This document shows, piece after piece, positions 1-64,000 of a DNA stretch of 64,000 nucleotides. Each line of letters begins with the position of its first letter. The stretch's first letter is position 1. Both the position numbers and the translations under genes were made by a program. Origin of the DNA: Bilabrum cf. latius (Eukaryota); assembly GCA_965178125.1 (NCBI GenBank), contig OZ237760.1, positions 248,001 through 312,000 of the forward strand, written 5' to 3'. A model generated the notes under the pieces. It searched no databases. It saw only the letters and a list, made by a program, of their open reading frames with translations, and had not been told where the DNA came from.

Positions 1-3000
1 CTCCCACGCCCACGCCCAGCGCCCATCCCCGTCATACCCACCATCCCCATCCCCACCCCCACCCCCCTTCCTATGCCCATGCCCCCTAGCCCCATCCCCA
101 TCCCCATCCCCATCCCCATCCCCATCCCCATCCCCATCCCCATCCCCCTTCCCCTTCCCATGCCCATCCCCATCCCCGGGTGTGCACCCAAGCCCGATCC
201 CGTGCCTACGCCATACATCCCAGAGCCACCTATTCCCTGCCACTGGCGAGCCCCCGCGCCGGCATAGCCCGCTGTCCTTGCCTGCGATGGCGCGCTGCTG
301 GCGTGGCTCGCCTTGCTACTCTTGCTGCTGGCCCCGCCGACACTGGCATTTGCCGCCCCAGGTGGGGCCGTGTGGGCCTGTGATGGCATACCGCTGCAGT
401 TCCCCACGCTCTGGTTCTCGTCGCGGCTCCTTGCGCCAGCATCCTGCAAGTCTTTGCTTTGGCTGCTGCCGTCACCGCTGTGCGACTGGCTGCTACCGCT
501 ATGACCGGCCTCCGCAGCACCAGCCTGCATGCCTTGCTACAGCAGCTCCTGCTGCTTCCTCATGTTGTGCTGCAGTGCAGTGATTGGGATGCCGACTCCC
601 AGGCTGGACCTCTCCTGCGCCAGCCGAATCATAGCCTGCTGCTGGGCGACCCGAGCCAGCTGCCACTGAGCCCACCCTGGCGTGCCGGGCTGGGGAACAC
701 GACCACCATGCCCCTCCATGGGGGGCTAAATTAAGCCAGCCCGCCCCACCCCTGCCCCTGCTCCCACTCCTGCAGCGGGGTACCCTGCTTCCCCGGCTCG
801 CTGCATCCAGTTGCTCTACATCTGCCTGGCCATGCGTACCCGGTGCTGCAGCTCAGGACTCATCTGATGCAGGTGCATGCTTTCCTGCGGGGCCAGGGCC
901 CGACTGTCCTGCAAGTGCTTCTGTGTCCCGGGGTACCCGTCCTCCATTAGAGCCTGACTGTTCCGCCCCTGCCCGTTCGCCTGCGCGCCGTACAACCCAT
1001 CGAAGCTGTAGGACCTGGCCCGGTCGCCGTCTGGCACCTGGCTCGCCATGCTGCCCGTGATCGAAGGCTCGCGCTCCCGCGAGCGCACGCTGCTTCCGCC
1101 ACCTCGCGGGGCGCTCAAGTCGTCTGTGTTCCCTGGCTGGCCCGCGTCCCCCAGGGCCTGGAGCTGCGCCTCGTGCTGCGGGCCCTGTCGTTGCAGGTTG
1201 CCCACGGATCCAGCCCCCGCAGACAGTCCGGAGGCGGATGCAGTGCCGAGAGGGGACGCCGTCATTTCCCGTCTAGGAACAGCAAACGCGCCCGGACCCG
1301 GTCCAGCACCTCCGTCCAGCGCTCCGCCCGAAAGGTACTTGCTGACCGAGTTGGCACCATCCTCATCGTTGTCCTGGTTGCTGGGTGCCCCTGACTCTTG
1401 CGGCGTGTCGTCCAGTCCTGCCCTCTTGCCCGTCCTGCCGGCTGGAAGAGGTGCGGTATCAAAGAGTCGGCTGGTGGAAGTGGAAGTGGTCGCATTCGGC
1501 TGGGAAGATGCAGCCGAAGTGGAGACGCCAGCGCCTGATGCTAGAGCGGAAGCATGGCCCTGGCCCTGACCCTAGCTCTGTACGGCAGTGCCATGCACTG
1601 GGCCTTGACCCGCCGCTCTATACTTGGCATCAGCTAGCCCGACAGGCACCTCATCCTCGTCTGACGAATCGCTGCCTGAGTTGGAAGCACCGCCCGATGC
1701 ATCGCCACCGCTAGCACCACCTTGACTCGATTCGCGGAGCCCCCTCTCCCTCTCCCTCTCTATTCGCTCGAGCTTGCGCTTCTTTCGCCTAGCAGCTCTC
1801 GCCTTGATGGCAGCGCGGTACCTATCTTCTTCACCTGCCGTGCTGCGGGACTGCCTGGATGGGGCTAGGGGTATGGCACTGCCTTGCTTCGATTCATCCA
1901 TATGGGTGGAGCTTGGTGGCACGCCACTTGATGCACCGCTGGTCTGCTCGATGGTGCCAGCTGCGATGCCGTGGCGATCAGCACCGGGTCGGGTGCTTCT
2001 CCTCAGTGTTTCGTTGATCAGTGCCAGGTTGGGCGCACTGGCGAGTGTCATTGCCTTGCTCTCACCTGTGAGCGAAGAGCTTACCGACTTTGATGGAATG
2101 GACGCCTTGTGGTCGGAGTTTGGCTTGCATGATGACGACGACTGGCTGCTGGCGGATGCTGCATCCATCGGCGCATGCCCCTTGCGCTCCTGGCTGTCCG
2201 GCGGCTGCATCCCTTGCGTACTGCGTTTGGCTGCGGCCTCGTGACCCGCATTGGCAGGCGGCCTGTCGTTATCATCGCCGTCTTCTACCACGTGACTGCC
2301 GCTGTCGCTGGCCGAAGACGAGCTCGTCTGGGCCGCAGGATCGGTCACCTGCTGCTGGTCCACGGGGTTGCTGGCTGCGCCTGGGGCCGCAGATGCAGTT
2401 CCACCAGCCGCGCCGGATCCTGGGGCAGATCCGGTCACGTCTGACGCAATGGCACGATCTTTCTGGCCGGATGGCTAGCCCGAGCTCGGTGCCAAGTGCT
2501 ATGCCTGGGCCCCAGCCGCGCCTGTATTCTCCTTCGCCGCAGCAGCGATCCCAAGCGGAGGCCCGCCTAGCCCATGCACGTGAATATCGGGTCGGGGCGG
2601 CTCGGGCTCCTTGTCCCTCATCTCATGGAAGGACTGCCTCCCTAGCAGGGTCTGCACGGTAACCTTGGAGGCCGCATCATCGTCATCGTCCTGCAACGCG
2701 CCCTCGTTGTTGGCACCCGCCTGTGGTGGGGCCTTGTCTTGCGCCATTCCTGCGGCGTGAGCCTGCTGTATTCCAGGACCTCCGTGGTGTCCGGTTGCAG
2801 AGCGCGGCGAGCGCGGCGGCCCGTGCTACTACTTCCTGCCGAAGTAGCCAGCACCGGGTGCCAGAATCCCGCCTCCCCCTAGTGGTACCTGCTGGTGGAG
2901 CTACGCGTGCGGCATCTGCCCCGGGAAGCTTCCGGCATGGCTGGGTCCTTGCGGTGAGTACTACATCGAAGGAGGGAGAGGCATTGCGTTACCCCCAGCC

Positions 3001-6000
3001 AGCGCCTCCCAGCTCCCATGCGGAGCATGCTCACCGCCGGTCCGACTTGCCGCGGACCCGCTGTTCTGAGAACGATCGTCTGCAGCCATGGGGTCTCCTG
3101 AGACCGCGGATGCAGCTGAGCTCCCGTCGGGGGTGGTGCCTCGCGGCAGATCTGCTCCGTGCGACGGCACAATCGCACTCAGGGGCTGAATCCCCGGCGG
3201 CATGCCCATCTGGCTGGCCATGCGCATGCGGTGCTGCTGCGCATACCTATCCAGCGCCTTTTCCTTGGACTCCTTGGACAGAATGGTATCTTTGGATGCT
3301 CCCGATCGCACGGAGGCAGACGGAAACCCGTGCTGAGGACCGCGCGCACCGGCACCTAGGGTGTCAAGCCCCCAGCCAGTGAGAGACATTTGCTCGTGTC
3401 CCGGCACCGGCCCTGCAGTAGGAGGGTACGGCTCTGCGAGTGGGCTAGGGCCCGAGCCCGGCATACCCATTCCCATCCCCATACCCATCCCCATGCCCGT
3501 GCCCATGCCCATGCCCATTCCAGCGCCCGCACCCATACCCATCCCAGCACTCATGTCCATGCCGCCGCCCAGGCTGCCATCACCGAGCCCGCCGGCCCCA
3601 TATCCCATCAGGCCGTAACCGGCACCAGTGTTAGATGCAAGCATAGACTCGAGTTGCAGCGCCTGATGTTGCTGCAGCAAGTGCATGTACTGCGCATGCA
3701 TCTGTTGCGGGGTGGCGAATGTGTCCCCGAGAGGGCCAGAGGAGGGCAGGTTGTTCAGCTTGCTGCCAGAGCTCCTTGTGGACCCGGTCTCATCGAGCTA
3801 TCTAGGGTGATCGTCACCACCAGGAGCTCCATCCCCACCCAATGGAGGGCTCCCCGGCCAATGGCCATCCCCGGGCACCTGCTGCAGATGCTGCCACGGC
3901 ATACTGCGCTGCTGCTGCTCCATCTGTTCCCGCAGCTGGTGGGCCTCATGTAGCTGCCTCTGCTGCTGCATCTGTTCCCGCAGCTGGTGGGCCTCATGTA
4001 GCTGCCTCTGCTGCTGCATCTGCAGGTCCATCTGCATCTGGTACTAGGGCGGCATGCCAGAGTCACCAGCCCCTGGTAGAGACCCCAGAGGAAGCCCACC
4101 GGGGGCGGCAATACCATCCGGACCGAATCCCTGGCCGAACTGGGCGGGGTGCGGGTACAGACTGCCAAGGTATCCACCTCCACTGAGACCGGCGGAGCGA
4201 ACGTTCCTTGGCCCAGCCAGTGCCTGCCGCCTCGCGCTGGAGATGGCAGCTGCGTCGGGGGGAGGAAGTGCCATGGAGGCGGGCTGCTCTCCAGAGGCCT
4301 CGCCATCGCCCTCGCCGTCCAGAGCAGCCGTGACGTTCGACAGCATCAGCAGGCGACTCAGGCCCTGGTCCTCTTCCTTGTTCCCTGAATTTCGACGAGT
4401 TTGACCACCCCTACGTACCCCGTACCCGTCGTCCCCGTCGGAATACCCCCCGCCGTCAAACCGCTTGGGAGGCTTCGCTCTCCTCCCAGTGGGTCCCACA
4501 CGACGCGCACCACCAGTCCTAGTCCCAGTCCCACTCCCTGTTTCTGTTCTCCTTCTCTTCCCCCTGTGCTCCTCTCCATCCTCCCATTCCTCTCCTTTAC
4601 CCCTAGATGAAGTGCTTCCCCTCCCAGCCCCATCGGCCCATTCACCCCTCCTTCTCACCGAGCCGATGCCGGGGCCATCGCGGGTCCCCTTCGCTCGCCT
4701 GCTGCTGCTCCCCCCTATGGCCGACGAGGCCGAGGATGCCACCGAAGAATTCGAAGAGGATGCCGAGGATCCCGCCCGTCGCTTGGAAACGGGAACGCCA
4801 TACGCATCGTAGCCCTGGAGCATTCCAACCGCGCTGCTGATTGGGCGCTTGCCGCCCTTGCCCTTGCCCTTTCCCCTGCCCTTGCCTTTCCCTTTGCCCT
4901 TGCCCTTACCTTGACCCGATTGGCGCGCTTGTACAGCGCTGAGGATGGCACCATACTTCTCCTGCATGTCGTGTTCAGCCTTTCCGGCGAGTTCTGCGTA
5001 CTCTCCCGTGAGACCGATACCAGACAGCGACGTCTTGCATAGGGGCTTGCCGACCTTGAGCTGGCCCCGCTTGACCATGTCTACCAGCTCGTTTGCCATG
5101 GTTTTCAGGCGGCTGACTAGCCGCAAGCTCGACTCAAAGTGGGCTCCAGACTCTATTCGACGCTTGATTGCCTGCCGTTCACGCGAAAGCTGGGCGATCG
5201 CAGCCGCATGCGAGGTGTTCTGAATGTCTCGCTCGGCAGCTGATAGCTCCTGCCACCTCTGTTGCCACTTGCGCTACAATGGAAGCCACACCCGCTTTCT
5301 CTCATTTCTAAAGTAGTCGTTCAACTACGGGATCTTGATGTGCAAGGCTTCGCTGAGAGCCTGCCTCTCCGGCGTCGTCAAGTAGGGGTGCAACCAATTC
5401 GAGGGCGTTGCAATCCACCTACGGAGTGTATTTGTGACCGCTGGGTCCAACCGGGTATCATGGCTAACTCTATCACAATAATCTGGTGGCGATGGAAAGT
5501 ACAGGGTTTGCTGCGAGGTACTATAATGGGCACTTGAGCTCGCAACGTGATGGTCGCGACCGCAGGAGCCTTGAGCGACGCGATGGGCACATGAGCTCGC
5601 AACTCACCTTCGGTGGCTAAAATTTGTCGCCAGATGGAAGCTAAACCACTACCTCGAACAATCCTGGTATGATGACGTGGTCGCCAGTCTGTAGCGGCTG
5701 CTGTTCACTACCAGTCGACGGCGTTGGCGGCGTCGGCTTGTACTCAGGTGGCAACGGCGCAAACGCAGTGCTACTGTCAGAATGTAAATTAGGTCTGTGC
5801 TAAGCAAGCATTCCAGATGCAACATCAGCTACCTGGCTCTCGGATCCTCCAGCAGTTTGAGGTGATACACGATTCAAGCGCCTTTGCTTGAGCATCTCGG
5901 CGACCTCATGCGGCACGCGCACACGAATCCGACCGGTATAGCTACTTTGAGTCATTTCCATGTTGGTTCTTTGGTTGGATGCAAAAGGGTGCTGCGACAT
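1..6000 (-). CDS. TALE-class (KN-type) homeodomain protein with long Gln/Gly/Met-rich low-complexity tail; 3' end lies outside the window
   Basis: Minus ORFs 537-719, 816-1265, 1572-2438, 2499-2747, 2961-3701, 3798-4037 and 4044-5126 share one frame and are separated by TAG. The same frame upstream reads RLDPAVTNTLRRWIATPSNWLHPYLTTPERQALSEALHIKIP(TAG)LNDYFRNERKRVWLP (about 5280-5455), a TALE homeodomain. Predicted phase-0 intron 5607-5511 (GTGAGT...CGCAG); probable ATG at 6000. Confidence 0.8.
3921..4023. repeat. 48-bp coding tandem repeat (about 2 copies, MQQQRQLHEAHQLREQ)
   Basis: Direct duplication visible within the homeobox gene; Gly-Met dipeptide runs also occur at about 1-175 and 3460-3550. 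Confidence 0.8.
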
Positions 6001-6435
6001 TTGAGGGAAATTCAACAGGTGCGCCTGACCTAGTGCGTTCGGCTGCGGCGGAATCAATTTATCCCACTCCCACTTGATTAACTGGTAATCCCTTGCTACA
6101 ATTCTACTATGTGACTCACAATTCTTGCTACAACTCGATGAAATTAAGTATTTCTAGGTGGTGTGCAGCAAAGTTGGGCCTCTTTGTCGACCGGACCATC
6201 ATCGGGATCTTGGTCGCAACAGCGACCGAACCCGGCTCGTCAGCCAGTTTCCGTTCGAAGTGACTAGATACATGCGCGCAAAACGTTCCTGTTATCCCTT
6301 TTCCATACACGCATACTTTCATAATGCTCGATACGCACATCATGCAAGGCCTGGTACCATACGGACTCGAGCAAAGGCAAAAGGGCATGATTGACTGTAG
6401 ATCTAGCCTGTCGCTCCTCCCCTCTCGCCTGATCA

Positions 6436-7628
6436 TCAGAGCCGCTTCAGGCCCTTCTTTGATTTCTTCTTGGATGGCCTATCTGCCTTGACTCCAGCAC
6501 CCGTTGACTTCCCGCTGGCCTTCTTGCTCCCTCGTTTTCCTGTCCCTGCAGTGCCAGCTACGGAGCCCCGCACGTCCGACAGAGGACCGCCAGCCGCTCG
6601 CCGAGAAGAAGAAGCAGCAGAAGCTGCTGCCTTCTTAGCAGCAACCCCCGATGCTTCGGAGGCAGCGGCAACCCGCCCTGCACCTGCACCAGACCCTGAT
6701 TTGCCCGTTGGTGCAGATGGTGCCCCAGAGGGCGTGGGTGCCGAGGCACCGCCTCCTGCCCCCCCTGACGCAGCTCCTGCCCTACTTCCCGCCCCCGAGG
6801 AGAGCCCCTCACCCTCGCCCTCAGTCCCACCCTTGCCCTTGGCTTTGCCTGCCCGTGCGGCTTTCCTCCTCGCAGCCCCTGACACCGCATGCACCTGGGT
6901 GAGGAGAGTTGCCCTCTTGGCGTACTCGTCATAGCTCTCCATGAACAGCTTCCCAGCCTCCTCGTTGAGACTTGACTCGGGGAACGGCACGATGAGCAGA
7001 CACCTGATCACCTGCAGCACGTGTGCGAGCGTGTGCTCGGGCTTCCAGTCCCGCTTCAGCGTGTTGACGCAGATCTCGCCCTCGGGAGATACGTTCGGAT
7101 GGAATATTTTAGTCATGAATCGGCCCTTGGGAGGAGCCGCGGGGAATTCTGACCCTAGACGGAGCACAACCCGGAAGCTGCCGCCCACGAATGGTGTCTC
7201 CTCTGCGAGCGCCGGGATGATCGGTAGAAGGCATGAGCAGAGACTTTTCCGGGTGCACATTATTTGTGATATTTTGTTTTCTACCAAAGTATGCCCGTGG
7301 AGTACTCGGGCGCAGCTTAAGCCGTGTGCTGACTGCCGCGCAAAACCTCCTTGTACGCCGAGCAGAACTTCTCACCAGGACCACTGATTTCCGCATGGAT
7401 TTCAGTAAGGGAGCCTTTCTCAGGTATATATTTGATGCCATCCAGTGGCTTAACAACAAGCTACTTAATCTGACGAGCAACTGCTCGCATCACAACCGGT
7501 GGAAGGTTTTCAGCTGCCTGCGAGCAGTTGCGCGAGAGTTAGTTTCGGTGCCTTTCTTTCTATTCGCGGCACATCTTCGGAATACTACACTCGACCTCAT
7601 TGTAATCCTTGTCTCTGATTCTCACCAT
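6436..7628 (-). CDS. UBE2S: Ubiquitin-conjugating enzyme E2 S (303 aa, 3 exons)
   Basis: Exons 7628-7626 (ATG only), 7517-7376 and 7202-6436; introns GTGAGA...CGCAG. Protein [19 protein letters not shown](TAG)[11 protein letters not shown]...[12 protein letters not shown]...[22 protein letters not shown]...KKGLKRL-TGA. It has the HPN motif, the catalytic Cys and the basic LKRL tail typical of UBE2S. In-frame TAG at 7463-7461. Confidence 0.92.
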
Positions 7629-7759
7629 CTCAATTATTTTTGCAAGACACTCACGAATGTATTGCGCGCGAACCGTCATGAAGCGGTTCCGCTGGCAAGT
7701 TGCGCGGCGCCAAAGGAACATGTCGATGATGTTTTAACCTCAGCCATTTAATATTTGGG

Positions 7760-10177
7760 ATGTCTGCACCGTCGTGGCAAGACTCTGATGCTTGTGTCCT
7801 CATTGATAGTTCGTCTCTCCTGACCTCATGGTCGTGTGTTGTGAGGCCGTATGCTCCATTGATTGATTCAAGTGCAGTTGCACATTTTGTATGACCAGGT
7901 GTGCTCGATGTACTGCCCATCCCGCTTGCTGCGTACGCAGGGCCAGTCAGTGGAGCAAACATGTTCTATTGATACAACTGCCAAGGACCTGCCTTCTATA
8001 ACTAGCGTTTCAGCTGCGCGTGTCGGCAAGAAAGGCACTATGGTTGCTGTTGCAGGGCTCAGCTCTGGTGGGCTAGCCGTCGTCGATTGCACACGAGGAG
8101 TAATACAAGAAGAGTTAAACGATCCAAGCAGCAATATGGGCTCTGCGGTACGCTGCATGGCTGCGTTGGGCTCCACAATGTTCGTTTCAGATGAATCCAG
8201 TCCTGCCGTCAGGTCATGGGACCTGTCTGCCTCTGGAGGCGTCAAGGCCGGACCCGAGATCAAGCCGTTCAGTGACGGCGCTCCCACTGGAATCGCGGCG
8301 ACGCGCGTACCGCGCTCCGCGACTGCCTCCAAAGCATCTTCCTCGTCCTCGGCAGCTGCTGCCAGGGGCGCCGGCCACGGCAGCAGCGGGGTGGTAGCTG
8401 GCGACGGGCTTCTGTTCGCCGCGCGAACGTCCCTCAGAATGCTCCGGCCCTCGGATGGGAAGCCCCTGCTGGAGTTGTACGGGCATGCGTCCGAGGTTCG
8501 CGCTGTGGCTGCCTCTGCTGACGGCGTGAGTTGCTTTCCTTGGCTGCCTCCTTTGCTGCCTCCTTGGCTGCCTCCTTGGCTTTTTTCTTGGCTGCCTCCT
8601 TGGCTGCCTCCTTGGCTTTTTTCTTGGCTGCCTCCTTGCCTGCCCTGCACACTCCCTTTCCACATCCACCGGACCCCATCTCATCCCACTCCATCCATCC
8701 CACTCCATCTCTCACCCAACCGCAGGCCATGGTGGCCACCGCTGGCAGCGATGGCGTGCTTAATCTGTGGTCCGTGAGCGCCGCCGTGGATGCAGCGGAC
8801 TCCTTGGCCGCAGACGCTGCCGCTGGGGTGTCCGCCTCCGGCAAGAAGAAAAAGAAGAAGAAGCGCCGCAGGTCCAAGTACGAGGGCGTCCGGGCGTCGG
8901 TGGCACCGTCTGCTACGCTGTCGCTGCCTGAACCAGCCGAGAGGCTCATCTTGCTGGGCAGCGGTGCGGATGCGGGGGCCGGGACGGGGGCGGCAGCGAT
9001 GTCCGACGATGGCGATGACGAGGAAGCGGGACAGGGCTTGGAATCCGGGTCCGATGCGGGATACGTGATCGTGGCCTTGCTGCGTGGGGGCGGTGTGCAC
9101 GTGGTGTCGGTGTCTGGCAAGCTGTCAGTGCTTGGTGACGCGAGCGTGCAGGGACTCGGCGCGAACGTGCGTGCCGCGTTCCTCTGCGGCGACTCTCTGA
9201 CCTTTGTCACAGGGGTGGGCGCGAGCCCGAGCACCCAGGTGGTGAACGCCCTGGGTGCAGGTGGGGAGATATCCGCCGCTGTGCTGCGACCCAAGGACGC
9301 GGGAGGGGTGACCTCATCGGGGGCTGCCGCTGCTGGATCCAGGGCGGGTGCATCTTCGAGCCGCCCGGATGCGGCCGCGGCGGCAGCAGCCTCTGCGAGC
9401 GGCGACGCGATCCCGTCGATCGGAACTGGTGCTGCGATGATGGACGTGGGCTCGGATGGCGAGGACCAGGAGGACGATTAGGATGAGGAGGATGGGTCTA
9501 CCCGCGCGGCCAAGAGGCCGAGGACGATGCTTGAGGAGGCGGTGGGCGGGGCAGAAGGTCCGTCCATTGCTGAGAGGCTGGCAGCCATGGCGGCTGCGTC
9601 GGCCGTAGACGAGGATGTGGAAGAGGAGGACGAGGATGAGGATGGAGACAGCGACGAAGAGGAGGAGGAGGGCAGAGGACGGGCAGGCCGTGGCAGGAGG
9701 AGCAAGAGCAGGCGATTCGATGCCATCGCTGGCACGACTGCCGTGCCCCTTGCTCAGGCGGCCTAGGTCAAGGACAACACGCTGCTGGAGAAGTGCCTGC
9801 AGGGCACTAAGAAATCCATGGTGGCCCCGACAGTGGCCGCGCTGCCTCCCGACGCGGTGCTGCCTCTCGTCGGCATGCTTGCCAAGCGTTTCCAGGCCAC
9901 TCCCAGCAGGGGGGCGGAGCTGACCCCTTGGCTGCATGCCCTGCTGACTCTGCATGCGGGGCAGCTCATTGGGGCTCCGGACCTGGCGCGTCACCTGAGT
10001 CCGTTGTACCACGCGGTGGACTCTAGGCTGTCGGTCTTCCGCAAGCTGCTGCGGCTGTCGGGCCGCCTGCAGATGATGCTGGCATAGGTGGAGGGCACAT
10101 CGACTCTGGCGGCGGCCGCTGCTGGGGCTGGAAAGGCCAAGGCCAGCAAACCGCAGGTTGTGGAAATTGATTTCTGA
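7760..10177 (+). CDS. WDR43: WD40 + Utp12/Dip2-domain small-subunit processome protein (WDR43/UTP5-like), about 705 aa
   Basis: Exons 7760-7840, 7941-8525 and 8726-10177; both introns phase 0, GTGAG...CGCAG. WD motifs GHASEVRAV...TAGSDGVLNLW. C-terminal LAQAA(TAG)VKDNTLLEKCL...PWLHALL..H...RLSVFRKLLRLSGRLQMMLA(TAG). In-frame TAG at 9479, 9764 and 10085; ends TGA. Confidence 0.82.
8539..8640. repeat. Intronic 12-bp minisatellite (TTGGCTGCCTCC-like) in WDR43 intron 2
   Basis: About 8 degenerate copies within predicted intron 8526-8725. Confidence 0.8.
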
Positions 10178-10347
10178 GTTTCTATGTCACGTTTCTTGAT
10201 CTTCACAAGTGGCCAAGCTGGGCCACTGGCGCAAGGCTATCTTTTCAGAATCGGGTCTGATCCGCCAAGGTTTACTACACTCAGTAGTATTGCTTTGCAC
10301 ATTTTCAGCTTTTCTCGATTCAAGTACAGCATCCTGGATGGCCTGTC

Positions 10348-13300
10348 TCAAGACAGGCCTGCCTGCTGCCTCGCCCTAGCCATGAGCGCCTGCGCCGCAG
10401 CTTTGCCTTTGCCCCCGTCACTGCTCTGCATCGCACCACCTTCCGACCCATTCGGAGGCTTGCCCTGCATCCTCGCCACCTGTGCTCGCCACTCTTGCTG
10501 CTAGCCCTAGGGCGAGTTGCCGGCCTATCGACCCGCTGGCGAGGGCGCCACGTCCCCACCGCTGCCCCTGGTAATTCCTGGGAGCGGTCGCATTCCCACT
10601 AGATCATCTTCGCTGCTGCCACTTGCACCGCCGCCAGTGCTGCTGCCGGCCGCGCCACTCACCGACTGCCCCGACCGCTCCATGCCGTCGCCGGCCTGCT
10701 TCGATTCAGTGCCGCCGCTTTTCCCACTCTTGGATCCGCCCCCACCTAAGTGGTTGACCACCTTGACATCTGCCCAGGGATCTGTACCACCGATTCGGTC
10801 GGCCATCTGCCTCGCGGCCAGCCTGGCAGCTTTGGCGCTGCCGCCTCTTTGAGTGGGTGAGCTGGAGTCAGGCTCCCCCGGCCCAACACGAGAGTGCCTA
10901 CCGGCTTGTTCCCTGGCCATGGGGGCAGAGGCCCGCCCCATTGCGTCCTCGGGTCCCCCCACGGGCAGCCGCTGCCCTATCGAGCTGCTGCTGCTGCGCG
11001 ATCGTTGCAGGCCTGGACCGCTTGGCTACTCCTGCGCTGCAAACCCGGTACTTCCCTGCCGTCTCCGGGCCAGCAGCTCCTCAGTCCGTTGGGCAACTGC
11101 CTGGGCACGGGTGACAGACGCTGCACCATCCCCGGATGAACCCGCATCTGCCCCGTAGTCCGCTCCGTTAGCCGCGCGAGGGCCGGCCGTCTACCTGTAG
11201 GGTGAGGATCCGGCGCTCCTCGATGGCTGGCCCAATGGACTGAGCTTTCTGCCGTTCCAGGGGGCCCCTCCACCACCTGCACTGTTCTCTCGCGAGAGTG
11301 TGCCCGACCCACCCATGGAGGGGGCTGCTGCTCTCGACCCAGCTTGCCCAGTAGCGCCCCAGGCCTCTACGGAGGTGACCAGTGCAGCACCACCCCCACC
11401 CCCGATAGACGAATGGAAGGAAGCTGGTGTGGGCGGCACCGTGTTGGATGGGTCGAGAGCCGTGCCGCCTGTCATCCCACGCCTGCTGCCCGCCCCACGA
11501 CCCCCCTCGCCACCCCCAGCCGTCTGCACCGCGGCTCTCCGCCTCCACAGCGCGGCCTCCCTCTGCCACGCAGACGCCCTGCCCTCCGCCTCATCGGCTC
11601 TCCTCCTTTGCCGCCCCGCTTCTTCCTCCGCCTCTGTTGCTGCTCTCGATCCCGCCTCTGCCTCCCTTCTCACCGCGGCTCTCAGCCTCGTCTTCTCCGC
11701 AGAGGCCTCCTCTATAGTCGAGGCCGCCTCCCGGGCCGCCTGGCGGGCTTCCCTGAGAGCCTTACGAAGGCCCTCTGTCTGTTCCCTGGCCTCGGCGGCC
11801 TCTCGACGCCGCTCGTCCGCGTCTGCAGCGGCGGTTGCTGCGGCCTCCGCTGCTGCCTCCGCCTCTGCTCTCCACCTTCTCGCCTCGTCGTGGGCCTCTT
11901 CCAGCAAGCCCTCGGTCTCGCCCGCCCGCCGCCGCACCTCGTCAGCCTGCATGCCCTCCCGCCGGGCCGCCTGCAGTTGTTCCCTGAGAGCGCCACACTC
12001 CTGCTCCAGCGACTTGGTCTTGTTCTCTGCTTGTTCTAGACGCGTGTGTGCCGCCTTGGACTCCTCTTCTGCTGCATCGAGCCGTCGCTCCGTGTCGGCA
12101 GCCGCCTGTAGCCTTGATTCTGCCTCTTTCTTCGACTCATTCGCAGCCGCTGCAACCTTCTGGGCCGCATGCAGCGCACTCTCCGCCTCGTTAATCCTCT
12201 CGTCCTTGTCATTGACCGCTTGTCTCAGCTTCTCCGTCTCGCCCTGCAGCCTCTGCACCTCCTCGGCTGCCTGTGCCCTGGCCTGCTCCACCTCCTGCAG
12301 CAGCCCCATCATTCCCTGCTGCTCCTCTTGCGCCACCTGACCCGCTTCCTGAAGGCCGGCCGCCCTTCCCTGCTGCATGGCCTGTTCCGCCCTGGCTCCC
12401 GCTTCCTGTGCGCGCTGCTCCGCCGCAACACGCCTGGCTTCAGCCTCTCCTGCCCTCTATTTCCAGGTCGCGATGGCTCGCTTGGCACCTGCGATTCCTT
12501 CATCCCTGTCCTCGAGCTGCTGCCTTAGAGCGTCCGCCTCCTCCTTCGCAGATCGTAATTCCTCCTGCCCCTGCCGCAGCTCAGCGGTCGCCTGCCCGCG
12601 CTGCGCGGTTGCCTGATCCAGCTTGGCTCCCAGCTCTCGAAGCTGCTGCGATGTCCGTTCGCGCGCTTTCACCATCCCGTCCTCCCGTTTCGAAGCGGCC
12701 TCTCTGGTGTCGTACAGCTCTGTCCGGAGCGCCTCAACCTCCTTCTGCCTCCGCTCCAAATCCGACTTGAGGTCTGCTTCCACCCTGCGCGCCTTTGCCT
12801 GCAGCTCGTCCCTCTGGTCCTTCATCTTGAGCCGCAGTCTGCTCATCTGCTCCTTGATCTCGGACACCTCCGCGCCGACAGACGCCAGCTTCTTTGCCTC
12901 CGTGTGCTGGATCGACTCTGCCTCCCGTTTCGCCGCCCGCTTCGATTCCTGCAGCTGCTCCTCCGCTGCATCCGCCCGGTCCTTGGCACCTCGCAGCAGC
13001 TGCTCCAATTCGCTGACTCTAGCCTGCAGCCTCGCAGCCGCCTTCTCTTTTTCTTCCGCGGTTCGCTCTGCCTCCTTGCGAGCGGCCTTGGCCGTCTGTG
13101 CCTCAGCATCTGCCTCCTTGCCTGCCTCCACCGCCGCCCTCAGCTAGATCTAGGTTTCGGCAAGACTGGTGCCGATCGACACTCTTGAGGACCGTTCGGC
13201 CTCCAATTCCTTTGTATAGGCATTGGCTTCTCTGCGGGCAGCCTCGGAGGCTTCTTCTGCCCGTTGGCGTTCCTCCTATGCCCGCGATAGCCTCTGTCGC

Positions 13301-16300
13301 AGGTCCTGAGCCTCTTTCTCGAACGCTGCTTTCTCTAGCTGCAGCTGGTCCCGGCTCGCGCCTGCCTCGTCTGCCTGCTGGTTGGCCTTCTCTAGCTGCT
13401 TCGCAAGCTTTTCGGCCTGTTCTGTGGCGCTATTTGCCCCTTCTTCTGTCTGCGCCGCAGCACGTTCCGCCTCGATGACCCTCTACCTTGCCCGATCCAG
13501 CTGCGTGGCAAAGTCAGCACGAGCCTTCTCCGCCTCTGCCTGGGCCTCTACCGCCTGCTTCGCCGCGCCGACCGCAGCCTCCGCTCTCTGCTCCCAGTGC
13601 TGGGCAGAGGCCCTTGCCTGCTCTGCCTGGGATTCTGCCTGGGTGGCGCGTTGCCTCCACTGCGACAGCTCGTCGCCAGCCTACTGCAGCAGCTCCATGC
13701 TCCCCCTTGCTTCCTCTCGGGACTGCGATAGCTCCTCCTGCGTGCTGGCTAGCTGGCTCTGTGCGCGCTCCACCAGCGTCTCGGTTCTCGAGGCGCGTCC
13801 TGCCGCCCTGTCCCTCTCCTTCTCCAGTGCCTCTACCTCCTCCCGGGCAGCTTTCAGCTTGGTCGCCATCCGCTGCAGCTGGTCCTGCTGCTCCTTCACA
13901 ACGCCCGTCTGGCGGTCCAGCTCCGCGGTCACTTCACGGAGCTCCGAATCGAGCTTGCGGGCATCGCCCGCCTCGTCCTCCCGCGCTCTCTCGGCCTTGC
14001 CTCTTGCCTGGGCCAGCGCGCGGCCAGATCGTGCCGCCTGCTCTTCTGCCTCGCTGGCCCGTTGCCTCTCCCTTCTCAGGCTCGTTTCCAGCTCGACTTG
14101 CCTCTGCCTCACCGTCGCTAACTCCTGCTCTCGCTGCTCCTTCTCCACCTCGAGCGCCGCCAGCTTCTTCTTCGCCTCATGCGCCTCGCCCTCTGCCTCT
14201 GCCCTGCTCTCCGAAACGGCCTAGAGCTGCACACGCACGTCTGACAGCTCGCTCGACAGGGATACACGTTCCGTGCGCGCGGCTTCCGCTGCCTGCTTGG
14301 CTTGCTGCTGCTAGGTGGATGCTTGCTTCGCGGCATCTGCTTCCGCCTCTGCCTTCTGCCTCGCCTCATCCCGCTCCAGCTGGGCGTGCTTGGCCTGCAC
14401 CTTGAGTTCTCTCAGCTGCTCCTGGGCCTTGCTCTCTCTAGTACGCAGCAGCTTGGCCTCGCTGGTGGCGTCTTCAAGCTACTCCTTGAGGCGATGGAGG
14501 GCCCGCCGTCCAGCCGTGGCTTCGCTGGCTGACTTGCGCGCGCCCTCCAGCTCTGCCTTTGTCCGTTCGAGCTGCTCCTCCAGTTTGGCCACCTTTGCTC
14601 TGAGCGCCTGGGATGCAGGGGACTCGGCCTGTTGCGCGTGCTCACTACCAGCGGATGAATGCTTCGAATCGATGCTTCCCCGGGAGGCACCGGCGATGGC
14701 TGAGCCACCGTCCGAGATACCGCCACCTCCTGTATGCTTGGCACGGATCGCGGCTTGCCGCCTCAGGTCCTCGATCTCTGCACCTGCCGCTTGCAGTAGC
14801 TGCATGGCACTGTCCGCTTCTTCCTGGGCCCCTTTCGCGTGCTGCAAGGCCGCCTGCAGCTGCGCGCTCATCTGCTGCACAGACAGCTCCGCTGCGTCCG
14901 CTCGTGCGGTGTGGCGCTCACACGCCTGTGCCAGCCCCTCCGCTTGCGCACGCAGACCAGACAGCTCTGACTCGAGCTTCGGCACATCTGATAACCTGCT
15001 TTCAGCTTGATCGAGGCTTCGCCGCAGCTCATCGGCTTCCTTTTCGTGCTTTGCTGCCAAGGCCGATGATGCTCGCGCCCTGTCATTGGCGCCGTTCAGC
15101 TGCTGTTGCTGTGCGTCGATCTGATCTAGCAGCTCAGCAGCTCCTCCTGCTCTTTCCCTCTCTTTCCTCAGGCTAGTCTCCAGGGCTTTGATCTGCTCAG
15201 CGGCCTCAGCGCTGCTCCTCTTGCTGTCATCGAGCTCCACCTCGAGCGCCGCCAGCTTCTTCTTCGCCTCGTGCGCCTCGCCCTCTGCCTCTGCCCTGCT
15301 CTCCGAAACGGCCTAGAGCTGCACACGCACGTCTGACAGCTCGCTCGACAGGGATACACGTTCCGTGCGCGCGGCTTCCGCTGCCTGCTTGGCTTGCTGC
15401 TGCTAGGTGGATGCTTGCTTCGCGGCATCTGCTTCCGCCTCTGCCTTCTGCCTCGCCTCATCCCGCTCCAGCTGGGCGTGCTTGGCCTGCACCTTGAGTT
15501 CTCTCAGCTGCTCCTGGGCCTTGCTCTCTCTAGCGCGCAGCAGCTGGGCCTCGCTGGTGGCGTCTTCAAGCTGCTCCTTGAGGCGATGGAGGGCCCGCCG
15601 TCCAGCCGTGGCTTCGCTGGCTGACTTGCGCGCGCCCTCCAGCTCTGCCTTTGTCCGTTCGAGCTGCTCCTCCAGTTTGGCCACCTTTGCTCTAAGCGCC
15701 TGGGAAGCAGGGGACTCGGCTAGTTGCGCGTGCTCACTACCAGCGGATGAATGCTTCGAATCGATGCTTCCCCGGGAGGCACCGGCGATGGCTGAGCCAC
15801 CGTCCGAGATACCGCCACCTCCTGTATGCTTGGCACGGATCGCGGCTTGCCGCCTCAGGTCCTCGATCTCTGCACCTGCCGCTTGCAGTAGCTGCATGGC
15901 ACTGTCCGCTTCTTCCTGGGCCCCTTTCGCGTGCTGCAAGGCCGCCTGCAGCTGCGCGCCCTTCTGCTGCACAGACAGCTCCGCTGCGTCCGCTCGTGCA
16001 GTGTGGCGCTCACACGCCTGTGCCAGCCCCTCCGCTTGCGCACGCAGACCAGACAGCTCTGACTCGAGCTTCGGCACATCTGATAACCTGCTTTCAGCTT
16101 GATCGAGGCTTCGCCGCAGCTCATCGGCTTCCTTTTCGTGCTTTGCTGCCAAGGCCGATGATGCTCGCGCCCTGTCATTGGCGCCGTTCAGCTGCTGTTG
16201 CTGTGCGTCGATCTGATCTAGCAGCTCGGCAGCTCCTCCTGCTCTTTCCCTCTCTTTCCTCAGGCTAGTCTCCAGGGCTTTGATCTGCTCAGCGGCCTCA

Positions 16301-17058
16301 GCGCTGCTCCTCTTGCTGTCGTCGAGCTCCACTTCGAGCGCCGCAATGCGACGGCTGGCGTCGCGGACCTCTTGCGCTGTTTTACTCGCACCTGCCTGTG
16401 ATTTCTGCAGCTGACCTTTCAAGTTATTGTTCTCGCGCGATAAAGCATCCAAATTACGTTCTGCTTGCGCGTGTGTAGACTTGATTTTGCTCAACTCGGT
16501 GGTCGCATTCCGAAGCGCAGAATCCGTCGCGCCTGACTTCCGGTCAGCGGCATCCTTCTCCAGTTTCACATGACGAAGTTCTATGCGGCATTTTTGCAAT
16601 TCCATTTTAGCCTCAGCCTCCCGAGATCGCTACTGCTCAAGCTGCTCCAAGGCCTCCTGAAGCTCTTTGCCTTGCCTTGCAATACGAAGCCGCACGGATT
16701 CAGCCTCACTTCCCTGTTCTGATTCTTTGGCCACAGATTGCTGGCGTATACGTGCTGCTTCTGCTTTTGCTTCATCCCTTCCGGCTTCAGCTGTTCTCAG
16801 CTTTCGCTGCAAGACCTCTAGAACCTCGGCAGCCTACCCGACGCTGCTACTTTCGCCTGCCTTGATCTCGTGCTTCTAAATGGTCAATTCCAATCGATCA
16901 ATTTTCAATCGTAGGTCCTCATTTTGCGCCCCGAGTTTCTGCGCCTGATAGGCTGACGACTCTGCCCGCTGCTGCCAGTCGGCTATTGATGCTTCTGCTT
17001 GAGCTGCCCGCGCCTCTGCACGCTGCAGACGCTCGCCTAGAGCTATATTCTAGGACAT
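10348..17058 (-). CDS. Giant coiled-coil protein (about 2236 aa, no intron required)
   Basis: ORFs 10525-10962, 11191-12378, 12457-13131, 13681-14148, 14479-15240, 15403-16605 and 16630-16812 are one frame joined through TAG. ATG at 17058 (MS(TAG)NIALGERLQRAEAR), with an in-frame TGA just upstream; TGA stop at 10350-10348. Sequence is heptad-like and A/E/Q/R/K-rich. Confidence 0.82.
14143..16344. repeat. In-frame tandem duplication of 1092 bp (364 codons)
   Basis: 14143-15234 is near-identical to 15235-16326, with an 18-bp junction motif CTCCAC(C/T)TCGAGCGCCGC at 14143, 15235 and 16327. Confidence 0.93.
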
Positions 17059-17460
17059 TTGAACAGATCAAACTGACAAAACAACCATAGATGAAGACCA
17101 AGTATTAGCAAGCCAATGGTTCGTCAAACGGATTGAAACACGGTTGTAACCGCCGGCGGCACTTGCACTTGGGGAGCCGCCGGCGCCTCAGCAACTTGGG
17201 CAGCTCAGGCGGCCTGCCTTCGCTGGCCGTTTGACAAGTCCATGTATGAGCCCGCATTGCGGAAGAAACTGAGTCCCGAGCATGCCCGGGAGCCAGACAC
17301 AGCGTAGTCAGATTTCCAGTCTCGAGATTCTTGCTGCACTGCACTTAAGCCCGTGTGTAGCCTGCAAGAGAGGCGCAAGCTCCGAATTTTGACATTAAAT
17401 CCAGCCAGGAAGCAAGCTAATTGACCCTACGACTGCAGTCGCACAGCAAAGTGCCCCCAT

Positions 17461-20409
17461 TCAAGCATGGAGCATCTGCTGCCGCCTGCCAGCCTTGGAC
17501 CCGCGCAGAGACCTGAACTCCATGCCGGTATCGGGATACTTGCGAGCGAGCGCCTCCTCCTCGGCGAGTGCCTTGGCTGCCTCCGGATCGTTGGCCATGT
17601 CGACCTCGGCAGCGAGGTCCTCGCTCTGGGCCTTCGGCTGCGAGTCACCATCATCGTTGCCGCCGTTCACCTGTTTCTGGTCCTCCTCGGACTCATCCTG
17701 CTGCTCCTCGGACTCATCCTGCTGCTCCTCGGACTCATCCTCGTTGGAGTTGTCCTCGCTGGACTCATCCTGCTGCTCCTCGGACTCATCCTCGTTGGAG
17801 TTGTCCTCGCTGGACTCATCCTGCTGCACCTCGGACTCATCCTCGTTGGTGCTGTCCTCGCTGGACTCATCCTGCTGCTCCTCGGACTCATCCTCGTTGG
17901 TGCTGTCCTCGCTGGACTCATCCTGCTGCTCCTCGGACTCATCCTCGTTGGTGCTGTCCTCGCTGGACTCATCCTGCTGCTCCTCGGACTCATCCTCGTT
18001 GGTGCTGTCCTCGCTGGACTCATCCTGCTGCTCCTCGGACTCGCCAACGCCATCCTGGCGCACGGAAACAAATCGAGCGGGCTCCTCCTCCTTGGTCTCC
18101 TCATCCTTGGCCTCCTCGGCGGCGGGCTCCTCCTCCTTGGCCTCCTCCTCCTTGGTCTCCTCGGCGGCGGGCTCCTCCTCCTTGGCCTCCTCGGCGGCGG
18201 GCTCCTCCTCCTTGGCCTCCTCCTCCTTGGTCTCCTCGGCGGCGGGCTCCTCCTCCTTGGCCTCCTCGGCGGCGGGCTCCTCCTCCTTGGCCTCCTCGGC
18301 GGCGGGCTCCTCCTCCTTGGTCTCCTCGGCGGCGGGCTCCTCCTCCTTGGCCTCCTCGGCGGCGGGCTCTTCCTCCTTGGTCTCCTCGGCGGCGGGCTCC
18401 TCCTCCTTGGTCTCCTCGGCGGCGGGCTCCTCCTCCTTGGCCTCCTCGGCGGCGGGCTCCTCCTCCTTGGTCTCCTCGGCGGCGGGCTCCTCCTCCTTGG
18501 CCTCCTCGGCGGCGGGCTCTTCCTCCTTGGTCTCCTCGGCGGCGGGCTCCTCCTCCTTGGCCTCCTCGGCGGCGGGCTCCTCCTCCTTGGCCTCCTCGGC
18601 GGCGGGCTCCTCCTCCTTGGTCTCCTCGGCGGCGGGCTCTTCCTCCTTGGTCTCCTCGGCGGCGGGCTCCTCCTCCTCGGCCTCCTCCTCCTTGGTCTCC
18701 TCGGCGGCGGGCTCCTCCTCCTTGGTCTCCTCGGCGGCGGGCTCCTCCTCCTTGGTCTCCTCGGCGGCGGGCTCCTCCTCCTTGGTCTCCTCGGCGGCGG
18801 CCTCCTCCTCCTTGGCCTCCTCGGCGGCGGGCTCCTCCTCCTTGGCCTCCTCGGCGGCGGGCTCCTCCTCCTCGGCCTCCTCCTCCTTGGCCTCCTCGGC
18901 GGCGGGCTCCTCCTCCTTGGTCTCCTCGGCGGCGGGCTCCTCCTCCTTGGTCTCCTCGGCGGCGGGCTCCTCCTCCTTGGTCTCCTCGGCGGCGGGCTCC
19001 TCCTCCTTGGCCTCCTCGGCGGCGGGCTCCTCCTCCTTGGCCTCCTCGGCGGCGGACTCCTCCTCCTTGGCCTCCTCGGCGGCGGGCTCCTCCTCCTTGG
19101 CCTCCTCCTCCTTGGTCTCCTCGGCGGCGGGCTCCTCCTCCTTGGTCTCCTCGGCGGCGGGCTCCTCCTCCTTGGTCTCCTCGGCGGCGGGCTCCTCCTC
19201 CTTGGCCTCCTCGGCGGCGGGCTCCTCCTCCTTGGCCTCCTCGGCGGCGGGCTCCTCCTCCTTGGTCTCCTCGGCGGCGGGCTCCTCCTCCTTGGTCTCC
19301 TCGGCGGCGGGCTCCTCCTCCTTGGCCTCCTTGGCGGCGGGCTCCTCCTCCTTGGTCTCCTCGGCGGCGGGCTCCTCCTCCTTGGCCTCCTCCTCCTTGG
19401 TCTCCTCGGCGGCGGGCTCCTCCTCCTTGGCCTCCTCGGCGGCGGGCTCCTCCTCCTTGGCCTCCTCGGCGGCGGGCTCCTCCTCCTTGGTCTCCTCGGC
19501 GGCGGGCTCCTCCTCCTTGGTCTCCTCGGCGGCGGGCTCCTCCTCCTTGGCCTCCTTGGCGGCGGGCTCCTCCTCCTTGGTCTCCTCGGCGGCGGCCTCC
19601 TCCTCCTCGGCCTCCTCCTCCTTGGCCTCCTCGGCGGCGGGCTCCTCCTCCTTGGTCTCCTCGGCGGCGGGCTCCTCCTCCTTGGTCTCCTCGGCGGCGG
19701 GCTCCTCCTCCTTGGCCTCCTCGGCGGCTGGCTCCTCCTCCTTGGCCTCCTCGGCGGCGGGCTCCTCCTCCTCCTTGGTCTCCTCGGCGGCGACCTCCTC
19801 ATCGGCACCGTCCTTGGCGGCCTCCTCCACCACAGCCTCGGCCTTGTCCTCCGCGGCCTCACTGGCCTCCTTGCTCTCCTGGGCCTCTTCCTTGGCCTCC
19901 TCCGCCTTCTCCTCAACCTTTTCGATCTTTTCTTCGGCCTCCTTGGTAGTCTCCTTCACGTCCTTGGCCAGCTCCTCGTGCTTGTCCTCAAGGGTGTCCA
20001 CGCTCTTCGCCACGTCAGCCACCTTGCCCTCCATTTTTTCTACCCGGTCGGCGAGCTCCTTGGCAGCCTCGTCGTCCTTGGAGGAGGAGAGGTCCTTGGG
20101 GGAGAGGCCGCACCCCTGCACGATCTTGGGGCCCTCCTTGATCACCCGGTTGGCGGCGGCCGACACGGTGCCCTCCTCCACCTTGCCCGCTCGAATGTCC
20201 CTGATGCACTCCAACTGGCTATCGCTGATGTCGTACACCTGGTGAAGGGCGGTCTTGCACTCAGCCGTGCACGTATTGCCCTTGGGGCAGGCCGAGCTTA
20301 TCTTCTCGGCCATCGTCTCGATCAGAGCCACATCCTCGGAGCTGCATCCAGCGTTTGCCGTTGCGGCAATAGCTGCTACAGCCAATAAAATATGCGCAAT
20401 AAGCTTCAT
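17461..20409 (-). CDS. Secreted/surface protein: signal peptide, small Cys-rich domain, short coiled coil, long acidic repeats (about 982 aa)
   Basis: Signal peptide MKLIAHILLAVAAIAATANA, then six Cys, then (EEEPAAEE[T/A]K)n and (ESEEQQDESSEDSTNED)n; ends TGA at 17461. Confidence 0.82.
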   Translation of the reverse strand: MKLIAHILLAVAAIAATANAGCSSEDVALIETMAEKISSACPKGNTCTAECKTALHQVYDISDSQLECIRDIRAGKVEEGTVSAAANRVIKEGPKIVQGCGLSPKDLSSSKDDEAAKELADRVEKMEGKVADVAKSVDTLEDKHEELAKDVKETTKEAEEKIEKVEEKAEEAKEEAQESKEASEAAEDKAEAVVEEAAKDGADEEVAAEETKEEEEPAAEEAKEEEPAAEEAKEEEPAAEETKEEEPAAEETKEEEPAAEEAKEEEAEEEEAAAEETKEEEPAAKEAKEEEPAAEETKEEEPAAEETKEEEPAAEEAKEEEPAAEEAKEEEPAAEETKEEEAKEEEPAAEETKEEEPAAKEAKEEEPAAEETKEEEPAAEETKEEEPAAEEAKEEEPAAEEAKEEEPAAEETKEEEPAAEETKEEEPAAEETKEEEAKEEEPAAEEAKEEESAAEEAKEEEPAAEEAKEEEPAAEETKEEEPAAEETKEEEPAAEETKEEEPAAEEAKEEEAEEEEPAAEEAKEEEPAAEEAKEEEAAAEETKEEEPAAEETKEEEPAAEETKEEEPAAEETKEEEAEEEEPAAEETKEEEPAAEETKEEEPAAEEAKEEEPAAEEAKEEEPAAEETKEEEPAAEEAKEEEPAAEETKEEEPAAEEAKEEEPAAEETKEEEPAAEETKEEEPAAEEAKEEEPAAEETKEEEPAAEEAKEEEPAAEEAKEEEPAAEETKEEEAKEEEPAAEEAKEEEPAAEETKEEEAKEEEPAAEEAKDEETKEEEPARFVSVRQDGVGESEEQQDESSEDSTNEDESEEQQDESSEDSTNEDESEEQQDESSEDSTNEDESEEQQDESSEDSTNEDESEVQQDESSEDNSNEDESEEQQDESSEDNSNEDESEEQQDESEEQQDESEEDQKQVNGGNDDGDSQPKAQSEDLAAEVDMANDPEAAKALAEEEALARKYPDTGMEFRSLRGSKAGRRQQMLHA
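17686..18040. repeat. About 51-bp coding tandem repeat (ESEEQQDESSEDSTNED, about 6 copies plus shorter units)
   Basis: Repeated GGACTCATCCTGCTGCTCCTCGGACTCATCCTCGTTGG... on the + strand. Confidence 0.88.
18077..19790. repeat. 30-bp coding minisatellite (EEEPAAEETK/EEEPAAEEAK), more than 50 units with interspersed 15-bp half units
   Basis: Repeated CTCCTCGGCGGCGGGCTCCTCCTCCTTGG(T/C) on the + strand. Confidence 0.95.
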
Positions 20410-21364
20410 GCCTAACTGCGAGCGTTCAGAGGAGTGTCTCAAGGGTGCACCATTTGAGGCTGTTGCTGGCTCTACCAACAAGGAATGGTCCAAGATATCA
20501 CAAGAGAGCCTTCAAAGTGTAAGGGGTTTGACCAAACTACACAGACGAGTACAGCTGCTTCTATCATGAACTGAATACAGACACGCGACAAGGTCGGTGC
20601 TGCCTGCGATGTGCGCTGCACATCCAAATCATGCGGTCTACTACAGTTTTCCAGGAATTCAAGCACTCAATACGATCAATCATGCTGATGCACTCAAAGG
20701 ATGTAAGTAATTCAAGGGGCCAACCCGCTGCATCACCAGAAATGATACAGGCAGAACACAGCAGCCAGCCAGAGACACATAATTGTTTCAATTCAATGCA
20801 TTGAATAAGGCATCCCGAAGATTTGTCGATCCACAATGCTGTAAACAAGGTATAACTTACAGCTTGTGGCAAAGTGCTCGCGCGAACTGTCCTTACCTAC
20901 GGACTAGAACCACTGATATTTCGGGAGGCTTTGCGCTGGCTTCTGGATCAAACATTACTGTATAGACTAATATATCAGAGTTTGGCAATCTGAACGTTCC
21001 CTAAGGTTCACCGGGCAGTACTGTGTTCTGGGGGCTTATTGCGAGGAAATTATTTCATCCGACGCTCTCCAAGCTCATTTTTAATAATTCATAGAGAAGG
21101 GATGGTCTAAAGAGTTGATTGGAATCGAGTCTGAATGAACATTGGTGCTTGGCTTCCTCTATATATACCTTTCGCATGCTTTTCTGAGAAAGATAATGTA
21201 AATAATGGTCAGAATAGATCAACCATGTGTCTAGTGTGTTGCCTTGAAGCATAAGCTAAGCGTGCGACCACGCAGTTGCAGTTTGCACCGTCGAGCAGGT
21301 TGCAACCGCTTGCGAAATGTGTCCGGTGCGTCGAGGCCCGCACACGAGGAGGCTTTGGCCCAGG

Positions 21365-24300
21365 ATGCTGGGCCTAAACCCAAGAAAATTAAAAGAAGAA
21401 GCTAATTTGAGGCGGGGAAGAGCATAGTAGAGCGCAAGGGTAGCGTTGGATGCATCTGGGTCGTCTCGACTTGCAGGCTGGAACCCGGAGGACGCATCGA
21501 CGCCATCGAACGGGAAATTGCCATTTTCACATCTGCGAGGCAGAAAAGCAAGGAGACCAGGCGCGCCACCTCCTCCCGAGCGACATGCGCCGCCTCCGCC
21601 AAAGTCGGGCGGCCGGGCTCGCTCGCATCAGACTTCGATAGAGGTAGACAGGAAAAATCGAAGCTCCAACGAGAAGCAAGACAGCAGCCCCCGCCAAGCA
21701 GGCAGCTCTTCACCGTAGGCACGCTACAGCCAGTATTCTCTTTCGAAAAACGTGCCGAGGACCATGGCTCATCGTTCAGGCCACGGGAAGGCGAGCACCG
21801 CGACGCGCCACAGTGCCGGTGGCACCAGCAGTCGCCGCTTCCTAGACGAGGAGACTCCATCTGCCCGCGAGCGCGCCATCAAGGCCGTCGAGCGGCGCCG
21901 CGGTGGGGCGATCGAAGCCATGGGTGCGTTCGGGGGAGGGCGGGAGGTACCCTACAAGCGCAAGCTGCTGCTTCGGGCGGCGAGGGGCGAGATCCTGCAG
22001 CTCCGTGACAGGCTGCAGCGGTTCGTGCACAGCCGCTACAAGGACCTCCGGGTGCTCATGCAGCGGCTAGACACGGACTTGGATGGCCTCATCAGCCGGA
22101 AGGACTGGATCGAGGGAACGAAAAGGTACTCGTTCCCACTGACCAAGGACGAGGCCGAGCTGATATTCGCGGCCATCGACGAGGACGGCAACGACGGCCT
22201 CGACTACAGGGAGCTGCTCAGGGTCTTCCAGCCCGCCTCGCTGACGAGTGCGCCCCGCCCCGGGGACAAGGACGAGGCGAGGGCAAGGGAGGACCTGGAG
22301 GGGTTCAAGGTGTTCAGCGAGGCGCAGGTGCGAGCCATCGAGGACCTGGGGCAGTTCTCGCCGAGGGGGACCTTTCAGGGCAACACGGAGGACCCGCTGC
22401 AGCAGCAGCTGAGGGACGCAGTCAAGGTTAAGGCTGACATGAGCGCGATCGGTGAGGCCACGGTGGGAGGGGACGGGAAGCCTCCGAGGGTGGACAAAGA
22501 GGGCAAGGTGGATCTTGGGCGGGACGAGGACGATGAGGCGCGGGTGTACCACCCCTAGATGCGGAGACACGCGGCGAACAGGGACGAGGAGGTCAAGTGG
22601 GTGAGGCAGAAAGTGGCTCGGCAGGTGGGTACTCACGGGGCAGAGTTCTTCCGTTAGTTTGCCAGGTTTGACGTGCACGACCAGGGATGGATCACCGAGC
22701 AGCAGGCGCTGGCAATGTGCGGGCCGCAGGGGTTCGATTTTGGTCTCTCGCGGAGGGAGCAGAGGCTCCTCCTGGAAGAGCTGAGCGAGGGAGGGGCCGT
22801 GGAGCCCAACTCGTTCGAGCACTGGATTAGGGACCAGGACGACAGCAAAACCACGGGGCAGATCCTGCAGGAGAGCAAGGACCGCGCCTTCCGAAGTCTC
22901 CAGAGGAGGATAGAGGAGGAGCCGGAGAGGCACAGGCGGGCGCTCGAGGAGGCCGGGCCCCCGCCCGAGGACCGCACTCTCCCTGCCAGCCTGCGGGTCA
23001 CCAAGGCCTCCACCTGGCACCCGGCGCGGGTGGTGGGAGCCAGGCACGGCGACGGCAGTCCGGAGGTGGAGGCCAAGGGGGATGCCCCGGGGAACAGCAG
23101 CAGCGACGATGACGACGATGCGTGGAGGGTGGGTCGGTCGCTCCGACGCAGGGCTAGGCTGGCTGGTAGCCTGCGGCGGGGCAGAGAAGGGCAGGGCGAG
23201 CTTCTCCCTGATGAGAATGCTGAAGGCGATGCCGGACTGGTGGGTCTTGACGGGGGGTCCAGTGGACTGGCGGCGAGGAGACGGGCGGCACGGCGGGCCG
23301 CCCGTAGGATCCTGCGAGCGACGGCCACGGGGGCCGGGGCTGGAAGCACCCGCATGCCCCGCTCGCTCAAGCCGCTCGTGGAGGAGCAGCAGCCATCCGG
23401 ACCCGGAATCGGAATTGAGAGGCGACCCCCGGTGCACCCGTTGCTGGCCACCGTTGCCTCGGGGCCCAGGGCGCAGCGGAGGATGCAGAACACCGTCACA
23501 GTGGGTAGGCCCACCCCCGCCGTGAAGGGCCTCCCGCAGAGTCCCAGGGAACATGGGGGGGGATTGGGTGACTCGGACAGCGACGAGGAGGAGGGCGGTG
23601 GGAACGGGGTGTGCGGCGGCGCCACCCTGGTTCCGCTGACAACCACCACCCATGCGAGGGGCAGCAAGGGCAAGACGGGCAGGCGGTCCAGCGTGGCGGA
23701 TCGGATCGACGAGGCCAAGGCCAGGCATAGGAGGAGCAGCATGGAGCCGACCGCGCCCAACCCATCGGCAGCAGCTGCAGGCGAGTATGGTGATGACGAG
23801 ATAGAGGAGGTGGAGCAGCAGTGGGGAGGCACGCGGCGTCGGGGCAGCGGCCGAGGGTCCGTTGCTTCCTCGAGGTCGGGTTGGTCGCAAGGTTCCGCTA
23901 GCATGCGCGGCGCCGCGCATCGAGAGGGGGATGTTCCGTTCCGGGTTCGTGGCGGTCACCTCGTGGTGTCTGGCGGGGCGGGGGGAGGTGACTTTAAGGC
24001 AGCGACAGGGATTTAGTCGAGGCGCAAGCCTGCAGTGGAGAGGATGCGTCTCTAGGAGGCGAAGAGGGACATGTTTTCGCTTGAGGTGCCAGAGACTATG
24101 GGCGGGGGAACAATGGGGTCCGCGTGGGGTGATGGGGAACAAGGCGGCTCGGGCATGGGCACCCTGCGTAGGTCCTTTGGTTCCACCACCAGCCTGCACC
24201 GCGGCTAGGACACCGGCCCCAGGCAGAAGCGGCTCGCATTGAGCGGGAGGCACAGTAAGCTGGGCGGATCTGGATCTGGATCCGGAAGACACACGGCCTC

Positions 24301-25057
24301 GCAGCCCGTGCTGGGGCTGCGGCCGACCATGAGAGCGGCCCCTGGGCCCGGCGGCCTCGGGACGGTGGCGATCGAGAACGGCGCGGTGGGCGCGTACATG
24401 CAGCAGGCCAGGCAGAAGCAGAGGACTCAACGGACACTTCTGCGGCCGCCCCCGTCCACGACCGGTCCCAACACGGTGATCCCCCCGAGGTCCTCTGCCG
24501 CTGCCTGCACCGAGGCAGACAGGTTCGTGAGGAAAGGGCGCCTAATGCCGGGGGATTGGGAGAGGAGTGTGGCCGGGAATGGGGCCTCTATCGGGGCGGG
24601 GGCCAGCTCCAGCAGGGGCGGGGCATCTGGTGCGGGCTATCGAAGTGCGGTCGAGGGTGGTCGTGAACGTGACCTGCTTCGCCTGAGCCGAGCGGAGCCC
24701 ACGATCGGGGGAGAGATCGTGGGGCGGTCTACAGGGGGGGAGGGAGGGGGCGGTGGGGACCAGGGGGTGGGGGCGGGGGCGGGCACGCGGCAGCAGCGGA
24801 GGCGTGGGCAGCACCGAACCTTCGATGCGTCGCGGCATGCGACTGGGCCCGCGAGGACGGTGGAGCAGGATCGGCGCCGGCGGCGCGCGCAAGGGGGAAG
24901 CAACGGTGCCTGGGAGCGCATCCAGGCAACATACAGGCGCGAGAACATGCTGCAGGAAGAGAAATCCATGGCCCATTCCATGGCCAGGGGCAAGCATTCG
25001 CTGCTGTACCAGACCAGGCTGAGGGAGCAGCAGGGGTCCAGGTGGGCGCATCTGTGA
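21365..25057 (+). CDS. EF-hand calcium-binding protein with long disordered C-terminus (about 1230 aa)
   Basis: ORFs 21446-21718, 21752-22558, 22673-24016 and 24239-25057 share a frame joined through TAG, including tandem TAGTAG at 21425-21430. EF loops DTDLDGLISRKD, DEDGNDGLDYRE and FR(TAG)FARFDVHDQGWITEQQ. Start 21365 (alternative 21317); ends TGA. Confidence 0.78.
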
Positions 25058-25256
25058 GACGCGTCAGCGTGGCGTGGGGAGTTGCGATGCGATCTGTCTT
25101 CATGCACAATCGAATAGGTGTTGGGATCATTCCATATGGCAAGCAAGGCAACAGAACCAGTTGCCTGATCTTTAGCCTGCGCAAGCGGTTCTAACCTTTC
25201 TGCAAGCCGACCGGAGATACGCCAAAAGGAGCATTTCCTTTAAACTTGCCGACAGA

Positions 25257-26553
25257 ATGAAGTCATGGGTGCTTCCGATCATCGCCTCAGCATGCGCCTT
25301 AGCATGTACTGATGATGTGGACTGCTCGCTCAATGGGATCTGTCAGTCCGGGACGTGCGCATGCGACGCGCCATGGGGTGGGCCGAACTGCGAGCTGCTG
25401 CAGTTCAAGCCGGTTTCATACCCTCAAGGATACGGCACAGCCACGACGGTGGCTACGTGGGGCGGTAATGCCATATACAATGAGACTGATGGCCTCTACC
25501 ACATGTTCGTCTCCAGGATGACCAATGAATGCCAGCTAAACAGGTGGACCAAGAACAGCAGGATCGATCACGTAAGAGTTTTGATCTATTGAATAATTTG
25601 GCTATGACTCTAGCGTACATTGTCCCCTCGAGCACGAGTTTAACCGTCGCACGCAGGCGGTCTCCCCCAACATAACCGGGCCGTACACTTTCATGGACAT
25701 TGCGATCAACACGTGGTCCCACAACGCCGCTCCAGTGCAGCTCAAGGACGGCACGTTTGCCATCTTCCACATCGGGGATGGCACCGGGGCTCCTGACGGC
25801 GGGGCAAACTGCACGAATGCCTCCGAGCCGGACGCTGCTGCGGCATCCACGACCGGCTTGCGGGCAGGAACACTGGCAGGAAGGAAAGACGGATGGCGCG
25901 GGGAACAAGGTGCCTCTAAGAGTGCACCTAGCGACCATGCCTCCTCCCGCTCTTCCTCCGGGTCGACCATCCACGTGTCCAACTCATTGTACGGCCCGTG
26001 GGAACCCCTGCAGCCCAACCCGCTGCCGGGCTGCAACAACCCGGCGCCGTGGGTGCACCCCGACAACGGGACCGTGTACATCGTCTGCAGGCCCAAGATC
26101 TACCGCACCGACAACCTGACGGAGGGCTGGACTTACGTGGCCGATGTGCCCACGCATGGCGGCGCCGGCCCCAACCAGGAGGACCCCTTCCTGTACACGG
26201 ACAAGCGGGGCAACTGGCACGCGATCTTCCACACGTACGATCTCACGCACCCTGACCAGTGCAGGAACAGCACGGTCTCGTCACACGCGTTCTCCCCTGA
26301 CGGCTACAACTGGACCATGAGCCCAGTGCAGCCGTACACCACCCAGGTGCCCATCGGCATGGGCGAGTATATAACGGTGTCCACGAGGGAGAGACCGAAG
26401 CTGTGGTTCAACAAGGAGGGGGTGCCGACGCACCTGTTCAATGGGGTGTGCAGTGCCGCGGCATGCCCAGGCATTCCCTGCGTCAATTGCAAGACGGCCG
26501 GTGGATTCTGGGACTACACCCTCGTGGCGCCGCTCTCGACTGCGGATGACTGA
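25257..26553 (+). CDS. Secreted EGF-like + five-bladed beta-propeller glycoside hydrolase (GH43-like clan), paralog 1, about 403 aa
   Basis: Signal peptide, then CTDDVDCSLNGICQSGTCACDAPWGGPNC. Propeller motifs TWGG, YHMFVS, GPY, HN.., NNPAP, EDPFLY and RERPKL. Intron 25572-25656 (GTAAGA...CGCAG); ends TGA. Confidence 0.8.
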
Positions 26554-26656
26554 GAGCCGCGAGTGGGCGACTGAGGGGCCTGTGGATTCTGGGACTACAC
26601 CCTCGTGGCGCCGCTCTCGACTGCGGATGACTGAGAGCCGCGAGTGGGCGACTGAG
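26501..26656. repeat. 75-bp tandem duplication of the last codons, stop and 3' UTR start of paralog 1
   Basis: 26501-26575 is identical to 26582-26656, separated by GGGCCT. Confidence 0.92.
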
Positions 26657-26734
26657 TGGCTTGTAAAATGGAGTATTCTAGCTTAAATGTTCCGAATGAA
26701 GCAGGACACAAATCTCTGCAGCCTGCCGAGTGGT

Positions 26735-26888
26735 GATTCAATGGCACCCCTACTGACGAATACAGAGCATCCATGTACAGTGATGTTTGGGCCGATAGTG
26801 GTATACTGATCGGATCAATTCCGAGTACGAGCTGAGCGAGACCAGCGCTCTCACTTAGGGGAATTCAGAAGAAGATAAAGGAAATAAT
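26735..26888 (+). repeat. Ngaro repeat A1
   Basis: Matches 33061-33214 (GATTCAATGG...GGAAATAAT). Confidence 0.95.
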
Positions 26889-29234
26889 GCTCAGCCAGCA
26901 GAGTGCGCAATGGAAGCAAAGCCGGGCGATCGTGGCGCGAATGACCACTCGTATGGCCCCAACGGTGAGGCGGAGGGTGAACGCTGTGGGTGGTGTTTTC
27001 GATGTGTTTCAAGGTATGGCTGTTGAACACATGTCGAGCTTCTCGGAGCCTGTCGTACGCGAGGCTGTGAACATGCTAAACAAAGAAGGGGCAGATGCGC
27101 AGCGGGCTCTGTTGGGCAGCTGCGTACGCGGCCACACGCCGGTCGCTTCCCTGGGCGCAGGGGCTGCCGTTATGGGCGTGTTCAAACCGACCACGACGCC
27201 AGACGTGGAATCGGGCCTGCGTGGCGCTCTGGAAGTGGCAGCAGGGTTCTCAAAGGACGATCTGATGCCCGAGGACCATGTTCGTCGGCGAGCGCGGCGA
27301 CGGGTGGAAACTCAGACCAAGATGCGACGGGCAGCAATGGGGTGCTCCCACTCTGGGGAGCACCGGTGATCCCGGTACCATCCGGGGCATCAACAACAGC
27401 ACCATTCACGGGGTCAAGGCCTGAACGTGTAGCCGGGGGGCCGATGGGAGCGCACTCACTGGGCCGGGGCATCATGGACGGTGGCGGGTTTGGGTGGAAA
27501 CTGCCTGCCCCAAGCGGGGGGGCCGGTGCAGGGGCGACTGCTACCTCAGGCCATCCGCCGAGCGAGCTGGGCCTCTTTGATTTTGGGGGCGGATTCAGCC
27601 ATGGTGGAGTGACTGCGGCCGATGCTGGGGCGGGTGGCAAACCAGCGGGAGGTCCAACGGCAAGCCGCGGTGCCAGCGCGGTGTTTGGGGCGCAGGCGTC
27701 GATGGGCACCATCTCGGGCGCAACGCTGGGAAAAAGGGGGAGAGCGGAAGAGGTGGGGGAAGCACAAGCTCCCTGGGAGGCCATTGTGGCGGATTCGGAA
27801 CGTCGCACCAAGGCGGCAAGGCGCGAGCAAGAGGTCGAGGGAGCATCCGCGGGAGCAGGAGAGGCGACCGCGAGTGACGCGATCGACAAGCGAATTCAAC
27901 AGGCGGTTGCGGCCATGGCATCGGGTGAGCCCAATGGTACGTTGTAGTTGCTCCGTGCCCTTGCGCTTGAGTTAAATGCCCGGCCCGAGCACTCCACCCA
28001 GGCGATTAAGTCGTCAGCCGGCGCCTGCAAGAAGTCACCATACCAGGGCCAGGTCGGAGCAGACGATGGAGACGGCGCCAAGGAAGTGCATAATTCCATT
28101 CCCACGGCGAAGGGAGTTGACTCTTTGTTCTACGACACCGTACGGTCTTAGGAGGTGCTTCAATTTAGGGACAGTGCACGGTATTTGGCCGAACTCGGGG
28201 AGGAAGGCGAGAGAGCTAAGGACTTGGCCTCAGTGGCGCTGACGAGTGCGGACAAGGCAAAGATTTCGTTACTTCGGATTGAACGCCCCGCGCAGATAAT
28301 GTTCGCTTCTATGGCGAGTGCGGCTGGTTTTCGCCGGGAGTCAGGATCTGGCCGCAGCTTTCATGTGGCACCGGTGCTGGAGGAGGCGGGTGATTTGCTC
28401 ATGCCGGACGGGATCAGGCAATTTGCGAGTAAGTGCGGGTAGCACGTGTTGTCGGGAGTGGCAGAACTGGAACAAGGCAACATTTTTCGATTACCCACGA
28501 TATTGACCAGATCGGTGTGTGGGGCGCTCGAGTGGGTCGTGGCAGGGAGCACGTCGTTGCTGAAGGTGGTTATCACACTTGCGACACTGCTGCACCAGGA
28601 TAAGCATGCGGAAGCCAGGGCAGTAATGAGCAAGCTTCACGAGGCGTTGGAGATTGCAGTGCGAAGAATGTTCTTGGGCTTAGGGATGGTCCTTCATGCG
28701 GCAGCAGTCCGCACGGCAGGTGGAGGCAACGGGGACACAGCCAATACGGGTCAGCATTTCGTGTTAGCAACTGCTCTGCGCATGATTTTGATACATAGGG
28801 TGGCACCAGTGGGGAGAATGGATACTCCTGCGGTGCTTCGACTGTGGTAGTTGCGGAGCGAGAACGAGACCCCGCTGCGGATGACGCAGACTCAGGTGGG
28901 GCCCACGTGGGAATTACTGGGACTGAATCCGGCAGGCAACCATAGCGCTATGGCGTGGGAGGATGTGACAGCCGCGATAGACAAGTCAGCATTGGAGCGA
29001 GCGAAGCGGGTGGCAAAGGAGCATGGGGCCGCAGCTGGAGGAGCGGGGGCAGCGGCAAAACGGTAGTCAGCGAAGGCCAGCAGCAGCAGCAGCAGCAGCA
29101 GTAGCGCGAGTGCGGGTGGACAAGAGTCGCAGCAGGAGTCAGAGCGCCAAAAAGGGACGACATCGGGGCCCAAAACGTAGGCGGAGCCCCGTACCTCCCC
29201 AAGACGAAGTGGCCGACTAGCGGGGAATGGGTGA
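26887..29234 (+). CDS. Ngaro ORF1 (gag-position protein), with an apparent frameshift near 27280
   Basis: ATG at 26887 opens frame 1 to TGA 27369. An overlapping frame (27342-27947, 27948-28151, 28155-28442, 28446-28850, 28851-29066) is continuous through TAG to TGA 29232-29234. The gag call rests on position only. Confidence 0.6.
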
Positions 29235-31626
29235 CGCGGCCCGAGCCAGGGGAAGGGCTGCAGTAGTGTAGGCATGTGCACTATCTTCGGAAGCAGCGCA
29301 AAAAATCCTGGCTCAGCAGAAGACTCCGACCCTACAGCGTGGTGAGCCGAGCCTGCGGACACTGGATGGGCGGTGCATTGTGACGGACATCATGGAACAC
29401 GCGGACGAATTGTTGGACTAGGTTGCATCTGCAGGCCCCTCGAGACGATGGCACGAGGTGCAGATGGAAGCAGCCGGCTATTCTGTGGACAATGACGGTG
29501 ATGCGGGAGCGGGGATGACTGGGGATGCGCCGTCAGCATTGGGTGCGGACGGGATGTGGTAGGCTTGGGCACGATGCCTGGCAAAGCGGGACAAGATTGA
29601 CTTGCGGTCATTCCCACCGGGCTAGGCACCATCATCTGCTTTGGACGTCTGGTATGGAACGTTGTCACACTGGGAGCGTAGGGGCGAACTGCAGCAGGGG
29701 GAGCGATGGGCAGCACGCTAGCCGTGTACGCTGTCACCTCGTGGAGCATGGCAGGCACATTTGGCTCGTTGTCGACGCTGCGGGGCGCGGGGCGCAGTGG
29801 AGCCCGATTGTGTAGCGGGCCGGGGGTTTGTTGGACTGGCACGACATGGGCTTCGGGCGGAGGCAGTCTTGAAGGTGTTGGGGGCGCAGCCGGTACGGGC
29901 TGACCCGAAGGACTTGCCGGCGGACGAGGAGGATGTAGTCCCGTTCGTGGAAGCAGCAGCGAGTGCAGGCAAGATTCGACCGGTGGAGGGCGCCGCGGTC
30001 TAGGTGACGCCTATGTTCGTTGCCAAGAGGACCGCAATCGAGGTACAGCAGCGGGAGGGTCAGACACCACGCTTGGTGCAGCGGGAGGACACGACTGGCA
30101 AGCAGCGCCTAGTCACGGATATGAAGCGCTCGGGCGCGAACGAGGCATTTCTTGACTTGCGTTTCCGGTATGGTGATTTTGCTCGGCATTTAGCAGAGCG
30201 CGTGGGACGTGACAGGCACGAATGGGGGGCAGCCTTCGATTTCAAGGCGGCATATCATAGTATAGCGCTGGCACCGGGGCTGCAGCGATGGATGGCAGTT
30301 CGCGGAGTGGGTGGCAGCATGTTTTAGTTTGTGGTCTTGTCGTTTGGTTGCAGAATGGGCTGTTTTGTCGCATCAGTAGTGTTGGCAGAGTGTTTAGCGG
30401 GGGTGCGACTGCGCACCGCACATTGGGCTTTTGGGTACATTGATGATGGCTTTCTGTCAGCACGTACGGAGGCCCGCACTATGTAGTTGTTGTGGTGTGC
30501 CGTGCTTGTAGCGCGGGGGATTGGCATGAGGATATAGCCTAGCAAACTTACCTTTCCAACATAGGTGATTGAGTTCCTTGGGCTAAAGATTACCCTGGGA
30601 GCCCACTTGAAGGTGACACTGCGCTCGGATCGATGGCCACGGATCCACGCAGTGCTGAGGACCGTTGAGCGAATGCGAGCTTTCAACATGCTAGCAACGA
30701 GTGCGCTGGCGGTCAAGGCTGTGGAGAAACTGGCAGGACAGTTGGGCGCGGCTGCGGCAGTAATCCCCCACGCTTCGCAGCACGTGTTTGCGATATACTA
30801 GGCGGCTGCAAAGGCTCGCAAAGGTGGTAGGCACATCTGGACGGCAGAGTTCAACGAGGAATTTGAGTGGTGGCTGACATGTAGGGACCGCGGTATCTTG
30901 ACAGCGGCAGCAGCTGCACCGATATACCCGTTGCCGGAGGGGAGAGCATCCGTGTTTTGTGCTGACGCGTCAGCCCATGGACTGGGTGCAATGTGGCGCC
31001 GAGGCAATGGTGATTCTGGCTTGATGCAAATGGGTTTCCACGAGGACATGCAGTTACTATCCAGTACGGCACGCGAACTAGCATCACTACGAGCTTTTTT
31101 GTCAGGACCAGGCTAGTTGGCGAGGAGCCAGACTTGCCCAGAGGCGCTCTTCGTGCTGTCAGACAATCAAGCCCTGCCAAATTTGCTGCGGAAGGGCGGC
31201 TCGATGAAGGCTGGGTAGCGAGATGAGCTGCGAGAGATTGGAAGGCTGGCTGAGAACTTGGGATACGTGATCTTCCCCGTGTGGTAGAGGCGAAGTACAC
31301 CGATCATGGTGGCATGCGATAGATTGAGCAGGGTGGAGGACGGTGCTGGTCAACTGGTGTAGACGGCGGGGCAGCGCGTGGGCAAAACGGGGTTTGTCTC
31401 GGCGGCAAGGGCGACATCTGACTCAACTTTTCATGCACCATTTCATCTTCGCAGGACCATTTGGGGAGCTGATCCCAGTGACTGGACGAGCAGGCTCAAG
31501 TGCTGCGGCACAACGGCGAGCAGCGGTGGCGGCGACTAGGACCCTGATGCTGTAGGAGAGTCAGCAGCTCGGCAAGGGAGCTCTGGACGCGCGCAGGCGG
31601 AATCTGACCATGCAGGCGGAACTTGA
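29227..31626 (+). CDS. Ngaro ORF2: reverse transcriptase + RNase H (about 799 aa)
   Basis: One frame with more than 10 in-frame TAG and no TAA/TGA until 31624. RT motifs KQRLVTD, FDFKAAYHSI, MF(TAG)FVVLSFG, GYIDD and PT(TAG)VIEFLG. RNase H motifs FCADAS, ARELASL, LSDNQA and ACDRLSR. Confidence 0.9.
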
Positions 31627-32671
31627 GGTCGGGGATCCGGTGGAGGCCATGTGGGCTTTGCTGACGGAGTAGTGCGCCGCCGGGTTGAAGTATGCCACAG
31701 TGTTGCGATTGTTCCAAGCGCAAACGGCGTGGTTCAGGTCAGCGGAGTTCCCGCGTACCCCACTCGCAGACGTGGAGTACAGGCAGGTCAAACTGGCCCT
31801 GCTCGGCTACAAGCGTAGATGTGCCGGGGCGACGGATCCGGACGCGGTACGTGCCCTACGTGTCCTGGTGGACAACCCTGTAACGTTGCGAGCACTAGTG
31901 ATGATGGCCTGGTAGCTGCAGGCAGAGTGGGATTCGATGTGGCAAGGCCCAGCTGCGCTGGCCCGTGCGGACTACAACTCAACACCAGCGGTTCTCGATA
32001 CATTTATGTGCTGCTATGTGGGGACATTCTGTGGCTTGGCCCGGTGGCCAGATCTGGTGCATCTGGCAATAGGGGAGATAGAGTGGACTGCAGCGTCTGA
32101 TGACAACGAGGTTGTTCCCGTGGCACTGATTGGGTGGCAGCGGTACAAGTCGCGGGTGCTCGGCGGCAACCCCGAGCAGCGCCCGCCAGCGGTCATTCCA
32201 TGCTTGCCGGATGGATTCGAGGAGTTGTGCCCGTATCGGTGGCTGAAGTGGTGGGTATCAGTTCGGTAGCCAACACAAGGGCAGCGCGGGGAAGTATTCG
32301 CCTCTCGAACACGGGCTGCGCACAGTGCCACGCTGCAGTGGATAACAGCGCAAGGGATTCCTGTGCACCGCAAGGGGGAGGGTGTGTACGCCTTCAAGAG
32401 TGCGGGAGTGTCAGCATTGCGCCAGACGGACCCAACCAAGGACGAGAAGTACGTGCACGGCCAGGCTGGGTGGTCTCTGCCCAACATGCCAGCGGTGTAT
32501 GATCGTTACTCATTGATGGAAGCGGCAAGGGTTACGAGGAGTGGGATTCTTCGGGCTATGGTGGGAGCTGGCTCCATCCCAGAACTTCTGAAGACTTGGG
32601 AATCCCAACGCAGGGAGCTTCACCGGAGCCCAGTGAGCAGTGGTGGGGGTGAACGGGATTCAGGGCTCTAA
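31433..32671 (+). CDS. Ngaro ORF3: tyrosine recombinase (about 412 aa), overlapping ORF2
   Basis: Fragments 31343-31555, 31685-31915, 31937-32269 and 32363-32671 join through TAG. Motifs FCGLARWPDL (box I Arg), YKSR, LCPYRWL, GVYAFKSAGVS and HGQAGWS..M...Y. Ends TAA 8 bp before B1. Confidence 0.82.
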
Positions 32672-32679
32672 CTGGGCCA

Positions 32680-33060
32680 GTGGGTGTTCCTTGCGGCGTT
32701 CGATGGGCGAACAGCCAAAAGGGGGGCCCAGTGTAGATCCCGTGGCCAGTGGCAGGTAGTCCCCATAGCGGCTTGAAAGGTCCGTGCCGCCTGCCCAGTG
32801 CCCGGGGAAGCACCAGCCAAAACCAAAGCGCCACGGAAGGAGGAGATTACGAGGAGCAGGTACTAGGTACGAGAGTGGAAGCTGAGGGCAGGACAAAGCG
32901 GCCAGCCGGGCCTAGGCGGCACGGAGACGGCCGTGCTAGCGACAGACGAGTGGGCGACGGTGGGTAGCGGCGCACGAGTGGCGCGTGGCGGGAGAGGGAG
33001 AGTGCTGGGGGAGCGAAGCATTGAGCGGTTGATCGACAGATCCACATTACCAACCATCAT
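32680..33060 (+). repeat. Ngaro repeat B1
   Basis: Matches 34498-34878. Confidence 0.95.
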
Positions 33061-33214
33061 GATTCAATGGCACCCCTACTGACGAATACAGAGCATCCAT
33101 GTACAGTGATGTTTGGGCCGATAGTGGTATACTGATCGGATCAATTCCGAGTACGAGCTGAGCGAGACCAGCGCTCTCACTTAGGGGAATTCAGAAGAAG
33201 ATAAAGGAAATAAT
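33061..33214 (+). repeat. Ngaro repeat A2
   Basis: Directly abuts B1; matches A1. Confidence 0.95.
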
Positions 33215-34497
33215 TTTTACTTTTATAGAATTGTTTCTTGTCTTGTTGGCCCCATTTCCTTCGGATATGGATGGGGCGGCATCGCGGCGGAGGCCGGGAG
33301 GTGAGGGGGGACCAGTAGTTGGCGGACAACAGAGGGGCCTACAGCTGAAGGGAGGGGTGCCAGGCGGATAAGGTTTACTCAGCGAGACAGGGCGTCTTAG
33401 GGGCGGGTAAGTGTGTGTGTGTCACTGCTGCCCGGTAGTGTGTGTAATATTCTCTTGGGAGGGGGGCGGAGGCAGACCGCTCCTCCTCCCTCCGCACTCA
33501 GTACCAGCATGAACCAGCCCTCTTTTCTGTTCATGTGGACCCCCTGACAACGGGGGGACCACGTGGCACCCACGCAGGATGGCGGCGCAGATTCGGAGGG
33601 TACCAACACTCATACCTAGCTACCAACATTTAAGCGTTGCGGAGGGCAACGGAACGGGGCCAGGGAAGCTGCGTGCGTCTAGCCATCTAGAACACGTGGA
33701 CGAACTGGTGGTGGCCTTTGCCACCATCCCATTTCACCAACCAGATGAGGCTCCGTGGTCGCATCTGGTGCCGATGGCCACTGTTAGCAGGACCGTTGGT
33801 GGGTGGCTTGGGGGGCCAGGGACTTGGCTGAGTCAAGTAGGCGTGGGAGTAGGGGTGGGTGCGGTCAGTATGAGGTCCGTGCCTCATGTTGATCGCTGTA
33901 AATCCGGCTATAGGTCGGAAGCAACCCACCCTCCCGGTTGCAACAGTGGGGACGGGTGTGAGGTGGCCACGCGTGAGGTGGTCATGAGACTGGGAGCAGA
34001 GGTGTGGTCCGTGCCGTAAAATCCCCCATGTGGAGCACCTCTGTTTTTCTGGAAGCACAAAGAACCGCGTTGCGGGCCCAGGAAACTTCTGTCCTTTGGA
34101 TGGCTCCGTGGCCGAAGGGGGACAGAGTGACCTGCACAGCCGAGAGGAGAGCCTGAATCTCGGATCGACCCTGGGACAGTCGCACCGGCGACACCCACCG
34201 AGAGAGCGAGGCGAGATCCTGCACAGCGTACGCTGCAGTGGAGGACCACTGTGGTGCTGCAAGAGGCACGGCAACGTGCGGACAGCAGCCGGACCCCGTA
34301 TCCTCACAGAGGGTAAGGCAATGGGAGCCTGAATAGGAGCGGACCGGGTGACGACTGTGCTGGGGCTGCGGTGAGCATACAGGACCGTGTCGAGCGTGGT
34401 GGGCTGGGCGGGATGTGCGAGCGGTGATGCCCTAACTCGATCGAGTTCAAGATTTTTTCTTCTTTTTGCGTGGTGGCGTCCCCTAGGTCGGGGCGGC

Positions 34498-34878
34498 GTG
34501 GGTGTTCCTTGCGGCGTTCGATGGGCGAACAGCCAAAAGGGGGGCCCAGTGTAGATCCCGTGGCCAGTGGCAGGTAGTCCCCATAGCGGCTTGAAAGGTC
34601 CGTGCCGCCTGCCCAGTGCCCGGGGAAGCACCAGCCAAAACCAAAGCGCCACGGAAGGAGGAGATTACGAGGAGCAGGTACTAGGTACGAGAGTGGAAGC
34701 TGAGGGCAGGACAAAGCGGCCAGCCGGGCCTAGGCGGCACGGAGACGGCCGTGCTAGCGACAGACGAGTGGGCGACGGTGGGTAGCGGCGCACGAGTGGC
34801 GCGTGGCGGGAGAGGGAGAGTGCTGGGGGAGCGAAGCATTGAGCGGTTGATCGACAGATCCACATTACCAACCATCAT
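34498..34878 (+). repeat. Ngaro repeat B2
   Basis: Matches B1 and defines the right end of the element. Confidence 0.95.
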
Positions 34879-34969
34879 CGCTGGTTCGTTCCGCCGGTTC
34901 GCTACAGGTCCTTCTTCCAATTGCCGTACAAAACAGCCATCAGGCGCAGCGCACCCTTGGAGAATCATT

Positions 34970-36242
34970 ATGCGATTAGTTCATTTTGCTACATTTGCTT
35001 CAATTGGCATCGCCTGCAGTACAGATGCCGATTGCTCGCTGAATGGCATGTGCAGGAGTGGCAGCTGCGACTGTTCGACTCCTTGGGGGGGTTAGCAGTG
35101 TGGGGAGTTACAGTTCGAAGACGTCCACTTTCCTCAAGGCTACGGAACCCCTGATACAGTAACATCCTGGGGAGGCAATGCCATCTACAACGAAAGTGAG
35201 GGGCTCTACCATGCTTACGTGAGCCGTATGACCAACGAGTGCAAGCTGGGCGATTGGCACAGGAACAGCAGAATTGACCACGTGAGACTATATCTTGCCG
35301 AGTCTGATCAACACAAGAGCTATCGTATGTAGGCTGAGTGCCTCCATGTGTACGACGTAATGTCCCCAATGTCTGTACCATCGCACGCAGGCCGTCTCTT
35401 CAAACATCACCGGACCGTACACATTTGTGGGTGTAGCCGTCAATACCTGGTCCCACAATGCCGCCCCAGTGTAGCTCAAGGACGGCACGTTCGCCATCTT
35501 CCACATCGGGGACGGCAGCGGCTCCCCCAACGGAGGTGCGCACTGCGGCAACTCGAGCGAGGCAGCACCCGATGCTGGCTCGACTCAGCAGAAAGGCTAG
35601 GCTGGCTATGACAAGGCACGCAGTCCACAGGACCACGGCACGGCTTCAAAGGGGTCGACCATCCACGTGTCAGACTCATTGTACGGCCCCTGGGAGCCAC
35701 TGCAGCCCAACCCCATGCCAAGCTGCAACAACCCCTCGCCGTGGGTGCACCCCGACAACGGGACGCTATACCTGCTATGCCGGGAGGGAAACCTGTACAA
35801 GACCGAGAGCATTTCTGATGGCTACGAGTTCGTCGCCCAGATACCCCTAGTCAACCCGTACGCGACGCACATGGAGGACCCCTTCCTGTTCACAGACAGC
35901 CGCGGCAACTGGCACGCGATCTTCCACGCCTTTGACTTCGACGTGCAGGACCAGTGCAGGAACAGCACGGTCGCCCTCCACAGCTACTCCCCGAACGGCT
36001 ACAACTGGACCATGAGCCCCGTGCAGCCGTACACCACCCAGGTGCCCATCGGCATGGGCGAGTATATAACGGTGTCCACGAGGGAGAGACCGAAGCTGTG
36101 GTTCAACAAGGAGGGGGTGCCGACGCACCTGTTCAACGGGGTGAGCGGGGTGCAGGCGTGCCCCGGCGTGGCGTGCGTGGCGTGCAAGACCAAAGGTCAC
36201 GCGTGGTGCTACACGCTCGTTGCCTCCCTCAAGGTTGCATGA
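34970..36242 (+). CDS. Secreted EGF-like + GH43-like beta-propeller hydrolase, paralog 2, about 387 aa
   Basis: Collinear with paralog 1, with an intron at the same codon position (35282-35390, GTGAGA...CGCAG). In-frame TAG at 35093, 35472 and 35598; ends TGA. Confidence 0.8.
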
Positions 36243-36660
36243 GCGAGCGGGCCAAACATCCGATCACCTGAAGAACATCGATCAGTCTAGTACCGATTTA
36301 CGAGCACAACCGTTTAGAAGTGTTACTTGGACAATCCTATTGCTACAATCAACCGCGACAGAGCCATGGTCACTGCCATGCCACCGCTTCCCCATTGACG
36401 ACAGTTCGACACCGTCCCTCAGCCCACGCCGTCCCTCTTCGGCAGGTTTGATGGTGGTCTGTTGGTGCGACCCCTTGCAAGGAAGCTACGCTGGTGTCAA
36501 ATGCTGGGCTTGCTTCCGTCCTAACCGGGCGTCCACCGCACAAGGCGCAACCAACTAACCAGCCATGCAGCTCCAGAGAGACTCCGCTCGCAACTGTCCT
36601 CGGAATCCTTGAGGCACGGACGTGCGGGTACCTGCAACGCGTCGCCAAGCAGACATTCTT

Positions 36661-37792
36661 TCAGCCGCGGCTCTCGCTCTTCTTTTTGCGCAATGCCGCG
36701 AGAAGCTTTTGCCTTGCCAATCCCGGCCTGCTCGGGGATTGTCGCTTCGACGAACTGAGCCCCCCCTTCTCCGCATCATCATCGTCATCATCGCGCGATC
36801 CAGCGTCCTTGCCGTTGGCTTCGCTCCGCAAGGCCCACCGGTCCGCAGTCAGACCTACGCGGGCCTCCGGCTGCGGTGAAGCAGACTCGCCGGGCCGCTC
36901 CCCATAGCCTTCTCTATTGCTGTCCATCGTCGTCATCTCACCACTGGATACAGACGGAGACTTGTCCATGCGGATGGCAGCCGCCTGCGCTAAGTACTAG
37001 TCCATCGGCACCTCCTCAGGTGGCGCCATCCACGCCAAGTGGTCCGTCCACGTCTCTGCCCCCATGCAGGCCCCGCCCCACAGAGGCACAGCCCCCGGCC
37101 GTTTCCACCACTCTAGCCCCCTGCTGGCACCGTGGCAGAATCGCCCCGCCCTCTCTGCGAGCCTCTCGAATTGTTCCCTGGGCGAAAGCCGCGCCTCTGC
37201 GGCTACGTCCACGCCTGTCTCAATCCTGGGGAGCTGCGCCATCCATTCGGCAAGGGTGTCCAGGGCCGCGGCAGTGGACTATGCGTCCGTCTGTTGACCG
37301 GTAGCTCTCATGGTAACACTGCCCTGGTTGCTTCCATTTGATTCGTCTGTTGCCGATACATTTCTTGCCCTGCGTCGTGCCTGCTCCACTACCACGCGCT
37401 TGGGGGGTCGTATGCCGCACGCCTGGAGGTAGGCCAGCCGGCTCTGCACGCCGTCGATGCTCCTTGCGCTGTACGTCGCAATGGGCAGTCCCGGTGGCGC
37501 CCCTTTGGTCACCCTATCCCCAGCGTACACCCCCCCTGGAAATCGCAGCGGGTACGCGCCCACCGGGGGTGCACCACACTGCCGCACAGGCCGCTCCCGG
37601 GCGGGTGGCAGCGCCACTGCAGGGCCGGGCGCCCTGCCCCCTGGCCCTGCATCTGCAAGATGTCCCGCGATGGGCGGCAATGTACCCTCCCTCAGGGCAC
37701 GCTGCATCTCACCCAAGGGACCGGGCAGGGGACCCACGCCCACGAGGCTCTGCCTTCGGGCCAGCAGCACCAGGTCCTACCTCCTCGAGCTG

Positions 37793-37830
<38 letters not shown>

Positions 37831-40815
37831 TGATTCGCCACCTAGCTCTCGAAGTAGCTTGGCCACAGGGCCGGGTGCCAGACTGCCTGCTGCCACAAAG
37901 GCAGCCTGCACGGCTGCACGAGCTGCCTCCGGCTACAGTGCATGAAGGCCGGCAAGGAGCCCAAGCCTGGCGCGCAGAGCAGAGGCAGACAGGCCGAGGA
38001 AACCCTTAGGTTCGGCGAGGCCTTGCTGTGCAGCGGAGGCGTGTGCCCTGGCTGCACGGCGCAAAAGCTACTTGATTTCGTCTTCTGGTGCACCTGCGGC
38101 CCGCGCCAGCTCCCCCAGCCGCAGCTCACTGCAGCACGCCGACGAACCGCACAGCTGCCAGGCATCCCTTCGGGACTGCAGGGAGCCTGTAGCGACAGCC
38201 GAGGCGCTCACTGATCCCCCTCGCGATCCACTCGTCTCAAGCTCCATTGTATCCCTGATTCGCAGCAGCAGATCGCTGCCTATTCTGTCGTGCAGCCACC
38301 ACTGCGCTGTGCGCAGGACGGGCTGGATCGTCCCCGCAGCCGCTTTCCGACCCCTACCTGCCTGGCTGTTTGAGCCCTTTGTTCCGTTACTAGTGACGCA
38401 GTTGCTGCGATTGGCACTACTCAACGAGGCATCGAGGACCCTCTGCAGGCCGAGTTCGCGTGCAGCTAGTGCTGCTGCAAGCCACGTGGCGGCTGCAGCC
38501 ACTACCGGCGCCGGCTCGCCGTCAATGACTCGCAAGAAATTCGTGACGCGCTTGCCATCCTGCGCTGTCCCCGCGCTACCCACTCCAGCTGTACCCGCCG
38601 CGGACTGGCCCGCCTCGATCGAATGGCTAGGACTGGGTATGGCGGCTTCCCTCATGCGCTCCTCCACGGTGCGAGCCAGCTCAGCAATAGACCGATGCAA
38701 CCCGAGCCGGGATGCGAGGGAGAACGACATCGCACCACCTGCACGCGCGCGGCTTGCGAGCAGTCCGCGATCGCTGTGCAGCTCTGGGACGGCAGCACGG
38801 AGCCGGCGCGCGGCGCGCTGCACCTGCCCAGGCTGCGGGGCCTGCACCCTTCCTTTGACGGCATCCTGGCCGTCGAGAGTGGAAGCAGCGCTTGCCTTGC
38901 CCTCCACCACGCGCCTTCGCTTGCTCGACTTGCCCTGCGTCTGGGCGCCCTGGCCAGCGGCACTATCAGGAGAGTGGGCCTGCATCGCCAGCGCTGCAGC
39001 CAGCGCCGCAGCTTTGAGGGTGATCACGCGCGACTCGAGAGCGCCGTCAGGACCCTCATGGCCAGACCTACCTGGTGGTGCTCTGGATGCGCCGCTGCTT
39101 GCGTCTGCCAGCCGTCTGACGTCAGCGTGAGCCCGCTTGCCGAGGAGGCCCCCTTTCCTTCTCAGCCCCAGGACCAGCGCGGCTGCCAGTGCGGAGACCC
39201 TGCCACTCGACCGCACCACGCCTGCCCCCATGGCCGCCGCCGCAACCTCCAGGCAAGATACCCCGCGTTCCGACTGCGCCTCCAGACCGAGGAGATCCAC
39301 GGCTTCTCTGGCTAAAGACATCCACTGTGAGGCGCGCAGCACACAGCTGGGCTGGCCCCGCATGCCGGCATCCCCGGTCCCACTCCTGGATCGCTTCGCA
39401 CCGAGCCCAGCGCTGCCACCGCCAGCGCCACTGCTACCAGCAGCCCCCTGCGTCGTCCTATCGCCGGTACCGTACTGTGGAGCAGACCGCGCGAAGGCTA
39501 GCGCCCCTTCTTGCATACCGAGTTCAACGAGGGCCGCGCTCTTTGCACCGCTACCATCCTCGGCGCGCTCCTCTCCTCTTCGCCCCCCTCTGCCTGCGCC
39601 AGTGATGCCCAGCGCCCTTTCGAAGGAGAACTCATCAGACTGGGCCGCGGTTTGGGCCTTGCCTGGTGCTGATGTGCCTGACGAGTGAGGGTGTGAAGCA
39701 GACGCAGCTGCCGAGGACGACGAAGCTGACGCAGTGGGGGCGCGCAGTGAGAGCTCGAGCAGCGCCCCGGCATTGCCCTGGGTGCTGCCAATCGTCACAC
39801 CTCCCATCATCGAGTCGCCCCCCGCGCCACCGCCACCACCGGCCCTGGCTGGGTTGCTGGCCCCGCCCGGCCCGCCCGCATCGTCGTCAAAGTTGCGCCA
39901 CTCCTGGCCCGACGTTGCGGCGCTCTGGTGCTGCACCAGCCCGCAGCAGCTGCAGACTGTGTCCCCGGATACCGTGCTCTGGTCAATCAGGCATGCGGGT
40001 GGCGCCCCGCATCCGCGGCAGGGGTGCAGCGCCAGGCCGAATAGCCTCATGCTGCGGCGAGCAGCGCGCATCGAATGGCTTGGGTGCGCGAGGGGGTGCG
40101 GCCTGCCCTGCTGCGCTGTCTGGCCACCGCCGCGCTTGCTGGGCTTTCGCTTAGAGCGCACAATGCGTCTTACCGCTAGCGTTTTTCCGGGTATTGGGGA
40201 GGCCGTCCCTCGCGGAGTCTGCTGCTTTCCTTGCGTGCTTCGGGTGCCAGCCAGGGCGGCTCGAAGTGCCTGCTTCTGCACGGTTGGTCCCACCCGACGC
40301 GTTGCTGAGTACACTATGTGGCGCGTGTACTGTTTGGCGGCGCTGGTTACTACCACAGCATTATCTTTTGAGGGAATCAATGGAGTTGAGGCCCCTGTTT
40401 CGATGCGTTTCGACACCTGATGGGGGTCAACAGACATGCTCGTTGTGCACGAAGCAGCAGATGATGTCGATCTGCCTGAATCATACTATGGGCTAATCGT
40501 GCTGAAGCATTTTGGCTTGAGCGCACCCCCTGCTGCTCTAAGAAGATTCGATTCAGGGGCATGGATTGATGCAATTTCGGATGGCCCCTTTCGACCGCGC
40601 CTATCCGGTTTTTCGGCACCCTACATGTCGATAGGTAAATGCTTGATTTCAGTAGCGCGTTTATTGCCACCAACCTGCGAATTAGTTCGTGCGAGGACAC
40701 AGTGCGCATCTGCCTGAGTTCCCGTTGTCTCATCGAACATTGAACTCTGAAGCTACCCAGCAAACGCGGCTGTCGGCTCGAACTGGCGCATCTCACTCAT
40801 CAGTTTCGTGTCCAT
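36661..40815 (-). CDS. Divergent, enlarged TFIIB-family protein (Zn ribbon + B-reader; about 1384 aa)
   Basis: CRGCG...SGDTVCSCCGLV...GQEWRNFDDD...NPARAG at about 40025-39840. ORFs 38068-40437, 37279-37770, 36997-37242 and 36661-36969 join through TAG. The frame extends up to ATG 40815 (in-frame TAA at 40854-40852 upstream); ends TGA. Confidence 0.7.
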
Positions 40816-41014
40816 GAGGTCAGTGGCAGAGTCCGTTGTAGCCACGATCTGTTACGGCAGCGGGTTGTACTTTCCTCTTTTCCAATATTTCGCGAACACG
40901 CAACAATCGATTTATGATTCCGAATACCAACTTCGACCCAGATCAGATTCGGCGGATACACCCATGCACGAAGCTAATTCATCAGTATATCCGTACCCTA
41001 CATATTTTCAGATG

Positions 41015-44000
41015 TCAAACTCGCCAGTCAACAACCGGCCTGGCGCTGTCGGACGGCAGCGTCAGGATGTCTACAGGCACCGTTGGCAGCAGCTCCACAC
41101 CTCCCTGCAGCTCCTTCTCGAACACCCCGCCGTCCATGAAATGAACCGGGAACCAGTACGCCGCATGCCTGTCCCCACGCATTACGCCCGCCTCCACGAA
41201 CGCACCAGCGATCACCTCGCTGCAAAAAAACGTGTCCGCATCCGTGTCAGCTCTGGCAGGCACTGGCCGCATGCTGCCTGCTGCCGAGGACAGGCACAGA
41301 GAACTGCGCATACTGCTGGATTGACTGCCCTCTGGGCCGCTGCTAGTGCCACCATACTTGCTCTTATCATGGGGAACGTCTGCCCCTGCAACCAGCAGGG
41401 GGCTGGCCTGGGCCCGCCCGCCGAAGCCCTGGTCAATGGCGTGCCTCCCGCTCTGATACCGACCACCATCCCCGGATCCACCATGCTCCCCTCCCCCACC
41501 GCCGAGCAACGGTCTGAAGCATCCGCTCGGCCTCCTCTTCACCCGCGGGGCAGAGGGTCCCCTGTCAGCCCCACCGAACCTGCCGGTCACGAGACGAGAG
41601 AGCGTAAGCGCGTAGGGCCTCCCACCCACACGGTCCACGTACGACCGGATGCGAGCCTGTACCTCTGGGCCCAGGCCCTGAAGCACACCCCCAGGGCGCA
41701 CGTACCGCAACCTCCGCACAGCGACGTACTCCGCAAGCCCAGACCTGGCGTACAGTGACAGCCTATAGCCCAAAGGATACGTTCCAACGCCTTCCCCCGT
41801 CACCTCGGTCATGTACAGCTCCCCGACACGACCAGGTGACGACGGTCGACCTTGAAGTCGCGGTGGTTGCTGCGATCCCTGCGACTGTGCAGGTGGGACG
41901 GGCGGAGGTGGCACCACCATGGCCACGTGGTCCCAGAGGCTGCCGGTGGCCTGTCGCTGCACAGCTGCGGCAAAGGAGGATGTCTTAAACAGGAGGATAT
42001 CCCCTGGCTGCAGGCCAGAGTAGGGAGGGCCAGATCGCACCACGATCTTTGGGGTGGACAGCGCATCTCCGAGTCGAACTGACACAGGTGGATCGTCTTG
42101 AGATCGGGTACCGTGCCTGGCATCCACTGAGCTTCCTGCTACAGCGCCCGCCCGCCCATCTGTACCATCATCACCCCTACCGCTCCCTTCCCGTTGTGCT
42201 GCAATCACCACTGGGGCTGGAATCCGGGCACCCTCTGGGTACAGGCTGGACCTAGGCCGCCTCTCTATGCCAAGGAACGCGTGCATGGGCGCGCACTCGC
42301 CCAGCGGCACCACACCCAGCGCCTCGTTCAGCCACCGGACGAGCCGCATGCATCGCGCCACTGGCTCGGTGACCTTCTGGGAGGAGTGCGATGGCATCGT
42401 GCTCGGGGCGAAGCCCAGCTGCAGCCCGAGCTGCAAATCAGGACCGATCCCGCCGGCAGCACCATCGTGCATTGCACCGTCCAGCGAGGCAGAGGCAGAT
42501 CGCGGGGGTGCCGAGTCGTCGTACACAATCAGGGATTCATCGGTACCTGCCTGCACTCCATCCTGAGTCATCGCAGCACCGGGGGCGCCCCCCACGAGTC
42601 GACTGCCAGACACCCTAGAGCTCTGTATGGGCGGGTGCTGCTGGGTGGCGGCAGCCACTGGTCTCGGGCTCCCCGTCCCGCTGTGCCGCCTCATCGGCTC
42701 CATCCCGAAGGTAGCCTGTTCCCCTACTGCCCTCAGCTGGATGTCCGTGGACACGGCACCCGCCCGCGTGCCACTGTCCTTGCCGCCACCAAGCCCGAAG
42801 AACCCAGCCAGGCTGCTGGCCCACGTCTGCTGCGAACCGTTCTGGGCAACCTCCCTATGCGGCTGCAAGGTACCTGCCTCGGAACCCCCGCTTGGAGCTC
42901 TTAAGCTTCCCCGGCTCGGCACGTCGTTCGGTCCCATCCGCTCCACCAGCACGTCGGTTGCTAGCTGCACTGCACTACCAGAGACACCAGGCACCGGTGG
43001 CAGCAGGGCAGCTGCAGCCATTGAAAGCAGCATGGAGCTGCGCTCCAGCCCTAGCCTCAGACAGGCAGCCATGTCTGCCTCGCCCCCAGTGGGTGGGGTG
43101 CCTGCGGCGTCCAGCGACAGGAACCGCCACAGGACTCGGTCGCTCTCGTTCGCGCCATCCAATCGCGGGGACCATCCTGCCTGCAGCTTGGCTTTGGACC
43201 TGGAGGCTGACGAGCGGCGACTGGGAGGCGCGCTGGCGGCCGCACTGGCAGCGCCGAGTTTGGAGGCCTCTCGCATGTTGGAGGCATACTTCGCGTCTAG
43301 CTTGCGGTGGATCCGTTCGGAGTGCGCTGCCAGGCTCGCTCTGAGCTGGTCGACGTCTCTCTGCCTCGGCTCGATGATCCACTGCAGCACGCGGTGCCCT
43401 CCATCGATCGCCCCAGCTGCCGCGCTCAGTTTTTGAGAGGAGCATCCCGGGGGCAGCCACGTTGACGCTTCGCCAGCACAATCACCCGGCGCATTTATAG
43501 CAGGCACCACGTCCGCAGAGTGAGTCAGCTGCACCAGCGGGCTTCCCTCCCTGAGTGCCTCATCGGCCCACACCTCCATCTTGGGCTGCAGTGCAAGCAC
43601 GGCGCGCTGCCACACTGACGTGGGCAAGCCAGAGCTGCCAGCCACGCTTCGCTCCGGGGACAGCGACAAGAGGTGTCCTCCGTTCTGGCCCGCGATCACC
43701 TCCGCATCCCTTGCTGCAGCCGCCTACGCAGATGGCCCCGAACCGCTGAGACCCTTGTTTCTGTGTCGCCACCTGCGCAAGGCCTTGCCAATCGTGTTTC
43801 CCAGTCGGTCTGCCTCGGGAGAACTGCCGCTGGAGGACCCGATCAGCCCGACGCTCTAGGCTGCAATCAGCCAGGACGGCAGAACCAGCGATGCGCAGGC
43901 ACGGACGTCGGAAGCCGCGCCCCTCCACGCCCCACCGGCAGCAAGCGTGCGAGCGACGGGGGCTGCAAGAGAGGCAGACGGCAGTGACGGCAGGTAGGGC

Positions 44001-47000
44001 GGCTCACTGGCCCTAAGCGGTGCAACGGGGGGCCTAACAGCCGTCTCGCCCAGCTCCATCCACGCCTCTGCTGCCAGCCGTCGGGACAGCACGTGCAGCC
44101 CCAGTGCTTGCAGAAAGCGCGTCTCAGCTGAATTCTACGCTGCATTACCACCATGAAAAGGCGCTGGAGCGGGTGATCTCGCCGCCGCATGGTACGATAC
44201 CTGCCGCGACGCTTCCCAAAGGAGGCCAGAACCAGCCACTGTGGGATGCACGTGTCTGCTGCACGGCCCATGCCAGCCCATTACCACCTTGACTCTGAAC
44301 CTCGTGAACGACCCTCCGAGTCCGTCGGGCTGCTTGAAAGGCGGCAGGCACCTGGCACGGGGCATCACCAGCCATTGAACGGGCAGCAGAACGTACTCTG
44401 CCGCACTGTATTCATCCCACCTGTCGCGTAGATGCTGCTGGTGCTGCATCTGCTGGGAATGCTCCAGCTTTTTTGCAGCGCCGGGGGTGAATGGGTAGGA
44501 ATGCTTGTTGCTGCCGTCTAATTGAGTGTCCCGACTACGTGCAGCGTCTGCGTGCACGCCTGCATCAGCAGCAGTCAGGCCACTGGGGTAAGCTTCATGT
44601 ATTGATCCTGTTGCTTGGCTTTGCTCCGAGTGTGCGGGATTGAATCCGACCTGTGACCCAGCAGACGACTGGCTCGTGCTGCTGAATGCCTCTGCCCCTC
44701 GCTCTGCAGCGACAGCCGCTTCCTTCTGCTGCTTCTCAAGCGCCTCCTCGAGCCGCTTGGAGGTCTGCTTCATCACGCGTGGTTTACGCCTCCTCGCGTC
44801 CGAGATGGTCCTGGCAGCTTTGTCGTAGTCTGCCTCCGAGGAGATGCCCAGCTTGCGGCGTAGGGCGGCGGGGATGGCACCCGTGGACCTGCGCCGGCTG
44901 GGCAGGGCCACTTCTCCGTGGAACGAGCGCGGGGAACTCGCCCCCGCAAGGATGCTGCTGGCTGGCGATGACGATAGAGGAGCCGCGGGAGCGCTCTGCT
45001 GCCTGCATGCGGAGAAAGCCTGCGGCCTCACCCCTGCAGCACCAGGACCTGACTTGTTGATTCTCTTGCTCTTGTACGGGCCCAATGCCATGGCTCTCGC
45101 TTGCGTGCCTACTGCTGCTCCCACCTCAAGTCCAGCCGACTCGTCCGATGCAGGCGGTGGCACGCCACGGCGGGTCCCGATTCCACCGATCCGAAGGGTC
45201 TGCCTGCGGCCTCCCGTGGATGCTATGGAGCCCCGCAGCGACCGCGACGAGAACGCCCCTCGCCCGCCGGACCCAGCGCCACTGCCACCGAACGCGTCGC
45301 GCACGATGAGGTGCAGGGCGGGGAGGGCTGGCGGCGCGACCTAGCCAGCAGCCGAGCCACGCGCACCAGCTCTCTTGAACTAATCATCGGGAGTCGGAGA
45401 TCCGCCCGAGGAGGCCCTCGGCGGAAACCGCACGCGGCCTGCCTCCCCTGCCTGTCCAAAGCTCCTGCTGCTACGCCGCCGAAGCCCCCTGCCGCCGTGC
45501 CTGCGGAAGTTGCGACGGCCAGGGGAGGGCGTCTTCCGCTCGTCACCCAGCACGTCTTTGCTCTCTCCGGCTTGGCCCTGGCCTGGGCTAGAGCCGCGGT
45601 CGGCTGCATCCATGCCCCCCTCTAGATCGAGTTCATCTGATGCAACCGATTCGTCGCTGCCGTCGCTGGTCGAGAGAGTGCTTGCTCTAGCTCTGTCCTG
45701 GTCTCTCTGCTCGATCCCAGTACAAGCACTGCTAGCGCGGTGGCCACCCTCCTATCGATCGACTTGTCGCGGACTATGCGCCCCACCAGACCCGGGACTA
45801 AGCAAGCCTGCCTGCATGCGAGCATTGGTGCCGCACCCTCGACCGCTAGCCGCATCGGAATCATCCGAGTCGATCTCAAGGGAGGGTGCGGGCAGCGCGG
45901 TTCCTACCATTGCTACTACCGGTCTCGGCTTTGCGACAGCGGGGCGGGTGCCTTGATGGCCTCTCCGAAAACTGGACTTGGCTCCCGCTTGCTGCCGCCG
46001 AGGCTTACCCATCCTCCTCAGCCCACCGGCCACCTCCCTCAGCACTAGGCCGCCCGTCCTGCAGCTCGCGAGGGCAAGGGGCCCGCGCTTCACAATCCGG
46101 AGCAAGGCCGCGAGTCGAAGCGGGGTGAATACCTGCAGCCGCATGTTGCGCACGAGCAGCTCGAGCGGCGGGGCAGGTGCTGGTGCGGGTGGTGGCTACG
46201 GCGCTGTATCGCCAGGCGCAGCTGCGGTCCCTGTCCCAGCACCAGTGAGACCATCAACATCCGTTGAACTCATGGCCTATCCGGCAGCAGCAGCAGTAGC
46301 CGCCAACCCGGCCCGGGAAACCAGCGGGGATGCATGCACGTCCACCGCCACATCACGGGCCGCAAGCTCCACGGCCTCGAGCACGAGCTCGATGGCGCGG
46401 AGCGCAGCAGCCGCCGCCAGCCCGGCAGGGATCCGCACCCGAGTCGGCAGCGCCGACAGACGCGCCCTCGTTGCGGCGGAAGCGCCCGCGACGTCGAACT
46501 CCAAGGCAGAGTCGGACTCCCAGGGGCTGCTATCCCCGCCCGGCGTGGCCGAAAAAGAGTCTGGAGTGCTGGTGCTGCTGCGAGGCGGCGGCCCAACTGG
46601 CCCTGCTGACGGTGCGCTTGGCACTGTGTCAGCGACGTCTACCCAGCCGAGGTCCATGGGCAGCCACAGGCGTCGCGTGCCCGCAACGGCCTGCATGCAG
46701 CTGGAGCCGGGCTGTGCCATGGCGGGTGCGGCTGGCACCCTACCACCAGCTCCGTGCAGCCAGTGCCACGCCTGGCACCGGTCTGACGAATCACTCGGAG
46801 TCACAATCCAAGGCGGTGCCCTATCGGGCCCTAGCGCAAATGATGCTCCCAAAGGCCCGGTCCTGGTACCGCTCCAGTTCCCAGTTCCACCCCCTGGGCT
46901 AGGTAGCTTGATGAGCGGCAGTGGCCGGGGCTGAGGCGATGTGCCTGCCTCTGCCTCGGCACCATGAGACCCGGCTGCATCCCCAGCGCGAGCAGCTGAA

Positions 47001-48289
47001 GGGTGCTGGTGCAGCTGAGACTCCAACGCTGGGGAAGTCCTCTGCCCACTCGCTGCCTGCAGCACTGGATTTGTGATTGCTGGCGACTAAGCGGGCTGCT
47101 CTACGCTTGACTAGATCTAGGCCGCCGAAGCAGGGCTCGCCGGTTGCAACCGTTCTGATGCCCCACTCAACCCATTTGGACCCGTCTCGGGCACGACAGC
47201 GTGCACTGCATTGCGGTACCCCCGCAGCACCGCCACGACCCTCTCGAATACGTCCCTCCGCGGCACGTGCAGGTCCATCACGCGCCCGCCCTCCAGGTGC
47301 ATCCCACTGCGGCGCAGCTGAGACACGCTGCACCGGCATGGCTTCGATCCCACGCCTACTCGCCCGGCTTCCTGCGGCGGCAGAGTGCGATGCACCTCGC
47401 CCCCGCAGCCCCTGCACACCACCCTGGATCGAAGCCACAGCCGGATATGCCCGCACCGAGCAGTTCGGGCGTCCTGCGCGCCCTCAGGGATTGGACCAGC
47501 CCCGGTCTGCCCAGTGTGGCGAGTGCCATCGGCCGTCGTCCCGCTCGTCACCCCGCGGTCCGTGTGCAGCGGCAGCTGCAGCTGCAGCTGCAGCTGTGAC
47601 GAGAGGCCCCATCCGGCCTCATCCTCCGAGGCTGGGAGCAGCTGCACGGGGGGCGTCCACAGCTGTTGAGCGGACGCCATGCGTGAACTATTGTCAAAAC
47701 TATGCGGAATTGCCATGGATGGGGCTGTGGCGGGGCGCTGCCCCTATAGTAGGTGTTTGCCATTGCCATTGCCATTGTCAGATAGTCGAGAGGCGACAGT
47801 CTTGAGGCATGTCTTCACTGACCTGCCGTTGGAGAGATCCCGGCCCGCGCAGGCAAATGCGGCAGCCTTCCTCTGCCACAGCTCGTCCTTGTGGATGTCA
47901 AGCGACTCAGACACGAGGCCCATGGTGACGGGCATTGGCAGGGTGCTTTCCGCTGAATTTTGCCCGATACCAGCGCTGGCCGCACCGCGAGCATCTACGA
48001 CCCACCAGTCCTTAGCAGAGTGGAAACACCACGCTGATATGTCGTACCGAGACACGCATCTGATGGGGGCTTCAACTATTCTGGAGTGGGAAAGGGTTCT
48101 GTCGTTGGCAGCAGGGTCTCCTCGAAAATAGGCGAAGCCTTGGTATCCAAACGTGAAAAACCGCGTGAACCATCGTCCCCATCTAGGAGCTCGTTTGATC
48201 ATCCAACCAGAGGCAAATGATTCTTCCCTGGCGATCATTTGCGTGCTGGGACCCGAAGGTTTCGCGTTTGCAGAGACGGCCCTGTCCAT
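41015..48289 (-). CDS. Large protein with N-terminal PH domain, possible interrupted PX-like region and C-terminal permuted papain-like (NlpC/P60, YaeF/YiiX-type) domain; about 2424 aa
   Basis: Eight minus ORFs from 47744-48337 to 41015-43699 share one frame joined through TAG. PH start ASGWMIKRAPRWGRWFTRFF. C-terminal LQPGDILLF...WDHVAMVV...GRPY...FFCSEVIA has His before Cys. ATG 48289; ends TGA. Confidence 0.75.
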
Positions 48290-48587
48290 CACCTCGGTGA
48301 GCAGCGTCGCTGTCACGGACTTGGCGTGAGTGACCAATCAGTCAATAATGTAGTAAAGTATTAGTTGAGTTCATGATACTAGGTGCCATTTCCTTTGATT
48401 CGGGGGTGGAATCGAAAATCGAATCATGTCGCCGCGCAATTGCGGAACCACTTCGCCATGTCGCGTCGCAGGGCGCGGATAACGCCACGAATAGGCAGTA
48501 CGACGCGCGAAATCGGATTGAGGGCAATCGTCTAAGCAACTATAGACATACAATCTTGCCAATCCGGCTTTTTTGGAGGGCTTGATA

Positions 48588-51500
48588 ATGTCTGGCTCGT
48601 CAAAGGTCTCCGGGCGAGGTTCGCAAAGCGGGCATTCCGACGATCGAGACGGCGCGAGGGCAGGTATAGGAGGCCTCTTCAACAGTGGCATGACCTTTTT
48701 GCGTGATTCCATATCAACCGCAGTGGCCCCACCCGGGTCGGAGGGGAAATTGCCTTCGTTGCCCCCTGGACACCCGGACAGCATAGCATCTGGGCGCGCA
48801 GGAATTAGTGCGCGGGATGGGGGCCGAAAATAGAGTGGCAGTGCATCTACTCGTGCAAATGTGACTCGTGCCGGTTCAGCTAGGAGAGCTAGCGCAGGGG
48901 GGCAGCAATTGGCAACCCCGCGATCGACCGCGCCAACTGCAACTGCTGCGGCGGGCGCGTCATCCACGCCCAGCGCGGGCTCAAGGCCCGGCAGACCGCC
49001 AGTATCTGCACCAAGAATAACGTCTCAATTGGGCGCACCATCAAACTCCAGGCCTCCATCCACGCCCGCAAGCGCGGCCAGCACGCCGGGCGGCAAGCGA
49101 GTGGTAGACGTGCGGGCGCTGTCTCAGCCAGAGCTGGCCGACCTCGCGCTGAAACTGAACTAGAAACTCAAGAAGCACCAGGAAGCGGCCCGTTCCGCCC
49201 GTCGAGAGCTCAGGCGCTCCGAGGCATACCGCTAGCTGGCCGATGAGGCGCTTCTGTCTGTCGTTGGGGTGCCCCTCGCCAGCCTGGTTGTCGGGCCAGG
49301 GGCCACCGGGCGCAGCGAGGACCCAGCGGCAGTTTCGAAGATGAAGATAGACGAGAGGGCGCTGGCAGCACGGCTGCGGCAGGCGGGTCGCTCCGCCGAG
49401 TCTCAGCTCCGTTCCACCAGGGCCAATTTCGAGGCACAGGTGAGGTCACTGCAAGGCGAGGCAGAGGCGCAGAGGGGCAAGGCGGACAGGCTGAGGCAGG
49501 AGGCAGAGCAGGCGCAGAGGGAAAGGTCGGCGGCGGAGGCGCAGCTGCAGCAGCTCAGGAAAGAGCTAAGCGACCTGAAGCAGACGAGCATTCCAAAGAC
49601 AGAAAGGCGACCAGCAGCAGTGGCAGCTCTGCCGCCATCCCTGCCCCCTGCGCTGGGTCCTGATGATGAGGATGGTGGTGATGTGACGGCAGGACGTGGC
49701 AAACCTGACGGCTCCCTCGGATGCCAACTCTCCGTGTCCCTGGCTGCCTTCCACCCTGGCCTGCAAGAGGGTGGCAATGAGAGGGCATCGGATGACCTTG
49801 ATCGTGGGCATGCTTCCAGTGAGCATGCTTCCAGTGGTGTCGAGGAGGACGAGGAAGACGACGCTGGAGACTCAAAGGACGGGACTGCACGTAGACGGGC
49901 AGCGGCTGCAGGAGGCGCTGCAAGGACCGCCAACGTCGACGACAGTAGACTTCACGTTGATAGCGAACGGCCGGCGGCAGCAGCAACGGCAGCAGCAGCA
50001 ACCACCGTGGGTGCCGCCGCTGCCCAGCGCCACGCCCTGCGAGCCGATTTGGAGCGGGCCCGACACGATCTCACGGAGTCAAGGGGACAAGCAGAGGCGG
50101 CGGCACAAGCCAGGGAACAAGAGGCTCAGCGAAGGCACGAAGCCCATGCCCAGATGGAGCGGGCCAACGCCGAGGCGGACCGCCTCAGGGAACAAGTGGC
50201 GGGCCTGAACGACGAGCTTAGGGCGGCATAGCGGCAGGAGAAAAGGCTGTTGGCCACCATGAACAGGCTGAGGGCAGAGCTGAGGAGCAGCAGGAGGGCG
50301 GGGGAGCGAGGTGTTGGTGCTGGTGCTGGTGCTGGTGCGGCTGGGAGCGGAACCGACAGCGAGGTACCGCGCGCTGAGGCCGGCAGCGGAACCGCGACGG
50401 CGTCCGACTCCGAGTCGGCCAGCGGCAGGACGGGCGGCCGTCGAAATCGGCGCCATCGTGGAGGAGCCCCGGGTAGTGCTTCCAACGGGCAAGCAGAAGA
50501 TGATAATGATGATGACGAAAGGCGCCACAGCCAGTCACCGGACGGCGTGTCTCTGGGCATGGACCCCGCTACTGCCATCGCGCATGCAGCGCAGGCCCAG
50601 GCAGCCAGAGAGGGGGAGATTGCAAGGGTGCGGGCTCAGCTGCGGCGTGAGTCCCAGCGCGCGAGCGAAGCAGAGCTGGCTGTGCATCGCCTGAGGGAGG
50701 AGGCCCGCGTGCTCAAGGACGGCTACAGGGACATGGAGGGGGAGAGGGACAGGATTAGGGCAAGGGAGAAGGCCGGTGGGGTCGGTGGGTCCGGTGGGGC
50801 GGGGCCCAGCGAGTACCTCAAGAACGCCCTGGTGAGCTTCTTGGCCCTCGAGTCCAAGGAGGCGGCCGGGGATGGGGGCAGGGCGGCGAGGCAGAGCAGC
50901 ATGCTGGCGGCGCTGGGGAACAGCAGCAAGGGCACGGGGAGGGCTGGCGGGGCAGGAGGGGCTGGGTCTGGCTCAGTGCAGGAGGCAGTGATTGGTCGTC
51001 GTGTGGCAGCAGCGCTGGGGTGCGGGTCAGAGCGCGCCGCTATGCTGCCGGTGATCGCCAAGCTGCTCGCGCTGGACGAGGCAGACGCTGCGCAGATCTG
51101 CGGGACAGCGGAGGCGGGGGCTCGCAAGCGGCAGTCGGGCGTGGGAGGGCCGACGGCCATCGCGCTGAAGAAGCCGGTGCGCGGGCATCGAGCGGGGGTG
51201 GGGGCGGGGGCTGGGTAGGCAGGGAGCAGTGGCGCAGGTCAAGGATCACACGCAGCATCTAGCAGTGTTGCAGCTGGCAGTTCACAGCGTAGAGGAGATG
51301 GTCAGATGTCCGGGGGGCTTGCATCTCCAGCGCGCGGGCCTGTGGATGCCGGCAGCACCCTGCTGTCTCTGGGCCTTGTGGGCGCCAACGCGAGGTCCCT
51401 GTGGAGCGAGGCGGAGAGGGCCAGGTCCAGGGAACAAGGGGGCGGGCGGGGCAGGAAGGGGAGGCGGGGCGTGCGTCGGCCGGGTAGGGCGGTGCCGATC

Positions 51501-51665
51501 GTGCCCGCATCCATGGGCCTCGGGGTTGTGACGGAGGCTGGGAGTAAGGGGGTTGTCGGTGGAGGAAGTGAGGACTTGGCTGGGGGCGTGAATGGTGCAG
51601 GTGGGCAGGAGGCTCGTGGCGTAGTTGGCGTGCGAGCCAACCGGCTGGAGGACGAGGCCCTTTGA
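48588..51665 (+). CDS. Coiled-coil GRIP-domain golgin-like protein (about 1025 aa)
   Basis: ORFs 48573-48833, 48861-49163, 49269-50231, 50250-51218 and 51306-51665 share one frame joined through TAG. GRIP signature EYLKNALVSFL...ERAAMLPVIAKLLALDEAD; ends TGA. Confidence 0.78.
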
Positions 51666-51838
51666 CATGAGGAGGTTTCGCCTTCGTCAAGTCCATTTGT
51701 CAGATTGACTTCTAGTGTGGTGCATCGACAAACACGGGCTGATGTGACCCCCCCCCACCCCCCCGGCGGCCCCCGCATTCCCCTCATTCCGTAGACGGCA
51801 CTATTTTGGGCTGCATATCTGTCTACTTGCCTTCTCCC

Positions 51839-54616
51839 TCAGAATATTTCCACATCCGTCCCGATGAATCTCGACAGCACCACCGCCAGTGTGCCCACCA
51901 CCGAAAAGATCCGAATCAGCAAGGATGGCCGCACCGGCATCCCCAGCAACCGGATTGCATCCGCCCTCTCCGATGTATGCGCGAGCACAGCCAGCCTCCC
52001 CGACCTCCGTCTCGCGGCCCAACCCAGCAGGCTGGTTCCCGGAGCCCTCACCACGTCCTAAAGGCAGCTGGTCAGGGTGGAGGAGGCCCGTGCAGGCAGT
52101 ACGAGGATGAGCAGAGCAAGCATCTCGAGGATGGCGCCATAGGATGCTGGCACAAAGGCGGCGTCACCGGGGAGCGTGATGGCCACGATGCCCATGGCAA
52201 CTCCCAGCGCGATCTGGATCGCTGCCGTGACTCCCAGCATCAACCCGATCGAGTTGCTGATGTAGTCCGCCACCTGTCTGATCTCACCCAGTCGCTCCAG
52301 CACCAGATCCACCGCGCATTCTGCCAGGTACCCTTTGGCCTCAATAGGCCCGGATATTCGACGCATATGCTCCTCGCCTGCCGATCCATCCCTCAACATG
52401 GCCCCATTCCCGGTCAAAAGCTGATCAGGCTGCTGCGTGTCTTGATGGCTGCTGCTCGTGCCCCTGTGCCACAGTCCTCGACTTAGCAAAGGTTCAATGC
52501 GTGCACTGCCGGTCGATCTGCATCCGGGCACTGGTTCTGCGCTCGGCTAATGCCTTAGATTTGGCACTGGTGGCAGACATTTCAGTGCATCAACCAGCCC
52601 GTCTGCAGACCCAGTGCCCCTGGCACCGTGAATCAGACTCTGCAGCCCATCCAGCACGCCTTCATCGTCTTCGGGTGCCCGCAGCGTGTTCAGTAAGAAC
52701 ACGAGTGCCCTAAGCCTTGAGGATGACGCTTGCATGAAATCAAACGCAGAGAAGATGATGTAGTAGCCGTATGCCGCGCCTGTCAGCGGCAGAACGAATG
52801 GTACGATGTACGCGAAGAAGCCCACGGGTGCCTCTGTCAGCTCTTGCGTGGCACCCACGAGCAGCATGGCGGGCGCAAGTGCGATCGCAATCAGGATGGA
52901 GCACACTACGATACCCGTTGTGGACAGCTACGCCGGTGTGTATTCCTCCAGGAAACTGAAGGCTAGCCTGATCCGGGCCCTGAAAGCATCCAACACGCGG
53001 TGTCTAGATTCGTTGAAACCCGTCGCGGCTTGTAATGCGGATTCCGACTGGCCCTTTGCATCGGCTGGAACGCTTGCTTCGGGGCAAGCATCATCACCAG
53101 CGACACTGCATGCAGAGTGGTAGGCCTGGAGCACTTGCTCGGCCTCGACTTGCTCCTCCAGCGACGCATGCATGGCTCGGATAAACCGAGCAAGCGCGAC
53201 CCTCCGCCTGAGACCCACGTCGCTGCTGTTGAGGAACGGCAGCTTGGACGCGATTGAGAGAGGGACGGCGAGGGGCTGCGGATCCGACGGGGACGGCGCC
53301 TTCAGGCACCAGCAGCAGTTGGAGGGAGCCTCTGGCTGGTGACGGAGTCCGGCGGAAATATCCTTCGGAATATTCACATTTGGCCTCTGTGCCTCCTACT
53401 CTGCCATTGGGTCGGTTGCATCGGTATGCATTCCCGGAGATGTGGCTGACACAGGCCCGGTCTCATGCAGGGGTGTGTGCACCGGCATCACGCGTGCGAT
53501 TGACACGCTGCCTGCGACCCCTGCGAGAGGCAAGCCCATTCCCGCCAGTGGTGCTGCTTCGTGATTGGCCAGCCGTTGTCCAGAGGGCGTGCCGGTTCCA
53601 TTGCCGCTGCTGCCGTCTGCAATTGTGGCACCGCTGGCGCTGGCATCTTGTGACGTGGCATGGGTCTGCCCAGCCTGAGGGAGCTCTGCGGGCTGATTTG
53701 GAGCTTGCAAATGACTTTGTACGGTTTTACCTGCGAGTGCATGACCCGAGGCATTATCATTTTGCTATTCTTTTCGCTCAATGCGCCGGCCCGGGTGTCC
53801 TACTCGGTGGCGGCCACAGGTCGGATCATCAAGCTCCACTACAAGTTTGGGGGGCGACCGTGCGCCATCTGCGTGCACACCGCCCGAGTCAAGAGAATCG
53901 TCATGATTTTCTGAAAGCTCGGCGACCTCCGGCAGCTGGCAGCAAATATCGAACTCTCGAAACGGCGTGGAGGGCCCGTCGGCCAATCGTGTCCCCACCG
54001 TCCACGACCACTGGGTGAGCACGGCGGAGGCCGGAACCCCGCCACCACACACGGCGATCGTAGGAGGAATAACGCGGACGTACGTAATGTACGAGCAGTA
54101 CACCAGCATGGGTAGAACGAGCCACATCGCAGCGATCAGGAACCACCGCGAGTCCCAGTCGTGCTCGAGTGCTTGTCTCATGCGAGCCTGCAGCCCGCCG
54201 TCAACCCCCAGCAGCGTTCCAATGACAGGAAATACGAGCAGGCACGAGAATATGCTGAGAGCCACTCCTAGCAAGCGAACGAATAGCAAAGCGCAAGCTG
54301 CAAATCGAGTTTCAACGGACGCATCACTGCAGTCGGAACACGAGATAAACGGGGACGGCCTCCTCGGCATCACAGAGTGCGAATTTAAGCAGCATCTGCA
54401 CATAAATGAAGGGCCAACCTACACAGGGAACATGACTCCTGCCCAGGAGGCAATCATTCCTAAGGCGGACCGCTCCATTGCCACCGAGTATCGAATCGAT
54501 TGGTCCGCCAAGTGATCCAGCGCTAGTGGCTCTATATCTCTTCCATAAAGAATTGATTTTCGAGACCAAGGCGAGTTCGAAATTGTGCTGCCTCTGCGCG
54601 ATTGCTAGGAACTCAT
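51839..54616 (-). CDS. Seven-transmembrane protein resembling gustatory-receptor-like (GRL/7TMIC) ion channels (about 925 aa)
   Basis: ORFs 53765-54403, 53396-53710, 52928-53377, 52547-52906, 52058-52531 and 51839-52054 join through TAG. About 7 hydrophobic segments; C-terminal IRLLGMPVRPSLLIRIFSVVGTLAVVLSRF. ATG 54616; ends TGA. Confidence 0.62.
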
Positions 54617-54869
54617 CGCTGGTAGGGCTACCTTTTGTAGCCGAAATGAAACGAAATAGTAGCTGCACCACTCTACATGCACGACGAATCAAGCACTCAG
54701 AGCGATTCGTCGGTTTGAAAGGGGTTTGATTCGCTTCGGGCGGCGGTTTGTGCTGATCGCGTCGCAGATCGCACACGGCGAATCGGAGTCGATCCGATCC
54801 CATCCTCGAGGCCGAGTCGGGGTGCCGCAGCAGCGACGGCGCGGGCAGTTTTGGGAAGCATAATTAGAA

Positions 54870-57800
54870 TCACTGCATATGCATATCGCTGGCAACCCGT
54901 TTCATCACAGCAGGGCTAACCTGCTCGTAAACGATGCTCTCCAGAGCCATCGCGTGGTGAGGATGTTTGCTCGCAGGCAGGCAGAAGCAGCACACTCGGA
55001 AGCAGTCCTCGCAGCAGTACCCCTCGGGCTGCTAGTGTATCGCAACACTGCGCTTACAGTCAGAACCGCCTGCCTGTTCCTCGCTTCCGATCAGATTTAG
55101 CTGGCTTCCTCGCCGCGAGCGCTCGGGTGCCACGTGCCCCGGATTGGTCGCAGGGTGCACCTTGCTCGGGCTCGCGATTGGTCGCAAGCTCAGAGGGGAG
55201 GATGACCCGCCCAGAGACACCTCCCTGCCCTGCCGGACCTGCGCCTGGCTCTGCGTACGACTTCTCTCCTTGGCCTCACTATCCTGCAGGTTCCCATCGC
55301 CATCGCCATCGTGCTGCTTCACGTCGGTGGTGAACGTTGGCCGCATGTCCACGCTCACCGATACGGTCTGCCGTGCGCCCGCGCCCGCAGTAGACACAGA
55401 CGGGCTGCGGTCGGGCCTATTGGACACACGCCCGCTCGGTCGTTTCTCGGCACTGCTCCTAGAGCTTGCCAAGCCGAACGTCGAGCCGACTGGATCGAGG
55501 TCATGCTCGCCTGCATCCATCGGGGCATGGCTCAGATCGTCGCCCTCTAGTCGTCCGACGGTCCCAACTACACTTGCCTTGCCATCAGTACTTCCACCTT
55601 TACTGCGCAGATCTCTATCCTCGATATCATTATTATCATCGTCAAGGTCCTCCTCGTCCTCACTGATGTCGGATTCCCCCTACTTGCCGCCGCCACGATC
55701 GGCACCTACATCGTGGCCCTTGTTCCCCAGTTGTTCCCCGCACCCTCCACAGGCAGGCAGAGGCCTGAAATAAAAGGCCAGCACATCCGTCACCAGAGAG
55801 GCCACGTTCAGCAGCACCACCCCCTCCACAAGCCTGGTGACGAGGGCGCCCCACTCGAAGTGGCCAATGCTGCCGGACTGGATCAGACGGACCACCACCC
55901 CAGTGCGCTGCACCCTGACGTCAGTCTGCACCTCTCCCCCGAGAGGAGAGAATAATAGCTCCAGGACGCGCTAATGCGCCACCGTCCCAGGCTGCACCGC
56001 ACTGCGGTTCACTGAGGTCGCCGAGGCGCCGTACGTCCAGTTGCCGCCGGCCGCATCGAGCGCGGTTTGACCAGGCACCAAAGTCCCGGCGACGGCTTTG
56101 TCCACCACCATGGCCTCCAGTCGGGTCAGCGGGGCAGGGTTGACCGCCACGCTGCGACTGTCGACGTCCATGAATCCCCACGCTTGCGGCACTATCTTGA
56201 GCGTGATCTCACACCTGGGCCTGTCCTCCGGCCACTGGAACCACCGGCGGTTCGTGTAGCGCATGCGGACTAGGAGCACCAGGCCGGTGAGGCGGTAGGT
56301 AGGGGCTTCTTCCGGTTTGCCATCACGGTGCGACGGCAGGATGTGCTTCCGGTCTAGCGGGGACAGCTGACCCACTGTGTTCCTCAGGTCTGTCCTGTTC
56401 CCGAAGCCATTGCTCTGGTCGCGCGCGGGATCGATTCCCAGAGCGGGCGCCTCCCCGAAGCCGGCCCACTTTAGCCACTGCCCCAGGGACACACCGCCCA
56501 CGATGGAACCCTCGGGGAACGTTCGCAGCACTTTCTTCTTCTTTGAGTCCAGAACCACGGTCTCGGGGTTGACTTTGGGGGCCTTCATGGACGGCGTGGA
56601 GAAAGAGTGCAGCACGCTGAAGGACTGCTCCTCTGGCCTGTCCATGAAAAAGAACTTGGACACCCGGCCACCGGGCAGCCTGGCCAATCTGGGGTGGCCA
56701 TAGTCGACCACCCCCTCGGTGGTCAGAAAGGGCGCCGGGAGCACCCCCAGCACGCGGGTGGGGTCCTCGTGCGACACCACCCCTCCGGGGCTCCTGGTTG
56801 CAACCGCCGCCGCGTCGCCCCTCACCATATCATAGTCGGCGGGCGAGCACACCAATTCGGCTCCGGATCCGGCGGACGGGACGCGTCTCGGGCCCCCGGT
56901 ACCCCCGGTCGTGACCCCGATGGACGCGGCGAGCGTCGTGTTCGCGCCCGATGCTCGCTTCACGAAGAACGTCTCGGTTGCCCGTCGAGCAAGTGCTTCG
57001 AGTGAGTCGCCGTCCATGGCGTGCATACCCATCGCCTGCATGCACCTGGGGCCGAGACGGACCGCCAGTTCGATGGCCTCCTGGGAGCCTTCCATGGCCA
57101 CGGGCTGCAATGCCCCGGCCGCATCTGGTGCTGCTGCCAGGTCCTGGCACGTGCACTCGGTCGCAATCGTGCTCGCCTGCGTGGCATTGCGAGCCGTACG
57201 TAGCTTCTCCAGCACGATTGCGCGACAATGCAACGATACAGCAGCTCCTTGCGGGCAAGGAAGCGCCCTGCCAAAGTCCCAGCCCTCCCACGTGGTTGCC
57301 GTGTAGGAGTTCGACTCGGCTCGGCCGTCCGAATCTGCGTCGAACTCCAAGCAACCGGCCGATGCAGACTCAATCCCACCATTCACGTTCTTCTCAGCGA
57401 CGGAGTGATCCAGCCCCCAGTCATAAAATCCATTCTGTACTAAGGGGTTTCCCGCCAGGCAGTGTGCTGGGGACGATTGGCCGCCGATACCGTCATATCG
57501 CTCGTGAAACACCTGCGACGCCTCGACCGGGTGGAAGGGGACGAACTCAGCCCTTTCCGGGGCCTGCCACACGTTTGTATGGGTAGAGGGGCTTTCAAAC
57601 TAGGCATACCGGTGGGACAGAAGTATCTGCACGATGACCACGTAGAGGACCACGAGACCTCGAAGAGAGAAATGCAAACACCGAAGCCGTGGCTCGTGTA
57701 GCCGGACCCGTTTTACCGTGGTGCTGCGGATTGAATATAAAACGCGTATGAATCGCAGGCACGTTGCAACATTCGTCCTGCGAGTGCTGTGCAGCGCGAT

Positions 57801-57952
57801 GCTCAAAGCAGGTAACGTGTGTTGCCAAATTGTGCATGGTCGCAGCCTCACTATGTTGAGCCAAATAAAGCTGACGACAAACAGCCATCACAGGCCTTCC
57901 CTTCTAATTCTGCTGTGTGGTACGACACGCGCCGCTGGCGGCCCCATGTCAT
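54870..57952 (-). CDS. P2X-type ATP-gated cation channel homolog (about 984 aa)
   Basis: Removing intron 57851-57724 (GTGAGG...CGCAG) restores Y-T-T-V-K-R-V-R (YxTxK motif) before TM1. Cys-containing ectodomain, RLTG motif, and pre-TM2/TM2 RTGVVVRLIQSGSIGHFEWGALVTRLVEGVVLLNVASLVTDVLAFY. In-frame TAG at 57600, 55971, 55680 and 55032; TGA at 54870. Confidence 0.8.
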
Positions 57953-58104
57953 CCCAACAGAGACGTCAGAAAGTGTTTCGTCCGCTAACGACCGCAGACT
58001 CGCAGCGTCGGTCGCAAACTCGAGAGAGCCAGAAATGCAAGGAAACTCAGGAATTTATTGTCTGGCATCACCAGGACGACAACCATAAACCACTCAGGCC
58101 ACTC

Positions 58105-60174
58105 TCACTGCTACGCCCCACCGGTCTCGCTGTTCTCGCACTTGAGAGTGGGAGCAGGGGCGGCACCAGCCGAGACCTTCCAACCGTCTCTGGGCGGGCC
58201 ACCTCCCGACACCGCGGGCGCCGCGTAGAAAATCTCGTGCCCGTTGTACGCGATGTGCCACTCTCCGCCGTACACGTAGATGGAGTGCTCAGAGTCCAGG
58301 GTCCAGCTCAGGGCCTTGGGACTGTCCCGCTTGTACAGGCCGTTGCACGCCTTGGTCCCCGCTCCTGCGACCGAGAAGGCCGAGCAGTTGCTCGAGGGAA
58401 CAGGCGGCAGCGGCGAGCTGCAGTTCTCCCTGAGTGGAAAGTGCAGGGGCGACCCCTGCCTCCTCAATTCGGCAGACATCGCCGGGATGCTCACGTCTTG
58501 CACGGCCTGTCCCGCGGGCCCCTTTGCCAGCAGGGCGCCCAGCACGCCAGAGGCCATGCCCAGCTGCATCAGGGTGGGCTCCTCACGAAGAGCGCTGAAG
58601 GCCACGTGGCTCACGCTGGGGCAGTTGGGCGCCATCACGTTCGTCAGCTGTGACCGCTTGGGGAACAGCATCCAGGCGGGCATGTCGGCCGGCACGTGCC
58701 CGTCCAGCCCCGGGGAGGTGAGGCCTTCGTTGAACGCAACCGGCGCCGCCGCGCTTGCGGAACCAGCGCCGGTGCCGCGCAGTGCACCTCCCTGGACCAC
58801 CACCGACGAGTCGTCGGCACCGTGGCCGTCCAGGGACTGCACCGGAGTGCGCTGCATCTGGTGGATGTCCAAGCCCCAGGTCATGACCCCCACTGAGTCG
58901 TTCCTGCACACCCCGTTGGGTCCAGTGGAAGGGACCCTGTCGTTCTGGGTAAACACCCTGTCTCCCACCAGCCTGTAGGCCTCCCTTGCGTACAGCTGCG
59001 GGGGCACGTGCCCGTTCTCCGGCCACGAGTCCTTGCACAGGCCGTATTTCTGGAGCTCGCTCCTGAGGTCGGAGGGGACGTCTGCCTGCGGGTCGCCCGT
59101 GTAGAACCATGCCAGACCCAGCGTGTAGTAGCGAATCTCGTCCGCCACCTGGCGCCGCTGGGGCCAGGTTCCGTTGGGATATCCGACTCCGAGTCCTACC
59201 GCGTCGATGCCGAAGGGGTTGGAGCCGCAGCATGCGTCGAACTTGTCCCCCAGGGGATATCCCCTGTAGGGAAGGTTCCCCCAGGGGAGGCCTGCCGACT
59301 TGCCCTGGTCTTTCAGCAGCTAGAGGTACCGCCTGGGAAGCTCGAAGTCCTCGGTCCGATACCCGGTGGGCGGGTAGAAGGTCACCTGGTTGGAGGTGTT
59401 GGTGGTGAGGCAGAGCCTGTAGGCGTACGCCATGAGGTTACCGTCGGCGTCCCCGATGCGGGTGCGGGGGTCCGGTAGGTCCTGCACGTACTTTAGTAGC
59501 GTGCCATTATCCCAGGTGGCGGGCACGGGGTCCGCGAACTGGTTGATGGTGGTTCCGCTCACCCCTCCGACGCTCTCGTTGTACTGAGCCTTGCTCTCAC
59601 GGCCCCACGTGACGTCGGCGCCTCCGCGGGCCACGATGTCTCCCTCGTAGCTGGCGTCGACAAAGGCACCCGTGGGAGTGACGCTCCAGGTGCCGCCGGT
59701 GGTCTGGATCGTGGTCACTCGCGTGCCGTCGAGCTTCACGCCGCCGTTTGGTGCGCCATCGTCGAGCGGCTCGTTCATCGCGACGTCCAGATTGCCGCGC
59801 TCGCCCATCATCTCCCAGAATGAAGCATTGCCAATCTCAAAGTCGGGCTGCCATACGGGCGAGCTGCTGCCGTAGTGCTTCGCGTTGCGATTGGCCCAGT
59901 CGAGAGCAGTGGCGTTTACGAGAGCCTGTACCGCGAAATCGCGCAATCCGATTCCACCAGGTCCAGCCATTCCCCCAACATAATTTGTTGGCTCGATAAG
60001 AGCCACCTTAAGGGTGGGATCTGCGTCCACAGCAGAAAGCGCGGCAGAAAACCCGGCTGGCGTGGCGCCATACACAACGACGTCATACTCCCCACCGGAT
60101 TTAACTACCCGCATAGATTGAACGATGGGCATCGTTAGTGATGCCACAGCTAGTGCGCTGAGTATGGCCTTCAT
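58105..60174 (-). CDS. Secreted FAD-dependent oxidoreductase (FAD_oxidored-like; about 689 aa)
   Basis: Signal peptide MKAILSALAVASL; motifs YDVVVYGATPAG, GGM, FVDASYEGD, GRE, QLYAREAYRLVG and SHVAFSALREEP. The two halves join through TAG 59322-59320; ends TAG-CAG-TGA. Confidence 0.85.
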
Positions 60175-60503
60175 GGCAGCGCAACCCGGCCAGTTGTGCG
60201 CGCTGGATCGCGCGCTGCGGTGCAGCTGCCAGTGACGAGTGATAGGCGAGGCACGCGAAGATGGCAAGATGAGGTTAAGAACCGATTGAAACTCCCCAAG
60301 GCAAGATGCATTCTGGTAGAGTGCTTAGGGAGTGGTGCTCGTCTGGATAGAGACGGGCATGATTGTGTGCGCAGAACGGCGGGCACACAGGGGGCGCTCC
60401 GGTTTCCTAGCATGAACCCGTGGCCACATGTGTCGGGGGAATGCGTGGATATACGACACTTTGATAAACAATCAACCAAACCAAGTCATTGCCAGCCATC
60501 CTA

Positions 60504-61095
60504 TCACTGACCTCCCTCCACGTCCCTCTCCATGATCTCGTGCACAGTGGTCACCCGCAGGTCCATGCCCTCGGGGGCGTCCACTGCATCGCTGCGGTCG
60601 TACAGGTCCTCGAATCCAATCGTCACGTCCCGGCCCAAGGCACCGTCGATGGCGATGAAGCTGGAAGGGAGCGTGGCCGGCCGCCTGAACTGCATCAGGT
60701 GCGCTCGTTCCAGCTGCATTCGCATGGCCACCCCAGGGCCGTAAATCCTCTCTGCCGCCCACAAATCATTAGACCACTTCTGTCCGGGTGCCTGCGATTC
60801 GAATGTGTGAGAAGACAACCAGGTCGGGGTTGCAACGTGAGACGAAGTGCTGCAGCGAGCGAGCTCGGCCGTGTGGAACGCAGCAACCAGAATGCAACGA
60901 GAGGCTGCTGGGCCAGGCGCCACTAAAATATAACAGCTGTTTACAGCAGGATTGATCTCTGGTGCTCTGCCTCCTAATTTCGCTCACGTTCTTTTGCAAA
61001 CCATCGATTGGATGCGGGGCCTCCGCCTCCATTGCCAAGGATCGTCGCGATCCAAGTCTGAGGGTATCAACTGGAGCAGTAGTCATAGCCTACAT
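60504..61095 (-). CDS. POMP: Proteasome maturation factor UMP1/POMP (about 131 aa, 2 exons)
   Basis: Exon 1 DTLRLG...PHPIDGLQKN; intron 60987-60792 (GTGAGC...CGCAG); exon 2 RIYGPGVAMRMQLE...QFRRPATLPSS...GRDVTIGFED...HEIME. Start 61095 (second codon TAG) or 61086; ends TGA. Confidence 0.85.
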
Positions 61096-61413
61096 CGTAT
61101 TTCCGCTTGCGGCAGGGCCACCGGCGGCCGCCAACTGGGCTCCTGTCTGCGAATCAAAAATTACCAAGGGCGCAGCAGCAAGGACGTGTGCTACCAAGCG
61201 CGGCATCCCACGCGTAGCCATCGCTCCGTTTCCCGAGATAGCATGCGTACAACGGATCGTAATCATATCTCACTGCCTATGCCATTGCTATAGTTGCTAA
61301 ATGTCATGCTCGCTTTTCGAGTTGCTGTCGCTATTATATTACTACGCTACAATCAATAGGATAATCTGGTTTTCCAAGCACCCCCCCAAGTATGTCCGTC
61401 TTGTGCGGTCTGC

Positions 61414-64000
61414 TCACGCCTGCGATCTCTCTAGGCGCACGGCCACAAGCGTTTGAATCCCCAGGAACCGCTTCACCCGGGCGAGAAACGCCCCCTTTCT
61501 CATCAAGTACGGCCACACGGCACCGGCCGTCCGCAGCACAAACATGGGCGACAGCACCACCAGCCGCGAGGCGTCGTGGTCGTACTTGTTCCCTGGGACC
61601 GCATGCCGATACCTACTGCCTCCACTCTCAGAGTCGCCATCACCCTCTCCCACTCCCTCCTCCCCCTCATACGAAGTCGCCACCGACACGGCGCTCGGCT
61701 CCCTGGCCCTGCCAGTGGTCCCCTCTCGCCCTCCCCGCATCGAGAAACTAATCCAGGGCCTGAGCTTCTCGCCGTCGGGTACCAGGATCTCCGCCGGGCG
61801 GAACTGGTCCACCGTCTCGTGCGCCTTCTGGATCCGCTGGTTTGCCCACCTCGAGTCCGGGTCATCATCCTCCATGTCGGTGACACGGCCCACCACCGAG
61901 CCACCTCCTGTGCGACCCCCGCCAGCATCATCCGACCCGGCGCCCGCACCAGCCCGAGCACCGGCACCGCCGAGCCAGGAAAAACCAGAATCCGTGCTGG
62001 ATCCCCGCTTGTGCACTGCATTGCCAGCATCCCCACCACCCTGCTTTAGGTGCACCGCACGATCGCCCAGCCCTCTCGAGCTAGTGCTTGACCCCCGGCT
62101 CCCCATGGAGGCCAGGCTCTCACCGCCGCTGTACTCGCTGCTGCCCTGACCCGGCCTGTCGATCGCCCGCCCGTATCCCAGCGCCACCCCAACGGACTCG
62201 GAATCGGAATCGCCGGCCAGTTCCCTGGAGATGAGGAGCGTGTTGCTGACCCTCCGCTTCAGCTCCGAGTCTCCCCGCCTGTTCAACCCGTTGCCCCCGC
62301 CCCCGCCGCTGCCACTGCCGCTGCCCCTGTTGCCCCCACCTCCCTCACCTTGCCCCTTCTCAACGGACATGAGTGCTCGCCCTTTTGCTTTTCCCTTGCC
62401 CAGCCTCCCGTGGATCTCCCTCTTGGCCGCCTGTCTCGCCCTCTTCTTGTGTCTCCTCCTCGCCCTCTCCTGTCGCACCTGGCTCTTCCAGTCGTCCACA
62501 GGCACGTCCACCATGGCGCTTGACAGCGAGCGAGAAGGGTCTCTCCCGTCTCCTGCCGATGCCCCGTCCTCCTCATCGTCCGTCTCCTCGTCTTCGTCGT
62601 AGTAGGAGAAGCTGCTCCCGTTGGATGCACCCACGCTGCCTCCGCTGACCTGAGGACCAGCACCATGCCCATCCCCATGCCTCCTGTCCTTGGCCTTGGC
62701 CCTGTCCTTTGACTTGGAGAAACTGCCTATCTTAGGCCCAGGGGCCTTCGTTGGTCGCAAGCCAGCGCCCGGCCCACTACCGGCTTCATTGGAGAGGCCA
62801 TAGGCACGCGGCGGGTCACCGCTATGCAGCCGGAACAGCGACTCGTCTCTCAGCTGCTCGCTGTCGGAAGCAGTGGCAGGACCTAGTGCCCCTCCCATGC
62901 GGTCTGTTGTTCCCTGGGTTGTTCCTCGGCTGCTTCCCTCGACTGGAACCACCTGCTACCACCCGAGCCGCGGCTGCACACCCTCCTGCCCTCCAGCGCT
63001 GGTGGGGCTGTTGCGTGCAACAGCCGAGGGGCCAGGCTCCATGTTACTACTAGTAGAACCACTGCCTGCTTCCAATATATCTGCTCCGAGACGATCGCCT
63101 ACGCTCTGCGAGCCCTCCACCAGCGGGGACATGGGCGGCGGCTTGGCGATCCCACTTGCGGCACCGCGCGATTTTGCGGAACTTATGTACCCCCCACGGA
63201 CCTCGGTCGGAATGATCACCTGCCCGCTATCCGACCTGTCTGCCACGGCAGGGCCCGCCTTTCCGTCGGTCAGCACATTCACTGCAGCATCGCTGGGCCG
63301 GGGCAGCGGCCCGCTGGTCCTGCTGTTAGTGGAGGACAGGCGCCTTGAGCCCAATCGCTTGCCCTTGCTGCTGCTGTGGAAGCCACCTGAGCTGCTGCCC
63401 GCCACAGACGAGCTGATCCAGCTCCCACCATCGTGGGCTCCGTTCCCAGGTGTGTTGATAGACCCGGAGGTGAGCATGCCGGAAGTCTCCATGGTGGCCT
63501 CCCGCACCGCCCTGAGCTCTGCGCCGTGGGACCGTATGGCGGGTCTGTGGGTGTATCCCTGCAGCCCGCTGGCAACCTCCATCGTGGGGGTGACACCTCC
63601 CGTGACCCTCGTGCCTGCCAAGCCCCCCGCAACACCCCAGCCCCTCACAACAGCATCCATGGGGCCAGCACCGCTACCGCTACCGCCGTTGCCGCCGCCA
63701 TCGACTGCCCCCAAATGGTCCTCCACAGCGGCGTCCGCTTCGTCTTCTCTAGCAATACCCGGCCCACCTGCACCTTGCACTGCACGATCGTGCCTTCCTT
63801 GTTCCCCCGAGGAATTTGTTCTCTGGGTCGTAAGCCTTCCAGTGCCGATAGTCACCCCTTGCAGGCTAGCGCTCCGCGACGTGCTGGGGTGGTCCCCGTC
63901 GCGATCGCCACACCCCTGGCTTGCCACGCTCCGTGTGGTGCTGTGGCCCGTGCCCGTGTATTCACGGGGGAGCGCCCGCTAGCCCTTGCCCCGCTCAGCA
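61414..64000 (-). CDS. Gly/Ser-rich, largely disordered protein of unknown function; 5' end lies outside the window
   Basis: ORFs 62956-63927 and 61414-62952 share a frame joined through TAG (62956, also 63979); ends TGA at 61414. Confidence 0.65.

Follow-up and report, generated by a model that had tools for sequence, protein, structure and literature searches.

Here we describe what is most probably (we put the chance at about 0.8) a DIRS-order retrotransposon whose parts follow a Ngaro-type plan, A1 - ORF1a/1b - RT/RNase H - ORF3 - B1A2 - spacer - B2, written in a code that reads TAG as glutamine. It lies at 26734/26735-34878 of the window—the whole 64,000-nucleotide stretch of DNA that was analysed—and is ~8.1 kb long, with bounds set by its repeats; because each junction shares one T, its limits can be fixed only to within 1 nt. 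The features of the element and of its flanks are collected in Table 1.

Table 1. Features of the element and the neighbouring host genes, in positions of the window
Feature	Position	Strand	Remark
Host gene upstream, 3' exon of paralogue 1	25597..26553	+	TGA ~180 nt before A1
Repeat A1, 5' terminal	26734..26888	+	155/155 nt identical to A2
ORF1a, 112 codons ATG to TGA, frame 1	27031..27369	+	0 TAG
ORF1b, frame 0, 6 in-frame TAG	27444..29234	+	Gag-like by position only
ORF2, RT/RNase H, 800 codons, 16 in-frame TAG, stop TGA	29227..31626	+	
ORF3, 353 codons, 3 in-frame TAG, stop TAA	31610..32671	+	
Repeat B1, internal	32680..33060	+	381/381 nt identical to B2; begins 8 nt past ORF3
Repeat A2, internal	33060..33214	+	155/155 nt identical to A1; adjoins B1
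Spacer A2-B2, 1,283 nt	33215..34497	.	Apparently non-coding
Repeat B2, 3' terminal	34498..34878	+	381/381 nt identical to B1
Host gene downstream, paralogue 2	34968..36242	+	Begins ~90 nt past B2

The first-pass annotation had described the A and B repeat pairs as identical, and they match without exception, at 155/155 and 381/381 nt. Identical repeat pairs would fit a recent insertion, and because of this identity we consider the copy young. The internal repeats lie 3' of the last ORF in the order A1-[ORFs]-B1A2-B2, which is the repeat arrangement of Ngaro elements, and a palindrome, ATCATGAT, stands at the B1-A2 junction. A1 and B2, which form the two termini, are unrelated in sequence, there are no inverted repeat pairs within 25500-36500, and no target-site duplication was found beyond the single shared T; a BLAST search of 25500-36500 against the whole window returned neither a further copy nor a solo A or B repeat. 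In the spacer between A2 and B2, codon-usage scores are inconsistent and weak, and no Pfam match came from any six-frame ORF of 70 aa or longer. Two other element types were rejected: a DIRS1-like element for its missing inverted repeat pairs, and an LTR retrotransposon for the unrelated A1 and B2, the absence of rve or protease, and the lack of a duplication past one T.

The insertion occupies the ~270-nt gap separating two tandem host paralogues, with the host sequence ...GAGTGG immediately 5' of A1 and CGCTGG... immediately 3' of B2. The upstream gene shares 74.5% nucleotide identity with 35377-36190 across 860 nt. Paralogue 2 opens at 34968-35280 with a Met, a hydrophobic N-terminus, and an EGF-like stretch, and the frame change before 35361-36242 is probably an intron. 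Judged by eye, the N-terminus of this paralogue resembles a signal peptide.

Along the element, the frame with the top codon-usage score tracks the ORFs—frame 1 over 26940-27300, frame 0 over 27420-29100, and frame 2 over ORF3. The ATG of ORF2 overlaps the stop of ORF1b (ATGGGTGA), and the ATG of ORF3 lies 12 nt upstream of the ORF2 stop. ORF2 has a Pfam RVT_1 match at nt 30211-30591 (E = 2.3e-10), YIDD at nt 30436-30447, and RNase H D-E-D-D at nt 30964-31320 in near-invariant columns; Pfam by itself calls no RNase H domain in the element. The catalytic motifs were claimed to be intact, and YIDD and D-E-D-D are indeed all kept: in P0005 numbering, the RT residues D125 and Y-I-D-D 191-194 are present, as are the RNase H residues D367, E404, D433, and D485. 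The corresponding RT columns in homologues hold D in 141/141, and then D in 139/141 and 141/141 for the Y-I-D-D aspartates; the RNase H columns hold D in 74/77, E in 47/55, D in 43/48, and D in 30/30. A Pfam scan of the 67 ORFs of 70 aa or more that a six-frame translation of 26700-34900 yields found no methyltransferase (Dam), rve integrase, or protease. RVT_1 in ORF2 was the only retroelement-type domain among these ORFs, and the only other match to the element at E <= 0.01 was to DUF6522, below its cutoff (E 0.0021) and in an off-frame ORF.

Under the standard code, the element had been said to contain more than 20 stops, all of them TAG, and the counts agree. The four forward ORFs, ATG-delimited and 1,865 codons in all, include 25 in-frame TAG but not a single internal TAA or TGA; counted from stop to stop, the frames hold 6 + 18 + 4 = 28 TAG. 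Across the same stretch, the two alternative frames contain 72 TGA, 30 TAG, and 13 TAA, and at this off-frame mix the chance of 25 stops all being TAG is (30/115)^25, or ~1e-15. The homologues point to the amino acid: at the element's 11 TAG columns, glutamine fills 177 of 763 cells (23.2%) in 137 distant RT homologues (147 aligned rows), as opposed to 3.8% when all columns are taken and 14.4% at the element's CAG/CAA columns in the same homologues. Random sets of 11 positions matched the observed glutamine share in 1 of 5,000 draws. Copy-specific TAG placed at random relative to glutamine columns, or accompanied by equal numbers of TGA and TAA, had been named as the pattern that would speak against this reading—the TAG columns are instead rich in glutamine, and TGA and TAA do not occur inside the ORFs.

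TAG had also been judged at least as dense in the element as in host genes, and it is in fact denser, at 13.4 per 1,000 codons versus 5.7 for the 11 host ORFs (Fisher p = 6e-4). It makes up 28.7% of the element's glutamine codons versus 10.5% of the host's (p = 1.6e-5). The ratio TAG/(TAG+CAG) is 0.37 in-frame and 0.32 when these trinucleotides are counted in the non-coding part of the element, while host genes give 0.127; the element does not avoid TAG, and uses it at about its own neutral frequency. Its proteins can be made only where UAG is read as glutamine.

The host itself reads UAG as glutamine, keeping UGA as a stop and apparently UAA too. Eleven long host ORFs (14,646 codons) contain 84 TAG, and all ten of the complete long ORFs end in TGA; there are 0 in-frame TAA in the host ORFs versus 137 CAA, and long ORFs do not fuse when TAA is taken as sense. 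In the host homologue of UTP5/WDR43, TAG453 aligns with a conserved glutamine in the structures of the human and Chaetomium proteins, and TAG346 aligns with E, R, or Q. A TAG=Gln code common to element and host, as first proposed, is therefore borne out by the TAG/Gln columns, the host ORFs, and UTP5/WDR43; both the element and the host ORFs fit a code in which UAG alone is reassigned to glutamine, like NCBI table 15. The window gave no tRNA or Rfam match, hence no suppressor tRNA was found there. The window is GC-rich and gene-dense, with only occasional signs of introns. Mutational damage to a standard-code element, which would account for the 25-28 stops as decay, is refuted by the counts and retains next to no probability: the stops are all TAG, though TGA is 2.4 times commoner than TAG off-frame, the TAG columns are rich in glutamine in homologues, the catalytic residues are kept and the repeats identical, and host genes have the same TAG pattern.

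Relatives of the element add a time dimension to the TAG=Gln reading. A full-library HMMER search with the RT found 462 homologues at E <= 1e-3, and a word-indexed protein search gave one weak match for the RT part. Six of 13 related fragments (38-99% identical) end exactly before a TAG of the element (binomial 6.7e-8)—the fragments are known from protein sequence alone, and their ending at a TAG is deduced from it. P0014 (78% identical) has glutamine at the element's TAG451 and TAG474, and P0157, a 58% identical relative of ORF3, ends at the column of an ordinary CAG/CAA glutamine codon in the element. The proposed check on TAG/CAG exchange, run on these related protein fragments, indicates that TAG swaps with ordinary glutamine codons. 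Because TAG is close to neutral in frequency and trades places with CAG/CAA between diverged relatives, we consider the family old in the TAG=Gln code; the fragment ends, P0014, and P0157 lend indirect support to the long-term residence that the first-pass annotation had suggested.

The same relatives bear on a recent arrival from a standard-code donor, in which the TAGs would have been made later by RIP-like CpA-to-TpA mutation of CAG. The TAG density 2.4 times that of host genes is compatible with this, as is the fact that CAG to TAG is a CpA-to-TpA change; however, relatives at 43-80% identity already have the same TAG positions, the repeat pairs contain zero differences, and the element has no in-frame TAA despite 19 CAA. 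The dinucleotide values, for which RIP index thresholds were used as a yardstick, also argue against it, as they carry no RIP-like signature and stay close to those of the host: TpA/ApT is 0.67 versus 0.50-0.55 in the host, and (CpA+TpG)/(ApC+GpT) is 1.31 versus 1.50-1.58. We regard such a recent arrival as very improbable.

ORF3 was previously labelled a recombinase frame, and no tool recognised it as a recombinase. We infer that it encodes a tyrosine recombinase from its position, where Ngaro elements carry one; its place and size fit such an enzyme. Neither PF00589 nor any other Pfam family matches it, even with the threshold relaxed to E <= 10. PHROGs and NCBIfam added nothing of use, a PHROG without known function reaching E = 0.095, and PDB sequences, searched with the single sequence and with a profile, returned ATR and zinc-finger rows at chance level only. 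A tblastn search against phages returned nothing relevant, and no match was found by phmmer against the best 150 of the 462 RT homologues or by hhalign against the DIRS-like proteins P0106 and P0043; P0106 carries an ALOG domain, and P0043 matches integrase-SAM below threshold (E 0.0037, 18.1 bits versus a 27-bit cutoff). AlphaFold models of ORF3 reached a pLDDT of 33.6 alone and 39.6 with a 4-row alignment, too low for a usable fold, and Foldseek on the 39.6 model gave no match at E <= 0.001; the rows it listed carry no meaning for such a model. A word-indexed protein search returned 0 matches at similar lengths and four fragments at shorter lengths. Motif-like strings can be picked out by eye (R145, K180, Y260-x-x-K263, W288, and Y297/Y300), and this R...K...YxxK...W...Y series was compared with the spacing in Cre. 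Because P0157 has Y-x-x-K too, the Tyr-x-x-Lys suggests a family trait, not a lesion.

ORF1 raises a related question of integrity. ORF1a is possibly the start of a Gag-like protein and has no Pfam match; ORF1b stays open only with TAG as sense and has no family match in Pfam, PHROGs, or NCBIfam. The coding signal of ORF1 leaves frame 1 and continues in frame 0 near 27280-27440 and is weak across 27300-27440, and because of this change of frame the copy may carry a frameshift. It is possible, if doubtful, that we are looking at a young but defective or non-autonomous copy, with a frameshifted Gag-like ORF and a Tyr-x-x-Lys ORF3, moved, if at all, by the proteins of other copies. The frame change between ORF1a and ORF1b speaks for this, together with an ORF3 that no search recognised; however, the two could be genuine ORFs or could be joined over a 53-nt GT...AG stretch at 27366-27418, the remaining frames are open with start/stop overlaps typical of compact elements, and Tyr-x-x-Lys is kept in P0157.

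The RT is related to DIRS-group RTs, as expected for the DIRS order. Within it, the claim that this is a Ngaro element is supported by structure, in that the direct repeats are split, RT/RNase H is encoded, and a methyltransferase domain is lacking; as to clade membership, the RT tree does not resolve it. The PF00589 match reported for Cafeteria is absent, and the equivalent of its His-x-x-Arg reads, by eye, Tyr-x-x-Lys. A PAT-like element by definition was rejected, since split repeats are present but a methyltransferase is not. The RT tree has 65 unnamed rows, without named references: 60 homologues with at least 230 filled columns, drawn from the 85 Pfam-scanned among the best 150 matches, plus P0006, P0010, the element, and two LTR/caulimovirus outgroups. 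The element, P0006, and P0010 form a clade of three (SH-aLRT 98), and deeper RT nodes are unresolved. The RT phylogeny suggested as a check thus yielded a supported clade, but did not separate Ngaro from PAT-like elements without a methyltransferase.

Descent from a PAT-like element of the DIRS group that lost its methyltransferase, in place of membership in the Ngaro lineage, is in our view unlikely. The clade of three joins P0052, P0089, and P0087 (Dam-like) and P0066 with an SH-aLRT of 94, below the 95 cut-off, and a Dam-like methyltransferase follows RT/RNase H (E <= 0.01) in 17 of the 85 full-length matches scanned, interspersed with proteins lacking it. There is also a precedent: PMC4157794 describes a Caenorhabditis briggsae 'Ngaro' lineage as a Pat1 derivative without methyltransferase, and calls such structural features homoplasious. 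However, none of the element's frames shows a trace of a methyltransferase, and the methyltransferase label changes 9 times over the RT tree for 12 rows; because the label is so scattered, closeness to methyltransferase proteins says little.

For an element of Ngaro-type architecture, the family model predicts the following cycle. Transcription would run from A1 into B2, and the overlapping ORFs would be translated with a host tRNA decoding UAG as glutamine. During reverse transcription, the internal B1A2 copy would template the joining of the ends into a circle, and ORF3 would then recombine the palindromic B-A junction (ATCA-T-GAT) with a target, leaving no target-site duplication.

A resident element has to use the code of its host, and ORFs rich in TAG are therefore what one would expect in principle; the element is a clean example of this behaviour, with identical repeats, intact catalytic residues, and TAG at neutral frequency, and is not surprising. 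The putative code barrier to horizontal transfer follows logically for export to standard-code hosts. It would be asymmetric—import from the standard code stays possible under a stop-to-sense change, and translation of an exported copy would break off within a few dozen codons. There is also a practical warning for annotating mobile elements: the database fragments of relatives are 40-240 residues long, as cut by standard-code gene callers, and because such callers fragment these elements, counts of them in variant-code genomes probably fall short of their true abundance.

More speculatively, and with rather low odds, the host could be part of a lineage whose code reassigns only UAG to glutamine and keeps UAA as a stop, in which a whole family of tyrosine-recombinase retroelements would have diversified. 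TAG in this family is at neutral frequency, trades with CAG/CAA, and recurs in relatives down to about 40% identity, and the HxxR box of its recombinase would have become YxxK. The literature consulted names ciliates and a fornicate for this code, and the window is unlike them. If true, this would offer a natural system to measure the one-wayness of a stop-to-sense change as an export barrier, as well as a variant recombinase chemistry (Tyr-x-x-Lys). Should the host lineage prove undescribed, the non-reassignment of UAA may outweigh the element in importance.

The ORFs of ciliate transposons, which are likewise resident mobile elements, contain their host's reassigned stop codons; these transposons differ from the element in element class and host. 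The literature searched gave nothing directly on ciliate transposons written in ciliate codes, and among the matches listed that join 'Ngaro' and 'genetic code', none was on a variant-code host by title or abstract.

The closest structural comparisons are within the DIRS order. Ngaro and VIPER are defined in PMC4157794 as YR-type elements without methyltransferase that have split direct repeats and internal copies 3' of the last ORF; compared by structure only, the element shares the missing methyltransferase, the split repeats, and the place of the internal copies, and is putatively YR-type. PAT-like elements, as that text gives them, share the A1-B1-A2-B2 split direct repeats and the DIRS-type RT, but PAT encodes a methyltransferase and the element does not. 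The Ngaro elements of Cafeteria burkhardae (PMC8547959) have the same A1-[ORFs]-B1A2B2 order, GC-richness, Gag-like ORF1, RT/RNase H ORF2, third ORF, and lack of rve. Their recombinases were reportedly found by PF00589, with His-x-x-Arg and Tyr, whereas ORF3 here has no PF00589 match and, by eye, Tyr-x-x-Lys; they measure 6-7 kb, versus ~8.1 kb here, and the element differs further in its 1.28-kb A2-B2 spacer, its split ORF1, and its need for TAG=Gln.

On the side of the code, the nearest comparison is a totivirus of a CUG=Ser yeast, which according to PMC3628385 purged the changed codon until one CUG was left, in a study that discusses the altered code as a transfer barrier. Both are selfish elements whose codon usage reflects the altered nuclear code of the host; however, the virus eliminated the changed codon, whereas the element uses TAG freely, for ~29% of its glutamine codons. 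A stop-to-sense change is free of cost to a resident; a sense-to-sense change is costly.

The ORFs of the element, when combined (1,865 codons), contain 25 in-frame TAG with no internal TAA or TGA, whereas the remaining two frames of the same DNA contain 72 TGA, 30 TAG, and 13 TAA. Random decay as the source of these stops is rejected on this contrast—TAG only in frame, mixed stops off frame. Codon-usage scoring, with host ORFs as the training set, favors one frame at a time along the element: frame 1 at 26940-27300, frame 0 at 27420-29200, frame 1 at 29220-31400, and frame 2 at 31500-32580. The positions of the features discussed here are collected in the table.

Features of the element and of the host DNA around it, in window coordinates
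Feature	Position	Description
A1	26734-26888	155 nt, perfect direct repeat (= A2)
A2	33060-33214	155 nt, perfect direct repeat (= A1)
B1	32680-33060	381 nt, perfect direct repeat (= B2)
B2	34498-34878	381 nt, perfect direct repeat (= B1)
Upstream ORF	26910-27026	38 codons
ORF1a	27031-27369	frame 1; 0 TAG
ORF1b	27444-29234	frame 0; 6 TAG
ORF2	29227-31626	ATG within ATGGGTGA, overlaps ORF1 stop
ORF3	31610-32671	ATG 12 nt ahead of ORF2 stop; TAA end (32669-32671)
First host paralogue	25597-26553	
Second host paralogue	34968-36242	
81-nt tandem duplication	26496-26657	two copies, 98% identical
Utp12 host gene	8729-10177	UTP5/WDR43 homologue
Coiled-coil-like host ORF	10348-17067 (- strand)	2,239 codons; 20 in-frame TAG
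Acidic repeat protein	17399-20511 (- strand)	72% GC

ORF2 matches Pfam RVT_1 (E = 2.3e-10), and its catalytic residues are intact: the RT Asp (D in 141/141 aligned homologues), Y-I-D-D (D columns 139/141 and 141/141), and the RNase H D-E-D-D (columns 74/77, 47/55, 43/48, and 30/30). When 67 ORFs of at least 70 aa, taken from all six frames, were scanned against Pfam, RVT_1 was the sole retroelement-type domain, with no methyltransferase, integrase, protease, or recombinase found; one further sub-0.01 match inside the element, DUF6522, was below the cutoff and in an off-frame ORF. ORF1 shifts frame between ORF1a and ORF1b, a shift that a frameshift lesion, a short GT...AG intron, or the presence of two separate ORFs could explain; removing the GT...AG stretch at 27366-27418 would give ORF1 one frame. 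The small upstream ORF starts 22 nt past A1, carries the string C-x2-C-x2-C, and stops at a TGA just ahead of the ORF1a ATG region.

The identity of TAG inside the element can be read from its relatives. Searching the full library by HMMER with P0005, the RT/RNase H part of ORF2, returned 462 matches at E <= 1e-3. At the 11 TAG columns of the element, Gln is the top residue among 137 distant homologues, occupying 177/763 cells (23.2%), whereas its share is 14.4% at the CAG/CAA columns of the element and 3.8% when every column is counted. When 11 positions were drawn at random, the observed level was reached in 1/5,000 draws, and at column 233 alone Gln is present in 88/133 homologues. The top 13 matches (P0006-P0018) are short fragments of 42-242 aa with 38-99% identity, and have the look of ORFs that standard-code gene calling has truncated. 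Of these 13, six (P0006, P0008, P0011, P0012, P0014, and P0018) stop exactly before an element TAG codon (binomial 6.7e-8). Fragments continuing past element TAG positions have Gln in 8/24 cells; P0014, at 78% identity, has Gln at both TAG positions it covers. In ORF3, a copy with 96-98% identity is represented by fragments that stop before TAG196; the more distant relative P0157 (58% identical) has D and H at two TAG positions of ORF3 and terminates opposite an ordinary Gln codon of ORF3. The first-pass annotation had proposed checking other copies for TAG conservation and TAG/CAG exchange, and both appear among these relatives, as judged from protein records alone. The family is present in public protein sets only as pieces of 42-242 residues (P0006-P0018 and P0157-P0159), apparently as a result of standard-code gene callers halting at TAG. 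TAG-coded elements and the genes of their hosts are probably fragmented systematically in public protein collections.

The host genes use the same code. In the window, which has a GC content of ~63%, reading TAG as sense approximately doubles the long open frame, giving frames of 2,441, 2,240, and 1,867 codons; with TAA as sense there is hardly any change. Across 14,646 codons, eleven long host ORFs contain 84 in-frame TAG, and TGA is the stop codon in 10/10 complete ones; domains are recognizable in a few of them (EF-hand, GRIP, and Utp12). In alignments of the UTP5/WDR43 homologue, TAG453 is opposite Gln in both human WDR43 and Chaetomium Utp5, and TAG346 is opposite E, R, or Q; the host therefore translates TAG as Gln. 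In-frame TAA is absent both from the host ORFs, against 137 CAA, and from the element, against 19 CAA, and TAA is the stop of ORF3; raw-trinucleotide TAA/(TAA+CAA) is 0.17-0.29. TAA is therefore not behaving like a codon for Gln, and in the host code the reassignment to Gln seems to concern UAG only. No rRNA or tRNA was found within the window. PMC11687900 reports UAG-only Gln codes in Iotanema, in Protocruzia tuzeti, and in certain phyllopharyngean ciliates, and the Amoeboaphelidium code is given as UAR=Gln (PMC5304391, PMC6299283); few lineages are named in the cited literature for the UAG-only code. In contrast to ciliates, the window combines 63% GC with very long ORFs, and its appearance is not ciliate-like.

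Several of these host loci have features of their own. Matches of the UTP5/WDR43 homologue to PDB chains are confined to its C-terminal Utp12 part, and the N-terminal WD40 region of human WDR43 is absent from the ORF; the lower GC (0.55-0.59) at 6-8.5 kb, upstream of this ORF, suggests further exons and introns there. The coiled-coil-like ORF contains an internal duplication, with a block of several hundred residues present twice in nearly identical form. The acidic repeat protein is built of units such as EEAKEEEPAA and ESSEDSTNEDESEEQQD; several frames are open simultaneously on both strands at this locus, and the main frame has no TAG.

The first-pass annotation had judged TAG in the element to be at least as dense as in host genes, and it is in fact denser: 13.4 versus 5.7 per 1,000 codons (p = 6e-4), or 28.7% versus 10.5% of Gln codons (p = 1.6e-5). 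TAG/(TAG+CAG) is 0.37 in frame in the element and 0.127 in frame in host genes, while raw trinucleotides give 0.32 in element non-coding DNA and 0.20 in the whole window; TAG use in the element is therefore close to its own base-composition expectation, and host genes somewhat avoid TAG. A RIP-like CpA-to-TpA process as the source of TAG is rejected, given ordinary dinucleotide indices and the identical repeat pairs.

The repeats, defined by BLAST of the element region against the window, place the element in the order A1, ORFs, B1A2, a 1,283-nt spacer, and B2, for a total of ~8.1 kb. A single T at 33060 is common to B1 and A2, the palindrome ATCATGAT lies at the B-A junction, and no inverted repeats were found in the element region. 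There are 0 differences across 536 bp of paired repeats (95% upper bound on divergence ~0.56%); assuming, in line with the model for this order, that the terminal copies are remade each cycle from the internal B1A2 copy, the element would be young, but gene conversion could instead have kept the pairs identical.

The host flanks read ...GAGTGG[T] / [T]CGCTGG..., with duplication limited to that T. On either side of the element is a host paralogue of a tandem pair, with 74.5% nt identity across 860 nt. The element begins ~180 nt past the first paralogue's stop, and its end is ~90 nt ahead of the start of the second. Their product is probably secreted: its N-terminus is hydrophobic, and it has an EGF-like stretch as well as a domain that falls in no known family, with a weak BNR-like match (E = 0.15). 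In the downstream paralogue the frame shifts near 35280-35360, where there is probably an intron. The 81-nt duplication, just before the insertion site, covers the last codons and TGA stop of the upstream paralogue.

ORF3 has the position and size of a Ngaro recombinase, and the strings R145, K180, Y260-x-x-K263, W288, and Y297/Y300 can be picked out by eye, with a spacing we take to be Cre-like. Family, PDB-sequence, phage tblastn, hhalign, and fold searches gave no support for a tyrosine recombinase identity. The Cafeteria Ngaro recombinases differ in being detectable by PF00589 and in having His-x-x-Arg, according to PMC8547959, where ORF3 by eye has Tyr-x-x-Lys. The latter is also found in P0157, which argues that it is a family trait.

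In an RT tree of 65 rows the element groups with P0006 and P0010 (SH-aLRT 98), and deeper nodes lack resolution; the Ngaro label is therefore a structural call, by definitions in PMC4157794, which also warns that the defining structural features are homoplasious. Methyltransferase-bearing proteins are scattered over the tree, some as close neighbors of the element.

Ciliates also have transposons that use ciliate codes. For the element, it is sound to expect that its code would act as a barrier to export. Among the matches listed for Ngaro and genetic code literature, no variant-code host was found by title or abstract; UAR=Gln genomes are known to be rich in retrotransposons, for example Hexamita inflata (PMC11787283). 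The nearest described systems are the Cafeteria Ngaro elements, together with Ngaro/VIPER as a structural class. Of the precedents cited here, the totivirus found in CUG=Ser yeasts is conceptually nearest—unlike the element, it eliminated the altered codon, according to PMC3628385.
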